Shown here: positions 1 through 64,000 of the stretch, piece by piece | How the letters are laid out: each line of letters starts with the position of its first letter | Numbering within the stretch: the first letter of the stretch is position 1 | Virus record (IMG/VR): IMGVR_UViG_3300042549_004104 | Location: 263,353 to 327,352 of that record | Direction: 5' to 3' (one strand) | Source of the DNA: a virus | Lineage: Duplodnaviria > Heunggongvirae > Uroviricota > Caudoviricetes | DNA length: 64,000 nucleotides | The notes under the pieces: model-generated | The model's database searches: none | What the model was told of the DNA's origin: nothing | What the model saw: the letters and a program-made list of their open reading frames with translations, nothing else | Position numbers and translations under genes: made by a program

Positions 1-6
1 GGTAAC

Positions 7-273
7 ATGCGCTATAACACTAAGTTACAAAAAATGGAAGTGTTTGATGGTGCGAATTGGATTATATTGAATTCAACTATTGCTAGTGTTGGGCTTACTG
101 ATGAGGCTGAATCATTGCTTGACTGGGCTAGACAAAAACGTAATGAAGAATTAGAACTTGAAATCCTTGCACAAACTAATCCTACTATCAAAGATTTAGT
201 AGAACAACTTAAAGAAAAACAACATCAAATCAAAATGGTTCAAACACTAATCAAAAAAGAAACAACAGTTTAA
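7..273 (+). CDS. hypothetical protein; reading frame is open to the window edge, so possibly 5'-partial
   Basis: ORF in the same orientation as neighbours; its stop overlaps the next start (TAATG). No recognisable motif. Confidence 0.4.
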   Translation: MRYNTKLQKMEVFDGANWIILNSTIASVGLTDEAESLLDWARQKRNEELELEILAQTNPTIKDLVEQLKEKQHQIKMVQTLIKKETTV

Positions 274-1853
274 TGGAACAAGATAACTTAACGCAAAAAC
301 AAAACCCAGAGTGGGCATTGTTCTTGCCCGCAGTCAGCAGTTTTTATATTAGTGGTTTAGGTAAACAACGTGAAGGTGAAAACTATTTTGACCAAGCACG
401 TATACCCACCGGCTTTAATGGTGATGTAGAGAAACTTAATTTTCTTAATAAGAAAGAGGGACTTTATTATTACAAATGGGGATTGTATAGTGCAGGTCAT
501 GCGAACTTAGACGTTACTAAAGATGACCATAATGAAAGTATCATTCGTAAACGTGATCCAGATACATTCATGTTAGGTGATTCAGGTGGTTTCCAGATTT
601 TAAAGGCACAATGGCCTGCTGACTGGAAAGATCCTAATTGTCCTCGCGCCATGAAGAAGCGTCAACAAGTTTTAACTTGGATGGATACGTATATGGATTA
701 TGGTATGTGTTTAGATATTCCAAGTCAATCATTGACTACGTTTCATATCAAAGACCCAAAGACAGGTACGAGTGCTCATGGCATCAGTACTATTGAAGAA
801 GCTATCGCTGCCACACATATTAACAATGAATATTTCATTAAGCATAGAAACGGTGAATGTAAATTCTTAAATGTATTGCAAGGTCGTAATCATACTCAAA
901 GTGATGATTGGTATGCTGAGATGAAAAAATATTGCGATCCAAACATCTATCCAGACAATCATTTTAATGGTTGGGCTTTCGGTGGTCAAAATAAAATTGA
1001 TATCGAATTGATGTTAACACGTATGATAGATATCATACACGATGGATTATTACAAGAAGGTAAACATGATTTGATTCATTGTTTGGGCACAAGCATTTTA
1101 GAGTATGCAGTATTGTTTACTGATATTCAAAAAGCAATACGTAAATATCATAACCCAAAACTACAAATTACATTTGATTGTGCTAGCCCATTCTATGGTG
1201 CGGCTAAAGGTTTAGCATATTTCAATACTAGCATTGCACATAATAAAAAATGGTCATATAGTATGGAAAAAACTGCGGATGACAAAAGGTTTGGTGTACC
1301 TCAACAAGGTATGGCAGGTGGTGACCAACGCAAATTCCGTGATGCTGTATTGGCTGAAGGTGTCCACAAAGTCTTTACAGATAGTCCAATTACTGATAAA
1401 ATGTTACTTAGGGATTTGTGTTATAGAGGTCAAGGCTTCTTAGGACAACATAGTAAAGAAACAAAAACTAGTTGGGATACTTTGAGTTATACATTGATTC
1501 AATCACATAATGTTTGGATGCACATGAACGCAGTTCAGGAAGCTAACAGACAATATGAACAAGGTGTAGTACCTAAAATGATTTATCATAAACTACAAGG
1601 ACCTCAGTTCTTTAGTAACTTAGTAGATGATATTTTTTCAAAGAAAACTAAACAAGAATCACTTGACCTGATTCAATACTATTCAGGTTATTGGACACAA
1701 TTTCAATCAGGTAGTCAAGGTATTAGTGGTAAGAAAACTGTTAATGCTATGACAATGTTTGACAAATTATTTGATGTACAAGAATCTGAGCCAGAAATTG
1801 ATGAAGAAATACTTGATAGTGATGATGCGATATTAGAAGCATTAGGAGAATAA
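273..1853 (+). CDS. dpdA: DpdA-like 7-deazaguanine transglycosylase (tRNA-guanine transglycosylase superfamily)
   Basis: Conserved TGT catalytic motif LGDSGGFQ near the N-terminus. Length and beta/alpha-barrel-like spacing fit. Sits in a cluster with FolE, QueD and QueE. The canonical CxCxxC..H zinc site is not obvious, as in phage DpdA proteins. Confidence 0.7.
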   Translation: MEQDNLTQKQNPEWALFLPAVSSFYISGLGKQREGENYFDQARIPTGFNGDVEKLNFLNKKEGLYYYKWGLYSAGHANLDVTKDDHNESIIRKRDPDTFMLGDSGGFQILKAQWPADWKDPNCPRAMKKRQQVLTWMDTYMDYGMCLDIPSQSLTTFHIKDPKTGTSAHGISTIEEAIAATHINNEYFIKHRNGECKFLNVLQGRNHTQSDDWYAEMKKYCDPNIYPDNHFNGWAFGGQNKIDIELMLTRMIDIIHDGLLQEGKHDLIHCLGTSILEYAVLFTDIQKAIRKYHNPKLQITFDCASPFYGAAKGLAYFNTSIAHNKKWSYSMEKTADDKRFGVPQQGMAGGDQRKFRDAVLAEGVHKVFTDSPITDKMLLRDLCYRGQGFLGQHSKETKTSWDTLSYTLIQSHNVWMHMNAVQEANRQYEQGVVPKMIYHKLQGPQFFSNLVDDIFSKKTKQESLDLIQYYSGYWTQFQSGSQGISGKKTVNAMTMFDKLFDVQESEPEIDEEILDSDDAILEALGE

Positions 1854-1854
1854 T

Positions 1855-2310
1855 ATGGAACAACAAATACAACAAGCACAATTTGAAAAACGAGTACGTA
1901 TTGCAAAACATGCAAGACGTATGATTTTTGTAACATTTCAAAAAGAGGGTATTCACATGTACCCTGCGGCGGCAACAGATCCAAAACTCGCAACGGGTGA
2001 TGAATATGATGTTAGCTTTTTAGGAACTCCACATCGTCACATATTTCATTTTAATGTGGCGATTGAAGTATTTCACAACGATAGGGATATTGAGTTTATT
2101 CAATTCAAACGCTGGTTAGAAAACCTCTATAAAGGTGGCACACTTGAATTGAATTACAAAAGTTGTGAAATGATTAGTGACGATTTGTATAACCAAATCG
2201 CTACTAGATATCCCGACCGTAGTATTGAAATTACTGTCTCCGAAGATGGTGAGAACGGTGCTACGATTTATTATAACACAACAAAACCTTATCAATCAAT
2301 CGCTATTTAA
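1855..2310 (+). CDS. hypothetical protein within the deazaguanine cluster
   Basis: GGAG Shine-Dalgarno (SD) 8 nt upstream; tightly coupled to dpdA. No QueC (SGGxDS) or QueF (E-S/L-K-S/A-h-K-L/Y-Y/F/W) signature found. Confidence 0.5.
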   Translation: MEQQIQQAQFEKRVRIAKHARRMIFVTFQKEGIHMYPAAATDPKLATGDEYDVSFLGTPHRHIFHFNVAIEVFHNDRDIEFIQFKRWLENLYKGGTLELNYKSCEMISDDLYNQIATRYPDRSIEITVSEDGENGATIYYNTTKPYQSIAI

Positions 2311-2324
2311 AAGGAAAATTAAAA

Positions 2325-2531
2325 ATGGCAAAACCTTCATTTCAACCTAATCCTCGTGTACATCAAATTTTTGAAGATTTGGAAAAGTATTTAGAATTTT
2401 GTGTAGACTATGGATATAAGTTTGACGAAACAACATTATATGATATGCGTAGTTTTCCATATCGTCAACATCAAAAACAATTAGCAGGTAAAGATGCAAA
2501 AAATTCTTGGGATGCTGATACAAGAGTATAA
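2325..2531 (+). CDS. hypothetical small protein
   Basis: AAGGA SD; 68 aa. Confidence 0.4.
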   Translation: MAKPSFQPNPRVHQIFEDLEKYLEFCVDYGYKFDETTLYDMRSFPYRQHQKQLAGKDAKNSWDADTRV

Positions 2532-2533
2532 CA

Positions 2534-3706
2534 ATGCGTAAATTATATTACATGGGTCTTGAGCCTTATAAGGCAAGATACACTTTGCAATTACAAGAGT
2601 GGAATCGTGCTGTCTTTGATAAACGGGGAATTGATTATGTCATTGTTCCCGGTGAAACACTAAGTAACGACCAAGCTATTGTTACTGGTCAAGTATTAGA
2701 TGCACATGGTCGCACATATTTTGGCATGTCACAACTTATGAATTTGATTCGTATGATGAAAGCAGGAGAACTGAACAATGAAGATGTTATCTACTTTGAG
2801 GATATGTTTCAACCCGGTATCGAGAGTCTTCCTTATATACTTAATCAAATCGACAGTATTAATCGTCCTCGCATTTTTGTTCGCTGTCTTGCTCAATCCA
2901 TTGATCCTGATGATTTCGTTCATGTATGGGGCATGTCTGACTTTATGGGTCACTATGAAAAGATGGTTGATTCATTCGTAGATGGTGTTCTTGCTACTAA
3001 TGAAGAAATGGTAATGAATATGAAGATTGCAGGTTGGAAAGCACCAATCTACAATATTTCAGGTCTAGCATTTGGCAAAGAAGAAGTACGTAGTCGTGTT
3101 GGTGAGCTAAAGCTATTTGATAAGCGTAAAAAGCGAATTGCATTCTCTGCACGTTGGGATCAGGAGAAACAACCTGACTTCTACATGGATGTGATTGAAG
3201 AATTTCATAAACGTTTTGAAGATGTAGCAGAATTTTGTGTATTCAGTGGCAGTAAATTAAAGAGTAACAATAGTAGCTATATGGAACGCACTAATCAAAT
3301 GCGTAAAGATGGCAAACTTAAAGTATATGAAGATTTAGAAAAGAATGCCTATTATGAATTACTTAACGATACACGAATTGTATTCAACTGTGCATTACAA
3401 GATTGGGTAAGCAATACAGTAAGTGAAGCAGATGCATTGGGATGTAATGTATGCTACCCGGCATATCGTAGCTTTCCCGAAACGTTTGCTAATGACCACA
3501 CAAGACTGTATACTCCATGGAGTGTAGAAGATGCCGCAATTAAGTTATTCAATATGTTACATCAACCGAGCATAAAGCAAGGTCAAATCAGTGATTGGAA
3601 CAATGGTACTATTGACCGTATTTGTGATATCATGGAAGGCAATGGTGAGCAATGGTTAAGAATGAGTACAGATTATCGCAAGCACACAAGAGAAAGCAAA
3701 TATTAA
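2534..3706 (+). CDS. hypothetical protein, possibly a GT-B-fold glycosyltransferase
   Basis: 390 aa. The C-terminal half has a GT-B-like pattern (RIAFSARWDQEKQPDF ... EADALGCNVCYP, E..E-type motif). The similarity is weak. Confidence 0.45.
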   Translation: MRKLYYMGLEPYKARYTLQLQEWNRAVFDKRGIDYVIVPGETLSNDQAIVTGQVLDAHGRTYFGMSQLMNLIRMMKAGELNNEDVIYFEDMFQPGIESLPYILNQIDSINRPRIFVRCLAQSIDPDDFVHVWGMSDFMGHYEKMVDSFVDGVLATNEEMVMNMKIAGWKAPIYNISGLAFGKEEVRSRVGELKLFDKRKKRIAFSARWDQEKQPDFYMDVIEEFHKRFEDVAEFCVFSGSKLKSNNSSYMERTNQMRKDGKLKVYEDLEKNAYYELLNDTRIVFNCALQDWVSNTVSEADALGCNVCYPAYRSFPETFANDHTRLYTPWSVEDAAIKLFNMLHQPSIKQGQISDWNNGTIDRICDIMEGNGEQWLRMSTDYRKHTRESKY

Positions 3707-3845
3707 TGTCTGAACGTAAAATGATTTTTACTAAAGATATGAGTGTAGGTCTTCCTTGGGAAGAAGGATTACTTGAATGGTTACACGAAAATTATCCTTA
3801 TAGTGGATATCATGTTGTAACATTAATTTAAAATAAGGAATAAAC

Positions 3846-4580
3846 ATGGCAACTTGGAAATTATCAACATACTGGAAGAAAAGTTCAATTGAACGACAGA
3901 TTTGGGTAAAGGATGATAAAGTAATTATCCGTGAAGAAGGTTATCGCTGGGGTACATTCTATGTTCAATCTGATGAACGTCCTCTTACTGATGAAGAATT
4001 AATCAATAAGCATGGGTATGAACTTGGTTGTTTAGACAATGATGAGTGTTGGGAACTAGATAACTTAGATGATGGCTGTTGGGCTGATAATGAAGCAGGT
4101 AGAAATTGTACTGAGGAAGACTTAGAGGCATTTGAAGAAGCCTGGGAAGAAAATTCTTATGAAGGTGTTGAAGAATTAGGTTGGTCTAATGATGACACTG
4201 AGTTTGAATTTCAAGGACCATTAGTGTTGACTAATGAAGATACTGGTGAAGAATTTAATGGTGAGACTATTAAAGAGTCAATGCCAGAAAAAGTAGTAGT
4301 TGAACATAAACCACTAAGTACTACGGCAGCTTGGCCCTTTGGTGATTCAACAGATAAACACATTGAACTTGATCCAGCTAAATGGCCCTCTCCAAATGGT
4401 AATTTTGTAGAAACAGCTAAATGGCCCTTTGATAAATCATCAGAAATTTCTAGCATGAAGTGTACAGAATGTGATTGGACTGGTGATTGGACTGAGACAA
4501 ATAGTAAAGAAATTGATGGGGTAGAATTTGATACTTGTCCTGTATGCAATGGAATAGTTGAAGATAAAGAGGAAGAATAA
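3846..4580 (+). CDS. highly acidic protein with internal AKWP repeats and a C-terminal zinc ribbon (CTECDW...CPVCNG); paralog of 32821-33369
   Basis: Strong AAGGA SD. D/E-rich composition. CxxC...CxxC at the C-terminus. Confidence 0.55.
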   Translation: MATWKLSTYWKKSSIERQIWVKDDKVIIREEGYRWGTFYVQSDERPLTDEELINKHGYELGCLDNDECWELDNLDDGCWADNEAGRNCTEEDLEAFEEAWEENSYEGVEELGWSNDDTEFEFQGPLVLTNEDTGEEFNGETIKESMPEKVVVEHKPLSTTAAWPFGDSTDKHIELDPAKWPSPNGNFVETAKWPFDKSSEISSMKCTECDWTGDWTETNSKEIDGVEFDTCPVCNGIVEDKEEE

Positions 4581-4768
4581 TGGCTACTAAGAAAAAAGTA
4601 AGAATTGAACTATACGCAGAAGCACCTTATATGCAAGGCTATGCATCTGGTATAGCAAATGAAAAGTTTTTTAATCCGTACGCAGACATTGAAAATGCAG
4701 AGGCTGATGCTGATGACTATCAACGTGGATTTGAGAATGCTACAGAAACTGTAGAAAGCGTAGAGTAA
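4580..4768 (+). CDS. hypothetical acidic small protein
   Basis: ATGA-type coupling to the upstream gene; 62 aa. Confidence 0.45.
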   Translation: MATKKKVRIELYAEAPYMQGYASGIANEKFFNPYADIENAEADADDYQRGFENATETVESVE

Positions 4769-4788
4769 TTTAACATAAAGGAAATAAA

Positions 4789-4977
4789 ATGAATGCACAT
4801 AACGATATTAAAACACACTTTGATGAATACTTAATGGAGAACGAAAAGTTTGTCAAAGGTAATTCATCAGCAGGCACACGTGCCCGTAAAGCACTAGCAG
4901 AAATGGCTAAAGCTATTAAAGCACGCCGTAATGAAATTACTGCTGAGAAAGCCGCAAGAAAAGAAGCTAAGGCTTAA
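4789..4977 (+). CDS. small basic Lys/Ala-rich protein (histone-like composition)
   Basis: AAGGA SD. C-terminal half reads KALAEMAKAIKARRNEITAEKAARKEAKA. Confidence 0.45.
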   Translation: MNAHNDIKTHFDEYLMENEKFVKGNSSAGTRARKALAEMAKAIKARRNEITAEKAARKEAKA

Positions 4978-4991
4978 TCTGTGATAAATAC

Positions 4992-5015
4992 TTGTGCAAC
5001 ACAAAGGTTGCACAA
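4992..5015. promoter_or_regulatory. perfect 9-bp inverted repeat (ttgtgcaac-acaaag-gttgcacaa) immediately upstream of folE
   Basis: Palindrome read directly in the sequence. No U-tract follows it. It may be an operator or an RNA hairpin. Confidence 0.4.
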
Positions 5016-5050
5016 TGTCAAAACAAAACACTCACAACGGAGGGTTATCT

Positions 5051-5725
5051 ATGAGTTATAATAAGACAAAAACTGATCCTGAATTAGGATTAAAAGTACA
5101 CGAACATCTAGTCAAGATGGGTGTTGAAACGCCAACCAAACCTGATACTAGGGACCGTAAAGACAAAATTGAATTGATTGAAAGTTATTTTGAAGGCATC
5201 ATGATGGCTTTGGGCCTAGACCTAAGTGATGATAGCTTAATGGACACACCCAAGCGTGTTGCTAAAATGTATGTTAACGAAATTTTCTGGGGATTAGATT
5301 ATGAAGCATTTCCAAAGTGTACGACTGTCGATAACAAGATGCATTACAATGAAATGGTCGTTGAACGCAACGTTAACGTCCAAAGTAATTGCGAACATCA
5401 CTTTGTTGTTATTGATGGGTTGGCTACAGTGGCTTATGTTCCGAAACAAAGAGTCCTCGGACTATCAAAAATTAACCGTATTGTTGAGTATTTCAGCAAA
5501 CGCCCTCAAATCCAAGAGCGACTCACAGAACAAATCTTCCACACTCTCCAATTTATACTGGAGACTGAAGATGTTGCGGTAATGATTGATGCACAACATT
5601 ATTGTGTAAAGTCACGTGGTGTAGAAGATACTGGTAGTAGTACAGTTACAAGTCGTTTAGGTGGTGGGTTCAAAAATGACCCAGCGGCACGTGCTGAGTT
5701 CTATCAAATTGCGAGACAGAAATGA
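5051..5725 (+). CDS. folE: GTP cyclohydrolase I (FolE)
   Basis: Near-identical core to E. coli FolE: CEHHFVVIDG, VLGLSKINRIVEYFSKRPQIQERLTEQI, DAQHYCVKSRG. Start chosen at MSYNKTK because it has a GGAGG SD. The ORF track extends to a GTG at 4994 that lies inside the palindrome. Confidence 0.93.
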   Translation: MSYNKTKTDPELGLKVHEHLVKMGVETPTKPDTRDRKDKIELIESYFEGIMMALGLDLSDDSLMDTPKRVAKMYVNEIFWGLDYEAFPKCTTVDNKMHYNEMVVERNVNVQSNCEHHFVVIDGLATVAYVPKQRVLGLSKINRIVEYFSKRPQIQERLTEQIFHTLQFILETEDVAVMIDAQHYCVKSRGVEDTGSSTVTSRLGGGFKNDPAARAEFYQIARQK

Positions 5726-5940
5726 ATCCAAAGATTAAGGCATTAGAACAACAATGCTGGAGTCATCGTGTAGACGGAGTATTAGTAGATGGTCACTTGC
5801 ATTTTGATACGGCAAAGTTTGCTGAATTGATTGTTAAAGAATGTATCCATGCATGTGTTGCTGACATAGCAGATCCTAGAGATACAATCGAATTTAAATG
5901 TGCAAAGAAAATTAAAGAACATTTTGGAGTTAAAGAATGA
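5722..5940 (+). CDS. HFGVEE-family small protein (paralog 1 of 5)
   Basis: MNxKIKALE N-terminus, KFAELIVKEC core and C-terminal KEHFGVKE. ATGA-coupled to folE. Confidence 0.6.
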   Translation: MNPKIKALEQQCWSHRVDGVLVDGHLHFDTAKFAELIVKECIHACVADIADPRDTIEFKCAKKIKEHFGVKE

Positions 5941-6173
5941 ACGAGAAACTTAGAGAATTTGCTTTAGAAGCAGGCGGCAGTCACTATCCTGAAGTAAATC
6001 CAATGCAATTAAAAAAGTTTGCCGAGTTGATTATTCGTGAATGTGCTGATATTATCAATCATCGTGCTGACACATGCAGTGATTGGTTAGATAGTGTCAA
6101 GGCAAATGAAGCAGTCCGTGAAGGACAAAGAGAGTGTGCTAAAACGATCAAAGAACATTTCGGAGTTGAATAA
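5937..6173 (+). CDS. HFGVEE-family small protein (paralog 2 of 5)
   Basis: KFAELIIREC core and C-terminal KEHFGVE. ATGA-coupled. Confidence 0.6.
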   Translation: MNEKLREFALEAGGSHYPEVNPMQLKKFAELIIRECADIINHRADTCSDWLDSVKANEAVREGQRECAKTIKEHFGVE

Positions 6174-6282
6174 TGATCGATATTATCACATTAATTTGTT
6201 TAATAATAGTTGCTTGGTATATAGCGGGCAAGCTACCAAAAAGTAATTGCAACGGTGATTGCCAACAAGGTCGTAACTGCAC

Positions 6283-6558
6283 GTGCAAATGACAAACCGT
6301 TCACCTTTCAGGAATCAAGAAGAAGCGTTTGCCTTTCTAAGAAAGATAGGCATGAAAAATCGCAGAACACTAACTGGAATTGAACGTGAACACATGTTGT
6401 TAGTATTTGCATTGATTGACCCAATTGAATCTAGCAACAATCAACGAACATTTAGTGAAACTTATCATCATGTCGGTAAAGAATATGAAGTTACATATGG
6501 GTTCAGTGACTCGGGTGAACCCGACCCAATAGTAGAAGAATTGACGGAGTTAGAATGA
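6283..6558 (+). CDS. hypothetical protein
   Basis: ORF only; weak ribosome-binding site. Confidence 0.35.
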   Translation: MQMTNRSPFRNQEEAFAFLRKIGMKNRRTLTGIEREHMLLVFALIDPIESSNNQRTFSETYHHVGKEYEVTYGFSDSGEPDPIVEELTELE

Positions 6559-6765
6559 AACTATATAAGCACAGCAACGGTAAGACACATTTTTTCCCAG
6601 AAGTAATTCCTAAGGGATGGGAAGTTATGTTAAGACCAGATACTTTTGAAGTTGTGTGGCGTAAAATTAGGGGCAGAGAATGAAGGGCTATTATTGTGTA
6701 AAGTGTTTTGGACCGTTTGCTCGTTATCGACAAAACGGTTTGTGGCAGACTAATCATAGGTGCGG

Positions 6766-7236
6766 ATGATGATATTCAATAAGATTAAAGAACTTAAAGA
6801 ACGTGGATTGATTATTGGTATTACCTTTAGTCAATTTGACTTGTTACATGCCGGTCATATTGCAATGCTAAGTGAAGCAAAGAATCACTGTGATTATTTG
6901 ATTGCTGGATTGCAAAACAATGCACAATGGGATAGACCAGAAAAGAATGAACCAATTCAAAGTATTGTAGAACGACAAATAAGTTTGTGTGCGGTACGCA
7001 CAGTAGACGAGATTGTTATCTATAACACAGAGAAGGATTTATCTGACATTCTATTAACACTACCCATTGATGTGCGTATACTAGGTGTTGAATACGCAGA
7101 CAAAGATTTCAGTGGTAAAGAAATCTGTGAAAAACGCAACATTAAAATTATCTATAATGGGCGTGACCATAGTTTTAGTAGCAGTAGCCTACGAAAGAGA
7201 ATTTTGGAAGCCGAACAACAAAAACAAAAGTGGTAA
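6766..7236 (+). CDS. cytidylyltransferase-like nucleotidyltransferase (TagD/RfaE-domain-II-like; HxGH motif)
   Basis: FDLLHAGH (HIGH) motif 20 aa from the N-terminus and about 155 aa long, matching glycerol-3-phosphate cytidylyltransferase and ADP-heptose synthase adenylyltransferase domains. The ORF track starts at a GTG at 6760; the ATG at 6766 is more likely. Confidence 0.7.
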   Translation: MMIFNKIKELKERGLIIGITFSQFDLLHAGHIAMLSEAKNHCDYLIAGLQNNAQWDRPEKNEPIQSIVERQISLCAVRTVDEIVIYNTEKDLSDILLTLPIDVRILGVEYADKDFSGKEICEKRNIKIIYNGRDHSFSSSSLRKRILEAEQQKQKW

Positions 7237-7315
7237 ATAAAGATGACCGGCCTTATGGGCTCATCCCGGTATATAAATTCTGCGTCCTATGCTATAATTA
7301 ACATAGGAGAAAATA

Positions 7316-7879
7316 ATGGCAAACTCATCAACAAATGACTTAATACGTCACCTAGAAGAAAACTTTCAGTCACATCGCTGGAATTCAGCAAGACAATATA
7401 AATTCACAAGTACAAAAGAATATCACGATGCATTTCCATGTGCATATCGTCAATGGCGTGCAGACAGTCATTGCAATATGATTCATGGTTATAGTTTCAG
7501 TATGAAATTCTATTTCGGTACAGACAGTTTAGATGTACGTAACTGGGCGGCTGACTATGGTGGATTAAAAGAATTGAAAAAGATTCTTGAGGATCAATTC
7601 GACCACACCTTGTTAGTAGCACAAGATGATCCAGAACTTGAAACATTCAAAATGTTACAAGAAAAGAAATTGGCTAAGTTAACTATTCTACCACGAATCG
7701 GGTGCGAGAGTTTAGCCGACATGCTTTACAAATATGTCAATGGAGTGTATATTCCAGATATGTGGGGTCAAGGTGAGTCTGACCGTCTATGGTGTTATCG
7801 TGTTGAAGTACGTGAGACACAAGCAAACATGGCTTTCAGAGAAGGTCATCGTGAATGGAATGAAGATTTATTTGCATGA
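7316..7879 (+). CDS. queD: 6-carboxytetrahydropterin synthase-like (QueD/PTPS T-fold)
   Basis: AGGAGA SD. CNMIHGYSF resembles the QueD CxxxHGH zinc site, with one His replaced by Tyr. DHTLL and GCESLADML match downstream QueD/PTPS blocks. Confidence 0.7.
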   Translation: MANSSTNDLIRHLEENFQSHRWNSARQYKFTSTKEYHDAFPCAYRQWRADSHCNMIHGYSFSMKFYFGTDSLDVRNWAADYGGLKELKKILEDQFDHTLLVAQDDPELETFKMLQEKKLAKLTILPRIGCESLADMLYKYVNGVYIPDMWGQGESDRLWCYRVEVRETQANMAFREGHREWNEDLFA

Positions 7880-8112
7880 GTCCTGAACAACGAATCAAAG
7901 CTGCCGAAGAATGGGCTCAACTAAGAGTAGAGGCCGCAGAGCGTGAGCGTGATGAGGCATTGGGCTTAGTTAGTGCGGCACACTTAGAATTGATACATAG
8001 CATCAAGTATGGATTCAATCCTGGTACTGCACATAGCACACTAATTAGTGTGGGTAGATTAAGCCCAATGTTACAAGCAAGAATGAAACGAATGTTAGAA
8101 GAAAAAGAATGA
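7876..8112 (+). CDS. hypothetical protein
   Basis: ATGA-coupled ORF. Confidence 0.4.
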   Translation: MSPEQRIKAAEEWAQLRVEAAERERDEALGLVSAAHLELIHSIKYGFNPGTAHSTLISVGRLSPMLQARMKRMLEEKE

Positions 8113-8621
8113 GTAGCATAGAAAAGAATGATTTGTTTATGATTACATGTAATAATGTATTGCCTTCGTACGGTGAATTTAAAAAAATTATTGACTATGA
8201 AATAGAATATCACCTATATCAAACTGTTCCAAAATATCAATCTTATCCATTCATGCACGAAAAATATTATCATAATGAACTGTTAACTACGTTAATAAAT
8301 TTTACTTTAGACACCTTAAGAAAAAATAATAAATCAGATTTATTTCTAAAATTTTGTTGGTTTAATGTTTGTAAACAAGATTCAGAGTTTCAATGGCATA
8401 CTCATCCAACATCAAACGTATCCGCTATTTATTTTATGGATGGTTGTGAAGATAATGGTACCATACTTGACTATAACGGGACTATATTTCAAATTTTACC
8501 AAAAGAAAATAGTTTATTTATTTTTAATTCAACCATTTCTCATACTATACCAACTTGGAAAAATAAAAATAGATATTCTATTGCCTTAGAATTTCTACCA
8601 AATAAAACAATTAATAATTAA
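8109..8621 (+). CDS. hypothetical protein; possibly a double-stranded beta-helix or oxygenase-like protein
   Basis: ATGA-coupled. His-rich patches (WHTHPTS, ISHTIP). Assignment is weak. Confidence 0.45.
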   Translation: MSSIEKNDLFMITCNNVLPSYGEFKKIIDYEIEYHLYQTVPKYQSYPFMHEKYYHNELLTTLINFTLDTLRKNNKSDLFLKFCWFNVCKQDSEFQWHTHPTSNVSAIYFMDGCEDNGTILDYNGTIFQILPKENSLFIFNSTISHTIPTWKNKNRYSIALEFLPNKTINN

Positions 8622-8804
8622 GAAAAAATATGGTCAAACCAATTAAATTATGGCGTATATGGGCAAAAGCCTTAGGTGAAAAAACGGGAGCTACAAACAC
8701 AGAAGCTGACCACATCGCTTGCATCCGTACAGCAATAGTGATATCATATATTATAACAAACTGTTTTATTATAGCAGGCGTTATACGACATTGGTAATAA
8801 AATT

Positions 8805-9647
8805 ATGAATAAACTAAAAATATCAGAACTGTTTTACAGTGTACAAGGTGAAGGAAGATACATGGGTGTGCCAAGCGTGTTCTTACGCACGTTTGGTTGT
8901 AACTTTAAATGTGCTGGCTTCGGTATGTCTAAAGGAATGGAAAGTACAGAAAGGTTTAAAATAAATGCAGAAACTATTAAATCTTATAAATCACTACCAC
9001 TTGTTAGTACTGGATGTGATAGCTATGCGAGTTGGGATCCACGCTTCAAACATCTCAGTCCTTATTACGACATTGATACTATTGCCGATAATATTGTCAA
9101 TTTACTTCCTCATGGTCGTTGGAAAGATGAGCACTTGGTTATTACGGGTGGTGAGCCGCTCTTAGGCTGGCAACGTGAATATCCAGAGTTGTTATCACAT
9201 GATAATATGCGTGGATTACAAGAAATAACATTTGAAACTAATGGTACACAAATGTTATATCCTGAATTAGTTAATTATTTAAATGAATGGAAGAAACACC
9301 GCTATTTACATTGTCTAACATTCAGCGTAAGTCCTAAACTAAGTATCAGTGGTGAAAATTGGGAAGATGCTATTTGTCCCGATGTTGTTCAACAATATTA
9401 CAATACTGGTTATACTTATTTGAAATTTGTTGTAGCAACTAAAGAAGATGCAGAAGAAGCTGAACAAGCAGTTAATGAATATCGCAAACGTGGATTTAAA
9501 GGTCCTGTGTATCTTATGCCTTGCGGTGGTGTTACAGAACTTTATAATCTTAATAACAGAAAAGTTGCAGAACTTGCAATGCAAAAGGGTTGGCGCTATA
9601 GTGACAGACTACAAGTCCCGTTGTTCAAAAACGAATGGGGAACTTGA
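8805..9647 (+). CDS. queE: 7-carboxy-7-deazaguanine synthase-like radical-SAM protein (QueE family)
   Basis: The N-terminal ELFYSVQGEGRYMGVPSVFLRTFGCNFKC aligns with QueE (E.F.S.QGEG..G.P..F.R..GC...C), and VITGGEPLL matches the SAM-binding GGEP block. The third Cys of the canonical Cx3Cx2C is not in the usual place, so this is a divergent QueE. Confidence 0.7.
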   Translation: MNKLKISELFYSVQGEGRYMGVPSVFLRTFGCNFKCAGFGMSKGMESTERFKINAETIKSYKSLPLVSTGCDSYASWDPRFKHLSPYYDIDTIADNIVNLLPHGRWKDEHLVITGGEPLLGWQREYPELLSHDNMRGLQEITFETNGTQMLYPELVNYLNEWKKHRYLHCLTFSVSPKLSISGENWEDAICPDVVQQYYNTGYTYLKFVVATKEDAEEAEQAVNEYRKRGFKGPVYLMPCGGVTELYNLNNRKVAELAMQKGWRYSDRLQVPLFKNEWGT

Positions 9648-9916
9648 TGTTCGGAAGTAATTACAACGACTATAGAACAAAGTTAGGATATAATCCTAAA
9701 TTATCAACTGAAGCTGAATGGACATTTTACAAAACAGCAACATGGACAAAACAGTTTGCATGGTTGCCTCATCGGTGTAATCTTACTAAAAAATATATTT
9801 GGTTAGAAAATGCGTATAAAGGAACAGCAGAATATAGAGTTGATGATAATCATTTTATAAGTGAACATACATGGCATAATTATGACGAACACATTATTTG
9901 GGAATTACAAAGATGA
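9635..9916 (+). CDS. hypothetical protein
   Basis: ORF overlapping the queE stop. Confidence 0.4.
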   Translation: MGNLMFGSNYNDYRTKLGYNPKLSTEAEWTFYKTATWTKQFAWLPHRCNLTKKYIWLENAYKGTAEYRVDDNHFISEHTWHNYDEHIIWELQR

Positions 9917-10101
9917 TTGAACTACGCTGGTTAATACAAGCTGGGTGGGACGGACCCGAACAAGTATTGCAATATAGACAAAATCGTGATATAATAGACT
10001 ATAGCAGAAAAGATAGTAATGGTTCTTTTCTAAAGACAACTGAAATAACAGAGTGGATCACAGTACCCACAGTAGATGAGGTATGGAATGCAGATTTATG
10101 A
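9898..10101 (+). CDS. hypothetical protein
   Basis: Overlapping, coupled ORF. Confidence 0.35.
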   Translation: MGITKMIELRWLIQAGWDGPEQVLQYRQNRDIIDYSRKDSNGSFLKTTEITEWITVPTVDEVWNADL

Positions 10102-10820
10102 CAACTAAATCAATTAAAATAGCAGTTTTAATAGTAGGAGAATATCGTACATTTGCACAATGTAGGAGAACTATGACTTTCCTAAATGATCCTAAGGTAG
10201 ATGTATATTTTAGTACATGGGATACAACCAATACCCTTAATCCATTAATTAATAAGATAGGACCGTATGCAATTAAACCAAGAAAAGTATCATTTGAGGA
10301 AATACAACGAGCATTGAATATACCACATGCTACTATAAAAATTCACAAAAAACCAGAACACAATGATACTTTTTTAATAATGCGAGAGGGTTGGTTTTTA
10401 GGAATGCAAATGGTTATAGATTCAGGTAAAGATTATGATTTTATTTATGTTATGAGACCTGATTTATATTATGAGAATAAATTTGTGTTTAAAGATATTA
10501 ATTACAATGAGTATGAGAACAATATAGGTCTTTTATATATTCCCGATGAAAATAATAATGCTGACGATACTTCATTCTTTTCAACATATTCTAACATTAA
10601 AAAATTATTAAATACAGATGTGTTAAAAATACATCAAACCCCGGAAGAAGGAAATTTACACGTTGTATGGTTTAAATATATATCTGATAAAGGATTCTCC
10701 TTTACTAAAATGCCGTACAGTTCAAGTTATGTTATTGGTAGATATCCAATAACAAATAACACTACTTGGGAAGAGGCATTCACACAGTATTGGAATTTAT
10801 TTCATAACAGACCAATATGA
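10083..10820 (+). CDS. hypothetical protein (245 aa)
   Basis: Coupled to the neighbouring sugar-module genes. Confidence 0.45.
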   Translation: MECRFMTTKSIKIAVLIVGEYRTFAQCRRTMTFLNDPKVDVYFSTWDTTNTLNPLINKIGPYAIKPRKVSFEEIQRALNIPHATIKIHKKPEHNDTFLIMREGWFLGMQMVIDSGKDYDFIYVMRPDLYYENKFVFKDINYNEYENNIGLLYIPDENNNADDTSFFSTYSNIKKLLNTDVLKIHQTPEEGNLHVVWFKYISDKGFSFTKMPYSSSYVIGRYPITNNTTWEEAFTQYWNLFHNRPI

Positions 10821-12193
10821 ACTATAATAAACTAGTTATATTTGATTTAGATGGGGTATTGATAGAAAGTAAGGAACTGCATTATGATTCCTTGAATTTA
10901 TCATTAAGTAAATTAAGTCCTAAGCATATAATTTCCAGGGAAGAGCATTTAAGTGTATATGATGGATTGACCACTACTAACAAACTTGAATTACTAGCTC
11001 ATAAAAAAGGATTGAATAGGGGACTGTTTGATACTATCTGGCAAGAAAAACAAAAAGCAACAATAGATTTATTATTGCAGACTAGTGAAAATTTATTATT
11101 AAAAAGTATTTTTCGTACCCTATCTGAGCATGGAATAAAAATAGCAGTTGCTAGTAACAGTATAAGAAAATCATTACAAATATCTCTTTTAAAATTAGGT
11201 ATTTTAGAATATATTGATTTCTATGTTTCTAATCAAGATGTGAGTAAAGCTAAACCATTTCCAGAAATGTATTGGAAATGCATGACACAATTAAATGCTA
11301 TCCCAAAAACAACTATAATTATAGAAGATAGTCATATTGGTAGACAGGCTGCATTAGATTCTGGTGCACAATTATTACCTGTTAATACACCTGAAGATGT
11401 GAACGAAGAATTATTAAAACAAATACTGTCAGCATTCGATGGTAAATATATAACAAAAGTACCCTGGAGAAATAATAAAATGAATGTTTTGATTCCAATG
11501 GCAGGTGCAGGTAGTAGATTTGCACAAGCAGGATATTCGTTTCCTAAACCATTAATTGAAGTTAATAGAAAACCGATGATTCAGGTGGTGATAGAAAATT
11601 TGAATATTGAAGCACGTTATATATTCTTAGTTCAAAAAGAACACTATGAAAAATATAATTTAAAACAATTATTAAATATACTCACTCCAAACTGTGAGAT
11701 TGTTCAAGTAGATGGTGTGACAGAAGGCGCCGCAGTAACTACTTTATTAGCAAAAGAATATATTAATAACAATGAGCCATTATTAATAGCAAATTCAGAC
11801 CAATACGTAGAGTGGAATAGTAATGAATGTTTATATAGTTTTACTACCGATCAAATTGACGGTGGAATCGTAACATTTAAATCAACACATCCTAAATGGT
11901 CTTTTGCTAAATTAGGAGAAGATGGGTTTGTTGCTGAAGTAGCAGAAAAAAATCCAATAAGTGATAATGCAACAGTTGGGATATATTATTGGAAACATGG
12001 TAAAGATTATGTCAAGTATGCAGAACAAATGATACAAAACAATACTAGAGTGAATAATGAATTTTATGTTTGCCCAGTGTTCAATGAAGCAATAAAAGAT
12101 AATAAGAAAATCAAAATCAAAGAAATAGAAAAAATGTGGGGCATCGGTACTCCTGAAGATTTATTATATTTTTTGAATAATCACAAAGAATGA
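10817..12193 (+). CDS. bifunctional HAD-superfamily phosphatase / sugar-phosphate nucleotidyltransferase
   Basis: N-terminal HAD motif I VIFDLDGVLIES with a beta-PGM-like layout. The C-terminal half has VLIPMAGAGSRFAQAGYSFPKPLIEV, typical of GT-A-fold NDP-sugar pyrophosphorylases and cytidylyltransferases. Confidence 0.7.
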   Translation: MNYNKLVIFDLDGVLIESKELHYDSLNLSLSKLSPKHIISREEHLSVYDGLTTTNKLELLAHKKGLNRGLFDTIWQEKQKATIDLLLQTSENLLLKSIFRTLSEHGIKIAVASNSIRKSLQISLLKLGILEYIDFYVSNQDVSKAKPFPEMYWKCMTQLNAIPKTTIIIEDSHIGRQAALDSGAQLLPVNTPEDVNEELLKQILSAFDGKYITKVPWRNNKMNVLIPMAGAGSRFAQAGYSFPKPLIEVNRKPMIQVVIENLNIEARYIFLVQKEHYEKYNLKQLLNILTPNCEIVQVDGVTEGAAVTTLLAKEYINNNEPLLIANSDQYVEWNSNECLYSFTTDQIDGGIVTFKSTHPKWSFAKLGEDGFVAEVAEKNPISDNATVGIYYWKHGKDYVKYAEQMIQNNTRVNNEFYVCPVFNEAIKDNKKIKIKEIEKMWGIGTPEDLLYFLNNHKE

Positions 12194-12660
12194 AATTAAT
12201 AGCACATAGGGGACTGGTAAAAGGTCCTGACAAAATATTAGAAAACACTCCTAAGCAAATTGAGTTCGCAATAAAGGAAGGATTTGACTGTGAGGTTGAT
12301 ATATGGTCTATCGATAATGTTTATTATTTAGGTCATGACGATCCTGAATATAGAATAGATAAAGATTTTTTATCCAATCCTCATTTATGGTTACATGCTA
12401 AAAACATAGAAGCACTGGACAAATTATCATTGACTAGCTTTAATTTTTTCTGGCACCAAAATGACGATTACACATTAACTAGTCATAGATATATTTGGAC
12501 ATATCCAGGTAAATCAATGTCACGACATAGTATTATGGTTATGCCAGAATGGCAAAATAGTTCTTTTAGTAACTTATATGACCAAAATTGCTATGGTATT
12601 TGTAGTGATTACGTGTATAATATAAGAGAACAAATGAGAACAAATGAGAACATACGATAA
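12190..12660 (+). CDS. glycerophosphodiester phosphodiesterase (GDPD)-like protein, short form
   Basis: N-terminal IAHRGL..PENT...EFAIKEGFDCEVDIW....LGHDD matches the GDPD HR(G)...E.D...HD signature. At 156 aa it is truncated relative to canonical GDPD. Confidence 0.5.
   Translation: MKLIAHRGLVKGPDKILENTPKQIEFAIKEGFDCEVDIWSIDNVYYLGHDDPEYRIDKDFLSNPHLWLHAKNIEALDKLSLTSFNFFWHQNDDYTLTSHRYIWTYPGKSMSRHSIMVMPEWQNSSFSNLYDQNCYGICSDYVYNIREQMRTNENIR
12622..12651. repeat. short tandem repeat gagaacaaat x2 followed by gagaacatac at a gene junction
   Basis: Read directly in the sequence. It duplicates the ATGAGAACA start context of the next gene. Confidence 0.6.
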
Positions 12661-14005
12661 ACGAATTGGCTTCTTAGTAAGCTATCAAACACTTATACCC
12701 CACGGTGGTATCGGTCAATTCACTAAGAGTTTTATTGAACTAATGGATCAGCATAACATAAAAGTTGATATCATTACTGACAAGGAATTAAATCCTGAGA
12801 ATCAAGACTTCATCAACGAGCTAGGTCTAGGTAAGTTTCAACCACCTACAGTTATTACCCCTGAGAAGTCTCTACCATACACCACACATAGCAACATCTT
12901 TATGTATGGTGATACTTTTAACTATGAGCGTATGGCTAACTTCCGTAATAGTATTATTAAGGCACTTGAAAATAATTTGTATGATGCACTCATTTGTAAT
13001 ACATACGAAACAGTGCAGGTTGCGAGTACAATGGGGTTAGAAGATTGCATCCAAATCATTGCATATACTCATTTAGAAAGTCAAATCTTTAAGGATACAA
13101 AGAATCCTTTCTTAAACAATACCAATGTAATGATGCGTCAGCAACTTACTACACCAGGTATATCTGTTGGAACACAAAGCAAATACAATTGGCTTAACCT
13201 AGATGAATCATCTTATCATTTACCTATCCCAATTACTGAACGAGGATTACTAGAAGAACATCACAACCCACGTGAAGGCGTATTGTTTGTTGGTCGCTGG
13301 GAAGAAGGTAAGAATCCAGAATTGTTTTGTGATTTGATTGAACAAACAAAACTCCCAGCTAAAGTAATGACTAGTGCAAATGGTGCTAAGAAATTCGAAG
13401 GACGATTAAAGAAGATTGGGGTACCCTATGAAATCAAAGTGGGTATCATTGGTCAAGAAAAGGTAAACTTTATCACAAGTGCTAGAGTTGCATTCAATCC
13501 TAGCACAGTAGAGAGTTATGGTATGGCATTCTATGAGCAAACAACTCAATTACCAACATTCTGTTTAGAGAATCAACGCTGGACTAATAACTTTAAAGGA
13601 CAATTCTTTTTTGAAACTAATAAAAAGAACATGGCAGTAGATGTTAAGGGTGCATACGATACATTCTCAACTGCAAAAGAATGGTACAGTCATGGGTCAC
13701 TACTACACACTATACAATTAGAAAAAAATGTATTTCATAAATGGAATGAATGTTTTAATGAGTTTAAACCAAAACAATCTAATAGCAACACTGCTAAGAT
13801 TTTAGAAAACACTACAGTCAAACACAGTGATTACATCAAAGATTTGAATCGCAGTTTAATTTGTATTGATGATATCCGTAGCGTCTTGACCAATAAACAC
13901 AAGTATCGTGTAATCTATACAGACAACGAAACTTATCTGACTAAGGATCCAAGTTACGAACCAATAGAAGAGGCAATAGGTATAAACCTATTTGATTTTG
14001 CATGA
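12644..14005 (+). CDS. GT-B-fold glycosyltransferase (GT4-like)
   Basis: The LFVGRWEEGKNPELF block resembles the GT4 donor-binding region. 453 aa. Confidence 0.5.
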   Translation: MRTYDKRIGFLVSYQTLIPHGGIGQFTKSFIELMDQHNIKVDIITDKELNPENQDFINELGLGKFQPPTVITPEKSLPYTTHSNIFMYGDTFNYERMANFRNSIIKALENNLYDALICNTYETVQVASTMGLEDCIQIIAYTHLESQIFKDTKNPFLNNTNVMMRQQLTTPGISVGTQSKYNWLNLDESSYHLPIPITERGLLEEHHNPREGVLFVGRWEEGKNPELFCDLIEQTKLPAKVMTSANGAKKFEGRLKKIGVPYEIKVGIIGQEKVNFITSARVAFNPSTVESYGMAFYEQTTQLPTFCLENQRWTNNFKGQFFFETNKKNMAVDVKGAYDTFSTAKEWYSHGSLLHTIQLEKNVFHKWNECFNEFKPKQSNSNTAKILENTTVKHSDYIKDLNRSLICIDDIRSVLTNKHKYRVIYTDNETYLTKDPSYEPIEEAIGINLFDFA

Positions 14006-14826
14006 AGAAAATTTTAATCACAGGTAACTCAGGCTACATCGGCAGTCATTTAAGTAAGATGTTGAATGACGAATACGAAGTCTATGGATTAGACAAAGTA
14101 GGTCCTCAATTCAAAGTTAAGAAACATTATAATCTTGACATTAAAAGCCAGCTTAAAGTCAATGAAGAATTTGATTGTATCATTCATTTAGCCGCACTAG
14201 TCAATGTAGGCGAGAGTGAACTACAGCCTACAGACTACTACATGACTAATTTGTTTGGGACATTGAATATCCTACAACATATTAAAACAAAGAACTTTAT
14301 ATTTGCTAGTACTGGTGCAGCCGAAAAGTGTGAAAGTGCTTATGGTGTTAGTAAACGGGCAACAGAAGATTGTGTAAGAGAATTCTGTCAAGTAAACAAA
14401 GTTCCATTTACTACATTTAGATTTTACAACGTAATTGGCAGTGATGGATTCAAACCTACCAATCCTGATGGCTTGATGTATAATATAATGAGAGCTCCTA
14501 AACTAGGATATTTTAATATCTTTGGTAACGATTATGCAACTAAAGACGGTACTTGCGTTAGAGATTATGTACATGTTAATGAAATTTGTAACAGTATCAA
14601 GTTAGCGATTGAAACACCTAGTAATAGTTTAGAGAACTTAGGTCATGGGGTAGGAAATACTGTTAAAGAAATGGTCGAATTGTTCAAACAGGTTAACCAA
14701 ACTGATTTTGAAATACGATATACTAACCGAAGAGAAGGTGATATTGAATACAGTGTGCTTAATAATCCAAGTTCATATATGAGAAAAGTATACACTATCG
14801 AGGATTTGCTAAAAGTTGACAATTAA
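14002..14826 (+). CDS. NAD-dependent epimerase/dehydratase (SDR family, UDP-sugar 4-epimerase-like)
   Basis: N-terminal ILITGNSGYIGSHL Rossmann GxxGxxG. YxxxK-type region (AYGVSKRA). ATGA-coupled. Confidence 0.8.
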   Translation: MKKILITGNSGYIGSHLSKMLNDEYEVYGLDKVGPQFKVKKHYNLDIKSQLKVNEEFDCIIHLAALVNVGESELQPTDYYMTNLFGTLNILQHIKTKNFIFASTGAAEKCESAYGVSKRATEDCVREFCQVNKVPFTTFRFYNVIGSDGFKPTNPDGLMYNIMRAPKLGYFNIFGNDYATKDGTCVRDYVHVNEICNSIKLAIETPSNSLENLGHGVGNTVKEMVELFKQVNQTDFEIRYTNRREGDIEYSVLNNPSSYMRKVYTIEDLLKVDN

Positions 14827-14850
14827 TCGTATTACTGTTACACTTAAGCC

Positions 14851-15870
14851 ATGACTAATCAAAACATTAAACGTATTGGCTTTGCTTGCAAGTGGGCAGA
14901 GATTAACAAAAAAGGTGAAATAGTCAGTACTCAGGGACTGAATACTGGCGGCACTACTATGGCATGGGCCAAACGCAATAAGCGTTCTACAGTGGAGGAA
15001 AAAATTATTGATGTTGCTAAAACTAATATCAATAATACTCATGCACTGATTAAGAAAGTTGCAGAATTACCCCCTGAACTACGTATGTTGCGATTAACTA
15101 GTGACATGTTGTCATTCTACACACATGAGGACTACTCATACTTTTGGCAAGATACTAATACACAAGATAGTCTAGCACGTTGGTTTGCACCCTTAGGTGA
15201 GACTGCACGTAAGCATGATATCCGACTAAGTTTTCATCCCGATCAATTTGTTGTATTAGCAAGCGACCGTGACGAGGTAGTAAATAAGAGTATAACTGAA
15301 TTTGAATATCACTGTGACATGGTGCGTTGGTTAGGCTATGGCAAAACATTTCAAGACTTCAAAGTTAACGTACACATTAGTGGCCGTAAAGGCCCTCAAG
15401 GCATCAGGGATGTGTATGGTAGGTTATCACCTGAAGCACGAAACACACTTACATTAGAAAACGAGGAATATACACATGGAGTCATTGACTGCCTTTCATT
15501 ATCTGATCTTGTCCCAACTGTTCTTGACATTCATCACCATTGGATTAGGGAGGGCGAATATATTAGCCCCGATTCGGAGATTGTTAACCGTGTTGTTGAT
15601 AGTTGGAGGAATGTCCGTTCTACTTTACATTATTCCGTCAGTCGGGAAGATGTACTTGGAGAACATGACCGATCTGTCGCACCCAATCATGGTGCGTTGA
15701 TTGAATCAGGACACAGTAAACAAAAATTACGTGCCCATTCAGATTACTATTGGAATGATGCAGTGAACGATTGGGCATTGACATTCCTTGATAAATTTGA
15801 TATAATGTGCGAAAGCAAAGCTAAGAACTTAGCCAGCTTTAAATTATACGAGAGAGTAAAAAATGTTTGA
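14851..15870 (+). CDS. uvdE: UV DNA damage endonuclease (UvdE/UVDE family)
   Basis: Blocks RLSFHPDQFVVLAS, TLENEEYTH, LDIHHHW and HSDYYW match UvdE TIM-barrel motifs (RTSFHPNQF, TLENDDKTYT, FDFHHF, HADYV). Confidence 0.8.
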   Translation: MTNQNIKRIGFACKWAEINKKGEIVSTQGLNTGGTTMAWAKRNKRSTVEEKIIDVAKTNINNTHALIKKVAELPPELRMLRLTSDMLSFYTHEDYSYFWQDTNTQDSLARWFAPLGETARKHDIRLSFHPDQFVVLASDRDEVVNKSITEFEYHCDMVRWLGYGKTFQDFKVNVHISGRKGPQGIRDVYGRLSPEARNTLTLENEEYTHGVIDCLSLSDLVPTVLDIHHHWIREGEYISPDSEIVNRVVDSWRNVRSTLHYSVSREDVLGEHDRSVAPNHGALIESGHSKQKLRAHSDYYWNDAVNDWALTFLDKFDIMCESKAKNLASFKLYERVKNV

Positions 15871-16276
15871 CAAATTAAAGAACTTATTCAAGAAAACAGA
15901 AAAGCCTGTTGAATCTAAGAAGCCAACTAAAGCAAAAACTAAGGCTCCAACTAAAGAATTAAGTCTTAAAGAAAAAGCAACACAAGCCGGGGAACCCTAC
16001 ATCAATATTTTAAGTTTAGATATTGATCCCAAAGATATCAACAGCGGTGCATTTGATTTAGACTTTAATGAAATTTTTGTAGCAAGATTAGTCAAAGCTG
16101 GTTACATGATGAGTAAGGATGACAAGGATACTGATATCGTAGATAGATGGTTCCAGCAAGTTTGTAGAAATGTAGTACTTGAGATGTATGAGCAAGTACA
16201 AGCGGATCCCATGAACCGTGACATTCGCCCTATCCAATCACGTGACCTTGGCAATGGACGTACAGAGGTGAGTTAA
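15863..16276 (+). CDS. hypothetical protein with a Lys-rich N-terminus
   Basis: ORF overlapping the uvdE stop. Confidence 0.45.
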   Translation: MFDKLKNLFKKTEKPVESKKPTKAKTKAPTKELSLKEKATQAGEPYINILSLDIDPKDINSGAFDLDFNEIFVARLVKAGYMMSKDDKDTDIVDRWFQQVCRNVVLEMYEQVQADPMNRDIRPIQSRDLGNGRTEVS

Positions 16277-17640
16277 TGATTGGATGGCCAGTACCTCCTA
16301 CTAATTTAAAATATTCTAAATGGTATGACTCGCTAATTAACAAGGCTTTACAAAGAAGCCTACCATTAACTATGTATACAGAACAACACCATATTGTTCC
16401 TAGAAGTTTTGGTGGCAGTGATGACATATCTAATCTAGTTAAACTTACAGCAAGAGAACATTATGTAGCGCATTTATTATTATGGAAGATACGCTTTCCT
16501 AGTGTATACGGTAGTAAAATGTCTTTTGCTTTTGGAACATTTGTTAACAGATTTAAACAAGAATATCATTCCTCATATAAGATAACAAGTAGGATTTATG
16601 CACAATTTAAAAAAGAATATTCTCTGTTGATGAGTGAGCGAATGTCAGGAGAAGGTAATCACTTCTTTGGCAAGACACATTCAGAAGAAACAAGACGAAT
16701 CATAGGTGAAAAGAGCAAGCAAAAGATTTTTAAAAAGGGACCAGAGAATCCAAATTGGGGTAAAAAACAAAATCTTTCTGATGAACAACGTAAAAAGAGA
16801 AGTGAAGGATCCAAAACTAGATGGGGGAACGATGAGTTCCGCAAAAAGATATTAACATCAAGAAAGCTATATTGGGAATCCGAAGAAGGTAGAGTAAGAG
16901 CTAACATATGGGCTGAAGGGCTTCGAGGAGTTAAACTTGATCCAGAACGTGTTGAAAAATCTGCAAGTAAAAAACGAGGGAAAAAAGGCACTGAAATATT
17001 TTCAGAACAAGCATTAGCTAATATACGTGAGGCTAACAAACATAGGATATATTCTGAAGAAGGTTTGGCAAAAATACGAGAGAGTTCAAGAAAAGTTGGA
17101 CAACGCCTCAAGTCAGAAGAACATAAGAAAAGAATTTCAGAATCAAATAAAGGCAAACACAATAATAAAGGTGAAAAAAATCCTATGTTTGGTAAGAAAC
17201 ATTCACCTGAAACAATAGCTAAAATAAAGGAAACAAAAAGAATATCTGCATTGAAAAATGCAAAGCCTAAATTTGTAGGTCCTTTGAAACCCAAAAACAT
17301 GATTACTTTTAGAGGAGTAAATTATGCTAGTATCAAAAAAGCAAGTTCGCATTTCGGTATACCAGTTGGAAAAATAAAAACACAGATAAAACATTGGGGG
17401 GAGAATCCAGACGCAGAAACAATCGCAAAGATTGATTCCGGAAAACTGAAACCACCTATGACAGCCTGGAATAAAGGTAGTATTGGATTGCAAGTTAGTT
17501 GGAATAAAGGTATGGAGGCACCTAAGTTTACATGTGAACATTGTGGTAAGATAGTAGGTGGAAAAACCAATTATATTAGGTATCACCATGATAATTGTAA
17601 ACTAAAAGTATTCACTTTATTGTCAACAAAAAAAGGTTGA
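16276..17640 (+). CDS. HNH homing endonuclease with repeated NUMOD3-like DNA-binding modules
   Basis: HHIVPRSFGGSDDISNLVKLTAREHYVAH HNH motif. At least 6 repeats of the GxxNPxxGKKHSxETxxKI type follow, as in T4 Mob and I-Hmu-type homing endonucleases. Confidence 0.8.
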   Translation: MIGWPVPPTNLKYSKWYDSLINKALQRSLPLTMYTEQHHIVPRSFGGSDDISNLVKLTAREHYVAHLLLWKIRFPSVYGSKMSFAFGTFVNRFKQEYHSSYKITSRIYAQFKKEYSLLMSERMSGEGNHFFGKTHSEETRRIIGEKSKQKIFKKGPENPNWGKKQNLSDEQRKKRSEGSKTRWGNDEFRKKILTSRKLYWESEEGRVRANIWAEGLRGVKLDPERVEKSASKKRGKKGTEIFSEQALANIREANKHRIYSEEGLAKIRESSRKVGQRLKSEEHKKRISESNKGKHNNKGEKNPMFGKKHSPETIAKIKETKRISALKNAKPKFVGPLKPKNMITFRGVNYASIKKASSHFGIPVGKIKTQIKHWGENPDAETIAKIDSGKLKPPMTAWNKGSIGLQVSWNKGMEAPKFTCEHCGKIVGGKTNYIRYHHDNCKLKVFTLLSTKKG

Positions 17641-17665
17641 CAAATATTGTATACGGGTATACAAT
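17637..17665 (+). promoter_or_regulatory. sigma70-type promoter (TTGACA-17-TACAAT) for the downstream large gene
   Basis: ggTTGACAaatattgtatacgggtaTACAATat. The ORF-track start at 17637 is the TTG of the -35 box. Confidence 0.65.
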
Positions 17666-17696
17666 ATACACATATCAACAACTCTTTGGAGTAAAC

Positions 17697-19505
17697 ATGC
17701 TTATGAAAACAAACCGTGAATTTACATGTAAATATCCAATGGATAAAGACCAACATGTATTTCTGCATGACAACATTTTGAATCATGCTGAATTGATGCT
17801 TACTACAGGCAACCCTCATATGCTGTTAGGTGTTGCAAACACAAATGCAGGCAAGACTTTTGTAATTAGTAACTACTTGATTCCCAGCCTTGTTCGTTTA
17901 CAAATTCCAGGTGTTACATCTTTACGTAATTTTCTAATCATTGCGCCACCGCGTGAAGTACGTGATGACATTTGGGAAACATTAGAAAATTTAGACTATA
18001 AAACTATCGACGGTCTTACTGTTTGCGTCTATGAAGAAAAAGACTTGCTAGATGTAACGAATGGTAAGAAAAGTCTTAAAGGTGATGTTAACGTTTTAGT
18101 TGTCACCAATGCATGGTTCAATAAGAATCACAAGAATATTCACAAAAATTTAAATATTAATTTTGACTGTATTATCAATGACGAAGCACATTATGCAACC
18201 GGTGTGCCTCATCATGATGATATGAAGATTTCTACTGGTGCGAAGAACAATCAAGCAAAGCTGACAACATTTAAAAATCTTGAAGCAATGCGTGAAAATG
18301 GTTCGTTGGTGATTCAGTTTACTGCTACACCTACTGTCAGTCAAACAGGTGTTACCTATCATGGTGGCATGGCTTACTATCAATTACCAGTGATGCCGGT
18401 TGACCCATTGAAGATGCCGTTTGTGCATTTCTTGCCATCAACATTAGACAACAGTTATAGTACTATTTTTTCTTGGTATAAGAATCACGTAAGTGTGATT
18501 ACAGATTTGCAAAATGCAATCACACAAGAAACATGGGACTTAGTTACTGCAAACAGTCCGATTCGCAAGATGATGCCAGCGTGTGCTATTCGGGTTGGTG
18601 CAGTTAATGCAAAAGAGGACCGAGCATGGACTTGGGATGACTTGGAACCTATAGTTCGCAATGATTGTGCAATAGAAAATTGGGACTTAGTTGACTTGAT
18701 TGATACGTTAGAGTATGATGGTGTTTACACTAAAGATACGCTTGATGCAATTAAAATGGCTAATAGTCCTGCAAAAGAAAATCGCCCAACTATGGTTGTT
18801 GTAAAAAATAAATTGCTAATGGGTGCAAACATCCCGCGCTTGGCAGTGTCAGGTGTTGTTCGTAACCCTAGTCAACAATTAGTTGAGAACAATTGGGTTC
18901 AGTTCTATGCACGTACAAGTCGTTTGCCGTACTTCCGTAATCATGAAGATGCACGTAATTACATTTATAGTTTGCCAATTGACTATCAACAAAAATATTT
19001 CTTGTGTTTGTTGTATGTATATATGAGTAGTGCTGTGTGTATTGTATTGGCTGAAAGTGCATTGTTATCTCAAAAAGTTGTCAAGGCATATAGTGACGGT
19101 AAGTGGACGGTTGAAGAAGGACTTGGTTATTTCTTGGATAACTTGAAAACTGGCTATTACAAAACTGAGCAATTTGGAAGCAGTATTCGTTCAAATCGTA
19201 TGTTCGATGACTATATTAAATCTGAGTATTGTACAGGGTGTCCTACTGGAACAAATGGATTACCTAATTGCTTAATGAATCATTATGCAGTTTATTGTCA
19301 AAATTACGGTGACATAGACTTTGAAACATTTTTAACCGGACAATGTAACATGATTGACGGTGAGCATAAAGATGGTAACCGTAACAATAACTCAGTAGAA
19401 AATAGAGTTGGGGTTTGTTCTAATGTTCATCGTATTAAAACTTTTTTACACAAAGACCACTTGACTAGATATGTAAATGGTCAGCCAGCGGTTGACAAAT
19501 TCTAA
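17697..19505 (+). CDS. large protein (602 aa) with a DEAH box; possible SF2-like ATPase or helicase
   Basis: Start taken at the ATG with a GGAG SD (MLMKTNREF). Contains INDEAHYATG. Cys-rich C-terminus (CTGCPTGTNGLPNC). Functional assignment is weak. Confidence 0.5.
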   Translation: MLMKTNREFTCKYPMDKDQHVFLHDNILNHAELMLTTGNPHMLLGVANTNAGKTFVISNYLIPSLVRLQIPGVTSLRNFLIIAPPREVRDDIWETLENLDYKTIDGLTVCVYEEKDLLDVTNGKKSLKGDVNVLVVTNAWFNKNHKNIHKNLNINFDCIINDEAHYATGVPHHDDMKISTGAKNNQAKLTTFKNLEAMRENGSLVIQFTATPTVSQTGVTYHGGMAYYQLPVMPVDPLKMPFVHFLPSTLDNSYSTIFSWYKNHVSVITDLQNAITQETWDLVTANSPIRKMMPACAIRVGAVNAKEDRAWTWDDLEPIVRNDCAIENWDLVDLIDTLEYDGVYTKDTLDAIKMANSPAKENRPTMVVVKNKLLMGANIPRLAVSGVVRNPSQQLVENNWVQFYARTSRLPYFRNHEDARNYIYSLPIDYQQKYFLCLLYVYMSSAVCIVLAESALLSQKVVKAYSDGKWTVEEGLGYFLDNLKTGYYKTEQFGSSIRSNRMFDDYIKSEYCTGCPTGTNGLPNCLMNHYAVYCQNYGDIDFETFLTGQCNMIDGEHKDGNRNNNSVENRVGVCSNVHRIKTFLHKDHLTRYVNGQPAVDKF

Positions 19506-19520
19506 ATATACGTATATAAT
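19492..19520 (+). promoter_or_regulatory. sigma70-type promoter (TTGACA-17-TATAAT) upstream of rnh
   Basis: gTTGACAaattctaaatatacgtaTATAATacacatATG. Confidence 0.6.
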
Positions 19521-19526
19521 ACACAT

Positions 19527-20528
19527 ATGAAATACGCACTCATAGACACTGCAAATACCTTCTTTCGTGCCCGACATGTTGCTAGTTACAACAGCGATAC
19601 ATGGGAGAAGATCGGCATGGCACTACACTTGACACTTGCTAGTGTTAATCAAGCAGTAAGACGCTATGGAATTGACCACGTTGTGTTTTGTTTAGAAGGC
19701 CGTAGCTTCCGCAAAGATATCTACGAGCCCTACAAAAAGAATCGCATTGTTGATGCCATGTCAGTTACTGAGGCTGAAAAAGAAGAAAACGATATGTTTT
19801 GGGATACGTATGAAAAATTCACTACGTACATCAGAGAGAAAACTAACGTTAGCGTACTCAGGCATGAGCGGGCTGAGGCTGACGATTTGATTGCCCGCTT
19901 TATTCACTTACATCCAGATGACACGCATTATATTATTAGCACTGATTCCGATTATGTTCAGCTTATTACTGATAAAGTGTTCCAGTACAATGGAGTCACA
20001 AATGAACTTATCACACTTGACGGATACTTTAAGGATACAGGCAAACCGATATTAGACAAGAAAACTAAAGAACCTAAACTGTTGGAAGATCCAGAATATT
20101 TGCTCTTTAAGAAAATTATTCGCGGTGACGCAGGTGACAACGTATTCACCGCATATCCTAGAGCACCCGAGAAAGGTAGTAAGAATCGTGTAGGTATTCG
20201 TGAGGCATTTGAGGATCGTGACAAGCAAGGCTTTAAATGGAATAATTTCATGTTGCAACGTTGGGTAGACCACAATGGTGTAGAACAGGTTGTACGTGAT
20301 TGTTATTTACGTAATAAAATATTGATTGACTTGAAATCACAACCCGATGAAATCAAACAATTAGTTGATGATGCTATTCGGAATGGTGTTCGCACTACAG
20401 TTACTCCTCAAGTAGGTGTTCATTTAATGAAATTTTGTGGCAAATATGAACTTAATAAAATATCTGAAAATGCTGAGACTTATGCTAAGTGGCTTAATAC
20501 CCCGTATAAAGGGTCGTTGCATGAGTAA
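19527..20528 (+). CDS. rnh: T4 RNase H-like 5'-3' exonuclease / flap endonuclease
   Basis: Collinear blocks with T4 RNase H: ALIDTANTFF, VVFCLEGRSFRKDIYEPYKKNR, AEADDLIARF, YIISTDSDYVQL, KIIRGDAGDNV. Confidence 0.88.
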   Translation: MKYALIDTANTFFRARHVASYNSDTWEKIGMALHLTLASVNQAVRRYGIDHVVFCLEGRSFRKDIYEPYKKNRIVDAMSVTEAEKEENDMFWDTYEKFTTYIREKTNVSVLRHERAEADDLIARFIHLHPDDTHYIISTDSDYVQLITDKVFQYNGVTNELITLDGYFKDTGKPILDKKTKEPKLLEDPEYLLFKKIIRGDAGDNVFTAYPRAPEKGSKNRVGIREAFEDRDKQGFKWNNFMLQRWVDHNGVEQVVRDCYLRNKILIDLKSQPDEIKQLVDDAIRNGVRTTVTPQVGVHLMKFCGKYELNKISENAETYAKWLNTPYKGSLHE

Positions 20529-20751
20529 TATACTAGAAAAACAGTTGTATGCAGGTATCTTAGCAGTATTGAATGACAAAAATAGTTATTACAATAGTTC
20601 TGTAGGTCCTCATCATTCTAAGTTTGAAAAAAATGGTGAACAGGCTGTTATGGATTTTATCAAACAGTTTGCTCCGCTAATGCTTAAAAAACAAAATGAA
20701 GATTTGGATGAACGTGCTAAGAAATTAATGTGGGAAGAGTTGAAAAAATAA
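20521..20751 (+). CDS. hypothetical protein
   Basis: Start taken at an ATG overlapping the rnh stop (ATGAGTAA). Confidence 0.4.
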   Translation: MSNILEKQLYAGILAVLNDKNSYYNSSVGPHHSKFEKNGEQAVMDFIKQFAPLMLKKQNEDLDERAKKLMWEELKK

Positions 20752-20939
20752 TGTCTGATAATCTTTCGTTGTATCAAAAAATTGTTGATTATTATTATGA
20801 TAATATTCATTGGGAGTCTGAGTTGTCAATCAATGACTGGTTGACTAAGGATTATGGTGCATTTTATAATAGATATAGTAAAACATTTTCATTTGAGTCA
20901 GATGCAAAGAAGGCGTGGTTTTTGTTGAGGTGGGCATGA
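20751..20939 (+). CDS. hypothetical protein
   Basis: ORF only. Confidence 0.35.
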   Translation: MSDNLSLYQKIVDYYYDNIHWESELSINDWLTKDYGAFYNRYSKTFSFESDAKKAWFLLRWA

Positions 20940-21289
20940 ATAGACCTAACTTAGAACATGATTTAAAGAACTGTGATTGGATTATTGCTAAAGCAAAAGC
21001 TAATAAATCCTATGCACAAAACATCTATGCGGCATTATGTAATATGGAATGGCAAAAGCGTGAGATCTGGCCTATTCTTAAAGAAGAAACTTGGGGTTGC
21101 ACTTGGCGTTACGCAGGTGGACTTGTAGCGGAACTTCTTGATGAAGGTGATTACCTAGATTGGTACTGTTCTGGTATTAGAGATGAAAGCTCAGGATATG
21201 CACCTGAAGGTGTTGTCACTGACGAGATTGAAGAAGATTTTTTAAAACTTGGCTGGGTGCCAATTCCGTATGAAGATGATGGTATATAA
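20936..21289 (+). CDS. hypothetical acidic protein
   Basis: GAGGTGGG SD precedes the ATG at 20936. Confidence 0.4.
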   Translation: MNRPNLEHDLKNCDWIIAKAKANKSYAQNIYAALCNMEWQKREIWPILKEETWGCTWRYAGGLVAELLDEGDYLDWYCSGIRDESSGYAPEGVVTDEIEEDFLKLGWVPIPYEDDGI

Positions 21290-21430
21290 TGAAACTACTA
21301 CACGATGATTATAATTTAGTTTATGTTTGGGTTGATGATATGAACGAAGATATTGAACTAAGTCCACATTTTGATTATGAAGATGATGCTTTTCAATGGT
21401 TTGAACGAATGAAAAAAGAGGTAACAAAAA

Positions 21431-21658
21431 ATGAACGATGATGAATACGAAAATTTTAAAAACTATACTTTGAACATCAAAGGTCTTGATTGTTTAGATG
21501 AAAAGATGCTCGGTATGCTTATTGACAGCTTAGTAGAGTTTTATATCGACAAGTATGGTATTGATTCATTGGCAGACAGTGAACCAGAAAAACCAGACTT
21601 CCAAGTTGAAAACTTGAATATCGCAAATGATTATTTGAAAAAATTTAAATTACAATGA
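21431..21658 (+). CDS. hypothetical protein
   Basis: ORF only; a 50-aa ORF at 21289-21441 precedes it. Confidence 0.4.
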   Translation: MNDDEYENFKNYTLNIKGLDCLDEKMLGMLIDSLVEFYIDKYGIDSLADSEPEKPDFQVENLNIANDYLKKFKLQ

Positions 21659-22137
21659 GTGAAAAAGAAATCTTTTATAAAAAAGTAGGTCGTAGATACG
21701 TACCCGTGCGTGAATATGATGATAAACTTATGGATGCGTTTCCTAAGGGCGCACATCTTGTAATATGCTATCCCGGTGGACAAAGCACAAGGTATAATGT
21801 AGATCCAGCATACGCTCCTATGATTGCGGCTGGGCGTGTTGCAGAAGATAAGATTAGTGAGGCAATTAGAAAAGCAACTGACTTGCGTCCTGCTAAGAAA
21901 GAAAGAAAATTAACAGAAGAACAACTACGTTGCTGGAAAGCATTGAGCAAAGCGTTCGGAGAAGAGAATCATGCATTAGAATGGCCTAGTGCAAGAGAGG
22001 CTTGTGAAGAAGCAGTTAAAGCAATGAGTGTTGAGGCAGAAAAATTATTATCTGTCCCATCAGTAAGAAAAGCCTACGAACATTTCTTGTTAGTAGCAAA
22101 ATTAACCAAGGATAAAAATGATGAACCTAATCGCTAA
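21655..22137 (+). CDS. hypothetical protein
   Basis: ATGA-coupled ORF. Confidence 0.45.
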   Translation: MSEKEIFYKKVGRRYVPVREYDDKLMDAFPKGAHLVICYPGGQSTRYNVDPAYAPMIAAGRVAEDKISEAIRKATDLRPAKKERKLTEEQLRCWKALSKAFGEENHALEWPSAREACEEAVKAMSVEAEKLLSVPSVRKAYEHFLLVAKLTKDKNDEPNR

Positions 22138-22570
22138 ACCAATTGTAAAGAACCAATACTGGGTAGTCACTGACGGTGACAAAAAAGTAGGTAACGTAAT
22201 TCAAGAAGGTACTGAGTATAAGGTAAAAATTGACAATAAAATTGAAAGTTATACTAGTACTAAACAAATTGAAAAGAAAAAACGTATTCAATTTGAAACT
22301 ATAAAACCTAGCAAAGTTAAAGAGCAAATGCCATCATTTGCAGTATACCCAACTACTTCAAATCGAATTTACAATAGTTATTATGATGTAAAGCGTAAAC
22401 TGCATATCTATACAAAAACTCCAAAAAGTAAATGCTATCATGTTGCGGGATGGTTCGCAATCAAACAAAACGATGGTTTTGTGAATATCTTTTGCCCCAA
22501 ATACATCTTTGTACAACGTTACGAATATCGCGGACCATTTAAGACTGAAAACGATATTACTTTAGACTAA
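22118..22570 (+). CDS. hypothetical protein
   Basis: ORF only. Confidence 0.45.
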   Translation: MMNLIAKPIVKNQYWVVTDGDKKVGNVIQEGTEYKVKIDNKIESYTSTKQIEKKKRIQFETIKPSKVKEQMPSFAVYPTTSNRIYNSYYDVKRKLHIYTKTPKSKCYHVAGWFAIKQNDGFVNIFCPKYIFVQRYEYRGPFKTENDITLD

Positions 22571-22577
22571 ATACTAT

Positions 22578-22766
22578 ATGAGCCAAATTAAAAAGTTTAT
22601 TGATAGAGTTGCTAATGCAGAAGGACGTCAGATGCGTGAATTTCTAATGCCTATATCTGACGCCAAAGAACTACGTGACGAGATTATGAAACTAGTTTTA
22701 GACAAGAAAGACCAGACAAATAGCACAGAACCTATTCAAGTTGTTATGAGTGGTGGTAAATGGTAA
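22578..22766 (+). CDS. hypothetical protein
   Basis: ORF only. Confidence 0.4.
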   Translation: MSQIKKFIDRVANAEGRQMREFLMPISDAKELRDEIMKLVLDKKDQTNSTEPIQVVMSGGKW

Positions 22767-22770
22767 ACTA

Positions 22771-23064
22771 ATGAGTAGAACACAAGCCAAAGTTATTATA
22801 GAACTTGTTGATAAAAAAACATACAAATGCGACCAAATTGTAGAGGCTGCTGGTATATGGGCTGTGTTTTATGACGGACAACCAATCAATCTAAAAAGTC
22901 AACATTACCTTGACAGTAACATAGTTCCTAAATATAAAAAGACCAGTTTTAGTAATCCTGGCCATGCTAGAAACTTATGCCGCAAATTAAACACACAATT
23001 TAAGACAGATAAATTTTCAGTAGTGTTTATGAATAATGGTACAAAAGTGTACCCGGATGAATAA
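22771..23064 (+). CDS. hypothetical protein
   Basis: ATG just after the upstream stop. Confidence 0.4.
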   Translation: MSRTQAKVIIELVDKKTYKCDQIVEAAGIWAVFYDGQPINLKSQHYLDSNIVPKYKKTSFSNPGHARNLCRKLNTQFKTDKFSVVFMNNGTKVYPDE

Positions 23065-23464
23065 ATTAAAAGTCGTGATAACCGAAGCAGTATGTAAGCA
23101 ATTGCCATTTATTACGACTTCGGAAAATTGGAACTTTGACGATGCTATTAAAAGATGGTGGGTTACAGGAGCCAGTAGTGAAGTATTACGATTAACTGAT
23201 ACAGGAGACATGTGTTTCCAACTAGCAGAAATAGAATGTTATAAATATGACTTCATGCCTAAAATGCCGGTACAAGGTAGTTACTATAATTACATGTCAA
23301 CATTAGGTAAAAAAATCAAATGTCCTTATTACTTAGGGGTAAATAAAATTGACGATGAAAGAAAAAAACCATATATAAAATTATATGATAGTAAAATTGC
23401 TATGATGGTAAGTTTGTATGGTGACATAGATAGTTATTTAAAATCAGTAAAGGTAAAAAAATGA
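23057..23464 (+). CDS. hypothetical protein
   Basis: ATGA overlap with the upstream gene. Confidence 0.4.
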   Translation: MNKLKVVITEAVCKQLPFITTSENWNFDDAIKRWWVTGASSEVLRLTDTGDMCFQLAEIECYKYDFMPKMPVQGSYYNYMSTLGKKIKCPYYLGVNKIDDERKKPYIKLYDSKIAMMVSLYGDIDSYLKSVKVKK

Positions 23465-23656
23465 CAGAAGAAAAGAAAAGTAATAACCCATTTATCAATA
23501 TGGCCAATGATGCTAAAAAAGCAAACAACATCACAAAGCAATATGGTAAAGCACCTAAACAACAGGGTCCAAAACCTAATACAAAAGGTTTTGGTGGTGC
23601 AAGCGTAGTAAGACGAACAGGCCGGGGCGGCTGATAAATAATTAAAAGGAAACATC

Positions 23657-23842
23657 ATGAAAAAACTAGCATATATTCTACTAACTTCATTTGCATTAAT
23701 TTTCACAAGTTATGCGGCTGAACCAATCAAGTCACCAAATGGCATGAAACTTGCTAAGAAGAAAGACCATAGCAAGGACAAGAAGGCTAAAAAACCAGAA
23801 AAATCAGCTAAAAAAGAACAAAAAGAACAGAAATCAAAGTAA
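23657..23842 (+). CDS. secreted small Lys-rich protein
   Basis: N-terminal signal peptide (MKKLAYILLTSFALIFTSYAA) followed by a KKDHSKDKKAKKPEK tail. Confidence 0.5.
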   Translation: MKKLAYILLTSFALIFTSYAAEPIKSPNGMKLAKKKDHSKDKKAKKPEKSAKKEQKEQKSK

Positions 23843-23913
23843 CTGATAAATAAATTAGCAGTTTCGGGGTCTGTCACAAAACCCGAATTTAAACACACAC
23901 ATAGGAGAATAAA

Positions 23914-24189
23914 ATGTTTAATACAATCACACATACTGCCATCGATGCAGTTCAAACAGGTAAAAAGCAAATCGTTAGCTCAGTCGTAAAACACGAAACT
24001 CTTGCTAACACAATCAACAAATTTGTAGATGCAGAAACAGCATACACCAAAGCATTGTTTGACAACACTGTCAATACAGTCACTGGTTTCTATTCTTTGT
24101 TGACTAGTAAAGATTTTGCTAAAGAAGTTACTGAAACTTTTGTTCCTTCTTTTACAAGCACAAAAGCCGCAAGCAAAAAAACTAATTAA
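23914..24189 (+). CDS. hypothetical protein
   Basis: Strong AGGAGA SD. Confidence 0.45.
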   Translation: MFNTITHTAIDAVQTGKKQIVSSVVKHETLANTINKFVDAETAYTKALFDNTVNTVTGFYSLLTSKDFAKEVTETFVPSFTSTKAASKKTN

Positions 24190-24368
24190 TTTATGTGGAT
24201 CCTCAAACAAATTGAGAAATGCTTTAGTAAATTTAGTAACAGTTATTCAAGCAGACTAGAAGAATACATCGTCAGTCGCAATCCACAGAGCGAGGCTGAC
24301 GTTGAACGTCTTACTATTGAATTTCACCGACGAATGTCCTACTATTAGTATCCAAATAAATACTAATT

Positions 24369-24950
24369 ATGACATTAGTTTATATCCACGGTGCAAGTGC
24401 TACTGGTGAAAGTTTTAATCATATTCGTGAACATTTAGGTGGTAACGACATTGTAGTTAATTACGACAGTAGGAACGGTTTTGAAAACAATCTAAAAACT
24501 ATGACTGAACAATTAGCATCAGTTAATAAAATGTTTTTTATTGGTCATAGTTTGGGTGGAATATATGCTATTCACTTAGCCAATTCATTACCCAAGCAAA
24601 CACTTGGTGCAGTAACACTTAGCACTCCTTACGGTGGGGCTGAGGTTGCTGATTATGCTAAGTATTTTCTACCATTCAGCAGATTGATGAAAGATATTGG
24701 ACCAAGTAGTTGGGCAATGAAACGGGCAAATCGAATTAAGATACAGCATCCATGGACTAATGTAGTAACTGTAAAAGGACAAAGTCCTTTTATGGTTCAG
24801 CCTAATGATGGGGTAGTAACTATTGCAAGTCAAAAACACCATGATGATATGGAATTGATTGAAATAGATTACAATCATTATGAGGTGGTTCTTAGTGAAA
24901 AAGTCATTAATATTATTAAAGACCGAATTAAAAAGATCCAAAATAATTGA
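24369..24950 (+). CDS. alpha/beta-hydrolase (lipase/esterase-like)
   Basis: FIGHSLGG nucleophile elbow (GxSxG); N-terminal YIHGA. Confidence 0.65.
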   Translation: MTLVYIHGASATGESFNHIREHLGGNDIVVNYDSRNGFENNLKTMTEQLASVNKMFFIGHSLGGIYAIHLANSLPKQTLGAVTLSTPYGGAEVADYAKYFLPFSRLMKDIGPSSWAMKRANRIKIQHPWTNVVTVKGQSPFMVQPNDGVVTIASQKHHDDMELIEIDYNHYEVVLSEKVINIIKDRIKKIQNN

Positions 24951-25025
24951 TAGTGTATCATAACAATGATATACTTCAATCGTGTTCACGGTGAACACAA
25001 CAGACATACACACAAGGAGAAAATT

Positions 25026-25295
25026 ATGTCAGATTTTACACCAAAACTTCCAGAAGTTAAGTTTAACAAAAATGGTTACGAGATTCGCAGTGACGTTCTA
25101 GCAATGGCTAAGGATATTGTCATGCAAGACTATAACCTTAAGGTTGCGGGTTGGCAATTGACTACCCAAAAGGATGAAAAGACCGGACAACTTGTTAGCA
25201 CCGTAGCAATGCCCGAGTTTCCCGGAATGGAAAAGATTTTAGAAGCCGCTGAAAAGATGTACGGTTTTGTTAATCAAAGCACTACTAAAAAGTAA
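25026..25295 (+). CDS. hypothetical protein
   Basis: AAGGAGA SD. Followed by an intrinsic terminator. Confidence 0.5.
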   Translation: MSDFTPKLPEVKFNKNGYEIRSDVLAMAKDIVMQDYNLKVAGWQLTTQKDEKTGQLVSTVAMPEFPGMEKILEAAEKMYGFVNQSTTKK

Positions 25296-25314
25296 TACTT
25301 TTAGTTCTCAAAAA

Positions 25315-25340
25315 GGCTCCGCTAGTCGGGGCTTTTTTTT
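25315..25340 (+). terminator. rho-independent terminator
   Basis: ggctccg-ctagt-cggggc stem followed by T8. Confidence 0.75.
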
Positions 25341-25349
25341 GCCCAAAAT

Positions 25350-25378
25350 TTGACAATAAATGGATACTCTGCTATACT
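25350..25378 (+). promoter_or_regulatory. early-type sigma70 promoter, cassette copy 1 (TTGACA-17-TATACT), leader class A
   Basis: tTTGACAataaatggatactctgcTATACT, then the leader gtattgattaattaaaggagct. Confidence 0.7.
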
Positions 25379-25408
25379 ACGTGTATTGATTAATTAAAGG
25401 AGCTTGCA

Positions 25409-25681
25409 ATGACCCAAGTTTATGATGCACTGACAGACAAACAAAAACGTGAAATTCGCATGTATGGCGTTACCGAAGCCGAGATGAAAGAGGCTGTAGA
25501 ACAAAGTATTACTTTTCGTCATAGTGGTCCTGCTATGATGGCAGCTAGTCTGATGAGTGATTGTCAGGAAATGATTGCTTACGACAACGGTGGTTCTTAC
25601 GATTTCATGGTTATCGAAGATGTTCGCCAAGCACTGAATCGTGCTAAGTGGATCCTCTTTGAGTACTGTGACCAAAAGTAA
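25409..25681 (+). CDS. small early-cassette protein
   Basis: Driven by promoter copy 1; AAGGAG SD. Confidence 0.55.
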   Translation: MTQVYDALTDKQKREIRMYGVTEAEMKEAVEQSITFRHSGPAMMAASLMSDCQEMIAYDNGGSYDFMVIEDVRQALNRAKWILFEYCDQK

Positions 25682-25705
25682 TACTTTATGTTACATACCC
25701 AAAAT

Positions 25706-25734
25706 TTGACAATAAATCGTTTTGGGTATATAAT
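25706..25734 (+). promoter_or_regulatory. early-type sigma70 promoter, cassette copy 2 (TTGACAATAAAT..GGGTATATAAT), leader class A
   Basis: Near-identical to copies 1 and 6, including the downstream leader cttgtattgattgattaaaggagct. Confidence 0.75.
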
Positions 25735-25764
25735 ACTTGTATTGATTGATTAAAGGAGCTAGTT

Positions 25765-26001
25765 ATGAAGGTAAAACTTTTTGTTACAGGTAGTCAGAAT
25801 TACATGTATTTCAAAAACAAACTTCCTACTAGGCGTTGGGATTACTGTGAGACACCCCGTACAGTGACCATTATCCAAGATCCGGTCAACGTCTATCAAG
25901 ACGGTGAGTATGGTTTTGTGAAGGTTTTTGGTCGTAAGATTTTTGTCAAATGTGACGGAAGTCATTGGGAAATTGTTGGTGCTGAGAAATCCAAAACTTG
26001 A
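25765..26001 (+). CDS. small early-cassette protein
   Basis: Driven by promoter copy 2. Its stop codon lies inside the -35 box of copy 3. Confidence 0.55.
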   Translation: MKVKLFVTGSQNYMYFKNKLPTRRWDYCETPRTVTIIQDPVNVYQDGEYGFVKVFGRKIFVKCDGSHWEIVGAEKSKT

Positions 26002-26026
26002 CAATAAATCAGTTTGGGTATATAAT
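25998..26026 (+). promoter_or_regulatory. early-type sigma70 promoter, cassette copy 3, leader class B
   Basis: cTTGACAataaatcagtttgggtaTATAATag, then the leader ctcttagacagtaaagaaaaggaaacaaaATG. Confidence 0.75.
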
Positions 26027-26058
26027 AGACTCTTAGACAGTAAAGAAAAGGAAACAAA

Positions 26059-26436
26059 ATGTCAAACGAATTCAAATCTTGGGAACAAATGTCTGAGTTA
26101 GAGCAGGCCCAATGTACATATTGGGATATGTACAAGGATGCGTATGGCGTTCGTCCTCGAGGCGTTGACACTTCTAGTTGGACTTTGGAACAGTTTGAAG
26201 CAGAGTTTGCTTCACTGGCTACTGCTATTGAACAAGAAGATGCCCAGCGCAAAACTGCTGAGGCAGAAGCCATCACTAAGTTTGAACAGCATGTGACCAA
26301 CATTACATGCATGGGTGCCCGCAATCGTGAGACCGCACTTAAGTGGATTATGGATGCTAGCAACGCCAATGGCGACTGGGAGTACTTTTGTTTTACTCAG
26401 GGTTTGCCTTATAATTACTTCAGAAAAGCAGCCTAA
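26059..26436 (+). CDS. acidic early-cassette protein (125 aa)
   Basis: Driven by promoter copy 3. Rich in D/E/Q with aromatic patches. Confidence 0.6.
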   Translation: MSNEFKSWEQMSELEQAQCTYWDMYKDAYGVRPRGVDTSSWTLEQFEAEFASLATAIEQEDAQRKTAEAEAITKFEQHVTNITCMGARNRETALKWIMDASNANGDWEYFCFTQGLPYNYFRKAA

Positions 26437-26438
26437 GG

Positions 26439-26467
26439 TTGACAATAAATGGATTTGGGTATATAAT
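26439..26467 (+). promoter_or_regulatory. early-type sigma70 promoter, cassette copy 4, leader class B
   Basis: gTTGACAataaatggatttgggtaTATAATag with the same leader as copies 3 and 7. Confidence 0.75.
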
Positions 26468-26499
26468 AGAATCTTAAACAGTAAAGAAAAGGAAACAAA

Positions 26500-26772
26500 A
26501 TGTCTGCACTAGTTGAATACACATTGGAATTGTACAAATCTGACAAACGTGTTAAAGGCGGTAAGCGTCTTGTTACCAAACAAGAATTTGCCCCAGTCAC
26601 TAAAGCCTACATCAAGGCTGTGATTGAATCAAAAACTAAGTTGGGTTTTATTGTGGAAGCACATGAGACTTTTGTTACCAAACGCAACATGATGACTGGT
26701 AAGACATACCAAGAGCGTTATGATACCCCGTATTTCTGCTCACCCTCTAGCGAAACTTTTTGGAGCATGTAA
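26500..26772 (+). CDS. small early-cassette protein
   Basis: Driven by promoter copy 4. Confidence 0.55.
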   Translation: MSALVEYTLELYKSDKRVKGGKRLVTKQEFAPVTKAYIKAVIESKTKLGFIVEAHETFVTKRNMMTGKTYQERYDTPYFCSPSSETFWSM

Positions 26773-27428
26773 TGCCTAAATATCAAAAGCCTGTACTAAA
26801 TTTTAATGCTGATGATGTTTGGTCCGCGGCTTGTCAGGCCCAACGAGTCAATGGTGCGTATGTTAAACTGAGTGTGTTGTCCGAATCTGATCCTAGTATG
26901 GATCGAAAATCTAATCGCCAATTGGTAGAATCATTATTGTCAGACACTACACAAATTACCGACGAAAATCGTGAACAGGGTAAAAAGGTTCGTAAGTACT
27001 ATCAAGCATTCACTTTCAAAATTCTTAAAGGAATTAAATTAAGTGAATTTGATAACACTGCAATGCTTATTAGTAATCGTGATGTTATTAATGATAACTA
27101 TGATGTTGCCGTTATTGCTAGTCTACCTAGTTGTTACGAGCGTGGTGTAAAGCGTGATAATGTTGACCAAAGAGTTAAGTTTGCTACCGGTGGATACATA
27201 GGTAATATTAGTGACAAGGTTACAGTAACTATTGAGGTACTGAAAACTGTTTACAGCCAAAAGTGGAATACAAATTATTTTACAGGTATCACAAGTGATG
27301 ACCAAGTAGTATTTTTTGCATACAACGGTACCGGTAAGCTAGATATTGGTGACACCTATACAATTCAGGGTACTGTTAAATCACACCGTGACAACAGTAC
27401 TCAACTGAATCGGGTAAAGTTTATTTGA
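26772..27428 (+). CDS. hypothetical protein (218 aa)
   Basis: ATG overlapping the upstream stop (TAATG). Confidence 0.5.
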   Translation: MPKYQKPVLNFNADDVWSAACQAQRVNGAYVKLSVLSESDPSMDRKSNRQLVESLLSDTTQITDENREQGKKVRKYYQAFTFKILKGIKLSEFDNTAMLISNRDVINDNYDVAVIASLPSCYERGVKRDNVDQRVKFATGGYIGNISDKVTVTIEVLKTVYSQKWNTNYFTGITSDDQVVFFAYNGTGKLDIGDTYTIQGTVKSHRDNSTQLNRVKFI

Positions 27429-27619
27429 CAACATATCCGTTCTATACTATAATACAATCATTCTTTCACACACAGGAGTTTTTTATGCGTAATTTTATCC
27501 TCGGCACATTGTTTGGTATTGTAATTGCTACAGTGGGTTTCACTGGTATTGCTAAATTACTTGACAATGGCGTCAATAAAACTAAGGCAATCGTACAAGA
27601 GCAAGCCAAGGAACAGTAA
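27425..27619 (+). CDS. small membrane protein (1 TM)
   Basis: Hydrophobic core FILGTLFGIVIATVGFTGIA. Confidence 0.45.
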   Translation: MTTYPFYTIIQSFFHTQEFFMRNFILGTLFGIVIATVGFTGIAKLLDNGVNKTKAIVQEQAKEQ

Positions 27620-27711
27620 TGGCTTGGCTTGCTGTACTACTGTTAATATTCTCAGGTCATATTGTCTTTGCATTTATGTTGGCATTTATTATTTTAATTA
27701 TTGAAAGTTGA

Positions 27712-28266
27712 GTGATGAGTTTGTTTATTGTGGTTATTATTTTAACATTCTTAAGCCTTGCTATCACAGCCCTTTGCGGTATAAAGTATATTCATCCTAG
27801 TGCCCATCTTGGATTTAACGTTACTGAAAAATCAAAATTAGTACATCTTGCAAGATTCTGGTGGTGGTTAGTAACAGGATTAAATTTAAAAGAATATTCA
27901 GCCATACATAGACACAATCACGCACATTCTATGACAAAATGGGAAGATGGGATTCCACCTGATAGTGTTTTAGTACGTGCTAAAATGTTTATAGAACAAC
28001 GGCGTAATAAAAATCTTATAGAAGATTATGGTATTGAATCTCCGAACACATGGATAGATATTAACCTATATCAACGATATCATTACTTGGGTCCTGTAGT
28101 TTATTTGTTGTTATTACTATCAGTCTTAGGCACACCGGGATTTATTGTATGGATAGCACAATCAATATTCATTGTATTTTTATGTTCAGAATCTGTCAAT
28201 GCAGATAGAGATTTTTGTAGTAGTGAATTGTTAATGTTTTTGAAAACCAAAAAATATTACGAATAA
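27712..28266 (+). CDS. integral membrane protein (at least 3 TM)
   Basis: Multiple hydrophobic helices. Preceded by a 30-aa hydrophobic mini-ORF at 27619-27711. Confidence 0.5.
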   Translation: MMSLFIVVIILTFLSLAITALCGIKYIHPSAHLGFNVTEKSKLVHLARFWWWLVTGLNLKEYSAIHRHNHAHSMTKWEDGIPPDSVLVRAKMFIEQRRNKNLIEDYGIESPNTWIDINLYQRYHYLGPVVYLLLLLSVLGTPGFIVWIAQSIFIVFLCSESVNADRDFCSSELLMFLKTKKYYE

Positions 28267-28281
28267 TTTAGGAGTTAAAGA

Positions 28282-29619
28282 ATGAGTGCAAGTTGGATTA
28301 ATAAATTAAACGAGAGCGATAGCCGCCTCCACAAAGAAGATGTAATTTTGCAGGCGCTTGAGGCAAGTGTCCTAGGTAGTCGTAATAGTCAGATTTTCTT
28401 GGGCTTTACCAAAGCCTGTTACAACCCTTATGTTACGTTTGGTATTCGTCAAGTGCCCGATACAGTAGGTATAACTGATGCAGAGAATCCTTGGGACGAT
28501 TTTAATGAGTTGATGGTACAACTTAGTCAGCGTAGGTTGACAGGTCATGCCGCACGTGATGCTGTACAAAATATATCTGAACGATTTGATAGTATAGAAT
28601 GGAACACATTTTTAGCTCCAGTATTGCGTAGAGACTTACGTGCCGGTATCAGTGACAAGACAATCAATAAAATTTGTAAAGGTACTGACTATGAAGTGCC
28701 AATCTTTGGTTGTCAACTAGCAACTAATAGTGAAGGTCGCCCTGAGATGAAAGGTATCAAACGTCTTGAACCTAAACTTGATGGCGTTCGTGTATTGTTG
28801 ATGGTTATCCCTGATGAAGAAGGTAACGTTGTTACTATTTGCTTTAGTCGCAATGGTAAACAGTTTGACAACTTTGGTCATATTGAAAATCAAATACGTG
28901 ATAACTTTGTAAAACTTACACACAAAGCCGCAACAAGTAATCTGAGTATGGGCTTTGTAATGGATGGTGAAGTGATTGGTAATACATTCCAAGAACTTAT
29001 GCGTCAAGCACGCCGTAAGACTGATGTGCAAGCAGAGGATAGTGTGTTCAATGTATTTGACATTCTACCACTTGATGCTTTCCGTGAAGGTCATTGGAAT
29101 GCACAACTACACAAACGCATTACTATTTTAGAAGATATGCGTAGTATTATTGATAACATGCCTAACGTTGAATTGTTACCACATATCATGGTTGACTTGG
29201 ATACAGCGGCAGGTAAGGATCAATTAGAGCGATATGCTAAGGATCAAGTTAATCTTGGATTCGAAGGCATTATGATTAAAAACGTAGAAGCCCCATATGT
29301 CTGCAAACGCAGTACAGATTGGATGAAATGGAAACCCACTATCACAGTTGACTTAACTGTTGTTGGTCTTGAAGAAGGTACTGGAAGAAATGCCGGTCGG
29401 CTTGGTGCTCTTGTTTGTGAGGGTGAAGATGACGGTAAAATCATTCAAGTGAATGTGGGTAGTGGATATAGTGATGAGGATCGTAGTGATTATTGGATTA
29501 ACTCTAATAGCATCATTGGTCGTACTGCTGAAATCATGTGTGACGTAATTACTCAAAATCGTGATGGTACTTATAGTTTGCGTTTCCCCCGTTTTGTTAG
29601 ATTTAGGGATGATAAATGA
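28282..29619 (+). CDS. ATP-dependent DNA ligase
   Basis: Nucleotidyltransferase motif I EPKLDGVRVL (KxDGxR), motif IV EGIMIK and motif V DWMKWK. 445 aa, as in phage T4/T7-type ligases. Confidence 0.88.
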   Translation: MSASWINKLNESDSRLHKEDVILQALEASVLGSRNSQIFLGFTKACYNPYVTFGIRQVPDTVGITDAENPWDDFNELMVQLSQRRLTGHAARDAVQNISERFDSIEWNTFLAPVLRRDLRAGISDKTINKICKGTDYEVPIFGCQLATNSEGRPEMKGIKRLEPKLDGVRVLLMVIPDEEGNVVTICFSRNGKQFDNFGHIENQIRDNFVKLTHKAATSNLSMGFVMDGEVIGNTFQELMRQARRKTDVQAEDSVFNVFDILPLDAFREGHWNAQLHKRITILEDMRSIIDNMPNVELLPHIMVDLDTAAGKDQLERYAKDQVNLGFEGIMIKNVEAPYVCKRSTDWMKWKPTITVDLTVVGLEEGTGRNAGRLGALVCEGEDDGKIIQVNVGSGYSDEDRSDYWINSNSIIGRTAEIMCDVITQNRDGTYSLRFPRFVRFRDDK

Positions 29620-29855
29620 ACGATAAATTTAAAATACTGGCTCTGCAGGCCAAAATGGGCACTGCTGACTTTGATGCAGGTAGTTACTATGTTGCCACAC
29701 CAGACCAGATGCAAAAATTCTGCGAGTTGATTATTGCTAAGTGTATCGAGGAAGCAGGTGATCCAGCCGATGGGTTAATTCTAGGCGATACCTGGCACGA
29801 TGGTGTTCGTGCTAGTGTTTGGAGTATTCGACAACATTTCGGAGTTGAAGAATGA
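29616..29855 (+). CDS. HFGVEE-family small protein (paralog 3 of 5)
   Basis: KFCELIIAKC core and C-terminal RQHFGVEE. ATGA-coupled to the ligase gene. Confidence 0.6.
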   Translation: MNDKFKILALQAKMGTADFDAGSYYVATPDQMQKFCELIIAKCIEEAGDPADGLILGDTWHDGVRASVWSIRQHFGVEE

Positions 29856-30061
29856 ACGAAAGAATTAAAGAACTTATTAATGAATCCACCTGCTTCAAAG
29901 AAGGTGATACCGAAGGGAAATACGATATTGAAGTGTTTGACAAAGAAAAGTTCGCCGAGTTGATTGTACGGGACTGTATGCTTATCTGTGAAGATGTTAT
30001 GAAAAAAGATAATTCTGCGCTTGGTTGTTGGAGTGAAATCAAAAGAACATTTCGGAGTTGA
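29852..30061 (+). CDS. HFGVEE-family small protein (paralog 4 of 5); its C-terminus is out of frame relative to the family
   Basis: KFAELIVRDC core. Ends ...EIKRTFRS*, whereas the +1 frame reads KEHFGVEE* up to 30067. There is one extra A in the run atcaaaaga compared with the paralogs. Confidence 0.5.
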   Translation: MNERIKELINESTCFKEGDTEGKYDIEVFDKEKFAELIVRDCMLICEDVMKKDNSALGCWSEIKRTFRS

Positions 30062-30064
30062 AGA

Positions 30065-30364
30065 ATGAATGAACGAATTCGAGAACTTGCTGAACAGGCT
30101 GGAACATACTTTGGAGGAGGAACGACTGATTATTTCGGTGATTATTTGCCTCCGTATGTGTCAATAACTGATCTAGATTTAGAAAAGTTCGCCGAGTTGA
30201 TTGTGCGAGAATTTGTCAGTATCGTGGAAGAAGAAATTAAATTGGTAGAAGAATTCAAATCCACTGCTGTGAAAGCTGATGTGATTAAATGTCATACAAG
30301 TAAAATTTATCATTTTCATAAATTGATTGATAAGAGTAAGAAACATTTCGGAGTTGAAGAATGA
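30065..30364 (+). CDS. HFGVEE-family small protein (paralog 5 of 5)
   Basis: MNERIRELAEQAG N-terminus, KFAELIVREF core and C-terminal KKHFGVEE. Confidence 0.6.
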   Translation: MNERIRELAEQAGTYFGGGTTDYFGDYLPPYVSITDLDLEKFAELIVREFVSIVEEEIKLVEEFKSTAVKADVIKCHTSKIYHFHKLIDKSKKHFGVEE

Positions 30365-30555
30365 TACATTTTAGAACTGATGGTGATACCCTGTACAACG
30401 GTTTAAATATCTATAAATTTTATAAAAGCACTGCGTGGGGATTTGTGTTTAGGTATGGTCCTAGAAACACTCACAATTTAGGAAAAAAGATTTTCATTGT
30501 GCGCTATGATAGAATCAGTCGATTGTTCAACTTGGCCACGTTAGGAGTGGATTGA
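30361..30555 (+). CDS. hypothetical protein
   Basis: ATGA-coupled ORF. Confidence 0.35.
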   Translation: MIHFRTDGDTLYNGLNIYKFYKSTAWGFVFRYGPRNTHNLGKKIFIVRYDRISRLFNLATLGVD

Positions 30556-30776
30556 TGTCTGAATTAGAAATTGCACTGCAAGCACATGACTGGAGCCTAG
30601 ATGGTTGGCGCACACGACCTCAAGTGGATCAGTTGATGAAAGGTCATCCAGATTCTGCAGAGGCCCAGACACTGTGGCAACAGTATTGTCCTTGGAGCAA
30701 CAGCAATGGTGGCTATGTTACATGGTCAAAAAAATTCACCCAAGACAGTGCCACAATGATATGGAGTTATCAATGA
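30552..30776 (+). CDS. hypothetical protein
   Basis: ATGA-coupled ORF. Confidence 0.4.
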   Translation: MMSELEIALQAHDWSLDGWRTRPQVDQLMKGHPDSAEAQTLWQQYCPWSNSNGGYVTWSKKFTQDSATMIWSYQ

Positions 30777-31084
30777 TACCAGATTACAATTTACTGTGCC
30801 AAACAAGGCCCTTGTACAACGAACCATACCACACTGTGAGACCATTGTTGCCAATAAGAATGCAACACGGAGCAGACATGATTGAGTGGGCTGAACAAGA
30901 ATTTGGTCCAGCAGGAAAAAGAGTTCGGGGCATTGTGGGACAAACTGTAAAAGTTACAGAACCTGGGCTACGATACTATGTGGATCCCACTGCATTTTGG
31001 TTTAGACACAGCGAAGACCGCGACTGTTTTGTCGCACATTGGACCAAAGAATTAGAAAATAGCAATGGTTTAAAGATTAAATAA
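30773..31084 (+). CDS. hypothetical protein
   Basis: ATG overlaps the upstream TGA. Preferred over the longer alternative-frame ORF 30605-31084. Confidence 0.4.
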   Translation: MIPDYNLLCQTRPLYNEPYHTVRPLLPIRMQHGADMIEWAEQEFGPAGKRVRGIVGQTVKVTEPGLRYYVDPTAFWFRHSEDRDCFVAHWTKELENSNGLKIK

Positions 31085-31111
31085 TATTACATTTATTAAA
31101 GGAAAAAGTAT

Positions 31112-31414
31112 ATGAAAATTTCAATTGTGTTATTAGCATTATTGTGTAGTTTATCTGCCAATGTACAGGCGCAGGATGCAGTGTCAGGCAAGATCAAATA
31201 TACGAGTTGCAGTGCATGTCACGGTGCTCAAGGTCAAGGCGGAGTAGGTCCAAAACTTCAAGGCCAAAAAGCCGAAGCAATTGTGAAAAAACTCACTGCA
31301 TACAAAAACAAACAAAAAGTTGGACCACAGAGTGAATTGATGTGGGGCATGGCCGGTGCACTATCGTCTGATGATATTAAGAATATTGCCGCATACACAG
31401 CCACGCTCAAATAA
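31112..31414 (+). CDS. class I c-type cytochrome (c552/c553-like), secreted
   Basis: Signal peptide MKISIVLLALLCSLSANVQA. A single CSACHG heme-binding CxxCH motif. Downstream Met-containing LMWGMAG is a candidate sixth ligand. 100 aa. Confidence 0.75.
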   Translation: MKISIVLLALLCSLSANVQAQDAVSGKIKYTSCSACHGAQGQGGVGPKLQGQKAEAIVKKLTAYKNKQKVGPQSELMWGMAGALSSDDIKNIAAYTATLK

Positions 31415-31609
31415 GATTATACAATGATTAAAATCATATTAGCTTTTGTAGTTATTTTTGGTCTATTCTTTTTTGGTATAAAAACCGTTAGAGAAATGAC
31501 CGAAAAAGAACTTTGGTCGGTGACTAAACTATTGACATATAGTGCTATCTGTGCTATACTCACACTTGTATTTTTAATCACTCTTGTAGTTTTATTTTAA
31601 AGGAAAAAC

Positions 31610-32404
31610 ATGAAACGTATTTTTACTCTCTCTATTATCGCCGTAGCAATTTTGGCTACTGGTTGTACACGTATTGAAACCGGCGAGGTTGGTGTGCGTA
31701 TTGGCTTTGACCGACAAATCAAGTCCGGTGAATTATTGCCCGGTTCATTCAATCAAACTATGATTGGTGATGTATTAACATTCCCCATCAAGGACGTCAA
31801 TGTGGTGCTTGAAAACATGACACCTGTTGCTAAAGACAATTCAACAATGAAAGACTTTGATGCTGTGGTGGTTTACAACATCAACCCACAACAAGTAAGT
31901 GAGTTGTACGCAACCAAGAACAAGAGTTTCCACGCTGATTTCAAGGGAGACACTTATGTGATGTACAACTACATTGTACAAAATGCTCGAAATGCTATTT
32001 ACAAATCAGCCCGCAAGTATGAAGCATTGGACATGGCAGACAATCGCACTGACATGGAAAACTTTATCAAAGAAGAAATTGCTCGAAATCTTGGTGAAGA
32101 AAAACTAGATGGATCAATCACAATCAGTCAAGTGATGATTCGTAATGTGTTGCCCAGTGACACAGTAGTTGAATCTGCAAACGCATTGGTTCGTAGCAAA
32201 AACGAATTGAAACAGAAAGAAGTTGAAGTTAAAACTGCCGAAGCAGAAAGTCGCAGAATGGCAGCATTGGCTAATAACTCGGGTGCTAGTATTGCATTCA
32301 TGCAAGCACAAGCTATGTTGAATATCTCAGAAGGTATCAAGAACGGTCAAGTACAGACTATTGTAGTTCCTAGCAACTTCAATGCATTAATGATGCCTAA
32401 ATAA
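31610..32404 (+). CDS. lipoprotein (lipobox LATGC), possibly SPFH/band-7-like
   Basis: AAGGAAA SD. Signal peptide with a lipobox. The fold assignment is weak. Confidence 0.55.
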   Translation: MKRIFTLSIIAVAILATGCTRIETGEVGVRIGFDRQIKSGELLPGSFNQTMIGDVLTFPIKDVNVVLENMTPVAKDNSTMKDFDAVVVYNINPQQVSELYATKNKSFHADFKGDTYVMYNYIVQNARNAIYKSARKYEALDMADNRTDMENFIKEEIARNLGEEKLDGSITISQVMIRNVLPSDTVVESANALVRSKNELKQKEVEVKTAEAESRRMAALANNSGASIAFMQAQAMLNISEGIKNGQVQTIVVPSNFNALMMPK

Positions 32405-32567
32405 CATGTGGGCGTTGATTATTGCACTGATGATGGATACAACGCCCGCCGAGACAAAGTTCACTCGGTTGGCTGAGGTTAAAACATATCAAGAATGTCG
32501 AGACCTTGCCAAGGTGTTGCGGGATCGTGGATTGAAAGCACATTTGTTTTGTGTGGAGCAACAATAA

Positions 32568-32819
32568 ATGGGCAATCAGACCGAATACTTTGAACGCACA
32601 GGATACAAACCTAAGTACTTCATAGGCGACCGAGTATTTGGTAAATATAACAAAATTCCATTTGTAGGTACTGTAGGTAATGATAGGTTGATTAATGAAT
32701 TAGTTGGACCAGAGATTACAATACATCTGGATTTACCAATTAAGATTGACAAAGATATTAAAACCTTTATAATTGTCAAACACAAAGATGTCAAATTATT
32801 AAAAGAAATTAAGGAATAA
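32568..32819 (+). CDS. hypothetical protein
   Basis: ORF only. Confidence 0.4.
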   Translation: MGNQTEYFERTGYKPKYFIGDRVFGKYNKIPFVGTVGNDRLINELVGPEITIHLDLPIKIDKDIKTFIIVKHKDVKLLKEIKE

Positions 32820-32820
32820 T

Positions 32821-33369
32821 ATGGTAACTCTAGTTAAACATGAATGGCATAGCACAGACCGTCAATATACGTATGAACTTGATGAAGATACATTAAGTGA
32901 GATTTATCCAGATATGGATGAAGATGAAATTGCCAATTTAATAGAACAACTTGAAAACGGTGAAGCCGATATTGAAGATATTATCAATGAGGCATGGAAC
33001 AATGATATTGAACTTGATTGGGAGTTTCAATATGATGATTGTTGGACTGACCGCAAAGGTGGTTATGAAGTTACATATGAGTATGGTGATGAGAGTAGTT
33101 ATCATCACGAACCTCCTCCACCAGAGCCAACACACAAGTGTACTAAGTGTAAATGGGTTGGTCAAAATTATGATGCTAATTGGATATGGCCAGAAGATGA
33201 TGAAACTGGTACAAAAGAAGCCAAGAAAGTTTGCCCAATGTGTGATAGTGATACTGAACTAACCGAAGTTGGTCTTAAAGAAGAACAAGAACGTGCTGAA
33301 CGAAAAGCACGATGGGCAAAAGAAGAGGCTGACGAAGGTGCACACTCTGAAAAGATGAATGATGAATGA
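32821..33369 (+). CDS. highly acidic protein with a C-terminal zinc ribbon (CTKCKW...CPMCDS); paralog of 3846-4580
   Basis: D/E-rich. The CxxC..W..G...CPxC(D/N) arrangement is shared with 3846-4580. Confidence 0.55.
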   Translation: MVTLVKHEWHSTDRQYTYELDEDTLSEIYPDMDEDEIANLIEQLENGEADIEDIINEAWNNDIELDWEFQYDDCWTDRKGGYEVTYEYGDESSYHHEPPPPEPTHKCTKCKWVGQNYDANWIWPEDDETGTKEAKKVCPMCDSDTELTEVGLKEEQERAERKARWAKEEADEGAHSEKMNDE

Positions 33370-33577
33370 TGATTTAGCTGGTAAGAAACATGTGTTTGAA
33401 GATGGATCAGTTATTGAAGTGCTTCAAATCAAAATGAGAGACAATAGTATAGAAACTGTACCTATTGTAACTTATACTGTGCAACAAGGTAGAAGTTTGC
33501 CTAGAAAATTAGTTTTGCCATTGAACGAATTTATTAATACATTTGGTCACTTATTTGGAGAAGATAATGGCTTATAA
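33359..33577 (+). CDS. hypothetical protein
   Basis: ORF only. Confidence 0.35.
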   Translation: MMNDDLAGKKHVFEDGSVIEVLQIKMRDNSIETVPIVTYTVQQGRSLPRKLVLPLNEFINTFGHLFGEDNGL

Positions 33578-33794
33578 AACAATTTATACTGAGGTTGAGG
33601 TTGATGTTGACCTTGCAGATTTTGATACTGAGGATTTGCTTGACGAATTAGCAAGTCGTAGTTCACTACCAATGGAAGAAGATTCTCATAGTAAAGAAAT
33701 ACTTGAAGTCATTTATCTAAAACGTAGGTTAGGTAAAGACTATCAATCAGAGTTAGACCAATTGATTTATACAGGATTAGGTAAAGTGTTATAA
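33567..33794 (+). CDS. hypothetical acidic protein
   Basis: GGAG SD before the ATG at 33567. Confidence 0.4.
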   Translation: MAYKTIYTEVEVDVDLADFDTEDLLDELASRSSLPMEEDSHSKEILEVIYLKRRLGKDYQSELDQLIYTGLGKVL

Positions 33795-33826
33795 TACTTT
33801 GACACTTAAACCGAATAAATACACAG

Positions 33827-35449
33827 ATGTTTTCACGTTTCTTATCAATTTTCACATTTAGTAATGCCACACTATTAGTGGCATTAGCACTTAGTACTAT
33901 CGCCGCATGGTATAGTATTGTCGGTTTAACTGCTATCTTTGCCGCGGCAGTTATACCCATTATCATCATGGGTTCAGCACTTGAACTTGCAAAAATTATA
34001 ACAACTGTTTGGTTGCGTAAGTATTGGCAACGTTGCACATGGATAATGAAAGTTTATCTTGTGCCTGCTGTTGTTGCGCTTGCATTATTGACAAGCATGG
34101 GCATCTTTGGTTTCTTAAGTAAAGCACATTTAGACCAAGCTGTTCCATCTAGTGATATTGCTGCCAAAGTCTCTTTACTAGATGAAAAAATTAAAACTGA
34201 ACGTGATAACATTGATGCGGCTAAAAGAGCACTAACACAAATGGATTCACAAGTTGACCAAATGTTAGGTCGTACTGACAGTGATAGGGGTGCAGAACGT
34301 GCTGTTCAAATTCGTAGACAACAGGCTAAAGAACGTAATGCATTACAAAATGATATTGCCAAATCACAAGCCGTTATAGCTAAGTTAAATGAAGAACGAG
34401 CACCAATCGCAAGCGAACTACGTAAAGTAGAGGCAGAAGTTGGTCCTATAAAATACATTGCCGCATTCATCTATGGTGATAATCCAGACGCTAATTTATT
34501 AGAACGTGCAGTACGTTGGGTAATTATTTTACTTGTTATTGTTTTTGATCCATTAGCAATTATGTTAGTGATTGCGGCTAATCAAAGTAAAGATTGGGAC
34601 AAGGAAGAATTAATTGAAGATGATAAAAATATTATGGCTATCATTCCTCCTAAAGAAGAGGATATAGACCTTTTTACCGAAGAAGAAATACCGGCATTAG
34701 ATACTGAACCTATTGCTACATGGCCCTTTCCCTCTGAAAAAACATCCAGTGTAAAAGAAGAACCTATAACTGAATTTCAAATAGCCAAACAAAATGAAAC
34801 TTTTACAGACAATCAACTTACACAATTAAAAGAATTAATTGCATCATTGTCAAAACCTGAGAAACCAGATTATAGTGATATTGAAATTGTACCAGTACAT
34901 ACAAAGTATGAAGAACCTGTTGTTGAAGTACAACCAGAAGAAATAATTGATGTAATAGAACCAGAAGAAGTTATCAGTGATGACACCCCAAACTACGAAG
35001 GTTTTAAAGATCCTAATACCGGAAAGTGGACACAAACAGGTCCTGATTTTGTTCCAATAACATCACAACCATCATTCGTTAAATTTGACGGGGACTATGC
35101 TGAATACAAAGGTAAACATGTACACAAACGTGTTTTATACGATCAGTTTCCTGAATTAAAATTAGAAGAAGATAAACGCCGTTCATCTAATACAAGATTT
35201 GGTACAGATTTTCCAAACACTAAGATGTTAGGTGATGTATTTGTACGTGTTGATGTAACTCCTAATAGAGTATACAAATACAATGGTGCAAAATGGATAG
35301 AAACAAGTAAAAACATAAGTAGTACATATTTGGCTAATCCAGAATATGTTCAATTTTTAATCGGTAAACTTGCGTCAGGTGAATATGATATGGACCTATT
35401 AACCGTTGACGAACAGGATGCAGTTGAAAAGCATTTAAAAACTGGGTAA
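33827..35449 (+). CDS. membrane protein with N-terminal TM helices, a central coiled coil and an acidic linker
   Basis: Three to four hydrophobic helices in the first 100 aa, a heptad-like region (aa 100-200), another TM around aa 215-240, then an E/P-rich segment. Confidence 0.55.
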   Translation: MFSRFLSIFTFSNATLLVALALSTIAAWYSIVGLTAIFAAAVIPIIIMGSALELAKIITTVWLRKYWQRCTWIMKVYLVPAVVALALLTSMGIFGFLSKAHLDQAVPSSDIAAKVSLLDEKIKTERDNIDAAKRALTQMDSQVDQMLGRTDSDRGAERAVQIRRQQAKERNALQNDIAKSQAVIAKLNEERAPIASELRKVEAEVGPIKYIAAFIYGDNPDANLLERAVRWVIILLVIVFDPLAIMLVIAANQSKDWDKEELIEDDKNIMAIIPPKEEDIDLFTEEEIPALDTEPIATWPFPSEKTSSVKEEPITEFQIAKQNETFTDNQLTQLKELIASLSKPEKPDYSDIEIVPVHTKYEEPVVEVQPEEIIDVIEPEEVISDDTPNYEGFKDPNTGKWTQTGPDFVPITSQPSFVKFDGDYAEYKGKHVHKRVLYDQFPELKLEEDKRRSSNTRFGTDFPNTKMLGDVFVRVDVTPNRVYKYNGAKWIETSKNISSTYLANPEYVQFLIGKLASGEYDMDLLTVDEQDAVEKHLKTG

Positions 35450-35527
35450 ATTGTTACCCAAAATCTCTTGACCAATAAGAGATTCTCTGTTATACTATCA
35501 TCATTGTTTAACTTATTAAAGGTTTTT

Positions 35528-36148
35528 ATGAAACACACACTCACTTTTGTCGCAGTCGTTGCTATTCTAGCAGGTTGCTCCTCAACTAAGACCGCAGTAA
35601 ACCCTGATGAACCTATCAGAAATCAAAAGTTGTCCACAACATTTACAGAGGATAATGTAAAGATTACAACAAATTGTGCATGGTATAAGCCATTTAAATC
35701 TGAATGCGATATAGTTTCTATTGAAGCTACTGCAACTGCATGGACTAATGGTGCAAGTATTGTACAAGTTAATGAAGGTCGTAAGGTTGCTAAAAGCCAA
35801 GCACTAGCAAACGTTAGTCATTTTATCAATACCCAAATCTCAAGTTCACGGATTACAAATGTTATAGCCAAACACGTTGAAAAGGCTAAAGATGAGATGA
35901 AAAATGGTTCAGAAGAATCACAGATGACTGATAAAGAAGCCAAAACAAATAGTACATCGGTTCGTGAAAATTCAAATGATACTGCACGTACAGTAACTAA
36001 TACTATCCGTGAAAATTCTGAATCTATCTTGCGTGGATTTAGAACTGTCAAGGAAGAAAAAGTAGGACAACAAGAAGTTTCAGTTACCGTTCGTTGGGAC
36101 CGCGAAAGTGAGCGAGTTGCTAATGAATTGCGTAAAAGCATGAATTAA
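35528..36148 (+). CDS. lipoprotein (lipobox LAGC)
   Basis: Start taken at MKHTLTFVAVVAILAGCSS with an upstream AAAGG SD. Confidence 0.55.
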   Translation: MKHTLTFVAVVAILAGCSSTKTAVNPDEPIRNQKLSTTFTEDNVKITTNCAWYKPFKSECDIVSIEATATAWTNGASIVQVNEGRKVAKSQALANVSHFINTQISSSRITNVIAKHVEKAKDEMKNGSEESQMTDKEAKTNSTSVRENSNDTARTVTNTIRENSESILRGFRTVKEEKVGQQEVSVTVRWDRESERVANELRKSMN

Positions 36149-36153
36149 TAATC

Positions 36154-37134
36154 ATGCGTTTAATTTTAGCATTGGCAGTTACCCTGTTAACTGCCTGTGC
36201 TACTACGGTAGCACAAAATAAAACTATCCCAATCAGCGTGATAGGTGAAGGAACTACTATCAACGATGCAAAAAACAATGGCTTTCAAAAAGCCATTGAG
36301 CAAGAAGTTGGTGTAGTTCTTTTATCACAAAAACAAATCAAAAATGACAAGCTAAGTAAGGACGAAATTGTATTACATAGTGCAGGTTATATTGACCATT
36401 ATACAGTACTTGATACAGAAAAGGTAAACAACACTTATTACCTAACAATGGATGTTTATGTCAAATCCAGTTCTATCGCAGAAAGAGTGTTAGGGGTATC
36501 AAATAAATCCAAATCTGTCAATGGTGAAAAAATACACGACCAATTTGAAGTATATTCAAAGTACAGAAAAACCGGTGATGAATTGATGAAGGCAGTGTTG
36601 GAAGAATATCCGCATTCTGCATTTATTGTTAAAAATCAAAGAATTGATAGTTCAGGAGTTGTGACAGCAATAGATAAAAATAGAAATCCTGTGTTTATTG
36701 TACCCTTTGAAGTAAGTTATAATTATAACTTTCTAAAATCGTTTAATGAGGCTTTAAAAGCTACAAGCGATAAAGAAATAAAAGGTCATGTCCAACAACG
36801 TAAAATTAGGGTGATTAGTAAAAAACCCGGTAGTGTTTGGGGTAGTACTGATTCATATTTTATCAACGATATACAACGTGATGAATTGATTAAGCAACAT
36901 TTTGTTGGTAAATTATATGTAAAATTAATTGCATTAGACGGAGCAGGGAAGAGATTATTTCATACATGCCAAACCTTTGCCGGGGAAGAAGATACAATTT
37001 ATTTGAACAAAGAATTTACAATTAATGGTAATGACGTTTTTGAAAATGAATTGGCATTTACATTTAAGAAAAATCACCCCATAATGAAAGAAGTCAGTTC
37101 TTATGTATTGACTGTTCATAAAGGAAAATGTTAG
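36154..37134 (+). CDS. lipoprotein (lipobox LTAC)
   Basis: Starts MRLILALAVTLLTACATT. Confidence 0.55.
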   Translation: MRLILALAVTLLTACATTVAQNKTIPISVIGEGTTINDAKNNGFQKAIEQEVGVVLLSQKQIKNDKLSKDEIVLHSAGYIDHYTVLDTEKVNNTYYLTMDVYVKSSSIAERVLGVSNKSKSVNGEKIHDQFEVYSKYRKTGDELMKAVLEEYPHSAFIVKNQRIDSSGVVTAIDKNRNPVFIVPFEVSYNYNFLKSFNEALKATSDKEIKGHVQQRKIRVISKKPGSVWGSTDSYFINDIQRDELIKQHFVGKLYVKLIALDGAGKRLFHTCQTFAGEEDTIYLNKEFTINGNDVFENELAFTFKKNHPIMKEVSSYVLTVHKGKC

Positions 37135-37184
37135 AATTTATAATGCTGTACAAACAATGATAAGTAATAGTATTAAAATCAAAC

Positions 37185-38387
37185 ATGTCCGAAGAAAATA
37201 AACCAATAAATTATTGTAGCTTTTGCAACAACCACAAAGATGCTGTTAAAAAACTAGTAGTCGGTGGTTCTGTTGCTATATGTAGTGATTGCGTTGAATT
37301 ATGCCAAGAACTCATAACTGATGGAGTTGTTGAACCTACAACAAAAGAATCCAATCCAGATTACGATCCAGAGTCCATAAAAGAATACCTAGATCAACAT
37401 GTCATTGGACAAGATGATGCTAAAAAGGTTCTCAGCGTAGCCATTGCTAATCACTATAAACGGATAAATAATCCTCCTAAAGATTTAGAAATACAAAAAG
37501 GCAATGTACTTATTGTAGGTCCGACAGGTAGTGGCAAAACCTTACTTGCAAAGACTGCGGCTAAATATCTTAAAGTGCCCTTCGTTGTAGCTGATGCAAC
37601 TAGTTTAACCGAAGCAGGTTATGTAGGTGATGATGTTGAATCAATGATTAACATGTTGCTCAATGCGGCTAACGGTGATAAAGACTTAGCCGAGCGTGGT
37701 ATCGTATTTGTTGATGAAATTGACAAAATTGCCCGAAAGAGTGAGAGTGTTAGTATAACACGTGATGTATCAGGTGAGGGAGTACAACAAGCATTACTCA
37801 AATTAGTTGAAGGTACAGTATGTCGCATAGCAGGAAGCGGTGGCAGAAAACATCCTGGTGCCGACATGCTTGAAATAAACACAAAAAACATATTATTCAT
37901 TGCAGGCGGGGCTTTTGTTGGATTGAAGGAAGTAATAGGAAATAGATTAAATGGAACAAGTATCGGGTTTCAAGCGGCTATCAAAGATAATAAAAAAGAG
38001 GGTGAACTAAGCAAAGTTACCCCTGATGATTTAACAAAGTACGGAATGATTCCAGAATTCATAGGTAGATTTACTACTACAGTTAGTATTGATGAATTAG
38101 ATAAAGAACAGTTGATTCATATCTTAACCGATGTTAAAAATAATTATATCAGCCAATACAAATATTTGCTTAAATTAGATAATATCGAACTTACATTTAC
38201 CCAAGATGCATTGGAACAAATGGCAGAAAATTCATTAACTCTGAAAACAGGGGCTCGTGGATTGCATACAGAAATTGAGCGAGTATTAATGCCGCATATG
38301 TTCCTCACCAAATCATACCGTCAAAATAACATAAAATTGCTAAATATTAACAAGGAGCAGATTTTAAATCCAAAATCTTTGTTATGA
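37185..38387 (+). CDS. clpX: ClpX AAA+ unfoldase
   Basis: N-terminal C4 zinc-binding domain (CSFCNN...CSDCVELC). Walker A GPTGSGKT. GYVG pore-1 loop. Walker B IVFVDEIDKI. IGF ClpP-docking loop (SIGFQAA). Confidence 0.93.
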   Translation: MSEENKPINYCSFCNNHKDAVKKLVVGGSVAICSDCVELCQELITDGVVEPTTKESNPDYDPESIKEYLDQHVIGQDDAKKVLSVAIANHYKRINNPPKDLEIQKGNVLIVGPTGSGKTLLAKTAAKYLKVPFVVADATSLTEAGYVGDDVESMINMLLNAANGDKDLAERGIVFVDEIDKIARKSESVSITRDVSGEGVQQALLKLVEGTVCRIAGSGGRKHPGADMLEINTKNILFIAGGAFVGLKEVIGNRLNGTSIGFQAAIKDNKKEGELSKVTPDDLTKYGMIPEFIGRFTTTVSIDELDKEQLIHILTDVKNNYISQYKYLLKLDNIELTFTQDALEQMAENSLTLKTGARGLHTEIERVLMPHMFLTKSYRQNNIKLLNINKEQILNPKSLL

Positions 38388-38596
38388 GTAAGAAAATTCC
38401 AGTATTTGACAACAATGTAGAGAAAGCATTACGTAAACTTAAAAAAAAGTTAACCGAATCCGGTTTACTACAAGAGGTCAGAGAACGTCAGGAATTTGTC
38501 AAACCAACCATAAAAAAGAAGATTGCCAAAAGTCAAGCAAAAAGACGTTGGAAGAAACACTTGCGTGACCAACAATTGCCCCCTAAAATGTACTAA
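38384..38596 (+). CDS. rpsU: ribosomal protein bS21
   Basis: 70 aa, basic. FDNNVEKALRKLKKKLTESGLLQEVRERQEFVKPTIKKKIAKSQAKRRW aligns with E. coli S21 ([44 protein letters not shown]). ATGA-coupled to clpX. Confidence 0.85.
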   Translation: MSKKIPVFDNNVEKALRKLKKKLTESGLLQEVRERQEFVKPTIKKKIAKSQAKRRWKKHLRDQQLPPKMY

Positions 38597-38703
38597 CCCA
38601 ATTATATACAAATATTTTACGTAATCATATAAAATAGATATATACATGTAGATGCTGTAAAGGTCTACAGTTTTAAAAATCTTGCTTAACAAAGGAGAAC
38701 ATT

Positions 38704-40593
38704 ATGAGCAAAGTCATCGGTATCGATTTGGGTACCACAAATTCATGCGTAGCCGTTATTGAGAACGGAATCCCCAAAGTAATTGAAAACAGTGAAGGTG
38801 CTAGAACAACACCAAGTATTGTCGCCTATACAGACGAAATTCTTGTTGGTGCTAGTGCTAAACGTCAAGCAGTTACTAATCCAAAAAACACAATTTATGC
38901 AGCCAAGCGTTTGATCGGTCGTAAATTTACCGAAGAAGCTGTACAAAAAGATATCAACTTGATGCCTTACAAAATTGTTGCTAATGACAACGGTGATGCA
39001 TGGGTTCAAGTAAATGAAGATAAACTAGCACCTCCACAAATCAGTGCAGAAGTCTTACGCAAAATGAAAAAGACTGCGGAAGATTATCTCGGTGAAGAAG
39101 TTACACAAGCAGTTATTACTGTTCCCGCATATTTCAATGATAGTCAAAGACAAGCAACCAAAGACGCAGGACGTATTGCCGGTCTAGAAGTATTGCGTAT
39201 CATTAACGAACCTACAGCAGCCGCATTGGCGTATGGTGTAGATAAACAAGACAAGCGTGACCGTAAAGTTGCAGTGTACGACTTAGGTGGTGGTACATTT
39301 GATGTATCTATCATTGAATTGGCAGATGTTGATGGTGACAAACAAATTGAAGTATTGTCCACAAACGGAGACACATTCTTAGGTGGTGAAGACTTTGACC
39401 AACGAATCATGGATTTCTTGGTTGACGAATTCAAAAAGGATCAAGGCGTTGATTTGACTAAAGATGTGTTAGCATTGCAACGACTTAAAGAAGCCGCAGA
39501 AAAGGCTAAGATTGAGTTGAGTAGTTCAGTACAAACAGATGTTAACTTACCGTACATCACCGCAGATGCAAATGGCCCTAAACATTTGAACGTTAAGTTG
39601 ACACGTAGCAAACTAGAACAACTAGTTGAAGAACTTATCAAACGTAGTATCGAGCCTTGCAAGACAGCAATGAAAGATGCCGGTGTAAGTGCTAGTGACA
39701 TTGACGAAATTATCTTAGTTGGCGGCATGACACGTATGCCTAAGGTACAAGAAGAAGTTGAAAAACTATTCGGCAAAGCACCACGCAAAGATGTTAACCC
39801 TGATGAAGCAGTAGCAGTTGGTGCCGCAGTTCAAGGCGCAGTACTAAGTGGTGAGCGCAAAGACGTATTGTTGCTTGACGTTACTCCATTGAGTTTGGGT
39901 ATTGAAACAATGGGCGGTGTAATGAGCAAATTGATTGCTAAGAACACAACAATTCCAACTAAACAAAGTCAAACATTCAGTACAGCCGAAGATAATCAAC
40001 AAGCAGTTACAATCAAAGTGTTCCAAGGTGAGCGTGAGATTGCAAAATACAATAAAGGTCTAGGTGAATTTAACTTAGATGGTATTGCACCAGCACCCCG
40101 CGGAGTACCTCAGATTGAAGTTACTTTTGATATTGACGCAAATGGTATCATGCATATCAGTGCTAAAGACAAAGGTACGGGCAAAGAAAACAAAATCACT
40201 ATTAAGAGTAATAGTGGTTTGAGCGAAAGTGAAATTCAGCAAATGGTTAAAGATGCTGAGGACAATGCAGAAACAGACAAGAAAGCACGTGAATTGATTG
40301 AAGCACGTAATGGAGCAGAATCAACATTGAATGGCTTCCGTAATGACTTTGAAAAGTACAAAGACCAAGTTACAGAAGAAGAACGTACTAAAGCAGAAGA
40401 AGCATTAAAAGCAGTTGAATATGCGATTCTAGGTGATGACGCAACAGTTATCCAAGAATCTATTCCTAAACTATATGAAGCAATTGGTCCTATCACTAAG
40501 GTTAAACACGATGCTGAAGAAGCAGAGAAGAAACAATCACAAGAAGCAGATGTGGTTGATGCAGAAGTTAAAGAGTCCGCAGAGACTGTTTAA
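38704..40593 (+). CDS. dnaK: DnaK (Hsp70) chaperone
   Basis: [22 protein letters not shown] and [11 protein letters not shown] signatures. Full-length 629 aa with the C-terminal substrate-binding domain. Confidence 0.97.
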
Positions 40594-40662
40594 CTAAATT
40601 AGTCGGGTGCCATATAGGATGGACCCGACATGTCATAACTTGCTTAATAAAGGAGAAACAAA

Positions 40663-41106
40663 ATGACAAGAGAATTAACGTTACGTTCAATAGATATTCC
40701 ATCTATCCATAGATTCGGAATAGGATTTGATTCAATGCTTGATGAACTACTGAGAACAACAAGTCAACCACAAGGTAACTATCCACCGCACAATGTAATT
40801 AAGACAGGAGATGAAACTGTATTAATTGAGGTTGCAATTGCAGGATTTGATGAAGGTGAAATTTCTATCACAGTAGAAAACAATACATTATTGATTTCCG
40901 GTCAACAAAATAAAAATGATCCAATCAATTATGAATATCTACATCGTGGATTGAGTAGCAGAAACTTTATCCAAAAGTTCAAATTGGCTGAACATGTTGA
41001 AGTTATTGACGCATCTATTAAAAACGGAGTTCTTTCTGTCTTACTAGAGCGTAAAATGCCAGAAGATAAGAAACCCAAGAACATTGCAATAAACTACAAT
41101 AAATAA
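40663..41106 (+). CDS. ibpA: small heat-shock protein IbpA/Hsp20 (alpha-crystallin domain)
   Basis: Collinear with E. coli IbpA: GNYPPHNV, AIAGFDEGEISI, NFIQKFKLAEHV, KKPKNIAIN. Confidence 0.92.
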   Translation: MTRELTLRSIDIPSIHRFGIGFDSMLDELLRTTSQPQGNYPPHNVIKTGDETVLIEVAIAGFDEGEISITVENNTLLISGQQNKNDPINYEYLHRGLSSRNFIQKFKLAEHVEVIDASIKNGVLSVLLERKMPEDKKPKNIAINYNK

Positions 41107-41168
41107 TATAATAGCATATCGTAAATAAAAGTGTGCGGGAAACTGCACACTTTCAATGAAAGCACAAC

Positions 41169-41477
41169 ATGGCACAAACTGAAACAAGAATTAGAATTAG
41201 ACCCAATTTGAAAGTACCTGAACCCCCAATGTTCAAGGTAATTTATATGAACGATAATCACACTTCAATAGAGTTTGTCGTTAAAAGTTTGATTGACCAT
41301 TTTAATTATACAGAGGATACTGCATCATCTATTACTACAGGAATTCATGAATCCGGTAGTGCAGTTGTTGCTGTGTTGCCCTTTGAAATTGCAGAACAAA
41401 AGGGAATTGAAGTTACACTTGATGCCAGAAACCAAGGGTATCCACTTCAAGTTAAAATAGAAGCCGACGCAACTTAA
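41169..41477 (+). CDS. clpS: ClpS N-degron adaptor protein
   Basis: EPPMFKVIYMNDNHTSIEFVVKSL aligns with E. coli ClpS [24 protein letters not shown]. About 100 aa. Confidence 0.85.
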   Translation: MAQTETRIRIRPNLKVPEPPMFKVIYMNDNHTSIEFVVKSLIDHFNYTEDTASSITTGIHESGSAVVAVLPFEIAEQKGIEVTLDARNQGYPLQVKIEADAT

Positions 41478-42169
41478 AGATTTATTTCAATGCGTTTTGC
41501 AAAGTATGGTTCAACATCATACTTTGCGTTATTCACATAGTTGATGTTATTAATTTTAGTGTCAACAAACTTATCATAAGTTCCATATATCCACTTAGTT
41601 ACTTTGTGTTCTGTGTCTTTGTATAGAACATATCCGGGGAAGATATCCTCATCATTCACATCGTTCTCACCGAAGTACAATTCTCTGAGTGGAACGCAAC
41701 TACTGATAATGACTACCTTTTTAACGTCAACATGTAGTTGTAATTTTTCAAGTGTTTTCTCAAGGTATGCAATATCGTCATATCTAAAACATTTTAAATG
41801 AAAATCATCTAGGATGCTGTTTTCTATCTTTTTATTGCTCCAACCGTTTAAACCTAATAATGCGATTCCGTCAACTACAACTACGTTATTGTGTAAGTAA
41901 ATGACGTTTCTAAAACTACTACACAGTTTAGCTATTTCATTGGATCTAGTATCTCTATCAACGATACCTTGATTTTCTAATGTTCCGTCAATAAAAAACA
42001 CCCCGTGATATAAACCACTGAGGTGTTTCAAAGTTTTATGTAAAACAGTTATATCGGTTGTGATGTTTCCAGCAACTATACAGAATAAACTAGTAGGTTT
42101 ACCCTCCCAATTGAATTCATCGTTTGGGGTTAAATTTAAGTCACTGATAACATCAAAACCATATATCAT
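41474..42169 (-). CDS. hypothetical protein; possibly a degenerate calcineurin-like phosphoesterase
   Basis: Minus-strand ORF. Motif-like blocks ISDLNL, AGNITTD and IDGTLENQ resemble metallophosphoesterase (MPE) motifs I-III, but the key His residues are replaced. Confidence 0.5.
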   Translation of the reverse strand: MIYGFDVISDLNLTPNDEFNWEGKPTSLFCIVAGNITTDITVLHKTLKHLSGLYHGVFFIDGTLENQGIVDRDTRSNEIAKLCSSFRNVIYLHNNVVVVDGIALLGLNGWSNKKIENSILDDFHLKCFRYDDIAYLEKTLEKLQLHVDVKKVVIISSCVPLRELYFGENDVNDEDIFPGYVLYKDTEHKVTKWIYGTYDKFVDTKINNINYVNNAKYDVEPYFAKRIEINL

Positions 42170-42468
42170 GACGCTTTTGGTTTAGCTTTAGTGACTTTAG
42201 CTTTTACAGCCTTAGCCCCATCAACTGCATCTTTCAAATTAACCTTGCCATCTTGATTAACATCCAGTGCTTTTTTGGCACGGGCAGTAGTCTTTTTAGC
42301 AACTTCTTTGACTGCGGTTACTTCGGCCTTAACTTCAGCAATAACCTCTTTAGCAACTTCCTCAACCTTAGCAACTTCTTGTTGCACAGCTGGGTTTTTG
42401 CTTCCGTATTGATTGTATAACACATAACCAATCACTATAATAATAGCAATAATGATAATAACTTCCAT
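42166..42468 (-). CDS. membrane-anchored Lys/Ala-rich helical protein
   Basis: N-terminal TM (VIIIIAIIIVIGYVLY) followed by EVAKEV-type repeats and a KAKVTKAKPK tail. Confidence 0.5.
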   Translation of the reverse strand: MEVIIIIAIIIVIGYVLYNQYGSKNPAVQQEVAKVEEVAKEVIAEVKAEVTAVKEVAKKTTARAKKALDVNQDGKVNLKDAVDGAKAVKAKVTKAKPKAS

Positions 42469-42536
42469 AGTAAATCTCCTTCAATTAATATTTATGATCC
42501 GTAGTCCCAAAGAAGATTTTTTTCATAAATACATAT

Positions 42537-43028
42537 ATGAACCTATCTAATTATTCACTCATAGATATGATGGATCTTCCCTTGCCCCCGATCCATGTTC
42601 AGAAAAAATTAGCATATAGGCCAACTGCAAAAGACGTAAAACATGTTTATAAACAACTAAACGAGTACGTATTCGAAAATCAATTAGTAATACCGTCAAT
42701 ACACCTAGTACCTAGATGTAGAAAATACTGGGGTATGTGTATGGGTGAAATAGAAATTTATAAGACCGGAAGCTATTGTGAGATTAAACTTATGGATAAA
42801 TGGTTTTGCCCTCAATGGTTTGTGACCACATTAGCGCATGAAATGGTTCACCAATATCAATGGGACATATTAGGCCCCGAACGTGAAAAGAACGGAAAAG
42901 ATTGGTTAATGAGTCACGGACCATCTTTCTTTCGATTTCGTGAAAATTTAGAACAGTATGGAATAAGTCTCAAAACTGCACATAGTCAAAGACGCTGGTT
43001 TAAACATCAAAATCTGTTCAGGGCATAA
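42537..43028 (+). CDS. HExxH zinc metallopeptidase-like protein (SprT-like)
   Basis: HEMVHQYQWD motif with size and placement typical of SprT/WLM-like proteins. Confidence 0.45.
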   Translation: MNLSNYSLIDMMDLPLPPIHVQKKLAYRPTAKDVKHVYKQLNEYVFENQLVIPSIHLVPRCRKYWGMCMGEIEIYKTGSYCEIKLMDKWFCPQWFVTTLAHEMVHQYQWDILGPEREKNGKDWLMSHGPSFFRFRENLEQYGISLKTAHSQRRWFKHQNLFRA

Positions 43029-43037
43029 ATACGTATT

Positions 43038-44567
43038 ATGCGTGATTTAATAGACTTAATAAAACTACTCGAAGGTGACGGTGCTACTGAAGGAACAGAC
43101 GGCGTAAAGGCTAAAGGTTTGTATCCCGATGAATTAAAAAAGCGTGACAACTTTAACATCTTTATAGGTAAAATAAATAAAGGCCTTCCTTTTATATACC
43201 ACCCAACAGGTGAAGAGGTTTATATCAAACGTAGCGAAGCAAATAAAATAAAGCAACTGTTTGATACTGGACAGTTGATTGGTAAAAAAATTACCATTAT
43301 GACTAATGATGGCAATCAAATTAACTTAGGTGAATTAAGAAAGACTGAGGAGTTTGGCGGAAGCTCTAAGGAAAACTTAAAATTAAAACCATCAACAATA
43401 GGCATAACTGATAGAGACATTGCTGCCACTGACTTGTATAATGAGATAAAAAATAACAGTGTATTAAACAGCACTGACTATGGAAAAATTGTAATTCAAT
43501 TAGCAGAATACATTGTTGCAGGTGAGTATGTTCAATTACCACCTGAAATGTTGGAAAAAGATAAAGAATCAGAACGTAAGGCTATTGTTGATTATGCAGG
43601 TGAATATTTGGGTGTATTAGCATTATTATATCAACGTACAAGATTCCCAAGAAAGCAACAATTTACGCAATGGTTAGGTGGTGATTTGGGTGATTTAATT
43701 TTAAATTTCCCTAGTAAAGCAAATAACAATATTGCAGATAGTTATGCTACGATTACTAACCCTAACACAAGTCATAGTTTAAACATTTCTAGTAAAGGTA
43801 CTGGAGGTGGGGCAGCACCGGCTGTTAGTGGATTGAAATTAAGTGATGATGTTAAGCGTAATGCTAAACTTAAAGATGCAGTAAAACTTATTGAACTATG
43901 TCAAGTAAAATCAACATCCGGGCCAAGTACTATCATCCAAGCATTTAAAGTAGCAGACTTAGTTTACATGAATAAGCCTGATAGCTTTCCAAAAGAATTT
44001 CAAAAGATAATGCCAACATCATCTAAAGCTCCTAAATTGATAGACCAATGTATTGAAAGCATTAATAGTGGAATGATGTTACCCAAATTATATCAACCAC
44101 TTATCAATGATATCGCTAGTGAAAAAGCTACTGACGGCGGTAAAATGGTTTATAAGTTGAAAAAAATTGTTGCCCATGCAATTAACGAAGGTGGTGCAAT
44201 ACCTGAATTTAGAGATACTATTCTTCAAGTATTAGAAATGAATTTCATACAACAATACACTGATTATAATCCAAACGGTGAATTGACATTTGCCACACAA
44301 TGGCCATCTAAACTAGACGGTGTAGTTACTTTAGAAAATAAATCTAGTGCTGTTGAGCCAAGTAGTGCTGGTTTTAGTTTTAAACTAGGTAGAAACGCTA
44401 GTGACTACGCTGATCCAGGACCAGACGGAGAAGTTGGTGCACCAACAATATCAGCTAACGATGATGTTGAGCAACAGGCACAAGATATCGTTGAACCAAG
44501 AGTCATCAAAAAACAAAACAATGATGAGATTGGTGTAGGTCGTGAAAAGAGACCAAAAAGTAGATAA
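43038..44567 (+). CDS. hypothetical protein (509 aa)
   Basis: Long ORF between the SprT-like gene and clpP. Confidence 0.5.
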   Translation: MRDLIDLIKLLEGDGATEGTDGVKAKGLYPDELKKRDNFNIFIGKINKGLPFIYHPTGEEVYIKRSEANKIKQLFDTGQLIGKKITIMTNDGNQINLGELRKTEEFGGSSKENLKLKPSTIGITDRDIAATDLYNEIKNNSVLNSTDYGKIVIQLAEYIVAGEYVQLPPEMLEKDKESERKAIVDYAGEYLGVLALLYQRTRFPRKQQFTQWLGGDLGDLILNFPSKANNNIADSYATITNPNTSHSLNISSKGTGGGAAPAVSGLKLSDDVKRNAKLKDAVKLIELCQVKSTSGPSTIIQAFKVADLVYMNKPDSFPKEFQKIMPTSSKAPKLIDQCIESINSGMMLPKLYQPLINDIASEKATDGGKMVYKLKKIVAHAINEGGAIPEFRDTILQVLEMNFIQQYTDYNPNGELTFATQWPSKLDGVVTLENKSSAVEPSSAGFSFKLGRNASDYADPGPDGEVGAPTISANDDVEQQAQDIVEPRVIKKQNNDEIGVGREKRPKSR

Positions 44568-44572
44568 CCATA

Positions 44573-44620
44573 ATGCTTGACCTAATAAGAAATTACATAT
44601 ATAATGTAGTTTTATAATAA
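44573..44620 (+). promoter_or_regulatory. candidate sigma70-like promoter upstream of clpP (cTTGACCtaataagaaattacataTATAAT)
   Basis: Read from the sequence; -35 TTGACC, 17-nt spacer, TATAAT. Confidence 0.5.
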
Positions 44621-44632
44621 GGAAAGTATAGT

Positions 44633-45220
44633 ATGAGTTTAGTCCCAATCGTTATCGAACAAACAAGCAAAGGTGAGCGTAGTTATGATATCTACAGCCG
44701 CTTATTGCGTGACCGTGTAATTTTGCTTGAGGGCGAAGTACATGACCAAATGGCAAATCTTATCGTTGCCCAATTACTATTTTTAGAATCAGAAGGTGAT
44801 AAAGATATTTCAATGTATATCAATAGTCCTGGTGGTAGTGTAACTGCTGGCATGGCAATCTATGATGCAATGCAATTTGTCAAACCAGAGATTCACACAA
44901 TCGTTATGGGTCAAGCATGTAGTATGGGTAGTTTGCTTGCACAAGCAGGCTCATCTGGCAAACGTTTTATGTTGCCAAATGCACGGCACATGATTCATCA
45001 GCCTTCAGGTGGCGCACGTGGACAAGCAACTGATATGCTGATTCAGGTCAATGAAATTCTTGAAATGAAAAAGAACCTCACAGAAATCTATGTTAAGCAT
45101 AATTCAAAAGGTAAAACTTTTGACGTACTTCATGCTGATATGGAACGAGATAATTTTATGAGTAGCCAACAAGCACTTGATTATGGTCTTGTAGACGAAA
45201 TAGTTACAAAACGCGGTTGA
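44633..45220 (+). CDS. clpP: ClpP serine protease
   Basis: Nearly collinear with E. coli ClpP: [48 protein letters not shown] (catalytic Ser), HQP (His). Confidence 0.96.
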
Positions 45221-45245
45221 CAATAAATCACTTTGGGTATACAAT
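45217..45245 (+). promoter_or_regulatory. early-type sigma70 promoter, cassette copy 5 (TTGACAATAAATCACTTTGGGTATACAAT), leader class C
   Basis: The -35 box overlaps the clpP TGA stop. Confidence 0.7.
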
Positions 45246-45274
45246 AGAGGCTTCTGTAGTGAAAAGGAGTTTTT

Positions 45275-45475
45275 ATGTCTTACGTTGTTTTCAAGCACAA
45301 TAAAGAGTACGGTCCTCGCAAGGGTCTCGAGGGTCCGTTTCACTATCCCAATGGTCAGGTTCTGTATTACGATCCTAAAGAAGGTGAGTACTACGATCCT
45401 CGTACCGACTTCTACGTTGACCGTGACGAGGTCGCCCTTCTGCAAAATTCAATTTTTGAAGTACTCAAAAAGTAG
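45275..45475 (+). CDS. small early-cassette protein
   Basis: AAGGAG SD; 66 aa. Confidence 0.5.
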   Translation: MSYVVFKHNKEYGPRKGLEGPFHYPNGQVLYYDPKEGEYYDPRTDFYVDRDEVALLQNSIFEVLKK

Positions 45476-45498
45476 TACTTTTATCTTATACCCAAAGG

Positions 45499-45527
45499 TT
45501 GACAATAAATCACTTTGGGTATATAAT
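45499..45527 (+). promoter_or_regulatory. early-type sigma70 promoter, cassette copy 6, leader class A
   Basis: gTTGACAataaatcactttgggtaTATAATacttgtattgattgattaaaggagct. Confidence 0.75.
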
Positions 45528-45558
45528 ACTTGTATTGATTGATTAAAGGAGCTTACAG

Positions 45559-45831
45559 ATGCGTACAAAAACAGTGATTGAAGGTTTCAAGAATTCACAA
45601 AAATTTCGTGTGATTTTCAAAGGTGATGGATCCGAAAACGAAATCGGTTTGTACATGACAATCAGCCAAATGACTGAAATGTTTGCTACCACTCTTGCAC
45701 GTACACTGGTTTGGGAAGCATTGATTCAGTTGTCTTACGAGCGTAGAATGGCTGAGGCAACTCGCAACCCTGTCCCAACAGGTCTCGGTACTACAATTCG
45801 CAACAAGCAAATTCAATTAGATTTGGTTTAA
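45559..45831 (+). CDS. small early-cassette protein
   Basis: Driven by promoter copy 6. Confidence 0.5.
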   Translation: MRTKTVIEGFKNSQKFRVIFKGDGSENEIGLYMTISQMTEMFATTLARTLVWEALIQLSYERRMAEATRNPVPTGLGTTIRNKQIQLDLV

Positions 45832-45840
45832 GGAGTTAAC

Positions 45841-46008
45841 ATGAAATTAGAAACCGCTCTCAACGTGATTAACAAGGAAGCTAAGTTTTTGGGCTTGACC
45901 TCTTTTGCAATGATGCAATTTATTGCAAAGAATCCCTTGGCACAACCAAAAAAGACATTAGAAGCCTTTAAGGTTGTGAAAGATAGTACTACCAATACAT
46001 TTGCGTAA
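45841..46008 (+). CDS. small protein (55 aa)
   Basis: AGGAG SD 6 nt upstream. Below the ORF-track size cut-off. Confidence 0.4.
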   Translation: MKLETALNVINKEAKFLGLTSFAMMQFIAKNPLAQPKKTLEAFKVVKDSTTNTFA

Positions 46009-46019
46009 CAGGAAACAAA

Positions 46020-46391
46020 ATGAAAAAAATATTTGGTATTATGATATTGATTGGTTGTATTTCTGCCCGGGCAGAGGTAGAATTCATTACAGTAGCACAG
46101 GATCCATCTGTTTCAATTACGGTTGTAAGTGCTGACGGGATACGACCTTATCTTATTGAAACCGGAACACCCAATATCAAAAGAGTTATTAAAACATTCA
46201 GGTTTACTAAATTTTTAAAGGATCAAATAGTCATTAGTCATACTGAATACGCATGTGCTGAGGGTTTAGAACGTTCATTATGGGCACGTGATGGTAGCAC
46301 TAATGAATTATTATCTGCTATACAACCATGGACTAAGGTTAGTGGTAAAGCCTCATTAAAAATTTATGATATGGTTTGTATTAAAGGTTGA
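46020..46391 (+). CDS. secreted protein (signal peptide)
   Basis: MKKIFGIMILIGCISARA signal peptide. Confidence 0.5.
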   Translation: MKKIFGIMILIGCISARAEVEFITVAQDPSVSITVVSADGIRPYLIETGTPNIKRVIKTFRFTKFLKDQIVISHTEYACAEGLERSLWARDGSTNELLSAIQPWTKVSGKASLKIYDMVCIKG

Positions 46392-46416
46392 CAATAAATC
46401 ACTTTGGGTATATAAT
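46388..46416 (+). promoter_or_regulatory. early-type sigma70 promoter, cassette copy 7, leader class B
   Basis: gTTGACAataaatcactttgggtaTATAATagaatcttaaacagtaaacaacaggag. The -35 box overlaps the upstream TGA. Confidence 0.75.
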
Positions 46417-46444
46417 AGAATCTTAAACAGTAAACAACAGGAGT

Positions 46445-46909
46445 TTGCAAATGGGAACACGTTCACTTATCGCAGTTGTTCATGGCAATAACTACAAAAC
46501 TGTTTATTGTCATTGGGATGGTTATCTGTCACACAATGGTCGTATTTTGCAAGAACACTATGATTCACCTAAAGCAAACAACCTTATTGCACTAGGTAAT
46601 ATTTCTAGTTTGCAACGCAACATTGGCGAAAAGCATCCCTTCAGTCAATTTGACACTGACATATCTGCAAAAGAATTTGAAGAAAAGTATTGCAACATGA
46701 CTACATTCTATGGTCGTGACCGTGATGAAACAGGTCAAGAGTTTATCACGCACACTAGCAAAGAATCATTGATTGAACAATTCAACGATAGTTGGTGTGA
46801 GTTTGCATATATCATGCAAGACGGTGTTTGGTATGTTATGTTTCAAGGTGACAGTGAATTCTATTTGTTGTCAGAAGAATTGGTCAAAGATAAAGAAACA
46901 CAGGAGTAA
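46445..46909 (+). CDS. hypothetical protein (154 aa)
   Basis: Driven by promoter copy 7. Confidence 0.55.
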   Translation: MQMGTRSLIAVVHGNNYKTVYCHWDGYLSHNGRILQEHYDSPKANNLIALGNISSLQRNIGEKHPFSQFDTDISAKEFEEKYCNMTTFYGRDRDETGQEFITHTSKESLIEQFNDSWCEFAYIMQDGVWYVMFQGDSEFYLLSEELVKDKETQE

Positions 46910-46911
46910 AT

Positions 46912-47241
46912 ATGGAAGCAGTGGTAGAGACTACAGTCTGGAACGATAGCAACAAAGCTAATCATACCTATCTACTAGATGGATCTAAAATGATTGCATA
47001 CATCAAAGTAGGCGCCACTGCTCCCTTCTATTTTAACAAACCGATTACAATAGACAAACGAGGTCGTAAATTTCAAACACTTAGGGTTAACCCTTTTAAA
47101 AAGATCAAGGAAAAATCTACAGTAATTAAAATTACCGGTAGTAAAGGAAATATATATAGTATTGATACAGAAGAAAAAACATGCACGTGTCCTGGATTCA
47201 TGTATCGTGGTAGTTGTAAACACATAACGGAGTTGGTATGA
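46912..47241 (+). CDS. small protein with a C-terminal SWIM-type zinc finger (CTCPGFMYRGSCKH)
   Basis: CxCx(9)CxH spacing. Confidence 0.5.
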   Translation: MEAVVETTVWNDSNKANHTYLLDGSKMIAYIKVGATAPFYFNKPITIDKRGRKFQTLRVNPFKKIKEKSTVIKITGSKGNIYSIDTEEKTCTCPGFMYRGSCKHITELV

Positions 47242-47378
47242 ATAAATTTACTTTGCAAAAAAATAGTTGGATTTCATTTGAAATGTTGCTAGTGTGTATT
47301 GCACTAGTAGGATTTCCCTTTATGATATTTTGTTTAGCAACAGGGATAAAATTAGCAGAATTAATGTTTGGATAAGTA

Positions 47379-48220
47379 TGAAAATAGCAGTATGCAGTGA
47401 CCTTCATTTAGAGTTTATGGACATTATCCTCAAGAACGAGGAAGATGCAGAGGTCCTCATCCTGTCCGGCGACATTATGATTGCCGAAGATTTACACAAT
47501 CATCCACCCGTACATCCCAATGATCCTGTTAATATCCCGAACTTAGGTCGTAGACAAGAAACTGCATTACGATTCCGTGACTTCCTAAGTCGTTGTAGTT
47601 TTCAATTTCCGCATGTTTTATATATAGCGGGTAATCATGAATTCTATCATGGTCGTTGGAGTGCTAGTATCCAACACTTGCGTGACGAGTGTGCAAGATA
47701 TCCTAATGTTTATTTCCTTGAAAATGATATCAAGGTTATCAATGATATAACATTCATTGGTGCAACACTATGGACAGACTGTAACAAAGCTGATCCATTA
47801 ACATTGCATGCCTTGCAAGACATGATGAATGACTTTAGAGTGATTCGGAATGATGAACTTGGATACACTAAATTGCGTCCTGCTCATATTGCTATGCGCC
47901 ACAAGAAAACTTTAGAATACTTCAAAATTGTACTAAGTAACTTGAAGGAAGATAAAGTAGTTATCGTTGGTCATCACAGTCCTAGTCATTTGAGTATCCA
48001 TGAAAAATACAAAGGTCAAGACTTGATGAACGGTGGATATCACAGTGACTTGAGTGAATTCATTTTGGATCATCCCCAAATTAAAGTATGGACTCATGGT
48101 CATACACATGATCCATTTGACTATATGATTGGTGAAACACGAATCGTATGTAATCCGAGAGGTTACAGTGGTTGGGACGAAAATGCGGATAAATTCCAAT
48201 TAAAATATATAGAATTATGA
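47379..48220 (+). CDS. calcineurin-like metallophosphoesterase
   Basis: The MPE motifs are present in order: VCSDLH, GDIM, GNHEF, GHHSP, GHTHD. Start taken at MKIAVCSDLH; the ORF track begins at 47294. Confidence 0.75.
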
Positions 48221-48933
48221 AAAAACATTTATTTATTATTACAAGTGCTATTAACACAAAGTTTGGAAGTTATGATCCAGATCAAAGGTTGTTACAGACC
48301 TTTGATACCTTTAATACAATCAGAGAACGAGTACCTGATGCTAAAATTATAATCGTAGAATCGTCTGGTTATAAATTAGAACAGGAAAAGTTAGACATAT
48401 TGAGTAGTAAAACAAACGGTGTTATCAACATGAGTGGTGATCCGGCCATACAAAGGTATTATAATGGCACTGATAATTGGGATATCGTAAAGAATATGTG
48501 TGAGATTATGTGCTTTGGTTCAGCGTTGCAGGTTATTGAAGACAACACCAATTTCTTAAAAGAATGTGATGTTGTGCATAAGTTGTCCGGACGTTATGTA
48601 CTGACTGATGATTTTAATTTAGAAAATTATGAGAAGTACCCGGATAAAATTATTTACCATGAAAAAATACAAAGCCAATTTGATCCGGCATTTGTAGGTA
48701 TACCATATCAATATCCATCTATGTTATATTCTTGGGCTATTTCACAACACAATGTTATAAAAGATTTTTATAAAAAAGCAACAACTGAATTGTCAACCAG
48801 ATTATCACAGGGAAAATATGCAGATATAGAACACCTTATGTGGTCCATAATTCCTGAGGAATGTGTACAAGAAGTGCCTATGATAGGTGTTATGGGACGT
48901 TTAGGTCAAAATCGTGTACAAGTGTTTAGATAA
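48217..48933 (+). CDS. hypothetical protein (238 aa)
   Basis: ATGA-coupled ORF. Confidence 0.5.
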   Translation: MKKHLFIITSAINTKFGSYDPDQRLLQTFDTFNTIRERVPDAKIIIVESSGYKLEQEKLDILSSKTNGVINMSGDPAIQRYYNGTDNWDIVKNMCEIMCFGSALQVIEDNTNFLKECDVVHKLSGRYVLTDDFNLENYEKYPDKIIYHEKIQSQFDPAFVGIPYQYPSMLYSWAISQHNVIKDFYKKATTELSTRLSQGKYADIEHLMWSIIPEECVQEVPMIGVMGRLGQNRVQVFR

Positions 48934-48979
48934 TTGGAAAAAGAAATATAAATTTTGGGTACCTGAATGTCCAAATATA

Positions 48980-49008
48980 TTGCTTATCAGAAAAAATTCG
49001 TATATAAT
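48980..49008 (+). promoter_or_regulatory. sigma70-like promoter (TTGCTT-17-TATAAT)
   Basis: tTTGCTTatcagaaaaaattcgtaTATAATc. Confidence 0.5.
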
Positions 49009-49055
49009 CTATGTACGTTGTGAGAGCAACGAATCATTATTAGAAGGAAATTAAC

Positions 49056-49307
49056 ATGATGACAAAAAGTGAACGCCTATTAGAGGCACTACGTAAAGGT
49101 GAAGAACTCACTGCAAAGCAAATCACACACCGTTTTGATATTGCTAATCCAACTGCATCCGTAAGCGCATTGCGTTTCAATGGTTATGCAATTTACGCTA
49201 ACAAGCGTACTAACAAACTTGGTCAGACTTTCACCAAGTATCGTTTGGGTACTCCTAGTCGTGCAGTTATAGCCGCAGGCTATCGTGCATTGGCATTGGG
49301 CGTATAA
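49056..49307 (+). CDS. small protein, possibly DNA-binding
   Basis: GGAAA SD; 83 aa. Followed by a terminator. Confidence 0.45.
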   Translation: MMTKSERLLEALRKGEELTAKQITHRFDIANPTASVSALRFNGYAIYANKRTNKLGQTFTKYRLGTPSRAVIAAGYRALALGV

Positions 49308-49333
49308 TCTTAGGATTGTAGTTGTTTCATATA

Positions 49334-49363
49334 AAGGGTGATTCGTCACCCTTTTCTGTTTTC
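49334..49363 (+). terminator. rho-independent terminator
   Basis: aagggtga-ttcg-tcaccctt stem followed by a T-rich tract. Confidence 0.7.
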
Positions 49364-49406
49364 TATAAATCAATTTTGTGCTATAATAGACAAAAGGAGA
49401 ATTTGA

Positions 49407-49934
49407 ATGGGTTTGTTTCACAAGGTTATGAATAAATTAGGTCGTTATCGTTTGATTCCAGACCGTCGAACTGGTGCCGATTATATGCATCGTTACTATA
49501 TCTTTTTAAAAGATAGAAAATGGTTTCCATTCAATGTCACACTACACAAGATTGTGAAAAGTGATGATCCAATCTTTCATGACCATCCTTGGCCTTATAT
49601 GACTATCATCCTTAAAGGTGGTTATTGGGAACATACTCCTGTATTTAATTCAGAAGGTAAAATATTCGCAGAGTTTCAAACATGGCGTGGTCCAGGTAGT
49701 ATCATCTTGCGTGGTTCTAAAGAATTTCATTGGTTGGAACTTGATGAAGAAAAAGGTCCTGCAACTACATTATTTTTCATGGGTCCTCAAGTACGTGATT
49801 GGGGATTTTTAATAAACAAATCAAAGTCAAAGCATCAATGGATTCAACACCAAAACTATTTGGATAACTATCAAGAATATCATAAAAAGTATATTGAACC
49901 AAAAATTGCAATAGCAAACAGAAAGAAAGTATAA
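49407..49934 (+). CDS. hypothetical protein
   Basis: AAGGAGA SD. Confidence 0.5.
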   Translation: MGLFHKVMNKLGRYRLIPDRRTGADYMHRYYIFLKDRKWFPFNVTLHKIVKSDDPIFHDHPWPYMTIILKGGYWEHTPVFNSEGKIFAEFQTWRGPGSIILRGSKEFHWLELDEEKGPATTLFFMGPQVRDWGFLINKSKSKHQWIQHQNYLDNYQEYHKKYIEPKIAIANRKKV

Positions 49935-50164
49935 TGTATATCACACTAACAAACGCCGCACTGTCACATAAAGGAAATAAAATATCAATTAATACAGATA
50001 TCATTGCTACCGTATATCAAACACAAAACTTAGCAAAGATGGAAGATGGTATTATTGAGAATATTACTTATGTATTTTGTCCCCCACATGGCACATGGGA
50101 AGTAGAAGAATCACTTGAAGAAGTAGTTAAAATTTTAAATGATTATGAATGGAATAATAAATGA
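49934..50164 (+). CDS. hypothetical protein
   Basis: Coupled ORF. Confidence 0.4.
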   Translation: MYITLTNAALSHKGNKISINTDIIATVYQTQNLAKMEDGIIENITYVFCPPHGTWEVEESLEEVVKILNDYEWNNK

Positions 50165-50442
50165 ATGAAGATTTGAGAGAAGTAATGCTAATCCTGCAAG
50201 AAGAATGTGCAGAGGTTACCCAAGCAATTAGTAAATGTTTTAGATTTGGTCCTGACCAAATGAAGCCTGGTAAGGATCGTACTAACATCAATATGCTTGA
50301 AGAAGAAATTGGAGACTTGTTTGCTATGGTTGAATTACTTACTGACCTAGATGTTGGTGTAACAGTTGAAGGTATTCAACAAGCTAAAATGAAAAAATTT
50401 GAAAAACTTAAGATTTGGTCTGATTTAAAAATCAATAAATAA
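50161..50442 (+). CDS. MazG-like nucleotide pyrophosphohydrolase (single-domain)
   Basis: LQEECAEV....EEEIGDLFAMV EExxE/D metal-binding pattern in a 93-aa all-alpha protein. Confidence 0.6.
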   Translation: MNEDLREVMLILQEECAEVTQAISKCFRFGPDQMKPGKDRTNINMLEEEIGDLFAMVELLTDLDVGVTVEGIQQAKMKKFEKLKIWSDLKINK

Positions 50443-50446
50443 TATC

Positions 50447-50821
50447 ATGGAATTATTTACTGTTTTTATTGCCTTTATAGCTGGTTTCATAATCGGCGAA
50501 GGATTTGTTTTATTCAAATTACGCAATGTACTAAAGACTTTGGCGAGTGTTCAAGGAATAGATGTTGAAAAAGAATTAGAAAAAGCAAAAGAAGAACAAG
50601 AAATTATCATATATAACATACAACGACTTGAAATTGAGCAAGTAAATGATACATTATACCTTTATGATAGGTTAAATCATATCTTTATCTGTCAAGCAAC
50701 CAGCATTGAAGAACTCGCAAAATTATGTAAATCCTATAATAACATAGTGTCAGCTACAGTTATATATCAAGATAAAGTCTTTATATTTGACGATGGTACA
50801 GTACAGGAATATACGCAATGA
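50447..50821 (+). CDS. hypothetical protein with an N-terminal TM helix
   Basis: ORF only. Confidence 0.45.
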   Translation: MELFTVFIAFIAGFIIGEGFVLFKLRNVLKTLASVQGIDVEKELEKAKEEQEIIIYNIQRLEIEQVNDTLYLYDRLNHIFICQATSIEELAKLCKSYNNIVSATVIYQDKVFIFDDGTVQEYTQ

Positions 50822-51357
50822 AAATTAAAATAAATAACTGGACTAAAACCACAAATCGCAGAAAAGTCAATATTCAAATAGACAGCTGGGATACATGGAA
50901 TATGGATAGAACTCTTGCATTAATTATTCATCCTATGCTTATTCAATTACGTGATACCAAACATGGAGTTCCCGGTGAATTAGTGAATGATGTAGGAGGT
51001 GAAGATTATTCGGAACAAGAAAGTTTTGACTTTTACAAAGAAACACACAAAGAAACATGGGAGATTGCGGCAAAACGTTGGGATGAAATACTTGACAAGA
51101 TGATTTGGAGTTTTGGACAACTTGCATATGAAGATTATGATGAAAAATACCATCATGGCAAGGGTGAATATGATTGGATTAAGACTGATAAAACTTTTCC
51201 TAATCCAATTACAGGTAAAATAGAAGCAACATTTCAAATGGTTGACAAAAATCCAAATGGACACTGGTATGATTATGTTGGACACCAAAAACATGAAGAA
51301 CGTATTCAAGAAGGTCTTGATTTGTTTGGTCAGTACTTTAGAAATCTTTGGGACTAA
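50818..51357 (+). CDS. hypothetical protein
   Basis: ATGA-coupled ORF. Confidence 0.5.
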   Translation: MKIKINNWTKTTNRRKVNIQIDSWDTWNMDRTLALIIHPMLIQLRDTKHGVPGELVNDVGGEDYSEQESFDFYKETHKETWEIAAKRWDEILDKMIWSFGQLAYEDYDEKYHHGKGEYDWIKTDKTFPNPITGKIEATFQMVDKNPNGHWYDYVGHQKHEERIQEGLDLFGQYFRNLWD

Positions 51358-51884
51358 TGAAAGAAAAATTTATTAAATATTTTATGGATGTTGCTGAACG
51401 TACCAGTCAGTTAAGTCATGCAATACGATTGAAAGTTGGTGCTATCATTGTTAAAGATGATAGAATAGTTAGTATAGGATACAACGGCATGCCTTCTGGT
51501 TGGGAAAACAATTGTGAACATATTGAGTATATGAGTAGTGATGCAGGAGGTTGGCTAGATCCTGATGAGATTAAAGAACAATGGCCTTTTGAGGAAGATG
51601 ATTTTCATCCTGATCTAGGTTATGCAAGAAGATATAAATTAATAACCAAACCAGAAGTACTACATGCAGAATCTAATGCACTTGCTAAGTTGGCTAAATC
51701 TAACGAGTCGGGTATGGGTGCTACCTTGTTTATTACCCATGCGCCATGTTTAGATTGTGCCAAACTTATATACCAGAGTGGTATTAATAACGTCTTATAC
51801 CGTAACACTTATCGCAGTGATGATGGTATAAATTTCTTAAACAAAAGTGGAGTCAATGTCACCAGACACTCAATACAAAACTGA
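51348..51884 (+). CDS. dCMP deaminase (cytidine/deoxycytidylate deaminase zinc-binding family)
   Basis: HAESNAL and PCLDCAK zinc-ligand motifs with spacing typical of phage and bacterial dCMP deaminases. Confidence 0.85.
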   Translation: MGLMKEKFIKYFMDVAERTSQLSHAIRLKVGAIIVKDDRIVSIGYNGMPSGWENNCEHIEYMSSDAGGWLDPDEIKEQWPFEEDDFHPDLGYARRYKLITKPEVLHAESNALAKLAKSNESGMGATLFITHAPCLDCAKLIYQSGINNVLYRNTYRSDDGINFLNKSGVNVTRHSIQN

Positions 51885-52056
51885 AATTGACATTAAGTTT
51901 GGGCAGCTTGCACCCGTCATGCATTGGTGTCAAACTCAATGTGTTGCAGATTGGGGATATGATATAAAAGGTATGGCTGGATTTCATCCCGGTAAATACA
52001 CATTTTACTTTGAATCAGAAACAGATTACATCAACTTTATACTTTGGAAAAAATGA
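51856..52056 (+). CDS. hypothetical protein
   Basis: GGAG SD before the ATG at 51856. Confidence 0.4.
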   Translation: MSPDTQYKTEIDIKFGQLAPVMHWCQTQCVADWGYDIKGMAGFHPGKYTFYFESETDYINFILWKK

Positions 52057-52298
52057 AATATTTTAAATTTTATCGTGAGTCAAATAAATTTAATGATATT
52101 CTTACTGATAAGAATATAAAAAAATATGTTGACGAGGTTGTAACTTGGAAAAACTATTGCCTATTAGGCATACCTAGACATTTCGTTGATGACATTGCTA
52201 GTTACATTATATTGAAATACGGTGATGATCTACGTGATAGTTTTACTAAAGACTATTCACCTATACCAAATGTAGACTATACACCTATCAGACGTTAG
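52044..52298 (+). CDS. hypothetical protein
   Basis: ORF only. Confidence 0.4.
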   Translation: MEKMKYFKFYRESNKFNDILTDKNIKKYVDEVVTWKNYCLLGIPRHFVDDIASYIILKYGDDLRDSFTKDYSPIPNVDYTPIRR

Positions 52299-52590
52299 GT
52301 TTTGTTTTATATTCAATTAATTTAAAATCTTTACCGTAACCGATTACGCATGTAATCTTATCTTTAGTTGCCAATATAGTCCAAGAATTTTCTTTTGGAT
52401 TAATCCACATTGTCATTACAGTTCCTGACACATCACTAGTCAAACCCCTAATGATGGGCACTTCACCAAACGAGTTGAATAGTCTTTTTGTAACGATTTG
52501 TGTATCATCGCATACTGCTTCTAATGGGGCAGTGAAAGTTTCTGCGTAGCTGTTTGTGCAGAACGCTAGTATTAATAAAAGTTTTCTCAT
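52288..52590 (-). CDS. secreted small protein
   Basis: Signal peptide MRKLLLILAFCTNSYA. Confidence 0.5.
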   Translation of the reverse strand: MRKLLLILAFCTNSYAETFTAPLEAVCDDTQIVTKRLFNSFGEVPIIRGLTSDVSGTVMTMWINPKENSWTILATKDKITCVIGYGKDFKLIEYKTKPNV

Positions 52591-52697
52591 TGGTCAACAG
52601 TAACTATCAAAAGTAAGAATTTTGGGTTAGTAAAGGTTAAGATTGGTATTAAAGACAAGATATATAAATCATTATTCATTGTATAGTATTTAATTTA

Positions 52698-53450
52698 TTA
52701 GAAAGGAACTACACTACTTGTAGCAGTAACTGAGCCTGAAGTTGTTAGGGTTAAACTATTAGTAGAACCATCAGCCGTTACAGTACCTGTTGTGAAGGCT
52801 AATAATTTTACAGTGCTACTACTGACTGTCCCTGTTACACCAGCCCCAGTTGATCCCGGGCTAGAAATTGTCAATGTAGCAGTACTAGGAGTAAAGGTTC
52901 CTGTATATAATGCAGTGCCGCTTAAGATTCGCATATTACTTATATACCCATTTACATGGAAACTACCACCACCTGCGTAATTGCCTATATGCATAGATGA
53001 TGTCACTGGCGAAGCCTGCCACCCAGTAGTTGTTCCGCTTAAGCCTTGTGCTACACCATTTCTATAAATTGATAGTGTGCCACTATTGATTACACATGCA
53101 ACATGATACCATGTATCTGCACTCAATGTTGAAGTAGTCTGACAAGTAAGGCCGCTACCAACCGGAGTAAATCCTGGGCCAACACCTATTGCATTATTAC
53201 TTAATATTGATATAAATTGAAACGGGTTACCTGTATTACCATAACTCAATATTGAATAGATTTTAGCATGTGCGCCAGGAAGTATTCTAATCCAAAACTC
53301 AATCGTAGATGTTGAAGTCAATGCCAGCGCCGAATTACTAGTAACGGATATACTTCCGGTTAGGGAAGTAAAATCAGCAGAAAAAGAAGTAGGAACAACT
53401 GGCACTACCGCGCTCAATCCTCCACCAAATGTTATTCCACTAAATTCCAT
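52698..53450 (-). CDS. Ser/Thr/Gly-rich protein with a LamG/concanavalin-A-like lectin domain
   Basis: LSADTWYHVACVINSGTLSIYRNGV is a LamG-like signature. An S/T/G-rich beta region follows. Confidence 0.5.
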   Translation of the reverse strand: MEFSGITFGGGLSAVVPVVPTSFSADFTSLTGSISVTSNSALALTSTSTIEFWIRILPGAHAKIYSILSYGNTGNPFQFISILSNNAIGVGPGFTPVGSGLTCQTTSTLSADTWYHVACVINSGTLSIYRNGVAQGLSGTTTGWQASPVTSSMHIGNYAGGGSFHVNGYISNMRILSGTALYTGTFTPSTATLTISSPGSTGAGVTGTVSSSTVKLLAFTTGTVTADGSTNSLTLTTSGSVTATSSVVPF

Positions 53451-53453
53451 ATT

Positions 53454-53609
53454 TTATTTATCAACTTTTGATTTGTTATTTTTTGTTTTATCAGGACCCT
53501 TAGTTTTTGCCTCTTCCATCATTTTATTAGATGATGGACTGGCACGACGGGGTGTCGCATGATGTTTTTCGGGTTCATTTTTTCTTGGACTACGATTAAA
53601 CCAACTCAT
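53454..53609 (-). CDS. small basic protein (51 aa)
   Basis: AGGAGA SD. Below the ORF-track size cut-off. Confidence 0.35.
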   Translation of the reverse strand: MSWFNRSPRKNEPEKHHATPRRASPSSNKMMEEAKTKGPDKTKNNKSKVDK

Positions 53610-53610
53610 A

Positions 53611-53850
53611 TTATTCTCCTTGTTTTTCTTTTTGTTTTATTCCATATTGAACTTGTCGTTGTTTTTCTATAACCATTCTCATACATTGAGTTCTACGTTC
53701 ATAACTTTTAATTTTATCACAAAATGATGCACTACCACTGTAAGTTGCCATACAATAATTCTTTTCGTTTGGATCGGTTAATTTTACACAATCATTCATG
53801 TCAGCATATGCTGATATTGAAAATAAAAATAAAAATACAAAATTTTGCAT
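53611..53850 (-). CDS. secreted Cys-containing small protein
   Basis: Signal peptide. Cysteines at conserved spacing. Confidence 0.45.
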   Translation of the reverse strand: MQNFVFLFLFSISAYADMNDCVKLTDPNEKNYCMATYSGSASFCDKIKSYERRTQCMRMVIEKQRQVQYGIKQKEKQGE

Positions 53851-53875
53851 ATAAAAAAACCCCTTACGGGGTTGG

Positions 53876-54091
53876 TTATTGTTGTTGTTTTTCTAAATAC
53901 TCATTTATGCGTTGCTCTGCTTCTTCCTTAGATACAGCATAAATTTTAAATCTGCCCTTACTACCATTAATGTTAGCGTCAAATGGCATGACACCATTTA
54001 ATTGAAACCCTTCAGGTATATCTACGTTGACAATATATTCTCTCATATTTTTCATCCTATGTATTACTTGATTAATCGTTTCTGATGCCAT
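53876..54091 (-). CDS. hypothetical protein
   Basis: GGAGTAAAA SD. Confidence 0.45.
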   Translation of the reverse strand: MASETINQVIHRMKNMREYIVNVDIPEGFQLNGVMPFDANINGSKGRFKIYAVSKEEAEQRINEYLEKQQQ

Positions 54092-54143
54092 TTTTACTCC
54101 AATATGTTAAGATTATTCTCATATATTTATTCTAAATATTTAT

Positions 54144-54290
54144 ATGGAAAAAGAATCATTATCGGATCAATTAAGAACTTACCTTGAAGGTGTAGAAAGC
54201 TATTGGCTTACATTTATGGTAATTATGATAACTCTTAGTATTATTGCTGGGTTAACATTGTTTGGTGTATACCTTTATACCCGTCGTTAA
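54144..54290 (+). CDS. possible 48-aa single-TM peptide on the + strand inside the minus-strand island
   Basis: ATG..TAA ORF with a hydrophobic C-terminus (WLTFMVIMITLSIIAGLTLFGVYLY). The ribosome-binding site is weak. Confidence 0.25.
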   Translation: MEKESLSDQLRTYLEGVESYWLTFMVIMITLSIIAGLTLFGVYLYTRR

Positions 54291-54622
54291 TGCTTTAGAG
54301 GATGATTTTCTAACCATTTTTGTAAGCCTTCTGCACTTATTTTTCCGTCAAAATATTTTTTAAACCCTTTGTAAAAACGTATCTTTTCAGGGTCACCGTG
54401 AAAACTACGAAAGATTTCTTCTTCCTCTAATTGTTTTGCTATTATTATTTGGTAGCATTCAATATATGCATAGTATGTAAATAAACCAAAACAAGAAATA
54501 AACAACATTATACAAAGTATAGCTAACAAGTAATCACGCAATAATATTAATATTGCAGGAACTATAAACATGCTAAAAATTGAACCTAATAATATTAGCA
54601 ATGTTTTAGTTACTGGATTCAT
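54287..54622 (-). CDS. membrane protein (2-3 TM)
   Basis: Hydrophobic N-terminal two-thirds. Confidence 0.45.
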   Translation of the reverse strand: MNPVTKTLLILLGSIFSMFIVPAILILLRDYLLAILCIMLFISCFGLFTYYAYIECYQIIIAKQLEEEEIFRSFHGDPEKIRFYKGFKKYFDGKISAEGLQKWLENHPLKH

Positions 54623-55445
54623 TTTCTTTTTTCTTTCTTTCTTTTTCTGCTAAAAATTCTTCATAATCTTTTAATTTCTTTTGTCTCTCAAACCATTCTT
54701 GTTTACGCATTTCTGCTAGGCGAGTTTGATATGGCTTATCTTTTATAATGCTTCCCCATCTTTTTTGAGCATCATGTGCCACCCAAGCCATCATACCACT
54801 AAGTGCAAGAATTACTAAAAGACAGCCAACACCAATCGCAAATTCAAATTGATATCTAGCCATTCTTTCTTTACGTCTTTTAAGTCTAATAGCCTCTTGT
54901 TGCATTTGTTTGGTAATCAAATCCTTTTGCTGTTTGCCTAACTCTTTGGTCATTGCTTCAACTTCAGTGAATAATGCCCCAAGTTCAGGTGGACTTTGAT
55001 ATATCATTAACTCACGCAATTCTTTACCCATTTGCTCAAGTTGTTTCATCATCAATATACGTTGTAATGCACGTTTGGCTAAACTAGCATCTCCGGTATA
55101 TACTTCTGTTTTACTACGCTTTTCTTCTTCCTCTAATACTGCTAAACATTTGAAATAGCTGTCATAGTACTGTCCAAGATAATCTCCTATTTCTTGGTAT
55201 ATATTGCTGGTTTCCTGACTGCGTTTGTTTAAGTCTTTAACACGGGTTTTTTCTTCTGCAAGTTGTTTGGCTGCAGCCTCGGGAACAGGCTTGCCGTCAT
55301 ATTTTTTATGAAACTGGTCGTCAAGGTCCTTGATTACAGCTTTGATATCACCTGTGGCTGATTTGATGTCCTTGTATAGTTGACATCCTTTTTTTACAGC
55401 TTGTACGGCTCCGTTTGCTAGTGCAAACAGTGTAAATGGATCCAT
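54606..55445 (-). CDS. coiled-coil protein with a C-terminal TM anchor
   Basis: Long heptad-like charged region. TM segment FAIGVGCLLVILALSGMMAWV. Confidence 0.5.
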   Translation of the reverse strand: MDPFTLFALANGAVQAVKKGCQLYKDIKSATGDIKAVIKDLDDQFHKKYDGKPVPEAAAKQLAEEKTRVKDLNKRSQETSNIYQEIGDYLGQYYDSYFKCLAVLEEEEKRSKTEVYTGDASLAKRALQRILMMKQLEQMGKELRELMIYQSPPELGALFTEVEAMTKELGKQQKDLITKQMQQEAIRLKRRKERMARYQFEFAIGVGCLLVILALSGMMAWVAHDAQKRWGSIIKDKPYQTRLAEMRKQEWFERQKKLKDYEEFLAEKERKKKENESSN

Positions 55446-55455
55446 TGTTATTATA

Positions 55456-55500
55456 CCTCACGCTCCTACGCTGGGAGCTATCTAGTATTTAATGGATTTG
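55456..55500. repeat. intergenic conserved hairpin element, copy 1 (gctcc-tacgctg-ggagc ... agtatttaatggat)
   Basis: Read directly in the sequence; pairs with copy 2. Confidence 0.55.
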
Positions 55501-55563
55501 AAAATTTAATTTGGTTTTGAGTAAAAAGTAACCACCTACAATTAACGTATTAAACAGTTTTAA

Positions 55564-55605
55564 CTCATGCCCCTACGCTGGGGCTTGAGTATTTAACGGA
55601 TCTTG
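55564..55605. repeat. intergenic conserved hairpin element, copy 2 (gcccc-tacgctg-gggc ... agtatttaacggat)
   Basis: Same loop and flanking sequence as copy 1, with compensatory stem changes. Confidence 0.55.
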
Positions 55606-55639
55606 ACGCTAGATTAACAAGTGGTTAATTAGAACGGTA

Positions 55640-56338
55640 TTACGCTGTGAACGATATAGTTTTTACAAATCCATCTAGAGGATTCTCTGGAGTAGGAGTA
55701 AGTGATGTATAAGTTGCTTCATACCAGTCTTGCCCCGAATTGTAGGTAAAAGCAGAAGTCAATGTTAATTCATAACTAGTAGTATAATATACAATATCTA
55801 TTACTGTGCTAGTAGGCAACGCCAGTATAGTTGCAGTACTTGTGATCCAATTATTTGAATTGATTATCAGCTTGTTCGATCCAATCTGTGTTATTATCAC
55901 ACCCCCTGAATTATAATTAGCCCCACCACTTGTGTAAGATATCGGAGAACCTGATGTGAACGAGATAGTAGTTACGAATCCATCTAGAGGATTCTCTGGA
56001 GTAGGAGTAAGTGATGTATAAGTTGCTTCATACCAGTCTTGCTCCGAATTGTAGGTAAAAGCAGAAGTCAGTGTTAATTCATAATTAGTACTTCCAAAAT
56101 ATACAACATCTATTACTGTGCTAGAAGGCAACGCTAGTATAGTTGCAGTACTTGTGGTCCAAGCACCTGGATTGATTATCAGCTTGTTCCCTCCAATCTG
56201 TGTTATTATCACACCTCCTGAATTATAATTAGTCCCCTGACTTGTGTAAGATGTTGTCCCACCGCCCCCGCCTGCCGGTGCGTCTGCTTGAATGCCTGCT
56301 CCAATTGTAATTCCTGACCCTATTGTTATAACTCCCAT
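55640..56338 (-). CDS. beta-rich protein made of two tandem copies of a ~100-aa domain
   Basis: Nucleotide blocks ~55664-55965 and ~55966-56275 are about 85-90% identical. Protein repeats read GANYNSGGVIITQIG.NKLIIN...STATILALP.STVID.VY....YELTLTSAFTYNS.QDWYEATYTSLTPTPENPLDGFV.TISFT. Confidence 0.55.
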   Translation of the reverse strand: MGVITIGSGITIGAGIQADAPAGGGGGTTSYTSQGTNYNSGGVIITQIGGNKLIINPGAWTTSTATILALPSSTVIDVVYFGSTNYELTLTSAFTYNSEQDWYEATYTSLTPTPENPLDGFVTTISFTSGSPISYTSGGANYNSGGVIITQIGSNKLIINSNNWITSTATILALPTSTVIDIVYYTTSYELTLTSAFTYNSGQDWYEATYTSLTPTPENPLDGFVKTISFTA

Positions 56339-56369
56339 AATTTATCCCTTTATATAAAATTTTCTACTA

Positions 56370-56915
56370 TTAAAACCAAAGCCACAATGCTTGGCTCATT
56401 AATACGATTGCTACACCACCTACATACAAACTTGCTGTATATAATCTATTGTTAACTGCTAAAATACTGGCTGAAAGTAAAACAATAGCAATTTGAAATA
56501 AGCTACCTGCAAATGTATACCAAGGGCTACGAGTTTTCGCTACTGCACGTTCATCTTCTAGTTTACGTGCTTTAGCCATTAATTCTTTCTTACCTTCACC
56601 TGAATCAGGATCACTTTCATAACGGTCAATTTTAGCTTGTAATCTTGCAACTTTTTCTTTGTCACCTTTGGCCGCGGCATCATCACGTGCCATTTCTGCT
56701 AGTGTACCCTTGATACTTTTAGCTTGATAAAAGCTCCAGGTGTTGTTAGCGTCAATAGTATTGTTCAATACTTTGCTACTGTTGCTACCACCCATGTAAG
56801 TGTTGATAGCAAGTAATGCCGCAAATACGACAATTACCCATCCTGCTTTATCTTTAATTAATGCCTCACGCTCTGAACGAGATAAGGGCTTTGTTTCTGG
56901 TTTAGCTTCTACCAT
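56370..56915 (-). CDS. membrane protein (N-terminal TM plus two C-terminal TMs) with a charged central helix
   Basis: Hydropathy pattern read from the translation. Confidence 0.5.
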   Translation of the reverse strand: MVEAKPETKPLSRSEREALIKDKAGWVIVVFAALLAINTYMGGSNSSKVLNNTIDANNTWSFYQAKSIKGTLAEMARDDAAAKGDKEKVARLQAKIDRYESDPDSGEGKKELMAKARKLEDERAVAKTRSPWYTFAGSLFQIAIVLLSASILAVNNRLYTASLYVGGVAIVLMSQALWLWF

Positions 56916-56955
56916 GATACATTCCTTTTAGTTATATTAGTATTTATGAAAATTT

Positions 56956-57543
56956 ATGGTAATGTCCCTGGAGTTGATAAATATATGCATGAAAATCAAA
57001 GATTTAGCAGATAATCAGATGCCTCATCTGTATTTAGACATGGATGGAGTGCAGGCAGACTTATTTCATAGAGTAGCAGAACTAGAGAATGTTCCCCACT
57101 GGGACGATATTGCAGACCAGAATGAAGCGATTACACGATTAAGTCTTAAAGGCCCCGAAAGTGTTTATGAATTGTTTCGTAATCTGAAACCATTACCCGG
57201 TGGGCAAATTATCATTAAATGGTTACATGATAATAGTATCCCATTCACTGTATTAAGTGCCCCGTTACGTAATGAGCAGGAAGCTAGTAAGCAAGGTAAA
57301 CGTGATTGGTTAGACCAATATAATCCCGGAACTAGTCAGGATGCCATCTTTACTAAAAGTAAGTTTAAATATGCTACTATTAACGGTAGACCAAACGTAT
57401 TAGTAGATGATTTCAACTATTATTTAAACAGTTGGGCAGACGCCGGTGGCATTGCAGTTAAACACAGTGATGCGAGCACTGACCACACTATTAAACAACT
57501 AAAGAAAATATACGAACCCTATCTTGGGCAAATTGATACTTGA
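56956..57543 (+). CDS. HAD-superfamily 5'(3')-deoxyribonucleotidase-like protein
   Basis: LYLDMDGV motif I (DxDG) near the N-terminus. About 190 aa. An alternative start lies at 56989. Confidence 0.6.
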   Translation: MVMSLELINICMKIKDLADNQMPHLYLDMDGVQADLFHRVAELENVPHWDDIADQNEAITRLSLKGPESVYELFRNLKPLPGGQIIIKWLHDNSIPFTVLSAPLRNEQEASKQGKRDWLDQYNPGTSQDAIFTKSKFKYATINGRPNVLVDDFNYYLNSWADAGGIAVKHSDASTDHTIKQLKKIYEPYLGQIDT

Positions 57544-57566
57544 AAAAATAACTAATTTATATTATA

Positions 57567-57749
57567 ATGAAAAAACATAATTCAAGCTATACATCATATG
57601 AAGTTATCACACAACAAGATGGTAATGAAGATTTGTTAATACCAATACCTCCCGATCTATTGAAAGCATTGGATTGGAAAGATGGAGATAATGTAGAAAT
57701 AAATCTTGATGATAAGGGGAATTTTGTTTTTAAGAAAGCAAATAAATGA
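57567..57749 (+). CDS. small AbrB/MazE-fold-like protein
   Basis: LLIPIPPDLLKALDWKDGDNVEINLDDKGNFVFKK resembles the swapped-hairpin SpoVT/AbrB domain. Confidence 0.4.
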   Translation: MKKHNSSYTSYEVITQQDGNEDLLIPIPPDLLKALDWKDGDNVEINLDDKGNFVFKKANK

Positions 57750-58129
57750 GTTACGTTTACACTACTACCGGAACTACAGGCGCTGTATACACTACCCCGA
57801 ATACAGGTACTGGTATTAATTGGAATGGTACTGTGTCTAGTGGTGGTACTTACACCATTGCAACTGATCCCAATCTTAAAGGTAATACATTGCACGTTAA
57901 GGGCAATGCTGAGTTTGAGGGTGATGTTACTTTTGAGGGTGATATTGCTATTAAAGGTAAGTCAATCAAAGAGTCACTATTATCTATTGAAGAACGATTA
58001 GCTATATTACGCCCAAATGAAAACCTAGAAAAGAAATGGGATAACTTGCGAGAACTACGCAAGCAATACATGGAACTTGAAGCCGAAATCATAGAGAAAG
58101 AAAAGATGTGGGATATACTGAAAAAGTAG
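57746..58129 (+). CDS. hypothetical protein (T/G-rich N-terminus, coiled-coil C-terminus)
   Basis: ATGA-coupled ORF. Confidence 0.45.
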   Translation: MSYVYTTTGTTGAVYTTPNTGTGINWNGTVSSGGTYTIATDPNLKGNTLHVKGNAEFEGDVTFEGDIAIKGKSIKESLLSIEERLAILRPNENLEKKWDNLRELRKQYMELEAEIIEKEKMWDILKK

Positions 58130-58132
58130 TAC

Positions 58133-58161
58133 TTGACAGATATTCCGTTTTCGTCTATAAT
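58133..58161 (+). promoter_or_regulatory. sigma70-type promoter (TTGACA-17-TATAAT)
   Basis: cTTGACAgatattccgttttcgtcTATAATatg. Confidence 0.6.
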
Positions 58162-58193
58162 ATGTACATGTTTAACACTATGACCTACGTATT

Positions 58194-58583
58194 ATGACTA
58201 TGCATCTTGAAGGCCCTTGGCTCAGTCTCGGCGGCAAACGCAAAGGTAAAGTTAAGTTTCGCAATGCTGAGGAAGCTAAACGTGCCCGTGAACTAGAACA
58301 ATCATGGAAAGAATTGTGTAAACGTCAGGGCGTTGAGGCAGAAGAAAAGAAACGTATTAAGGCACTCAAAGCTCCTACACTACAATATTCATTGTCTGCA
58401 CCTCCAGGTCGTGAGACACAAAAAATCAAAAGTTTAACTACACCCGGCGGTTCTACTGCTCCAGTACATAAAGTGTACACTGGTGACAAAATCATTGGTA
58501 TCGCTACCATGCATAAAAGTAATGCTGTGCCTGTGTTTAGCGATGAGCAAGCAGTAGAAATTTCAAGGATGCGCCGTGGCTAA
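58194..58583 (+). CDS. hypothetical basic protein
   Basis: ORF downstream of the promoter. Confidence 0.45.
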   Translation: MTMHLEGPWLSLGGKRKGKVKFRNAEEAKRARELEQSWKELCKRQGVEAEEKKRIKALKAPTLQYSLSAPPGRETQKIKSLTTPGGSTAPVHKVYTGDKIIGIATMHKSNAVPVFSDEQAVEISRMRRG

Positions 58584-58878
58584 AATTAATCGTTGCACTT
58601 ATTATTTTGAACTGCTGAAAAACCGTAGTGATGGTATCAATTCTTGGAAAGCCGGTGCATACTCAGCCGCAGGTTATATGGGTGCATGGTACGGCGGGCA
58701 AGGTAGATTGTCTATGAACAGTGATAGAATATGGTGTCAAGGTCCTAAAGGTGGTGTTAAGATTGTAAAAGATAGAATAACCTATCCAGGAGGCATGTAT
58801 GGATATGTTACACACAATGAAAAAGCAATGAAGGAATTCATGTGGATCAAGTTAAAAGCAAAGGAGTTGCGATTTTAA
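58576..58878 (+). CDS. hypothetical protein
   Basis: Coupled ORF. Confidence 0.45.
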   Translation: MAKINRCTYYFELLKNRSDGINSWKAGAYSAAGYMGAWYGGQGRLSMNSDRIWCQGPKGGVKIVKDRITYPGGMYGYVTHNEKAMKEFMWIKLKAKELRF

Positions 58879-59094
58879 ATGGCAAAAGAAGAGGGCATTA
58901 AGATGGACGGCAAGGTAATAGATGTATTACCAAATGCCGTTTTTAAAGTACAAATGGAAGCTGGACCTACAATAACAGGATACATCAGCGGCCGCATGCG
59001 TAAGCATGATATTAAAATATTATTGGGTGACACTGTAGAAGTAGAATTTAGTCCATATGACCTAACCAAAGGTCGCATTACTCGCCGCAGATAA
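58879..59094 (+). CDS. infA: translation initiation factor IF-1
   Basis: 71 aa. Collinear with E. coli IF1: [67 protein letters not shown] versus [67 protein letters not shown]. Confidence 0.92.
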
Positions 59095-59119
59095 TAAATA
59101 CTATTCAAGGAGGTGGGCT

Positions 59120-59278
59120 ATGAAACAAAGTAAATTAGTTACTGAGTTATATAAGGCTTGCTTCGACCACGATGCGGAAAAGATTGCAAAACTACGTAAA
59201 AAAGAATTTTGCAAGATTGCTAAACACCGAGCCGAAGGTAAGCCATTTAACACTAAGTGGGTTTTGGTAAGGATATAG
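59120..59278 (+). CDS. small protein (52 aa)
   Basis: Very strong AAGGAGGTGGG SD. Below the ORF-track size cut-off. Confidence 0.4.
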   Translation: MKQSKLVTELYKACFDHDAEKIAKLRKKEFCKIAKHRAEGKPFNTKWVLVRI

Positions 59279-59322
59279 TATTGTAACAATACTGTCACAG
59301 ATAGGGCGATAAATATTAGCTT

Positions 59323-60207
59323 ATGCTAAAGACTTATCGCTCTATTTTCATTAGTGACGTACATTTAGGTACAAAAGATTGTCAAGCAGGGAAGTTAAAC
59401 AACTTCCTCAAGCACAATTCGTGCGATACCCTGTATCTTGTAGGTGATATAATTGATGCATGGAAAATACAACAAAACAAATGGCGTTGGAAACAATCGC
59501 ACACTAATGTAGTACGCAGAGTATTAGGTCATGCCAAGCGTGGCACTAAAGTAATATTCATTGCAGGCAATCACGATGAATTCTTAAGACCAATGATACC
59601 ATATGGTTTCAGTTTTGGTCTAATAGAAATACATAATCAAATAGAACATATAGGTGCTGATGGTAAACACTATCTAGTTGTACACGGTGACTTGTTCGAT
59701 GGCATTACAAGATTAGCGCCCTGGTTATCATTTTTAGGAGATAAAGCATATGATTTCATACTTAGCCTCAACAATAAATTTAATTGGATTCGTCGCCGCA
59801 TGGGTTTTGGGTACTTTAGCCTTAGCAAGTATCTTAAGCACCGAGTCAAAAAAGCAGTAGATTTTATTTTTAAGTTTGAAGAAAACTTAGCCAAATATTG
59901 TAAGAAACGTGGCTTTGATGGAGTCATATGTGGACACATACATCATGCAGAGATAAAAGAAATAGATGGTGTAGTATACATGAACGACGGTGATTGGGTA
60001 GAGAGTTGCACGGCATTAGTAGAACATCACGACGGACGTTGGGAAATAGTTACTTGGACTAAGGAGAGTGACAATGTGGATAATGATATTGATAGCAGTA
60101 CACACGACCAATCCACAGGATCAACCAGGAAGAATAGAACTCTTGTTCAACGACCAAAAGAGTTGCGAACAAGTATTGTCAACAATGAAGTACGAATTAA
60201 AATTTAA
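59323..60207 (+). CDS. calcineurin-like metallophosphoesterase, LpxH-like
   Basis: IFISDVHLG ... LYLVGDIIDAW ... GNHDEF ... GHIHH. The N-terminal block resembles the LpxH ADLHL...LYILGDLFEAW block. Confidence 0.65.
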   Translation: MLKTYRSIFISDVHLGTKDCQAGKLNNFLKHNSCDTLYLVGDIIDAWKIQQNKWRWKQSHTNVVRRVLGHAKRGTKVIFIAGNHDEFLRPMIPYGFSFGLIEIHNQIEHIGADGKHYLVVHGDLFDGITRLAPWLSFLGDKAYDFILSLNNKFNWIRRRMGFGYFSLSKYLKHRVKKAVDFIFKFEENLAKYCKKRGFDGVICGHIHHAEIKEIDGVVYMNDGDWVESCTALVEHHDGRWEIVTWTKESDNVDNDIDSSTHDQSTGSTRKNRTLVQRPKELRTSIVNNEVRIKI

Positions 60208-60228
60208 AACTTTTAAGGTAATAGGCGA

Positions 60229-60948
60229 ATGCAAAAAACAATATTAAGCGAAAAAATTACAATCGTAGTACCTTGCAAGAATGAGCAAGACTATATTCCA
60301 CATCTGTTATTGCATTTGCGACGCCAAATGCTAGGAAGCACCAGGATCATCATTGCAGATTGTTCTACAGACAACACACGAAAAGTTATAGAAGCAATGA
60401 AGGGCCGATTGAATGTAGAAGTCATTGATGGTGGTCCTGTCAGCATTGCTAAGAACCGTGGCGCCGCGTTGGTTACTACACCCTATATTCTATTCATTGA
60501 TGCTGATGTACGTTTCTTCAATGACATGGTTATCCGCGATGCAGTTGATGAAATGGAATCAAAGAACTTGGATCTATTAGGCTTAAACATCAAATGCTAT
60601 GATAGTGACAAACGTGCTACTATTGGGTTTGCTGTGTTCAACGGCATTAACCGAATCCTAAAGCACTTTAGTCCATTTGCAGTCGGTGCATTTATGCTAA
60701 CACGCAGAGACAGATTTGAAGAATTTGGGGGGTTTCCTGAAAAGTTTGCAACCTCAGAGGACTATTTCTTATCCAGAAAATACAGTCCTAAAAAGTTTAG
60801 AATTGTCAAACATTATTTTGGTCAAGATAGTCGTAGATTCAAAAAGATGGGGTATTTTGGGATGGCTACATATCTTGTTAAGAACTTTGTTAACCGCAAT
60901 AATAAGAAATACTGGGATAGTTTAGATTCATCTAAGTATTGGAGCTAA
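60229..60948 (+). CDS. family-2 (GT-A) glycosyltransferase
   Basis: ITIVVPCKNEQDYI N-terminus and FIDADV DxD motif. Confidence 0.65.
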   Translation: MQKTILSEKITIVVPCKNEQDYIPHLLLHLRRQMLGSTRIIIADCSTDNTRKVIEAMKGRLNVEVIDGGPVSIAKNRGAALVTTPYILFIDADVRFFNDMVIRDAVDEMESKNLDLLGLNIKCYDSDKRATIGFAVFNGINRILKHFSPFAVGAFMLTRRDRFEEFGGFPEKFATSEDYFLSRKYSPKKFRIVKHYFGQDSRRFKKMGYFGMATYLVKNFVNRNNKKYWDSLDSSKYWS

Positions 60949-60973
60949 TGTAAATTGCGATAAATACTCTACT

Positions 60974-61525
60974 ATGTACGATATTGTAGAGAAAATCAAC
61001 GAATCCCGAACAAAAAAAATAGAGATAGTTAATCTGTCCTACGATCTTTCCGACCTCAATCCAGTACTTAGCAAGAAAACACTAGACTATCACTATGGTG
61101 ATTTAGCCCATGGATACACTACCCGATACAACAAGGGTGAAGGCGACAAAGATTTCAACTATGCAGGCGCTTTTCTGCACAACATTTACTTTCCACAGTT
61201 TCGCAAGATACAAGAAGATAACACTCCTAATGGTCCTGTACTAGGAATCATCAAGCGCAAATACGATTGGTGGAGAGACTTTAAAGAACAATTCAAAATA
61301 GAAGCCATGAAGATACAGGGCAGTGGTTGGATTTATATGAGTTATGACGGTGAGATAAAGACTATTGCTAACCACGAGGTTCGTGATGATATTCTTATTC
61401 TTGTAGACTGGTGGGAACATGCCTGGGCCTTAGACTACCAAGCAGATAAAAAAAGTTACCTAGAAAACACTTGGAAGATAATGAACTGGAGCCACATTAA
61501 CACTAGGTGGGGGAAGAATTTATGA
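60974..61525 (+). CDS. sod: Fe/Mn superoxide dismutase family protein
   Basis: DYHYGDLAHGYTTRYN aligns with EYHYGKHHQTYVTNLN. AGAFLHNIYF aligns with NHTFYW. QGSGWIYM aligns with FGSGWTWL. LILVDWWEHAWALDYQADKKSYLENTWKIMNW aligns with [32 protein letters not shown]. The metal ligands H, H, D and H are all present. Confidence 0.85.
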   Translation: MYDIVEKINESRTKKIEIVNLSYDLSDLNPVLSKKTLDYHYGDLAHGYTTRYNKGEGDKDFNYAGAFLHNIYFPQFRKIQEDNTPNGPVLGIIKRKYDWWRDFKEQFKIEAMKIQGSGWIYMSYDGEIKTIANHEVRDDILILVDWWEHAWALDYQADKKSYLENTWKIMNWSHINTRWGKNL

Positions 61526-63159
61526 GAGCAAGAGAATTTATTGTAGAGGACAATGAAAGTCGTACGGAAGAGTTCCATGGCGTTCATATGAAACTAAGAG
61601 ATGACGGTTATGAAGTAGTTGCATCAGCACTTGATGATTGGGGTCGTGAAATGGGGTCAGTCGTCTTTAATAAAGGTGACGGTAATGAATTAGACCCTCA
61701 AGATTTGTTAGTAATAGACAAATACAGAGGTCAAGGCATAGCCAAAGTAATGTATGACTATGTAAAAAGCAAAGGGTATGAGATACATAAAAGTTATGAT
61801 GTGACAAAGATAGCTGACCAGGGAAAAGAATCGGGTGAGTATTTTTGGCAAAAGAATCGCGGAGAAGAACGTATTTGGGAAAGTGCTGACGATGAAACAA
61901 AAGAACTTGTAACAAATGCAATATTAGATTTCTATCAGAACGTAGGTGATATTGAAAAACAACCAGTTGACAATTATGTTAGCACAGCAAAAGAGATACT
62001 AGGACAAGTTGATGATCCTACATTAAAGTCAAAACTGTTAGACATTTTTAGACAAGCAAAACAAAACCCATATGTACAAGGTGGAGTTGTTACGACAATT
62101 GGTGCATTGCTTGCAGGTGGTGTATTAAGTTCGGCACAGAAAATGGGATTAAGTCCATCACAAACTAACTTAGTATTACAAGCAATATTGAATACTGTAA
62201 TTCCTACTGTAGTGTCCAGGATCAATGGAAAAAGTTGGAGTGACACAATCAAATATACACTAGCAAGCGCAGGCATTGGTACTGGCATTGCTGGTATGAT
62301 GGAAGAAGATGCATTAGATGAAGATTGGAAATCTGCACTAGCAACAGGTGCTATGGCAGGTGCTATGGCTATGGGCGCTAATGCAAAGGCTCCTGAAATG
62401 GTTTATCAAACAGTTGAGCCCGGCGATACAGTTTATAGCATAGCAAGACAAAATAATGTAAATCCACTAGAGATATTCAAACTCAACAAGATGGATCGTA
62501 ATACTAAATTAGAAATAGGACAAAAAGTTCTAGTACCGGATTATTCAAAACCTGTTAAATATGCACAACCAATTGCACAACCAACGACTTCATTTAAAGA
62601 TAAACTCACATCAATGATACCAAAGTTTTCACGTGATAAAGAAGAGGAAGAAGGCGTTACATTACTGAGTGACAATGGCGATGCTGAAGCCGTATTACAA
62701 ACTGCTGCCAAAAATGCCGGACTCAAGGGTGCAGAACTAGCACAGTTCATGGCTCAGACCAGACATGAAAGCTGGGATTTTGGTCAGATGAAAGAAGTAG
62801 GAAATAAAAAAAGATTTGCCAAATATGAAACTCCCCGTAAGGCAAAACAATTAGGTAATAAAATAAAAGGCGACGGAGAAAGATTTAAAGGTCGTGGATT
62901 TATTCAGTTGACCGGACGAGATAACTACACCAGAGCAAGTCAACAAATATTTGGTGATGATAGATTAGTTAAAAATCCTGACTTGGCTAGTAGACCAGAT
63001 ATAGGTGCTCAAATTGCATTATGGTTCTGGGAAAATCGAGTTAGACCCAATGTTAACAATTTTAACAATACAAAAGAAGTAACTAATGCAATCAATCCAG
63101 GACTTAGTGGACTACAAGATAGACATAATAAATTTAAAGAATATTTGGCAGTACTATGA
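61522..63159 (+). CDS. multidomain lysin: N-terminal GNAT-like region, hydrophobic G/A-rich segments, LysM domain, C-terminal GH19-type (chitinase-like) peptidoglycan hydrolase domain
   Basis: LysM: YQTVEPGDTVYSIARQNNVNPLEIFKLN...GQKVLVP. GH19-like catalytic block: AQTRHESWDFGQMKE...FKGRGFIQLTGRDNY...IGAQIALWFW. Start taken at MRAREFI, overlapping the upstream TGA. Confidence 0.75.
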   Translation: MRAREFIVEDNESRTEEFHGVHMKLRDDGYEVVASALDDWGREMGSVVFNKGDGNELDPQDLLVIDKYRGQGIAKVMYDYVKSKGYEIHKSYDVTKIADQGKESGEYFWQKNRGEERIWESADDETKELVTNAILDFYQNVGDIEKQPVDNYVSTAKEILGQVDDPTLKSKLLDIFRQAKQNPYVQGGVVTTIGALLAGGVLSSAQKMGLSPSQTNLVLQAILNTVIPTVVSRINGKSWSDTIKYTLASAGIGTGIAGMMEEDALDEDWKSALATGAMAGAMAMGANAKAPEMVYQTVEPGDTVYSIARQNNVNPLEIFKLNKMDRNTKLEIGQKVLVPDYSKPVKYAQPIAQPTTSFKDKLTSMIPKFSRDKEEEEGVTLLSDNGDAEAVLQTAAKNAGLKGAELAQFMAQTRHESWDFGQMKEVGNKKRFAKYETPRKAKQLGNKIKGDGERFKGRGFIQLTGRDNYTRASQQIFGDDRLVKNPDLASRPDIGAQIALWFWENRVRPNVNNFNNTKEVTNAINPGLSGLQDRHNKFKEYLAVL

Positions 63160-64000
63160 GAGCAAACGAATTTATAACGGAAGCCTTTGACCAACCCTAT
63201 AAAGGCAAATGGGAAAAAAGCGAATACGGTGACGTTGACCTAAACACAAAATTACCCGACGGAACAAATTTAAGCATCATGTTCAACAATCAACAAGATG
63301 ACGAGGGCAATGAAGTGGTGCAGGTTGAATTTTATAGAAACAACAGCCAAGAAGTCACAGGTGAAGGTGATGCACAGCGAATCTTTGCCACGGTGTTAAA
63401 CGCTATACAAAAATACATCAAAAAATACAAACCTTCAAAATTGAGTTTTTCAGCTAGTAAAGCAACTGATCCAACAATATATTATGAGCCTGACCAGCCT
63501 CAACCAAATCCAGAAAGTCGTGCCAAGTTGTATGACAGACTGGTTCAACGTTATGCTCGGGCCTGGGGTTATAGAGCTTTTCGTGCAGACACCGGTGATT
63601 TAGTTATATATGAATTGAGTAGATTAAAGCAACAAGGTGTGGCGGAAGGCGAAAGCAATGATACTGCTATAAGTTTATCCAAGTTGGGTAAATTTCATCC
63701 CGGCGCAGATACACTTGCAGAGTTTGTTCCAGAAAGAGCAACTGCACAATATGCCTTGCATCCGGATAAGTGGGAATCAACCTTTTACAGTTTGACCAAC
63801 AAAGATTCTGACAAATTAAAATACTATGGGCCAAAAAAGATTTCCATTCCACCAGGGACTTTGGTGGGCGATATGGCCATTGCCAATAAGTTTTACAGAG
63901 CCAAGACACCCGAAGAACAAGAACAATATGCTGAATTGTATAAAGCATCACTACAGCCGTATCCAGTGGACGTCAGTGAGTATCGCATGCCTGAATTGTT
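63156..64000 (+). CDS. hypothetical protein, 3'-truncated by the window end; its N-terminus (MRANEFITEAF) is paralogous to the start of the preceding lysin gene
   Basis: ATGA-coupled. The ORF runs to the window end. Confidence 0.5.
   Translation, partial: MRANEFITEAFDQPYKGKWEKSEYGDVDLNTKLPDGTNLSIMFNNQQDDEGNEVVQVEFYRNNSQEVTGEGDAQRIFATVLNAIQKYIKKYKPSKLSFSASKATDPTIYYEPDQPQPNPESRAKLYDRLVQRYARAWGYRAFRADTGDLVIYELSRLKQQGVAEGESNDTAISLSKLGKFHPGADTLAEFVPERATAQYALHPDKWESTFYSLTNKDSDKLKYYGPKKISIPPGTLVGDMAIANKFYRAKTPEEQEQYAELYKASLQPYPVDVSEYRMPEL

Follow-up and report, generated by a model that had tools for sequence, protein, structure and literature searches.

The near-identical repeats at positions 25350 to 26772 of the window, i.e. 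the whole stretch of 64,000 nucleotides of viral DNA analysed here, are very probably strong early promoter cassettes for the host sigma70 polymerase that double as recombination linkers. They are of the kind defined as PeSL (promoter-early stem-loop) by Arbiol et al. 2010 (PMC2839356) and Comeau et al. 2014 (PMC4122927). By themselves, the cassettes reveal no new mechanism, and what ties them to known PeSL elements, as judged from aligned sequences, is their signature of modular shuffling.

Consensus promoters precede small genes in two clusters

A search of the window returned exact copies of TTGACAATAAAT at 25350, 25706, 25998 and 26439, the last three of which carry the full 29-mer TTGACAATAAAT-N4-TTGGGTATATAAT. 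With up to one mismatch allowed, the 29-mer TTGACAATAAATNNNNTTGGGTATATAAT has six matches in the window, compared to 0.01 expected by chance. The first cluster and its flanking genes comprise the following features:

25026..25295 (+): O0, 89 aa, upstream anchor gene; its 3' end carries a palindromic AAAAAGTAATACTTTT motif
25310..25340 (+): intrinsic-terminator-like stem-loop, AAAAAGGCUCCG-CUAGU-CGGGGCUUUUUU followed by more U, 9 nt 5' of the first -35 box
25350..25378 (+): cassette 1 promoter, extended -10 subclass, TTGACAATAAAT GGATACTC TGC TATACT; 11/12 hexamer positions, TG before the -10 box
25379..25408 (+): class A leader ACGTGTATTGATTAATTAAAGGAGCTTGCA, Shine-Dalgarno AAAGGAG, differing from the class A consensus at 2 positions
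25409..25681 (+): O1, 90 aa, pI 4.7
25695..25729 (+): hairpin with 5' arm AUACCCAAAAU and the promoter spacer GUUUUGGGUAU as 3' arm, -35 box in the loop
25706..25734 (+): cassette 2 promoter, exact 29-mer TTGACAATAAATCGTTTTGGGTATATAAT
25735..25764 (+): class A leader ACTTGTATTGATTGATTAAAGGAGCTAGTT, predicted to be unstructured (fold -0.8 kcal/mol)
25765..26001 (+): O2, 78 aa, pI 9.4, its TGA stop falling within the -35 hexamer of cassette 3
25998..26026 (+): cassette 3 promoter, exact 29-mer
26027..26058 (+): class B leader AGACTCTTAGACAGTAAAGAAAAGGAAACAAA, predicted to be unstructured (fold -0.9 kcal/mol)
26059..26436 (+): O3, 125 aa, phrog_21968, mildly acidic helical protein
26439..26467 (+): cassette 4 promoter, exact 29-mer, starting 2 nt past the O3 stop
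26468..26499 (+): class B leader of O4
26500..26772 (+): O4, 90 aa, pI 9.4
26772..27428 (+): O5, 218 aa, downstream anchor gene
27425..27453 (+): consensus sigma70 promoter overlapping the O5 stop; its spacer TTGACAACATATCCGTTCTATACTATAAT is not related to the 29-mer

All copies in the window lie in sense orientation and have perfect or near-perfect hexamers. Scored against the sigma70 consensus, the hexamers match at 12/12 positions with a 17-nt spacer at 25706, 25998, 26439, 45499 and 46388, and at 11/12 positions at 25350 and 45217. The initial annotation had counted four perfect promoters in an array at one locus. This holds for 25706, 25998 and 26439, while the copy at 25350, which reads TTGACAATAAATGGATACTCTGCTATACT, does not contain TTTGGGTATATAAT, has only TTGACAATAAAT in common with the family and instead carries an extended -10 element (TGn; TGCTATACT) with the hexamer TATACT (5/6). 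Four TTGACAATAAAT copies do form an array, but a second cluster of three copies is located 20 kb away:

45217..45245 (+): promoter copy with 1 mismatch (TACAAT), overlapping the stop of a ClpP-like gene (44633-45220)
45487..45527 (+): hairpin AUACCCAAAGG / CACUUUGGGUAU around the -35 box, together with an exact promoter (45499-45527)
46388..46416 (+): exact promoter, overlapping the stop of a 123-aa ORF (46020-46391)

The first of these promoters would drive a 66-aa ORF (45275-45475), the second is followed by a class A leader and a 90-aa ORF (45559-45831), and the third by a class B-like leader and a 152-aa ORF (46451-46909). The unrelated promoter at 27425..27453 precedes a 44-aa membrane ORF (27485-27619). 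Further downstream, a 183-aa gene (27712-28266) represents a strain-level indel, which is not bounded by promoters; identity is lost from about 27643.

Conservation within the repeat unit extends beyond the hexamers. An A-rich stretch lies immediately 5' of the -35 box, the 17-nt spacer itself is kept (AATAAAT...TTGGGTA), and so is the sequence just 3' of the -10 box (TATAAT-AGAATCTTA). Every copy in the window leads to AAAGGA(G) and then ATG. Two leader classes had been described before, and we could confirm both of them: class A follows the promoters at 25350 (2 mismatches) and 25706, class B those at 25998 (2 mismatches) and 26439. A permissive Rfam search of 24900-27800 gave matches at chance level only, from which we conclude that the leaders belong to no known RNA family. 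Of the two overlaps between a -35 hexamer and a preceding stop codon that had been reported, one was recovered (TGA at 25999-26001 within the TTGACA at 25998), which is the sole such overlap inside 25350-26772; in the other case, the O3 stop codon TAA ends 2 nt 5' of the -35 box. Beyond this interval, overlaps occur at 27425, 45217 and 46388.

In relatives, an ATG-initiated ORF follows at a fixed distance after 240 of the 242 unique sites, with a leader of 29-34 nt or, at 16 sites, of exactly 6 nt. The first ORF has a median length of 90 aa, and at 86/240 sites the next promoter comes directly after it. Together with the sense orientation, the (near-)perfect hexamers and the 17-nt spacer, these data argue for promoter cassettes, as the initial annotation had proposed. 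Several direct repeats in an AT-rich region could also be read as replication-origin iterons or as packaging or partition sites. We rejected this reading, which we regard as extremely improbable, on the basis of orientation, fixed start-codon distance and dispersion: the copies point in sense direction and a start codon follows them at 29-34 nt (or 6 nt), each of them is a (near-)perfect sigma70 consensus, and the clusters, of which there are at least two at a distance of 20 kb, are interleaved with genes, unlike iteron arrays.

The cassette genes are unrelated to each other and under purifying selection

The sizes of the four small ORFs (90, 78, 125 and 90 aa) are as originally described, and a single ORF per cassette is indeed found in cassettes 1-3. 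In cassette 4, however, O4 overlaps the start of the 218-aa O5 in ATGTAATG, with no promoter or terminator located between the two genes; this arrangement suggests translational coupling and makes O5 part of the cassette 4 transcript.

Homologues of O0 were found at 22 loci (55-79% aa identity; pN/pS 0.17-0.35) and homologues of O1 at 16 loci (36-92% identity), with a dN/dS of about 0.12 relative to locus L115 (L numbers denote loci of relatives). O2 homologues are 43-52% identical at the amino acid level in the first locus set and 95-97% identical at the nucleotide level in L128, L133 and L149, with a pN/pS of about 0.5. O5 is kept in 28 loci of the first set and in 31 of the second. Overall, homologues of the cassette ORFs are 35-92% identical with pN/pS values of about 0.15-0.5, so that O1-O4 are under purifying selection. 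This check for non-coding ORFs thus confirmed that they are coding, and since their sequences are constrained, the earlier description of these ORFs as fast-evolving is wrong at the sequence level; what changes fast is their presence, absence and order.

Direct repeats spaced 292-441 bp apart might go back to one promoter-gene unit that was duplicated in tandem and whose copies then diverged. O1-O4 show no detectable similarity to each other, i.e. they are not paralogues, although their promoters and leaders are (nearly) identical, and each ORF has its own orthologues elsewhere. We therefore rejected such an origin, to which we give next to no credence, because the four ORFs are not related.

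Searches of O0-O6 against PHROGs, Pfam, NCBIfam and PADLOC returned only phrog_21968 for O3 and weak families with no assigned function for O5. No family annotation beyond this phrog was obtained for the cassette ORFs of 66-152 aa across both clusters, and PDB sequence searches with O1-O4 gave nothing below E = 0.4. The AF2 model of O4, which has 1110 homologues, consists of a beta-beta-alpha-beta core and a conserved C-terminal tail at low model confidence, and found no significant match in the PDB (Foldseek). The tail is a candidate motif for binding a partner. The tRNA scan of the window detected none.

O3 had been proposed as a candidate DNA mimic on account of its acidity. The protein contains 20 Asp+Glu and 12 Lys+Arg, which amounts to a net charge of only -8 and a pI of 4.6, and its invariant residues include Trp, Cys and Arg-Pro-Arg (R32 P33 R34). 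Known DNA mimics are far more acidic. The AF2 model of O3, for which 3537 homologues were found, is helical (pLDDT 87.5); it had no fold match with E below 5 in the PDB (Foldseek) and matched only uncharacterised phage proteins in BFVD, and O3 had no Pfam, NCBIfam, PADLOC or PDB sequence match. A mimic of the Ocr / ArdA type is not supported by these data: O3 shows neither the strong acidity nor, in these searches, any similarity to a known mimic or anti-defence protein.

Stem-loops accompany some of the promoters

The stem-loop at 25310..25340, the sole one of canonical terminator type among the copies, is predicted to fold at -13.9 kcal/mol into a 12-bp stem with a U-run, and a module of the same design (GCCCCG-loop-CGGGGC-T-run) is also located upstream of promoters in relatives, in which 38/413 sites are preceded, within 35 nt, by a run of six or more T. 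The hairpin at 25695..25729 (-14.2 kcal/mol, z -2.6, RNA fold) has a 13-nt loop and no U-tract and is for these reasons unlikely to act as an efficient intrinsic terminator. Its counterpart at 45487 (-20 kcal/mol, z -3.6, RNA fold) likewise lacks a U-tract and overlaps the promoter. Across relatives, the hairpin register with at least 7 pairs is occupied at 43/295 sites versus 4.6 expected, and compensatory variants are present in L012, L026, L007/L097 and L042. No stem-loop is found upstream of the copies at 25998, 26439, 45217 and 46388, whose -35 box lies directly against the stop codon of the gene before it or overlaps that codon; in PeSL terms, copies 3 and 4 thus represent 'Pe' without 'SL'.

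The promoter is conserved across a clade of freshwater phages

More than 118 viral contigs of IMG/VR contain the exact 29-mer, as does only 1 of 185,579 species genomes, and the anatomy described above is kept in uncultured freshwater phages of ~360 kb that form a large clade. In the neighbouring genes, most synonymous sites are saturated, and the scale at which an identical 29-mer persists despite this divergence is unusual. The extended -10 variant at 25350 recurs at the orthologous place in L123, L124, L128 and L133 and is part of a common second subclass, in which TTGACAATAAAT is kept and the right half is replaced by TGn-TATAAT. The second locus set, consisting of 31 loci, was retrieved with the O5 protein alone and is therefore independent of the promoter. 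Its 91 perfect-hexamer promoters show a bimodal distribution, with 0/13 spacer mismatches in 50 promoters and a single mismatch in 17 others, from which we conclude that the conservation of the spacer is not due to the choice of loci. Neither this clade-wide spread nor the terminator and hairpin parts nor the signature of modular shuffling had been noticed in the initial annotation.

Links to described phages are sparse. A megablast search of 24000-29000 against GenBank phages and tblastn searches of phages with a 622-aa helicase-like ORF and with O5 gave no match, and a full-text literature search for the motif returned no relevant paper. The RNase H-like exonuclease encoded in the window is 46-49% identical to those of the jumbo phages PA5oct and CBB, and O3 homologues occur in Sinorhizobium phiM12-type phages, in Atu_ph07 and in a pelagiphage. 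With respect to taxonomic placement, the window provides only weak links to PA5oct / CBB-type jumbo phages.

The invariance of the spacer raises the possibility that the 29-mer, above all AATAAAT and TTGGGTA within the spacer together with the inverted repeat ATACCCAAA / TTTGGGTAT that flanks the -35 box, chiefly serves as a binding site for a phage protein, e.g. a repressor shutting off early genes or a co-factor modifying the polymerase, so that the promoter would be regulated rather than simply strong. In the loci selected independently of the promoter, the spacer is as tightly kept as the hexamers, sigma70 is not known to read invariant spacer bases, and the inverted repeat shows compensatory changes; another binding factor could explain the invariance instead of polymerase optimisation or gene conversion. 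Moreover, T4 early promoters, which Alt modulates, likewise show additional consensus positions that are unexplained (PMC2988021). On the other hand, only about 15% of the sites have the left arm of the inverted repeat, family scans found no DNA-binding protein near the cassettes, and the second subclass keeps TTGACAATAAAT while swapping the right half for TGn-TATAAT, which means that no single operator is common to all copies. We consider such a site unlikely overall, at roughly one chance in four, although it could coexist with the preferred explanation.

Promoter-bounded genes are shuffled between relatives

Between the anchors O0 (25026-25295) and O5 (26772-27428), single-ORF cassettes vary in number and kind, and whole promoter-bounded ORFs have been gained, lost or replaced from one relative to another. 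L115 lacks exactly 733 bp between two promoter copies (25706 to 26439) and aligns on both sides, with a single promoter plus leader (2291-2352) that matches both copies of the window. O2 is absent from L138, and other ORFs occupy its slot in L123 and L124. Leaders are exchanged as well, since O4 is preceded by a class B leader in the window versus a class A leader in seven relatives. Identity to L149 also changes from gene to gene (O2 95%, O0 75%, O3 80%, O5 69%). Some of the breakpoints are located in the promoter, others in the leader or in the region from the Shine-Dalgarno sequence to the ATG, and from their comparison we infer that recombination probably occurs at the repeats.

Alternatively, the cassettes might be actively mobile, as a phage counterpart of integron gene cassettes, with a recombinase that reads the promoter-embedded hairpin and moves promoter-ORF circles. 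Precise cassette-sized indels flanked by the repeat and the selection on hairpin pairing would fit this reading, and PeSL mini-circles were seen experimentally in RB49 and phi1, for which a stem-loop-binding protein was speculated (PMC2839356). Yet the breakpoints are spread between the promoter and the Shine-Dalgarno-to-ATG region and do not coincide at one fixed site, as expected from general homologous or microhomology recombination, most cassettes have no hairpin, and no integrase or recombinase was found among the scanned proteins of the window. We thus regard active mobility as quite improbable.

Discussion

According to the explanation that we favour, i.e. early promoter cassettes of the PeSL kind, the repeats would act as strong promoters for a host housekeeping (sigma70-type) RNA polymerase. 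Each unit consists of an A-rich stretch, TTGACA, the kept 17-nt spacer and TATAAT (or TGn plus a weaker -10 box), followed by a putatively unstructured leader of 29-34 nt that ends in AAAGGA(G) and by the ATG of a single small gene. An upstream terminator or a hairpin enclosing the -35 box is added in some units, whereas others are minimal, with the -35 box abutting or overlapping a stop codon. By analogy with T4, the promoters may fire right after infection on the unmodified host polymerase, which would give nested, overlapping early transcripts; the early timing is suggested by the sigma70 consensus and by this analogy (PMC2988021). The near-identical regulatory modules of 60-110 bp would at the same time provide portable homology for recombination within one genome and between co-infecting relatives, so that a new small gene could be inserted, deleted or swapped ready for expression. 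The products would be accessory proteins, and host-takeover or anti-defence roles are a reasonable assumption in view of T4.

These findings extend promoter-linked shuffling, so far based on few cultured T4-type phages, to an abundant uncultured freshwater clade. The 29-mer could serve as an inexpensive, specific marker for recognising this clade and for collecting its small accessory genes, which are presumably early, a pool in which host-takeover and anti-defence functions would be sought, and the promoter-plus-leader module is a candidate strong expression element. A more far-reaching idea is that the invariant spacer and the promoter-embedded hairpin form the site of a dedicated phage factor and, together with the leader classes, a purpose-built platform for cassette exchange and expression. 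We give this idea a low probability. If true, the platform would be a promoter-carrying analogue of integron cassettes, common to an abundant clade of freshwater jumbo phages, and the 29-mer as a search key would lead to hundreds of small early accessory genes.

Comparison with known systems

PeSL elements are carried by the T4-type phages RB49/phi1, PST/T4 and nt-1/KVP40, and the PeSL mechanism was proposed for the hyperplastic regions of these phages (PMC2839356; PMC4122927). The likeness comprises a near-consensus sigma70 promoter (TTGACA-N17-TATAAT in RB49/phi1), the Shine-Dalgarno sequence and start codon that follow it and, in some copies, a stem-loop or terminator immediately before the promoter. 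In both systems, many near-identical modules are clustered among small ORFs of variable regions, and they delimit the indels and replacements by which related genomes differ. Crossovers fall between the -10 box and the ATG, within the stem-loop or close to it, and degraded or half elements are present. The cassettes described here differ in several respects. Their carrier is a ~360-kb uncultured phage without demonstrated T4 core genes in the window, none being recognised among the scanned ORFs of the 64 kb. Half of the copies have no stem-loop, the -35 box overlapping the previous stop, and in one type of stem-loop the spacer of the promoter itself provides the 3' arm, while the loop contains the -35 box. 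In addition, the transcribed leader is kept too, its discrete classes being swapped irrespective of the ORF, and the same 29-mer persists across a whole clade with saturated synonymous sites. PeSL modules also give rise to excised mini-circles when neighbouring copies recombine; the comparison made here covers sequences.

Strong early promoters of coliphage T5, PN25 among them, have a conserved region at the start of the transcript that adds to promoter strength; the conservation just 3' of the -10 box may be a shared trait. T4 early promoters have a consensus beyond the standard elements (Hinton 2010, PMC2988021), and they resemble the present ones in their excellent match to host sigma70, their A/T-rich upstream region, their extra conserved positions and their TGn-containing subclass (PMC2988021). 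They also drive many small non-essential prereplicative genes, with read-through into downstream genes (PMC2988021).

Promoter copies in the window

A scan of the window, together with a read of positions 25000-27400, identified TTGACAATAAAT exactly at 25350, 25706, 25998 and 26439, where the initial annotation had described four equal promoter copies. However, the full 29-mer TTGACAATAAAT-N4-TTGGGTATATAAT is only present at the latter three positions and, additionally, at 45499 and 46388; a sixth copy with one mismatch is located at 45217 (six matches in the window vs 0.01 expected from shuffles). Copy 1 (25350) has only the first 12 bases in common with the other copies, and its right half, GGATACTCTGCTATACT, represents an extended -10 element (TGn) with a hexamer matching at five of six positions. 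The window scan also found the two classes of leader between -10 box and ATG as described. The overlap of the -35 box with the preceding stop codon, proposed for two cassettes, could be validated at 25998, whereas 2 nt separate the O3 stop from the -35 box that follows; other overlaps occur outside 25350-26772 (27425, 45217, 46388). The window (36% GC) is almost wholly encoded on the + strand, with the following cassette genes and anchors:

25026-25295, O0, upstream anchor ORF
25409-25681, O1, cassette ORF, 90 aa
25765-26001, O2, cassette ORF, 78 aa
26059-26436, O3, cassette ORF, 125 aa
26500-26772, O4, cassette ORF, 90 aa
26772-27428, O5, downstream anchor ORF, 218 aa

The sizes of O1-O4 agree with the initial annotation, but its assignment of one ORF per cassette fails for cassette 4, which is at least bicistronic, since O4 overlaps the start of O5 in ATGTAATG. 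Promoters of this family form another cluster (45217-46909), which lies directly 3' of a ClpP-like gene and drives ORFs of 66, 90 (+55 +123) and 152 aa; the 90-aa (MRTKTV...) and 152-aa (MGTRSL...) ORFs are among the commonest behind this promoter in other contigs.

Cassette genes and genome context

Homologues of O1-O4 show 35-92% amino-acid identity and pN/pS values of 0.15-0.5, with dN/dS of about 0.12-0.13 in unsaturated comparisons (vs the related locus L115), from which we conclude that O1-O4 are genes under purifying selection. They are unrelated to each other, which contradicts an origin of the array by tandem duplication of one unit; this candidate was excluded. Searches of PHROGs, Pfam, NCBIfam, PADLOC and PDB sequences gave no functional annotation for O1-O4. 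O3 belongs to a large family (3537 homologues), and its confident model (pLDDT 87.5) consists of four helices, one of about 40 residues, with no neighbour among solved structures. Since O3 is only mildly acidic (net charge -8, pI 4.6) and Trp, Cys and an Arg-Pro-Arg motif (R32 P33 R34) are among its invariant residues, the earlier proposal of a DNA mimic is unsupported, also in view of the missing structural neighbour. For O4 (1110 homologues), which likewise lacks a structural neighbour, the model comprises a small beta-beta-alpha-beta core and a conserved C-terminal tail of low confidence. This tail (residues 67-90, the C-terminal 24; 26698-26769; pLDDT <50) contains the invariant residues E72 Y74 D75 P77 Y78 C80 S81 P82 E85 W88 M90, a pattern that a short partner-binding motif could explain.

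The window encodes an ATP-dependent DNA ligase, a ClpP-like protease, a QueE-like enzyme, a metallophosphoesterase, a UvdE endonuclease, a 5'-3' exonuclease, DnaK and a homing endonuclease. A tRNA scan of the window yielded none, no T4 core genes were recognised among the window ORFs scanned, and a nucleotide search with 24000-29000 matched no GenBank phage. By exact protein matches, the window belongs to a JGI metagenome contig of 359,425 bp. The exonuclease shares 46-49% identity with its counterparts in the jumbo phages PA5oct and CBB, and O3 homologues occur in Sinorhizobium phiM12-type phages, Agrobacterium phage Atu_ph07 and a pelagiphage. The full-length DnaK (Hsp70; about 68% identity to bacterial DnaK sequences in phage records) lies within 8 kb of an AAA+ ATPase and the ClpP-like protease (37185-40593, 44633-45220), a chaperone-protease set unusual among phages. 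Located 3' of the ligase are genes for a 100-aa cytochrome c (PF00034; about 31112-31414) and a Band_7 (SPFH) protein (31610-32404), as indicated by precomputed Pfam hits for the identical JGI contig (L153, L120), and another extended -10 consensus promoter is found at 31532. The QueE-like radical-SAM gene, a nucleotide-sugar epimerase, the UvdE endonuclease and a sugar-nucleotidyltransferase/HAD fusion with about 65% identity to cyanophage genes are grouped at 8805-9647 and 10817-15870, which hints at DNA-modification and repair modules.

Conservation of the promoter among relatives

The exact 29-mer was present in more than 118 IMG/VR contig stretches among the matches listed, from contigs of up to 367 kb. 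Of 185,579 species genomes, a single one contains it, and there it lies on a 1.9-kb contig (Lake Erken MAG). At 240 of the 242 unique sites whose downstream sequence is long enough, an ATG-initiated ORF follows; this first ORF has a median size of 90 aa and in 86 of the 240 cases is directly followed by the next family promoter. A reading of the repeats as iterons is contradicted by the data and extremely improbable. The ATG lies 29-34 nt past the -10 box or, at 16 sites, exactly 6 nt past it, which makes the latter candidates for leaderless mRNAs. These 16 promoters precede at least four gene families (e.g. MNSKINRKRRTDRNQ..., 112 aa; L003, L023, L027, L058, L067, L078, L079, L092, L098, L099, L103, L106, L111, L113, L130). 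In the window, a consensus promoter with an unrelated spacer (TTGACA-N17-TATAAT; 19492-19529) has its ATG (19527) exactly 6 nt past the -10 box, and the 333-aa 5'-3' exonuclease behind it is a further leaderless candidate.

Because the loci underlying these counts had been selected by the motif itself, 31 more loci were retrieved via the O5 protein alone (53-100% identity). Among their 91 perfect-hexamer promoters, 50 had 0/13 spacer mismatches and 17 had one, with a bimodal distribution overall (0-2 vs 5-10). The spacer is thus as tightly conserved as the hexamers, even though synonymous sites in these genomes are largely saturated (pS 0.6-0.8). A second subclass, which includes copy 1, keeps TTGACAATAAAT and ends in TGn-TATAAT, TATACT or TACAAT; the copy-1 variant occupies the orthologous place in L123, L124, L128 and L133. 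A full-text search did not find the motif in any paper of the library covered.

RNA folding predicted a canonical terminator upstream of copy 1 (25310-25340). Its GCCCCG-loop-CGGGGC-T-run architecture recurs ahead of promoters in relatives, where an AT-rich module, AAAAGTAGTAC-TTT-GTACTACTTTTTT, may take its place. The palindromic stop-codon context AAAAGTA(A/G)TACTTT, which ends three cassette ORFs (25289-25304, 25676-25690, 45468-45482), is the left half of this AT-rich terminator in relatives, so the conserved intergenic module overlaps the final codons of the preceding gene. Copy 2 (-14.2 kcal/mol, z -2.6) and the copy at 45499 (-20 kcal/mol, z -3.6) are enclosed in a hairpin with the -35 box within the loop, the 5' arm ATACCCAAA lying upstream and the 3' arm being the promoter spacer TTTGGGTAT. 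At least seven consecutive pairs in this register occur at 43 of 295 unique sites vs 4.6 expected, and 59% of sites keeping an upstream GTAnTACTT remnant have the hairpin vs 9% of the others. Compensatory variants are GGGACTATA/TATAGTCCC (L012), GGGTGT/ACACCC (L026), TTGGTATT/AATACCAA (L007 and L097) and GATTGGG/CCCAATC (L042). This hairpin lacks a U-tract and may serve in weak termination, in protecting the RNA 3' end or as a protein site. Stem-loops are absent from copies 3 and 4, and the leaders are predicted to be unstructured and match no Rfam family. It is conceivable, with a rather low probability, that the spacer or the hairpin is also recognised by a phage factor, which would be compatible with cassettes acting as early promoters and recombination linkers.

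Variable cassette sets between conserved anchors

O0 and O5-O6 represent conserved anchors, between which the cassette sets differ among relatives.

Table. Order between the anchors (P, family promoter).
Window, L133-136: O1-P-O2-P-O3-P-O4
L138: O1-P-O3-P-O4
L137, L151, L115: P-O1-P-O4
L123, L126, L152: O1-P-unrelated 58-aa ORF (family f39)-P-O4
L124, L125, L127: O1-P-unrelated 59-aa ORF (family f41)-P-O4
L130-132, L139-150: quite different ORF sets, P again as separator

The window and L115 align on either side of a 733-bp window segment (25706 to 26439; promoter-leader-O2-promoter-leader-O3), and both window copies can be aligned with the single promoter and leader of L115 (2291-2352), which is the signature of putative recombination between direct repeats. 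In L138, the O2-loss junction lies within the Shine-Dalgarno-to-ATG region of a class A leader. The leader of O4 is of class B in the window and of class A in seven relatives, and three different leaders precede O3. Gene by gene, nucleotide identity to the window varies (L149: O0 75%, O2 95%, O3 80%, O4 78%, O5 69%; L128: O0 76%, O1 92%, O2 97%, O3 81%, O4 94%, O5 81%), and divergence confined to single genes occurs even among near-identical strains. That a dedicated cassette recombinase exists appears improbable to us.

A 183-aa ORF (27712-28266; region 27643-28281) is missing from the otherwise near-identical contigs L155 and L157, with no promoters at the bounds of the indel; it resembles the N-terminal part of DesA-family fatty-acid desaturases (E 2e-23; 83/400 bits, below the curated cutoff). 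The adjacent ligase gene is 89.5% identical between strains, and flanking genes 99.7-100%. At 16276-17640, the window strain, L153 and L154 carry a 454-aa homing endonuclease (NUMOD3) and the close variant L156 a 248-aa gene, which looks like a strain-level mobile-element polymorphism.

Comparison with known early-promoter cassettes

The promoter-early stem-loop (PeSL) elements of T4-type phages combine a terminator, a sigma70 promoter and a Shine-Dalgarno sequence in one module. They separate small ORFans within hyperplastic regions, indels and replacements are linked to them, and their crossovers map either near the stem-loop or to the stretch from the -10 box to the ATG (PMC2839356, PMC4122927). 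The window cassettes match the PeSL elements in anatomy and comparative signature. T4 early promoters have a consensus beyond the standard polymerase elements (PMC2988021), and so do the promoters of the window. From these parallels we consider it probable that the cassettes are strong early promoters for the host polymerase, which double as recombination linkers; the host polymerase would initiate at them early in infection, and recombination would occur at the promoter modules. The scale of motif conservation is notable to a specialist, yet no surprise. This kind of element is already known, and what is new is its occurrence in an uncultured jumbo-phage clade, whose variant differs in minimal copies without a stem-loop, a hairpin made from the promoter itself, conserved but interchangeable leaders and a candidate leaderless subset.

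Follow-up and report, generated by a model that had tools for sequence, protein, structure and literature searches.

A gene for a small c-type cytochrome was found on the forward strand of the 64-kb stretch of viral DNA analysed here (the window), exactly where a preliminary description of the same sequence had placed it. The gene and the features around it are collected in the table. No sigma-70-like promoter was detected on the plus strand between positions 30300 and 31112, which weakly suggests that the gene is transcribed by read-through from the upstream genes.

Table. Features of the cytochrome locus and related genes (window coordinates)
Feature	Position	Strand	Remarks
Shine-Dalgarno-like AAAGGA	31098..31103	+	8 nt 5' of the cytochrome ATG; read from the sequence
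Cytochrome c gene	31112..31414	+	ATG to stop codon (included), 100-aa precursor; ORF, Pfam and PDB match
Predicted Sec signal peptide	31112..31171	+	residues 1-20, MK / ISIVLLALLCSLSA / NVQA; predicted cleavage after A20
Mature monohaem class I cytochrome c domain	31172..31411	+	80 aa, net charge +6, pI ~9.5
CSACH haem-attachment motif	31208..31222	+	residues 33-37: C33, C36 and proximal ligand H37
Met77 codon	31340..31342	+	predicted sixth (distal) haem ligand; from invariance and alignment
58-aa two-helix membrane protein	31424..31600	+	9 nt 3' of the cytochrome gene; possible operon partner
SPFH/Band 7 lipoprotein	31610..32404	+	lipobox LATGC; gene after the 58-aa ORF; Band_7 64.4 bits
Fe/Mn superoxide dismutase (SOD)	60974..61525	+	Sod_Fe_C 69.8 bits, Sod_Fe_N 28.9 bits; no signal peptide

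The product scores above the gathering cut-offs of both Pfam profiles named for checking in the preliminary description, PF00034 (Cytochrom_C; 39.6 bits against a cut-off of 21.3, E 1.3e-9) and PF13442 (Cytochrome_CBB3; 30.6 bits against 27). The top sequence match in the PDB is cytochrome c554 of Vibrio parahaemolyticus (2zzs, E 8.5e-18) and, judged at the sequence level, the profile and PDB matches are far above chance. Identity with the solved monohaem c554/c552 proteins is 43-46%. The single CSACH motif, reported before, aligns with the CxxCH of 2zzs, 8yts and 1cno, and C33, C36 and H37 are invariant in all 120 listed homologues. The same holds for M77, which aligns with the conserved methionine of the c554, c552 and c546/556 structures and is the likely sixth ligand, as predicted from the alignment, about 40 residues past the CxxCH. 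This residue lies in the stretch LMWGMAG (residues 76-82), which had been described as Met-rich; that wording was overstated, because M80 is kept in only 51% of the listed homologues and M77 alone is a likely axial ligand.

The predicted structure agrees with this assignment. The AF2 model has a mean pLDDT of 86.5, with values above 90 over residues 31-100, and contains helices at residues 34-37, 54-65, 74-82 and 86-96. In a Foldseek search the best matches were 2zzs, 4o1w, 1cno and 8yts (TM 0.79-0.85 on the target, rmsd ~2 A), followed by chains of cytochrome c4, including that of the bc1-cbb3 supercomplex of P. aeruginosa (8smr_K); all eight matches with E <= 0.001 are small class I cytochromes c. 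The class I c-type identity is thus borne out by profile, by sequence and by the fold predicted, and the proposed likeness to cytochromes c552, c553 and c6 stands in so far as the closest structures are monohaem c552/c554 proteins and single c4 domains, while c6 has to be dropped: the NCBIfam model for PetJ (NF045930) gave 20.6 bits against a cut-off of 135, and structures of c6 were matched by sequence only at E 3e-4 to 0.2.

Several other assignments were considered and rejected. The SoxX model (TIGR04485) gave 28.9 bits against a cut-off of 61, and no sox genes were noticed among the recurrent neighbour clusters of the examined loci. The models for PedF (17 bits against 122) and MoxG (19 against 148), and the equivalogs for c550 and c551, likewise remained far under their NCBIfam cut-offs. 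A dihaem cytochrome c4 proper does not fit a protein of 100 aa with one domain and one CxxCH; it matches single c4 domains and would work like one of them, but is no c4 itself.

The preliminary description had named a signal peptide, and the N-terminus resembles one of the Sec type with n-, h- and c-regions. The leader consists of MK, a hydrophobic core of 14 residues and then V-Q-A/Q-D, the slash marking the predicted cleavage site. In the family, residues 3-19 are 35-60% conserved yet always hydrophobic, whereas A20-Q21 is invariant, and the leader, in contrast to the mature part, has a dN roughly as high as its dS. The AF2 model shows a low-confidence helix at the N-terminus. These are the features of an exported protein, and export is predicted accordingly from the sequence. 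Anchoring as a lipoprotein through C12 was rejected: there is no lipobox because a leucine precedes C12, C12 is only 58% conserved, and the AQA/QD site is invariant.

No plus-strand terminator was found between the cytochrome gene and the gene for the 58-aa membrane protein, which has no Pfam match. Contigs of 351-356 kb carry homologues of this protein, and the database cluster of the cytochrome includes them through a merger. It holds the position that in relatives is taken by DoxX, although it shows no detectable similarity to DoxX. The SPFH/Band 7 protein encoded next matches phrog_200 ('lipoprotein', E 9e-33); among the 58 distinct viral loci this neighbour is restricted to the window's own group, and its link to the cytochrome is putative. 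The SOD gene mentioned in the preliminary description is real, with both Pfam SOD domains matched, and at a distance of 30 kb it provides redox context only. Searches of the 64-kb window by tblastn for COQ7, DoxX-like, CoxA, CoxB, SdhA, SHMT and RNR proteins of a related phage contig (L127, see below) were negative, as were profile HMMs of DoxX and of the 145-aa membrane protein found in relatives. Pfam scans of 30 more proteins of the window revealed no haem, Ccm or respiratory genes.

The window belongs to the ~360 kb genome of an uncultured jumbo phage from water, in agreement with the claim that the cytochrome is phage-encoded. The identical protein is found on 27 contigs and is flanked on both sides by phage genes; the longest of these contigs (359,563 bp) also encodes the DnaK of the window. 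One IMG/VR viral contig (L001) is 100% identical and spans the same 4.5-kb stretch. The phage genes of the window itself include a homing endonuclease, a phage-type ATP-dependent DNA ligase, an exonuclease, the PHROG lipoprotein and an endolysin-like domain, and its nearest cultured relatives are jumbo myoviruses (PA5oct/Rak2-like). Virion or other structural phage genes are absent from the 64 kb, and no tRNA genes were found. DnaK gave no host signal: its best 120 matches are all metagenomic and phage-like.

Relatives of the cytochrome are widespread: IMG/VR has at least 216 stretches that encode one, and metagenomic data at least 225 clusters at 90% identity. The distinct viral loci with the gene number at least 58, and jumbo phages account for many of these. 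The mature part has a dN/dS of ~0.05-0.15, a value that points to strong purifying selection. The gene has a GC content of 42% (GC3 35%), against 36 +/- 4% (GC3 28.5 +/- 7%) for the genes of the window and 57-65% for the loci of cellular homologues that were checked (L043-L047); its composition has been ameliorated to that of the phage. The cellular homologues found are 40-54% identical. The earlier classification as an auxiliary metabolic gene agrees with wide distribution, selection and composition alike. In a weakly resolved distance tree the phage cytochromes group together, apart from most cellular ones. Among 50,697 records of cultured phages neither a megablast search with positions 29000-34000 nor tblastn with the protein gave a match, and PHROGs contains no family for it; a relaxed search (E <= 5) gave one match, a high-GC dihaem c4 in a 34-kb 'inovirus' record labelled UNVERIFIED_ORG, which was judged to be host DNA. 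The paper on the 'moraphage' lineage (PMC12619734) does not mention a cytochrome.

The close phage clade is uniformly basic (net charge +5/+6, pI ~9.5), while most of the nearest cellular relatives available for comparison are acidic. Lysines K29, K48, K60, K65 and K67 are invariant. The shift in charge points to adaptation of the phage proteins to a different, acidic docking partner, a pattern shown by those basic cytochromes c whose docking sites are CuA domains and cytochrome c1.

In relatives the cytochrome gene usually lies between the genes for a 145-aa membrane protein and DoxX. Of all direct neighbours DoxX is the commonest, being present in 14 of the 23 loci of the close clade. Further common neighbours are RNR, glutaredoxin, COQ7, AhpC/AhpD, SOD and IscU/IscA. 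COQ7, for ubiquinone synthesis, is found directly 3' of the cytochrome in 4 of the 23 loci. AhpC, AhpD and SOD are each neighbours in 2 of them; AhpC is also found near distant viral homologues. The closest cellular homologues, those of Luminiphilus and Thioalkalivibrio, lie near ComM-like, GST and DUF3080 genes, an uninformative context.

The most elaborate locus is that of L127, a 335-kb contig (Ga0574185_000007) with a cytochrome 74% identical to that of the window. Here the cytochrome is followed by COQ7, DoxX, SHMT, CoxB, CoxA and an SdhA-like flavoprotein, and phage genes flank the block on either side. The CoxB has an intact CuA motif. The closest cellular CoxB available for comparison carries a fused cytochrome c domain, which the phage-borne CoxB does not have. 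Oxidase genes were seen in this one of the 58 distinct viral loci. The CoxA has no close relative in IMG/VR, and its nearest matches in a large protein database are cellular proteins of Burkholderiales, which indicates that the oxidase is rare in phages. This relative suggests Polynucleobacter-like, heterotrophic Burkholderiales as hosts; nothing points to the phototrophic host that had been considered.

It is very probable that the phage maintains a functional, exported c-type cytochrome. The mechanism that we favour is the following. In a diderm, respiring host bacterium the infecting ~360 kb jumbo phage would produce the 100-aa precursor, which would be exported by the Sec system and cut after Ala20. 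Haem would then be attached to C33 and C36 in the periplasm by the cytochrome c maturation system of the host; the scanned genes of the window include none of such a system. The resulting 80-aa product, with His37/Met77 ligation of the haem, would be a basic, lysine-rich carrier that is reduced by the bc1 complex, or by some other donor facing the periplasm, and passes the electrons on to a haem-copper oxidase of the host. In this way respiration, proton-motive force and ATP supply could be kept up through a long infection as host protein synthesis declines. A periplasmic electron carrier that acts as an auxiliary metabolic gene in a respiratory shuttle is the best overall explanation, with a probability that we put slightly above even; that respiratory shuttling is the main task of the protein is about an even bet.

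The linkage to COQ7, the CoxA/CoxB block of L127 and the shift in charge argue for the respiratory role. Against it stand the 64-kb window, in which no gene for a redox partner, quinone synthesis or an oxidase was seen, and the single oxidase among the 58 viral loci, and the commonest neighbours in the relatives speak at least as much for redox and iron homeostasis as for respiration. The main rival is an antioxidant function, in which the cytochrome would donate electrons to a cytochrome c peroxidase in the periplasm or serve as a sink for superoxide there, and so limit oxidative damage during infection, alongside the phage SOD and, in relatives, AhpC/AhpD and DoxX. We consider this possible, though on balance unlikely. 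Superoxide is oxidised by ferricytochrome c, DoxX of mycobacteria is part of an oxidoreductase complex together with SodA and SseA, and the c552 of Marinobacter (P. nautica), which is among the top structural matches, donates electrons to cytochrome c peroxidase. The gene order in one relative (L004) is AhpC/TSA, the 145-aa membrane protein, cytochrome c, DoxX (28.5 bits, above the cut-off), aldolase II and an AhpD-like CMD protein; in four others (L019-L022) an SOD 55-58% identical to that of the window is encoded 2-3 kb upstream of the cytochrome, and a rubrerythrin/ferritin-like gene is found nearby in L125. The AhpC genes near distant viral homologues and the SOD encoded in the window itself point in the same direction. 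However, AhpC, AhpD and SOD are each rare in the close clade, and the distance of the SOD in the window is large. Moreover, no export signal was noticed on these three proteins, so that they would act in another compartment than the cytochrome, and a peroxidase gene was not seen in any locus. The preliminary description had the phage manipulate the flow of electrons during infection. We infer this rather than observe it: a partner gene was not seen in the window, and the neighbourhood in the relatives fits the antioxidant role almost equally well. The conserved presence of a gene for a respiratory-type carrier suggests that the phage probably props up or rewires the energy or oxidative-stress chemistry of its host.

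The carrier might also serve a specialised host enzyme, such as a nitrite or nitrous-oxide reductase, a thiosulfate or sulfite dehydrogenase or a PQQ-dependent alcohol or methanol dehydrogenase, or, together with the DoxX membrane protein, connect cytochrome c to the quinone pool instead of working in the main oxidase branch. The DoxX family is named after a subunit of thiosulfate:quinone oxidoreductase. The frequency of DoxX as a neighbour and the linkage to COQ7 would agree with this explanation, as would the weak NCBIfam similarity to SoxX, PedF, MoxG and SorU and a structural likeness to cytochrome domains found in TsdBA, flavocytochrome c and cd1 nitrite reductase. Since all of these NCBIfam scores are far under their cut-offs, no gene for such an enzyme is adjacent in any examined viral locus and the window lacks DoxX, we regard this explanation as improbable. 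That the gene is no working phage gene at all, being mis-assembled or mis-binned cellular DNA or a decaying passenger, is highly improbable. The metagenomic origin, the lack of structural genes in the window and the sole match in a cultured 'phage' record, judged to be host DNA, could be taken in its favour, as could a 70%-identical copy in a RefSeq 'Haliscomenobacter' MAG. The contig of this MAG, however, also has homologues of the window gene at 25409-25681 and of the phage-linked COQ7, and its cytochrome is nested in the phage clade, so that it is probably a mis-binned phage contig. The exact protein between phage genes on many contigs, its spread over the viral loci, the strong purifying selection with all ligands intact, the ameliorated GC content and the closest cellular homologues at only ~50% identity all speak against this explanation.

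A further reading, which we regard as doubtful, is that the cytochrome forms the common core of a phage-borne module for terminal respiration or periplasmic redox chemistry in a lineage of ~350 kb jumbo phages. The module would comprise the phage's own basic cytochrome c, usually with the 145-aa membrane protein and DoxX and often with COQ7, to which at least one member would have added CoxA, a CoxB that has lost the cytochrome c domain once fused to it, and the SdhA-like flavoprotein. If so, these phages would do more than supplement a host protein: the end of the respiratory chain would be partly virus-encoded, with the phage cytochrome as dedicated electron donor, and the phage of the window would carry a reduced version that consists of the carrier only.

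Among known proteins, the closest counterparts are the monohaem c554/c552 cytochromes of Gammaproteobacteria: 2zzs, 1cno (Marinobacter/'Pseudomonas nautica' c552), 4o1w (Colwellia) and 8yts (Thioalkalivibrio c546/556). They share with the phage protein a mature length of ~80 aa, one CxxCH near the N-terminus, the distal methionine in the same position and, as predicted for the phage protein, a precursor with a signal peptide, at 41-46% identity. They differ in that the phage-encoded protein belongs to a strongly basic clade whose nearest cellular relatives are mostly acidic. Each domain of the c4 structures compared (P. aeruginosa 6q2u/8smr, P. stutzeri 1etp, Neisseria 8uf3, Acidithiobacillus 1h1o) also matches the phage protein (E ~4e-13, TM ~0.67-0.71 on the query), and the nearest homologue from Thioalkalivibrio has two domains and is of the c4 type. 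Cytochrome c4 is acidic and dihaem, whereas the phage protein is basic with one domain and one haem site. The c4 in the bc1-cbb3 supercomplex (8smr) is the model for the role proposed here.

Auxiliary genes for electron transport have been well studied for photosynthesis in cyanophages and hardly for ordinary aerobic respiration. Photosynthetic electron carriers encoded by cyanophages include plastocyanin (PetE) and ferredoxin (PetF). The concept is the same, a small soluble phage-borne carrier that is presumed to sustain electron flow in the host. The families, cofactors and physiology differ, however: the protein described here would carry haem c and need host maturation, and relatives of its phage point to heterotrophic Burkholderiales instead of cyanobacteria. 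According to PMC5082946, proteins of photosynthetic electron transport are encoded by cyanophages. The present case concerns a soluble respiratory-type cytochrome c that is kept under strong selection across the viral loci and is absent from the cultured phages and PHROGs searched. If the proposed role is correct, large phages of abundant aquatic heterotrophs would modulate the respiration or redox defence of their hosts at its periplasmic end, which would affect carbon turnover and oxygen use of the infected cells. The protein is small and easily expressed and the proposal therefore directly testable, and the inverted charge offers a handle for finding the partner.

A phrase search of the literature for phage or viral cytochrome c gave no paper that uses those phrases, and further searches gave only membrane- or complex-bound cytochromes in phages of ammonia oxidisers. 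The amoC-phages carry a NapC/NirT multihaem cytochrome c (bioRxiv 10.64898/2026.06.18.733297), and the Nitrosospira phage roc1 carries bc1 subunits and CcmEFH (bioRxiv 10.64898/2026.05.02.722434). These too are large freshwater or soil phages with respiratory haem c proteins that are read as auxiliary metabolic genes. Their cytochromes are membrane-anchored multihaem or complex-bound proteins and nearly identical to host genes, whereas the cytochrome of the window is soluble and monohaem, belongs to a phage clade of its own and is at most ~54% identical to the cellular homologues found.

The open reading frame proposed from the sequence alone as a secreted c-type cytochrome was recovered with exactly the position and length described, and passes the cut-offs of both profiles suggested as a check (PF00034, 39.6 bits against 21.3; PF13442, 30.6 bits against 27). 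The precursor is ordered MK-ISIVLLALLCSLSA-NVQA|QD..., with CSACH at residues 33-37 and LMWGMAG at 76-82. Its best PDB sequence match is cytochrome c554 of Vibrio parahaemolyticus (2zzs, E 8.5e-18), followed by Thioalkalivibrio c546/556 (8yts, 1.2e-14), 'Pseudomonas nautica' c552 (1cno, 7.9e-14) and single domains of the dihaem cytochrome c4 (6q2u, 1etp and 1h1o, about 4-6e-13). An AlphaFold2 model built from 35 family members (mean pLDDT 86.5, above 90 throughout the mature domain) has as its top Foldseek matches 2zzs, 4o1w, 1cno and 8yts (41-46% identical, with target-based TM of 0.79-0.85 and rmsd near 2 A); c4 chains come next, among them the one in the bc1-cbb3 supercomplex of P. aeruginosa (8smr_K). 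From the sequence and model matches together the phage protein is predicted to be a class I cytochrome with one haem, of the kind represented by c552 and c554, and to correspond to a single domain of c4; c4 proper is ruled out. Of the c552, c553 and c6 named in the preliminary description, c552 is among the best matches and c553 matches at E 5e-8 (1c53 from Desulfovibrio); c6 is ruled out, several structures of it matching only at E 3e-4 to 0.2. No NCBIfam equivalog was reached: SoxX scored 28.9 bits (cut-off 61), PetJ, the cytochrome c6 equivalog, 20.6 (cut-off 135), and c550, c551, PedF and MoxG lay far under their cut-offs.

In all 120 homologues listed C33, C36, H37 and M77 are invariant, whereas M80 is conserved in only 51%, so that the haem motif and the first methionine of the noted Met-rich segment stand and the second does not. 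Since M77 also aligns with the conserved methionine of c554 and c552, it is the predicted distal haem ligand. As a protein the phage cytochrome is an ordinary member of the class I cytochromes c; the interest of the gene lies in its breadth, strong conservation, charge inversion and recurrent cassette with two membrane proteins (the 145-aa protein and DoxX). The gene adds to the electron-transport auxiliary genes already reported from phages, such as the cyanophage PET genes (PMC5082946), the NapC/NirT multihaem cytochrome of amoC-phages (bioRxiv 10.64898/2026.06.18.733297) and the bc1 and Ccm genes of a Nitrosospira phage (bioRxiv 10.64898/2026.05.02.722434). Among the open-access papers searched, none was found to describe phage families of soluble monohaem cytochrome c, and the one on freshwater 'moraphages' with DnaK (PMC12619734) mentions no such cytochrome.

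Residues 3-19 are only 35-60% conserved, yet always hydrophobic, in the 120 homologues listed, while A20 and Q21 never vary and D22 is found in 97% of them. In pairwise Nei-Gojobori comparisons with viral homologues dN about equals dS in the leader, whereas the mature part, at dS values of about 0.8-2.5, has dN/dS of 0.05-0.15; a cleaved signal peptide ahead of a constrained functional domain leaves such a pattern. These patterns strongly suggest that the protein is exported, and it is very probable that the phage keeps it as a functional exported cytochrome.

The window, gene-dense and with nearly all genes on one strand, is concluded to come from a jumbo phage, not yet cultured, with a genome near 360 kb. 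It encodes a homing endonuclease, a phage-type ATP-dependent DNA ligase of phrog_114, an RNase H/flap exonuclease of phrog_107, a PHROG lipoprotein and an endolysin-like domain, besides dCMP deaminase, 5'-nucleotidase and glycosyltransferases. The exonuclease is 46-49% identical to those of the jumbo myoviruses PA5oct, GAP32, CBB and relatives, and matches of the 526-aa protein are essentially confined to PA5oct-like phages. A 359,563-bp contig carries both the exact cytochrome and the exact DnaK, close relatives of which occur on contigs of 327-362 kb; no DNA-level match was found among 50,697 GenBank phage records, and no structural gene within the 64 kb. A 4.5-kb IMG/VR contig is identical across the cytochrome region, and the cytochrome gene (GC 42%, GC3 35%) lies inside the range of the window genes (36 +/- 4% and 28.5 +/- 7%), far from the 57-65% GC of the cellular homologue loci checked. 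That the gene is contamination or dead is scarcely credible.

A large protein database holds 225 clusters at E < 1e-5 (top identities 81-94%), already labelled 'cytochrome c' or 'cytochrome c553' by automatic pipelines. At least 216 IMG/VR stretches encode a relative, and 58 different viral loci are distinguishable at 97% nucleotide identity. Among 185,579 bacteria and archaea (one genome per species) identity to the best cellular homologues is no more than 49-54% (Luminiphilus, a gammaproteobacterial MAG, Halomonas, Thioalkalivibrio). The sole 70% match comes from a 23,423-bp contig of a RefSeq 'Haliscomenobacter sp.' MAG (NZ_JBBAKG010000090.1, L042), on which the phage-linked COQ7 and a counterpart of window gene 25409-25681 are present too. 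Its cytochrome falls inside the phage clade; the contig probably belongs to a jumbo phage and was mis-binned into a bacterial MAG, though it could hint at a host association. Most viral cytochromes group together in a neighbour-joining tree, which is weakly resolved because the protein is so short; their nearest cellular neighbours there are gammaproteobacterial proteins of the c4/c552 type. Cultured phages (50,697 records) and PHROGs contain no counterpart. A single marginal match (E 0.05) was rejected as host-like DNA in a 34-kb record, 'Ralstonia phage YO188_1' (ON170320.1, UNVERIFIED_ORG 'Inoviridae'; L128, 26953-30174); the matching gene there is a high-GC dihaem cytochrome c4 beside an outer-membrane-like protein, most likely host chromosome included in the record.

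Features of the window, and neighbours of the cytochrome gene in the 23 distinct loci of the close clade (at least 59% identity; genes within 8 kb); neighbour counts are lower bounds because many contigs are short
Feature	Location	Strand	Remark
526-aa protein	273-1853		
FolE / GTP cyclohydrolase I	5015-5725		
Small paralogous genes (five, 69-99 aa)	5722-5940, 5937-6173, 29616-29855, 29852-30061, 30065-30364		
Cytidylyltransferase-like	6766-7236		
PTPS/QueD-like	7316-7879		
2OG-Fe(II) oxygenase-like	8109-8621		
Radical SAM QueE-like	8805-9647		
UV-damage endonuclease UvdE	14851-15870		Pfam 131 bits
454-aa homing endonuclease	16276-17640		phrog_655, E 3e-49
AAAGGA ribosome-binding motif	8 nt upstream of cytochrome ATG	+	sequence
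Cytochrome c	ATG 31112 to stop end 31414	+	100 aa, read from sequence
58-aa two-helix membrane protein	31424-31600		starts 9 nt downstream of cytochrome gene
SPFH/Band 7 lipoprotein	31610-32404		follows 58-aa gene
Two adjacent predicted lipoproteins (206, 326 aa)	35528-37134		lipoboxes LAGC, LTAC; no Pfam match
ClpX	37185-38387		protein quality control
DnaK	38704-40593		protein quality control
Hsp20	40663-41106		protein quality control
ClpS	41169-41477		protein quality control
ClpP	44633-45220		protein quality control
Fe/Mn SOD	60974-61525		
545-aa protein	61522-63159		overlaps SOD by 4 nt at its start
DoxX-family membrane protein	directly downstream		14/23 loci
145-aa membrane protein	directly upstream		13/23 loci; no Pfam match
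Class II aldolase	within 8 kb		8/23 loci
RNR small subunit	within 8 kb		8/23 loci
Glutaredoxin	within 8 kb		7/23 loci
RNR large subunit	within 8 kb		6/23 loci
COQ7	within 8 kb		4/23 loci
IscA / IscU	within 8 kb		3/23 and 2/23 loci
AhpC, AhpD-like, SOD	within 8 kb		2/23 loci each
CoxA/CoxB/SdhA-like	within 8 kb		1/23 loci

The cassette is seen in viral locus L004 (IMGVR_UViG_3300019093_000572, 8840-12553), with the order AhpC/TSA, 145-aa protein, cytochrome c, DoxX (28.5 bits, above the Pfam cut-off), class II aldolase, a gene without assignment and an AhpD-like CMD protein. Locus L127, the first 10.6 kb of the 335,294-bp JGI contig 3300057100 Ga0574185_000007, has cytochrome c, COQ7, a DoxX-like gene (22.2 bits, slightly below the cut-off), SHMT, CoxB, CoxA and an SdhA-like gene (267-7349), then RNR small subunit, glutaredoxin and CHAP. 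The RNR of this locus shares 90% identity with the one on viral contig L026, and the SHMT 81% with the one on viral contig L018, which marks the oxidase block as an insertion into phage DNA. It is unusual for a phage-like contig to carry a haem-copper oxidase, and such cases appear rare; none of this type was found in IMG/VR. The L127 CoxB has an intact CuA motif and no C-terminal cytochrome c domain; of the cellular CoxB proteins compared, the closest (Ramlibacter, 391 aa) has a fused one, whose haem site CVACHGAQGQGGVG resembles the phage CSACHGAQGQGGVG.

Polynucleobacter genomes have a GC content of roughly 45%. As the L127 CoxA is 83-84% identical to that of Polynucleobacter (81-83% for Paucibacter, Hylemonella and Limnohabitans) and the locus has 44% GC, a freshwater Burkholderiales host is plausible for this relative; that of the window phage, with its lower GC (36%), may differ. 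The window has no tRNA genes and its DnaK matches are all phage-like, so that neither gives a direct host signal. A diderm host able to mature cytochrome c is implied by the predicted export of the cytochrome and by several lipobox proteins.

In all 21 mature domains of the close clade the net charge is +5 or +6 (pI 9.4-9.6), with K29, K48, K60, K65, K67 and K100 invariant, whereas acidic proteins prevail among the nearest cellular homologues (Luminiphilus -5, Thioalkalivibrio -4 to -5) and distant viral ones (40-58% identity) range from acidic to neutral. This points to a remodelled docking surface in the close clade. Acidic patches on cytochrome c1 and on the CuA domain of aa3-type oxidases are docking sites for basic cytochromes c.

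We propose that Sec would export the precursor, the leader being cut off after A20, and that host machinery would attach the haem; the basic 80-aa His/Met cytochrome would then act as a soluble periplasmic carrier from bc1, or another periplasm-facing donor, to a host haem-copper oxidase and so keep respiration going in the infected cell. In favour of such a respiratory role, to which we give an even chance, are the kinship with c4 and c552, the c4 in the bc1-cbb3 structure, the link with COQ7, the oxidase of L127 and the shift in charge. The AhpC, AhpD, SOD, DoxX, rubrerythrin and Isc neighbours in relatives suggest instead an antioxidant, either a donor to a periplasmic peroxidase or a superoxide sink, as does what is known of c552 and mycobacterial DoxX-SodA; this main alternative is possible, though unlikely. 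More doubtful still is that it serves some specialised dehydrogenase or reductase or belongs to a DoxX-quinone route.

In the window no copy of DoxX, COQ7, CoxA/B, SdhA-like, SHMT or RNR was found with tblastn probes, nor of the 145-aa protein or DoxX with profile HMMs. Only the window's own group has the order cytochrome, 58-aa protein, SPFH lipoprotein, and in the window no terminator separates these genes on the + strand; several contigs of 351-356 kb carry the 58-aa gene. The database cluster with the 100-aa cytochrome (proteins P0242, P0244) has a 58-aa representative, evidently an artefact of merging two neighbouring genes, since the members of 58 aa are homologous to the membrane protein encoded next to the cytochrome. 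With the two further lipoproteins, several envelope-targeted phage proteins lie near the cytochrome. Just upstream of the cytochrome region are three (29616-30364) of the five small paralogues, a tandemly amplified family with the motif 'MNE(R/K)(I/L)(R/K)E...(K)FAELI(V/I)(R/K)(E/D)C'.

The Fe/Mn SOD noted elsewhere in the window is indeed present; the C-terminal 140 residues of the protein overlapping it match endolysin/chitinase-like PHROGs. The protein-quality-control set spans 37185-45220, and its DnaK family is large in metagenomes. The GTP cyclohydrolase I, QueD-like, oxygenase-like and QueE-like genes at 5015-9647 look like a 7-deazaguanine (preQ0-type) DNA modification pathway. UvdE is also kept in relative L009. 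The homing endonuclease, between a small gene and a helicase-like gene, is missing at the same position in relatives such as L009, which suggests a mobile insertion.

Follow-up and report, generated by a model that had tools for sequence, protein, structure and literature searches.

A block of protease and chaperone genes at positions 37185 to 45220 of the 64,000-nucleotide stretch of DNA analysed here (the window) is probably an auxiliary cluster for protein quality control, long resident in freshwater jumbo phages of a large uncultivated lineage, with genomes of about 360 kb and Burkholderiales as likely hosts. Key residues of its products are invariant or nearly so across 20 to 60 sequences of the lineage, and the proteins look functional, as far as motifs can tell.

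Layout of the block and its less familiar genes

All seven genes named in the original prediction were recovered, at the coordinates given there, from the list of open reading frames and by Pfam searches (Table 1). Its description of the block as a proteostasis module holds for these, but three further genes that it did not name lie among them. For several genes of the block a link to proteostasis is not evident, and the clustering may partly reflect an accessory-gene hot spot. Since clpX and clpP are 6 kb apart, with two minus-strand genes between them, the block is not one operon. The start of the bS21 gene overlaps the stop of clpX in ATGA, which suggests that the two are translationally coupled. 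On the plus strand, near-consensus sigma-70-type sites numbered 18, compared to 2.0 ± 1.3 expected from shuffles, and the site preceding clpP is among them.

Table 1. Features of the block and of the region immediately upstream, with window coordinates
Feature	Coordinates	Strand	Description	Match
Upstream neighbours	33827..37134	+	540-aa membrane/coiled-coil protein; 2 predicted lipoproteins (226, 326 aa)	
clpX	37185..38387	+	AAA+ unfoldase, 400 aa, N-terminal zinc-binding domain	Pfam zf-C4_ClpX, AAA_2, ClpB_D2-small
rpsU homologue	38384..38596	+	Ribosomal protein bS21, 70 aa	Pfam Ribosomal_S21
dnaK	38704..40593	+	Full-length Hsp70, 629 aa	Pfam HSP70
hsp20	40663..41106	+	IbpA-like small heat-shock protein, 147 aa	Pfam HSP20
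clpS	41169..41477	+	N-degron adaptor of ClpA/ClpC-type unfoldases, 102 aa	Pfam ClpS
Metallophosphoesterase-fold homologue	41474..42169	-	231 aa, metal ligands replaced (pseudoenzyme)	BLASTP
100-aa ORF	42166..42468	-	Hydrophobic N-terminus, Lys/Ala-rich tail	
SprT/Spartan-like gene	42537..43028	+	Zinc metalloprotease, 163 aa	Pfam SprT-like, fold match
Lineage-specific gene	43038..44567	+	509 aa, possibly PD-(D/E)xK nuclease-like core	
Sigma-70-type promoter	44577..44605	+	Near-consensus, TTGACC-17-TATAAT, 28 nt upstream of clpP start	
clpP	44633..45220	+	Proteolytic subunit, 195 aa, without propeptide	Pfam CLP_protease

The upstream genes are conserved neighbours, syntenic with clpX, that may or may not belong to the cluster functionally. 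A search of 84 sequences, made up of the window, the contigs of identical genomes and the 80 related loci, showed synteny for the gene of the 540-aa protein in 74. No Pfam family was found for this protein or for the two lipoproteins, whose membrane or lipoprotein character was judged from the sequences.

Among the genes left unnamed, the one encoding the 231-aa protein is convergent with clpS, is present in 71 of 80 loci and has a dN/dS of 0.05. Its product has no Pfam or PHROG match; BLASTP aligns it (E = 1e-4) with an intact phosphoesterase encoded at 47294-48220, relative to which HH has become SC and GHTH has become GTY. The 100-aa ORF, which has weak, sub-threshold Pfam matches alone and was detected in few related loci, is poorly conserved. 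The 509-aa protein belongs to no Pfam family.

The original prediction also counted the SprT-like protease as part of the module. The gene is indeed present, with a Pfam match barely above threshold (27.5 bits, cut-off 25.6), and the motif H101-E102-x-x-H105 and the third ligand H127 are invariant in 34 homologues. However, the best PDB matches found by Foldseek for its AF2 model (pLDDT 89) are those of human SPRTN (6mdx and 6mdw; E = 8e-5, probability 1.0, TM 0.52-0.56). The modelled structure fits the fold of this DNA-protein-crosslink protease, and an association with DNA is more likely for the enzyme than a part in general quality control; its putative activity is the DNA-dependent cleavage of such crosslinks. 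Together with the dead phosphoesterase and the 509-aa protein, the SprT-like protease is a conserved neighbour; the three probably have a different target, DNA-linked in the case of SprT.

Phage origin and evolution of the cluster

The block is phage-encoded and not chimeric. Its surroundings include genes for PolB, an ATP-dependent ligase, a homing endonuclease, an endolysin and a virion-protein-like product. An identical block was found on a contig of 359,425 bp and recurs in no fewer than 15 further assemblies, and the gene order is kept in 80 IMG/VR loci whose ClpX proteins are 63-85% identical. GC content is uniform, and GC3 of the block (0.22-0.35) is as in the neighbouring genes and unlike that of a host.

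A rival reading, close to the concern over a chimeric assembly raised with the original prediction, is that a bacterial heat-shock/Clp region had been mis-joined to phage DNA, or sits on a cellular replicon. All seven proteins do belong to bacterial-type housekeeping families, and many 'phage' records with closer DnaK or ClpX matches are evidently host contamination. Nevertheless, at least 15 independent contigs share the junctions, as do 80 viral contigs that have diverged; the values of GC and GC3 are those of the phage, and the order from clpX to clpP is unlike the bacterial tig-clpP-clpX-lon arrangement (the bacterial linkages clpS-clpA and dnaK-dnaJ differ from the phage cluster as well). 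Moreover, the 120 best DnaK matches, 82-100% identical, all come from metagenome contigs of up to about 360 kb and by inference belong to the same phage lineage, whereas the nearest cellular DnaK proteins, from Burkholderiales, are about 73% (72-74%) identical. These observations effectively refute a host or chimeric origin, which we regard as extremely improbable.

Purifying selection was observed on every gene, with dN/dS values of 0.04 to 0.11 (0.04 for both clpX and bS21) in the comparison with a relative whose DnaK is 95% identical. When genes were mapped on the ClpX tree, the core genes were present in all clades, and DnaK and bS21 in part of the tree. ClpX, Hsp20, ClpS, the dead phosphoesterase and ClpP, in this order, make up the ancestral core, and DnaK is restricted to derived clades. 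The hsp20 gene occurs in 76 of the 80 related loci and bS21, patchily, in about 52; dnaK, inserted between bS21 and hsp20, is present in 22, in derived clades only. The phage DnaK sequences are monophyletic and placed beside or within Burkholderiales in a neighbour-joining tree; the base composition of the gene now matches that of the phage (overall GC of sampled Burkholderiales dnaK genes is 0.39-0.59). The closest cellular ClpX is at most about 55% identical. Phylogeny of each protein had been proposed as a means to distinguish recent host capture from long residence; the low identity of cellular ClpX and the placement of DnaK support long phage residence.

Conserved residues and predicted functions

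Identity to the E. coli K-12 proteins is highest for DnaK (66.7%), followed by ClpP (60.5%) and ClpX (51.1%), and is lowest for the IbpA-like Hsp20 (39.9%) and ClpS (32.7%), which does not agree with the original statement that the last two are very close to their E. coli counterparts. The possibility that catalytic residues were mutated was also checked: those of ClpX, ClpP and DnaK are kept.

For ClpX, the match to a solved ClpX chain scored 407 bits, and the zf-C4_ClpX domain was found at 4e-12. Across 60 lineage sequences, the equivalents of zinc ligands C15, C18, C37 and C40 are invariant, as are the Walker A and B motifs, the GYVG pore-1 loop, the Arg finger and sensor II. The RKH loop is nearly so (H230 is replaced by N in 7). 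In the IGF loop, G269 and F270 are always present, and I268 is replaced once, by M. The zinc-binding domain, pore loop and docking loop reported at the outset are therefore all confirmed by Pfam and alignments.

ClpP (Pfam CLP_protease, 259 bits; 249 bits against solved ClpP chains) starts at the position of the E. coli mature N-terminus, and is thus made without a propeptide. The predicted Ser-His-Asp triad proved to be Ser97, His122 and Asp171; the first two are found in 48 of 48 sequences and the third in 47, the remaining one being gapped. This is a canonical stand-alone subunit. The hydrophobic pocket was inspected at the positions where the IGF/LGF loop docks (Y60, Y62, F82, I90, M92, F112, L114 and L189). 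Over the 48 sequences, Y62, F82, I90 and L114 never vary and M92 hardly does; Ser stands in place of Y60 in 36 of them and F112 is variable, so that docking may depart from the E. coli model. On the basis of these motifs, ClpX and ClpP are plausible partners in a phage ClpXP protease, in which ATP-dependent unfolding by ClpX and translocation into ClpP are predicted.

Such a ClpP could also serve virion morphogenesis, as the head-maturation protease or alongside it, with ClpX, Hsp20 and DnaK as assembly chaperones for a capsid and tail of very large size, and bS21 boosting the translation of late structural genes. PHROGs places ClpP in head-maturation-protease families, and RefSeq applies this label to the Atu_ph07 protein, which is 68% identical to ours. 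For Bacillus megaphage G, mass spectrometry of virions revealed both ClpP and ClpX (PMC12484599), and the bS21 gene of Bacteroidota phages is transcribed together with late structural genes (PMC9723584). However, no gene for a portal, capsid, scaffold or terminase was recognised in the 64-kb window and the examined 10-kb flanks, and no structural genes adjoin clpP there, as they would for a prohead protease, which lies between or beside portal, scaffold and major capsid genes and is often fused to a scaffold. The enzyme itself is a canonical stand-alone protein of 195 aa, 60% identical to that of E. coli with its ClpX-docking residues largely kept, and its gene has a host-type consensus promoter, commoner for early genes. 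We therefore consider a role in morphogenesis unlikely.

ClpS (Pfam, 78 bits; hits to solved ClpS chains at about 1e-11 to 1e-12) keeps the alpha-amino-binding residues N34, D35, T38 and H66 in all 56 sequences compared. Among its contacts with the ClpA N-domain, E79 and E82 are invariant, and K84 is replaced by R in 8 and by L in 1. The E. coli-type hydrophobic pocket and gatekeeper (M40, M62) are not retained: M62 is T in 55 of the 56 and S in the other, and M40, kept in 50, has become Ile in the copy of the window. In place of P39 there is S, T or A. Substrate specificity may thus differ from that of E. coli ClpS.

The locus had been described as a complete ClpXP protease with its adaptor ClpS. 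This part does not stand, as ClpS is an adaptor for ClpA/ClpC-type unfoldases and not for ClpX (PMC6102473, PMC7824862), and a tblastn search of the window and of the ±10-kb flanks of 80 related loci found no ClpA. Nor was any of the 80 best IMG/VR ClpA loci on a contig that carries ClpX. Given this absence and the conserved contact residues, a ClpXP plus a factor aimed at host ClpA, the presumed partner of phage ClpS, is the likelier arrangement.

DnaK matches the HSP70 profile over positions 1-595 of 599 (862 bits). In 20 lineage sequences, the catalytic residues D8, K70, E171, D194, T199 and D201 are invariant and the DnaJ-contact residues R167, N170 and T173 are conserved, which makes host co-chaperones plausible for the phage protein. 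DnaJ and GrpE are missing from the locus, as originally noted: tblastn found neither in the window or the ±10-kb flanks of the 80 related loci, and about 40 ORFs of the window, scanned with Pfam, gave no DnaJ, GrpE or ClpA family. Hsp20 (Pfam HSP20, 60 bits; phrog_432, 127 bits) has an alpha-crystallin domain and a C-terminal I-x-I motif, I-A-I, which aligns with the I-E-I of IbpA; its relatives occur in 508 phage records, mostly of cyanophages. For bS21, the matches are to Ribosomal_S21 (58 bits) and phrog_21469.

The claim that the phage re-programs host protein quality control is retained in a broader form, rewiring or supplementing it being the most reasonable reading of the gene content. 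In the mechanism that we propose, phage ClpXP would add its own degradation capacity during infection, and ClpS would redirect or occupy the host ClpA-ClpP machine. The small Hsp would hold unfolded or aggregating proteins, and DnaK would refold them with host DnaJ, GrpE and ClpB. bS21 would enter host ribosomes, as work cited in PMC9723584 indicates for phage bS21 in E. coli. The net effect could be that the heavily loaded cell stays productive, that particular host or phage proteins are removed, or both.

The cluster could alternatively serve mainly takeover or counter-defence, ClpXP and ClpS destroying specific host proteins (defence effectors, antitoxin-controlling factors, regulators) or blocking host ClpAP, while the chaperones would be of secondary importance. 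The ClpA-binding residues of ClpS are kept, its departures from E. coli at M62 and P39 suggest an altered choice of substrates, and clpP is preceded by an early-type promoter. Iyer et al. argue that patchy jumbo-phage peptidases and ClpS are used against the host (PMC7824862). Within this lineage, however, the module is conserved and not patchy, selection is strongly purifying and unlike arms-race dynamics, and no substrate, adaptor or degron was identified. Such a dedicated function appears doubtful to us.

Comparison with known systems

The cluster is real and phage-borne. Its gene types were known before from other giant phages; what is new is how they are arranged, and the system is not of a new kind. 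The combination in one locus had been called unusual. It is less so than claimed, as such genes are already carried by Atu_ph07, phage G and moraphages. The E. coli ClpXP, ClpAP-ClpS and IbpAB-DnaK/DnaJ/GrpE-ClpB systems involve the same families, and all catalytic, pore-loop, partner-contact and docking residues checked are conserved apart from the replacements noted above. The phage set differs by a ClpP without propeptide, by Y60 to S in ClpP and M62 to T in ClpS, and by the lack of the partners ClpA, DnaJ, GrpE and ClpB in the cluster.

The Atu_ph07 group (Atu_ph07 and the Sinorhizobium phages AP-J-162 and Phosso) shares ClpX, ClpP, ClpS, Hsp20 and bS21 with the window (PMC6102473, PMC7824862, PMC11242549). 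Its ClpP is the closest relative in cultured phages (68% identity for Atu_ph07 and Phosso); for ClpX, identity is 48-51%. Atu_ph07 encodes ClpX, ClpA, ClpB, ClpP, ClpS and DnaJ (PMC6102473) as well as Hsp20 (PMC7824862), and an Atu_ph07-like S21 is on record (PMC11242549). In this group, however, the genes are scattered over genomes of 470-490 kb, with clpX near the topoisomerase genes and clpP elsewhere; ClpA, ClpB and DnaJ are added, and no DnaK is reported. The window has one conserved 8-kb cluster with DnaK, and ClpA, ClpB and DnaJ have not been seen here so far.

Chen et al. (2022) counted the genes that lie within ten genes of phage bS21 in published phage genomes: Hsp20 in 127 of 900, and two families of Clp proteases in 50 and 47 (PMC9723584). 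Their focus was on Bacteroidota phages, where bS21 lies among late structural genes; the present cluster, with its ClpX, ClpS and DnaK content, and its lineage are not described in that study.

Moraphages, which are uncultivated freshwater jumbo phages, carry DnaK, DnaJ, Hsp20 and ClpA, and their DnaK comes from the presumed host lineage (PMC12619734, Perez-Hernandez et al. 2025). Moraphage DnaK nests in Flavobacteriaceae and is accompanied by DnaJ and a near-core ClpA, whereas the window DnaK groups with Burkholderiales. None of these traits (Flavobacteriales-nested DnaK, near-core ClpA, DnaJ) was encountered in the window or in the flanks of the related loci. The Clp set here is ClpX, ClpP and ClpS, and the genome is about 360 kb, compared to at most 307 kb for moraphages. 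Judging from gene content, DnaK affinity and genome size, the window phage most likely represents a distinct lineage.

Finally, phage G has a clpP-clpX pair (gp257-gp258), with a ClpX 48.5% identical to that of the window. No cluster with ClpS, DnaK and Hsp20 is described for this phage; the two genes are adjacent, in the bacterial clpP-clpX order, and the host is Gram-positive.

Gene content and conservation of the cluster

The original prediction described a proteostasis module of seven genes running from clpX to clpP, and all seven were recovered at their predicted positions by the ORF list and Pfam scans. Three further ORFs, of 231, 100 and 509 aa, had been missed. Neither Rfam families nor tRNAs were detected in the window.

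Coordinates of the cluster genes and of other features in the window
Feature	Position	Strand	Basis or remark
GTP cyclohydrolase I	4994-5725
Cytidylyltransferase-like gene	6760-7236
6-pyruvoyl-tetrahydropterin synthase (QueD-type)	7316-7879
2OG-Fe(II) oxygenase	8109-8621
QueE-like radical SAM enzyme	8805-9647
Homing-endonuclease-like ORF, 454 aa	16276-17640		phrog_655
SPFH/Band 7 (stomatin/HflK-like) protein	31610-32404		about 5 kb upstream of clpX
clpX	37185-38387		zf-C4_ClpX, AAA_2 and D2-small domains (Pfam)
bS21	38384-38596		Pfam
Hairpin, then T-run	38640-38685		TGTAGA...TCTACA
dnaK	38704-40593		HSP70, 862 bits (Pfam)
hsp20	40663-41106		Pfam
clpS	41169-41477		Pfam
231-aa and 100-aa ORFs	41474-42468	minus	ORF list; 231-aa ORF at 41474-42169
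SprT-like gene	42537-43028		27.5 bits against a cut-off of 25.6 (Pfam)
509-aa ORF	43038-44567		ORF list
Near-perfect promoter	44577-44605		precedes clpP
clpP	44633-45220		259 bits (Pfam); phrog_94
Intact metallophosphoesterase	47294-48220
IF-1 homologue, 71 aa	58879-59094		Pfam eIF-1a
Fe/Mn superoxide dismutase	60974-61525

Pairwise alignment with the E. coli K-12 proteins (taken from NC_000913.3) confirmed the predicted zinc-binding cysteines, GYVG and IGF loops of ClpX, to which Walker A/B and RKH can be added, and the ClpP triad (Ser97/His122/Asp171). The ClpP start coincides exactly with that of mature E. coli ClpP, and the phage protein therefore has no propeptide. ClpS and Hsp20 had been described as very close to the E. 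coli proteins; this is wrong, since they share only 32.7% and 39.9% identity with ClpS and IbpA, respectively. The values for ClpX, ClpP and DnaK are 51.1%, 60.5% and 66.7%.

An IMG/VR scan seeded with ClpX returned at least 196 relatives, and the lineage is also represented by hundreds of protein clusters at 90% identity. Synteny and gene presence were counted on the best 80 of the 196 (ClpX 63 to 85% identical, contigs of up to 524 kb). Searches of these loci by tblastn and blastp, with the proteins of the window as queries, gave one conserved gene order: 540-aa membrane protein - [two lipoproteins] - ClpX - [bS21] - [DnaK] - Hsp20 - ClpS - 231-aa gene (minus strand) - [SprT] - [509-aa family] - ClpP. 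Nearly every one of these 80 loci carries ClpX, Hsp20, ClpS, the 231-aa gene and ClpP, while bS21 is present in about 52 and DnaK in 22, each time as an insertion that separates bS21 from Hsp20. On a neighbour-joining tree of ClpX, the basal clades have the core genes only, and DnaK occurs in a crown clade and in one subclade whose near relatives are without it.

Mutation of the catalytic residues would speak against a functional module; in the lineage alignments, however, these residues were invariant or nearly so. The 60 ClpX sequences show no change in the zinc cysteines, Walker motifs, GYVG, Arg finger or sensor II, and little in RKH and IGF. In ClpP, S97 and H122 are found in 48 of 48 sequences and D171 in 47, the one remaining sequence being gapped there. 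ClpS keeps N34, D35, T38 and H66 in 56 sequences; of its ClpA-contact residues, E79 and E82 never vary and K84 rarely does. The ATPase and DnaJ-contact residues of DnaK are kept across 20 lineage sequences. Changes were seen at other positions: ClpP Y60 is replaced by Ser in 36 of 48 sequences and F112 is variable, while in ClpS M62 is replaced by Thr in 55 of 56 sequences and P39 by Ser, Thr or Ala. The window ClpS also has Ile at the gatekeeper position M40. Between the window and one related ENA contig (DnaK 95% identical), dN/dS was 0.04 to 0.11 for all genes of the block, including the 231-aa, 100-aa and 509-aa ORFs. The genes of the block reside in the phage genome, are intact and evolve under purifying selection, and their docking and partner-contact residues are largely kept.

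The 231-aa protein aligns with the intact metallophosphoesterase of the window, with HH changed to SC and GHTH to GTY, and is a conserved pseudoenzyme. Its metal-binding His/Asp motifs are all replaced, yet the gene, which sits between clpS and the SprT-like one, is present in 71 of 80 loci with a dN/dS of 0.05. In the SprT-like protein, HExxH and H127 are invariant. A sequence search of this protein against the PDB gave noise only; its AF2 model is confident (pLDDT 89), and the best fold match was human SPRTN (6mdx and 6mdw, probability 1.0), a DNA-protein-crosslink protease. No paper on PDB entry 7ck4 was found in the open-access literature or among bioRxiv preprints. The 231-aa, SprT-like and 509-aa genes have the appearance of conserved neighbours, not of parts of a quality-control system.

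Phage residence and origin of the genes

A chimeric assembly including host DNA, the other way in which the block could be spurious, was not found, and host contamination or chimerism can be ruled out because of recurrence across contigs, synteny and composition. A JGI contig of 359,425 bp (Ga0453135_0000002) encodes the exact 509-aa protein, as do at least 15 other contigs, from other samples, and its neighbours are the same throughout; relatives of 348 to 362 kb exist as well. The GC content of the window is uniform (about 0.36), and the GC3 of the block genes (0.22 to 0.35) is similar to that of neighbouring genes; five sampled Burkholderiales dnaK genes have an overall GC of 0.39 to 0.59. 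The window and the contig flanks encode a family-B DNA polymerase, an ATP-dependent ligase, an exonuclease, a homing endonuclease, a GH19/LysM endolysin and a virion-protein-like gene. One neighbour of the 454-aa homing-endonuclease-like ORF is an endonuclease gene; the other, helicase-like, has a TTG start that overlaps the end of the ORF. Among GenBank phages, a search for near-identical DNA gave a 36-bp match only, and the phage is therefore without a close cultured relative.

The best 120 DnaK matches in a database of 5.8 billion proteins were 82 to 100% identical, on metagenome contigs no longer than about 360 kb; they presumably belong to the same phage lineage. Among GTDB species representatives, the nearest cellular DnaKs were from Burkholderiales (Rhodoferax, Limnohabitans, Polaromonas, Rubrivivax and Polynucleobacter), with 72 to 74% identity over 626 columns. 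The 20 phage sequences are monophyletic on a neighbour-joining tree, beside or within Burkholderiales. This pattern fits a gene taken up once, long ago, from a Burkholderiales host, its composition ameliorating and some copies being lost afterwards. It also suggests the host range, with Comamonadaceae or Polynucleobacter as the expected hosts. For ClpX, an exhaustive search of 50%-identity representatives gave three top matches at 66%, 60% and 55%, which we take as members or near members of the lineage, all later ones being at 44 to 54%; no recent cellular donor was visible in this search. As to recent capture or long residence, DnaK thus fits an old capture, and ClpX has no visible recent donor. 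The second-best ClpX representative (P0242) is 1238 aa long with three ClpX-like stretches, and may be a fused or tandem ClpX.

The nearest ClpPs among cultured phages are those of Atu_ph07 and Phosso (68% identity). Hsp20 belongs to a widespread phage sHsp family (508 phage records, mostly cyanophages). Relatives of ClpS were found in PA5oct-like Pseudomonas phages and in Phosso, the latter from an organism tally only; the phage ClpS matches listed are 32 to 37% identical.

Known systems, partners and possible function

Genes of these kinds have been described in other phages. Atu_ph07 encodes ClpX, ClpA, ClpB, ClpP, ClpS and DnaJ (PMC6102473), with an Hsp20 noted by Iyer et al. (PMC7824862), and AP-J-162 is similar to it (PMC11242549); the Atu_ph07 genes are dispersed in the genome, whereas those of the present lineage lie in one conserved order from ClpX to ClpP. 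In phage G, clpP and clpX are adjacent, and both proteins were found by particle proteomics (PMC12484599). The jumbo-phage catalogue of Iyer et al. includes ClpP, ClpS, SprT-like, Hsp20 and ClpX (PMC7824862), and Hsp20 and Clp proteases in the neighbourhood of phage bS21 were tallied by Chen et al. (PMC9723584). Moraphages encode DnaK, DnaJ, Hsp20 and ClpA, but their DnaK is Flavobacteriales-derived (PMC12619734); with the nearest cellular DnaKs here coming from Burkholderiales, membership in the moraphages was judged unlikely. No paper describing this cluster or lineage was found among open-access papers and bioRxiv preprints. The cluster is real, conserved and phage-borne; what is new is the arrangement and the lineage, the class of phage accessory genes being already known.

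The canonical ClpP of the cluster is labelled head maturation protease in PHROGs. Similarly, Atu_ph07 ClpP (NC_042013.1, 463650-464234) is a head maturation protease in RefSeq and a Clp proteolytic subunit in GenBank. Such mislabelling may distort gene-context statistics, and earlier prohead-protease counts near bS21 (PMC9723584) may include true ClpP.

ClpS had been grouped with phage ClpXP as its adaptor. It is, however, an adaptor for the N-domains of ClpA/ClpC and not for ClpX, as is well established (PMC6102473, PMC7824862). A tblastn search with E. coli ClpA, DnaJ and GrpE of the window and the 80 loci with 10 kb of flank on either side matched only the AAA+ domain of ClpX, and Pfam scans of about 40 window ORFs found none of the three, in agreement with the predicted absence of DnaJ and GrpE. 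IMG/VR scans with E. coli ClpA (none of the best 80 loci on a ClpX-bearing contig) and DnaJ (three unrelated loci only) are weak negatives, because the seeds were E. coli-specific peptides and the best 80 loci were kept.

Phage ClpX and ClpP would assemble as a protease, ClpS would bind host ClpA-ClpP, the sHsp and DnaK would work with host DnaJ, GrpE and ClpB, and bS21 would be incorporated in host ribosomes. The set might serve either to supply extra capacity for the large proteome of the virion or to degrade selected proteins. A bolder reading, which we regard as improbable, joins these elements into an insulated degradation system: ClpX-ClpP, with a remodelled docking pocket (Y60 to Ser), would be largely independent of host unfoldases; ClpS, with an altered N-degron pocket (M62 to Thr, P39 to Ser/Thr), would capture host ClpA and re-specify which N-termini are destroyed; and the sHsp and DnaK would buffer the proteome stress that results. 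If true, it would mean that viruses take over bacterial degron pathways with genes of their own, in a form conserved across hundreds of freshwater jumbo phages. An abundant freshwater jumbo-phage lineage has kept ClpX, ClpP, ClpS and the sHsp intact over long evolutionary time, DnaK and bS21 being later additions in part of it. Such retention is an argument that large phages are under selection to control proteolysis and folding in the host, and against gene uptake that is only occasional. The cluster offers a compact gene set for asking whether phage ClpXP is self-sufficient and whether host ClpA is hijacked by phage ClpS.

Expression signals and neighbouring genes

Within the block, clpX and bS21 overlap in ATGA, and the hairpin of the bS21-dnaK spacer may act as a weak terminator or attenuator upstream of the dnaK insertion. 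Overall counts of terminators and promoters in the block scan were no higher than in shuffles; only the class of near-perfect sigma-70 promoters (TTGACA-N17-TATAAT) was enriched. The plus strand of the window has 18 of these with at most one mismatch (for example at 15778, 19492, 25706, 25998, 26439, 27425, 32746, 45499, 46388 and 58133), 10 of them perfect, against 2.0 +- 1.3 in shuffles. Nearly all are located 28 to 60 nt upstream of small ORFs. The 18 sites look like an array of early promoters, which suggests transcription by the host RNA polymerase, as for early genes.

The five genes at 4994-9647 resemble a 7-deazaguanine (queuosine-type) base-modification pathway. Upstream of the cluster, about 11 related loci and L259, a related contig stretch, likewise encode the SPFH/Band 7 protein (68 to 92% identity); as bacterial SPFH proteins regulate membrane proteases, it may by analogy be an additional quality-control accessory. 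The IF-1 homologue is a second translation-related gene besides bS21. In addition to the superoxide dismutase, an IscU (NifU_N) gene and two IscA-type Fe-S assembly genes lie just downstream of the window end (13821-14831 of contig stretch L175), and a ferritin and a fatty-acid desaturase are encoded upstream of the window, on contig stretch L174.
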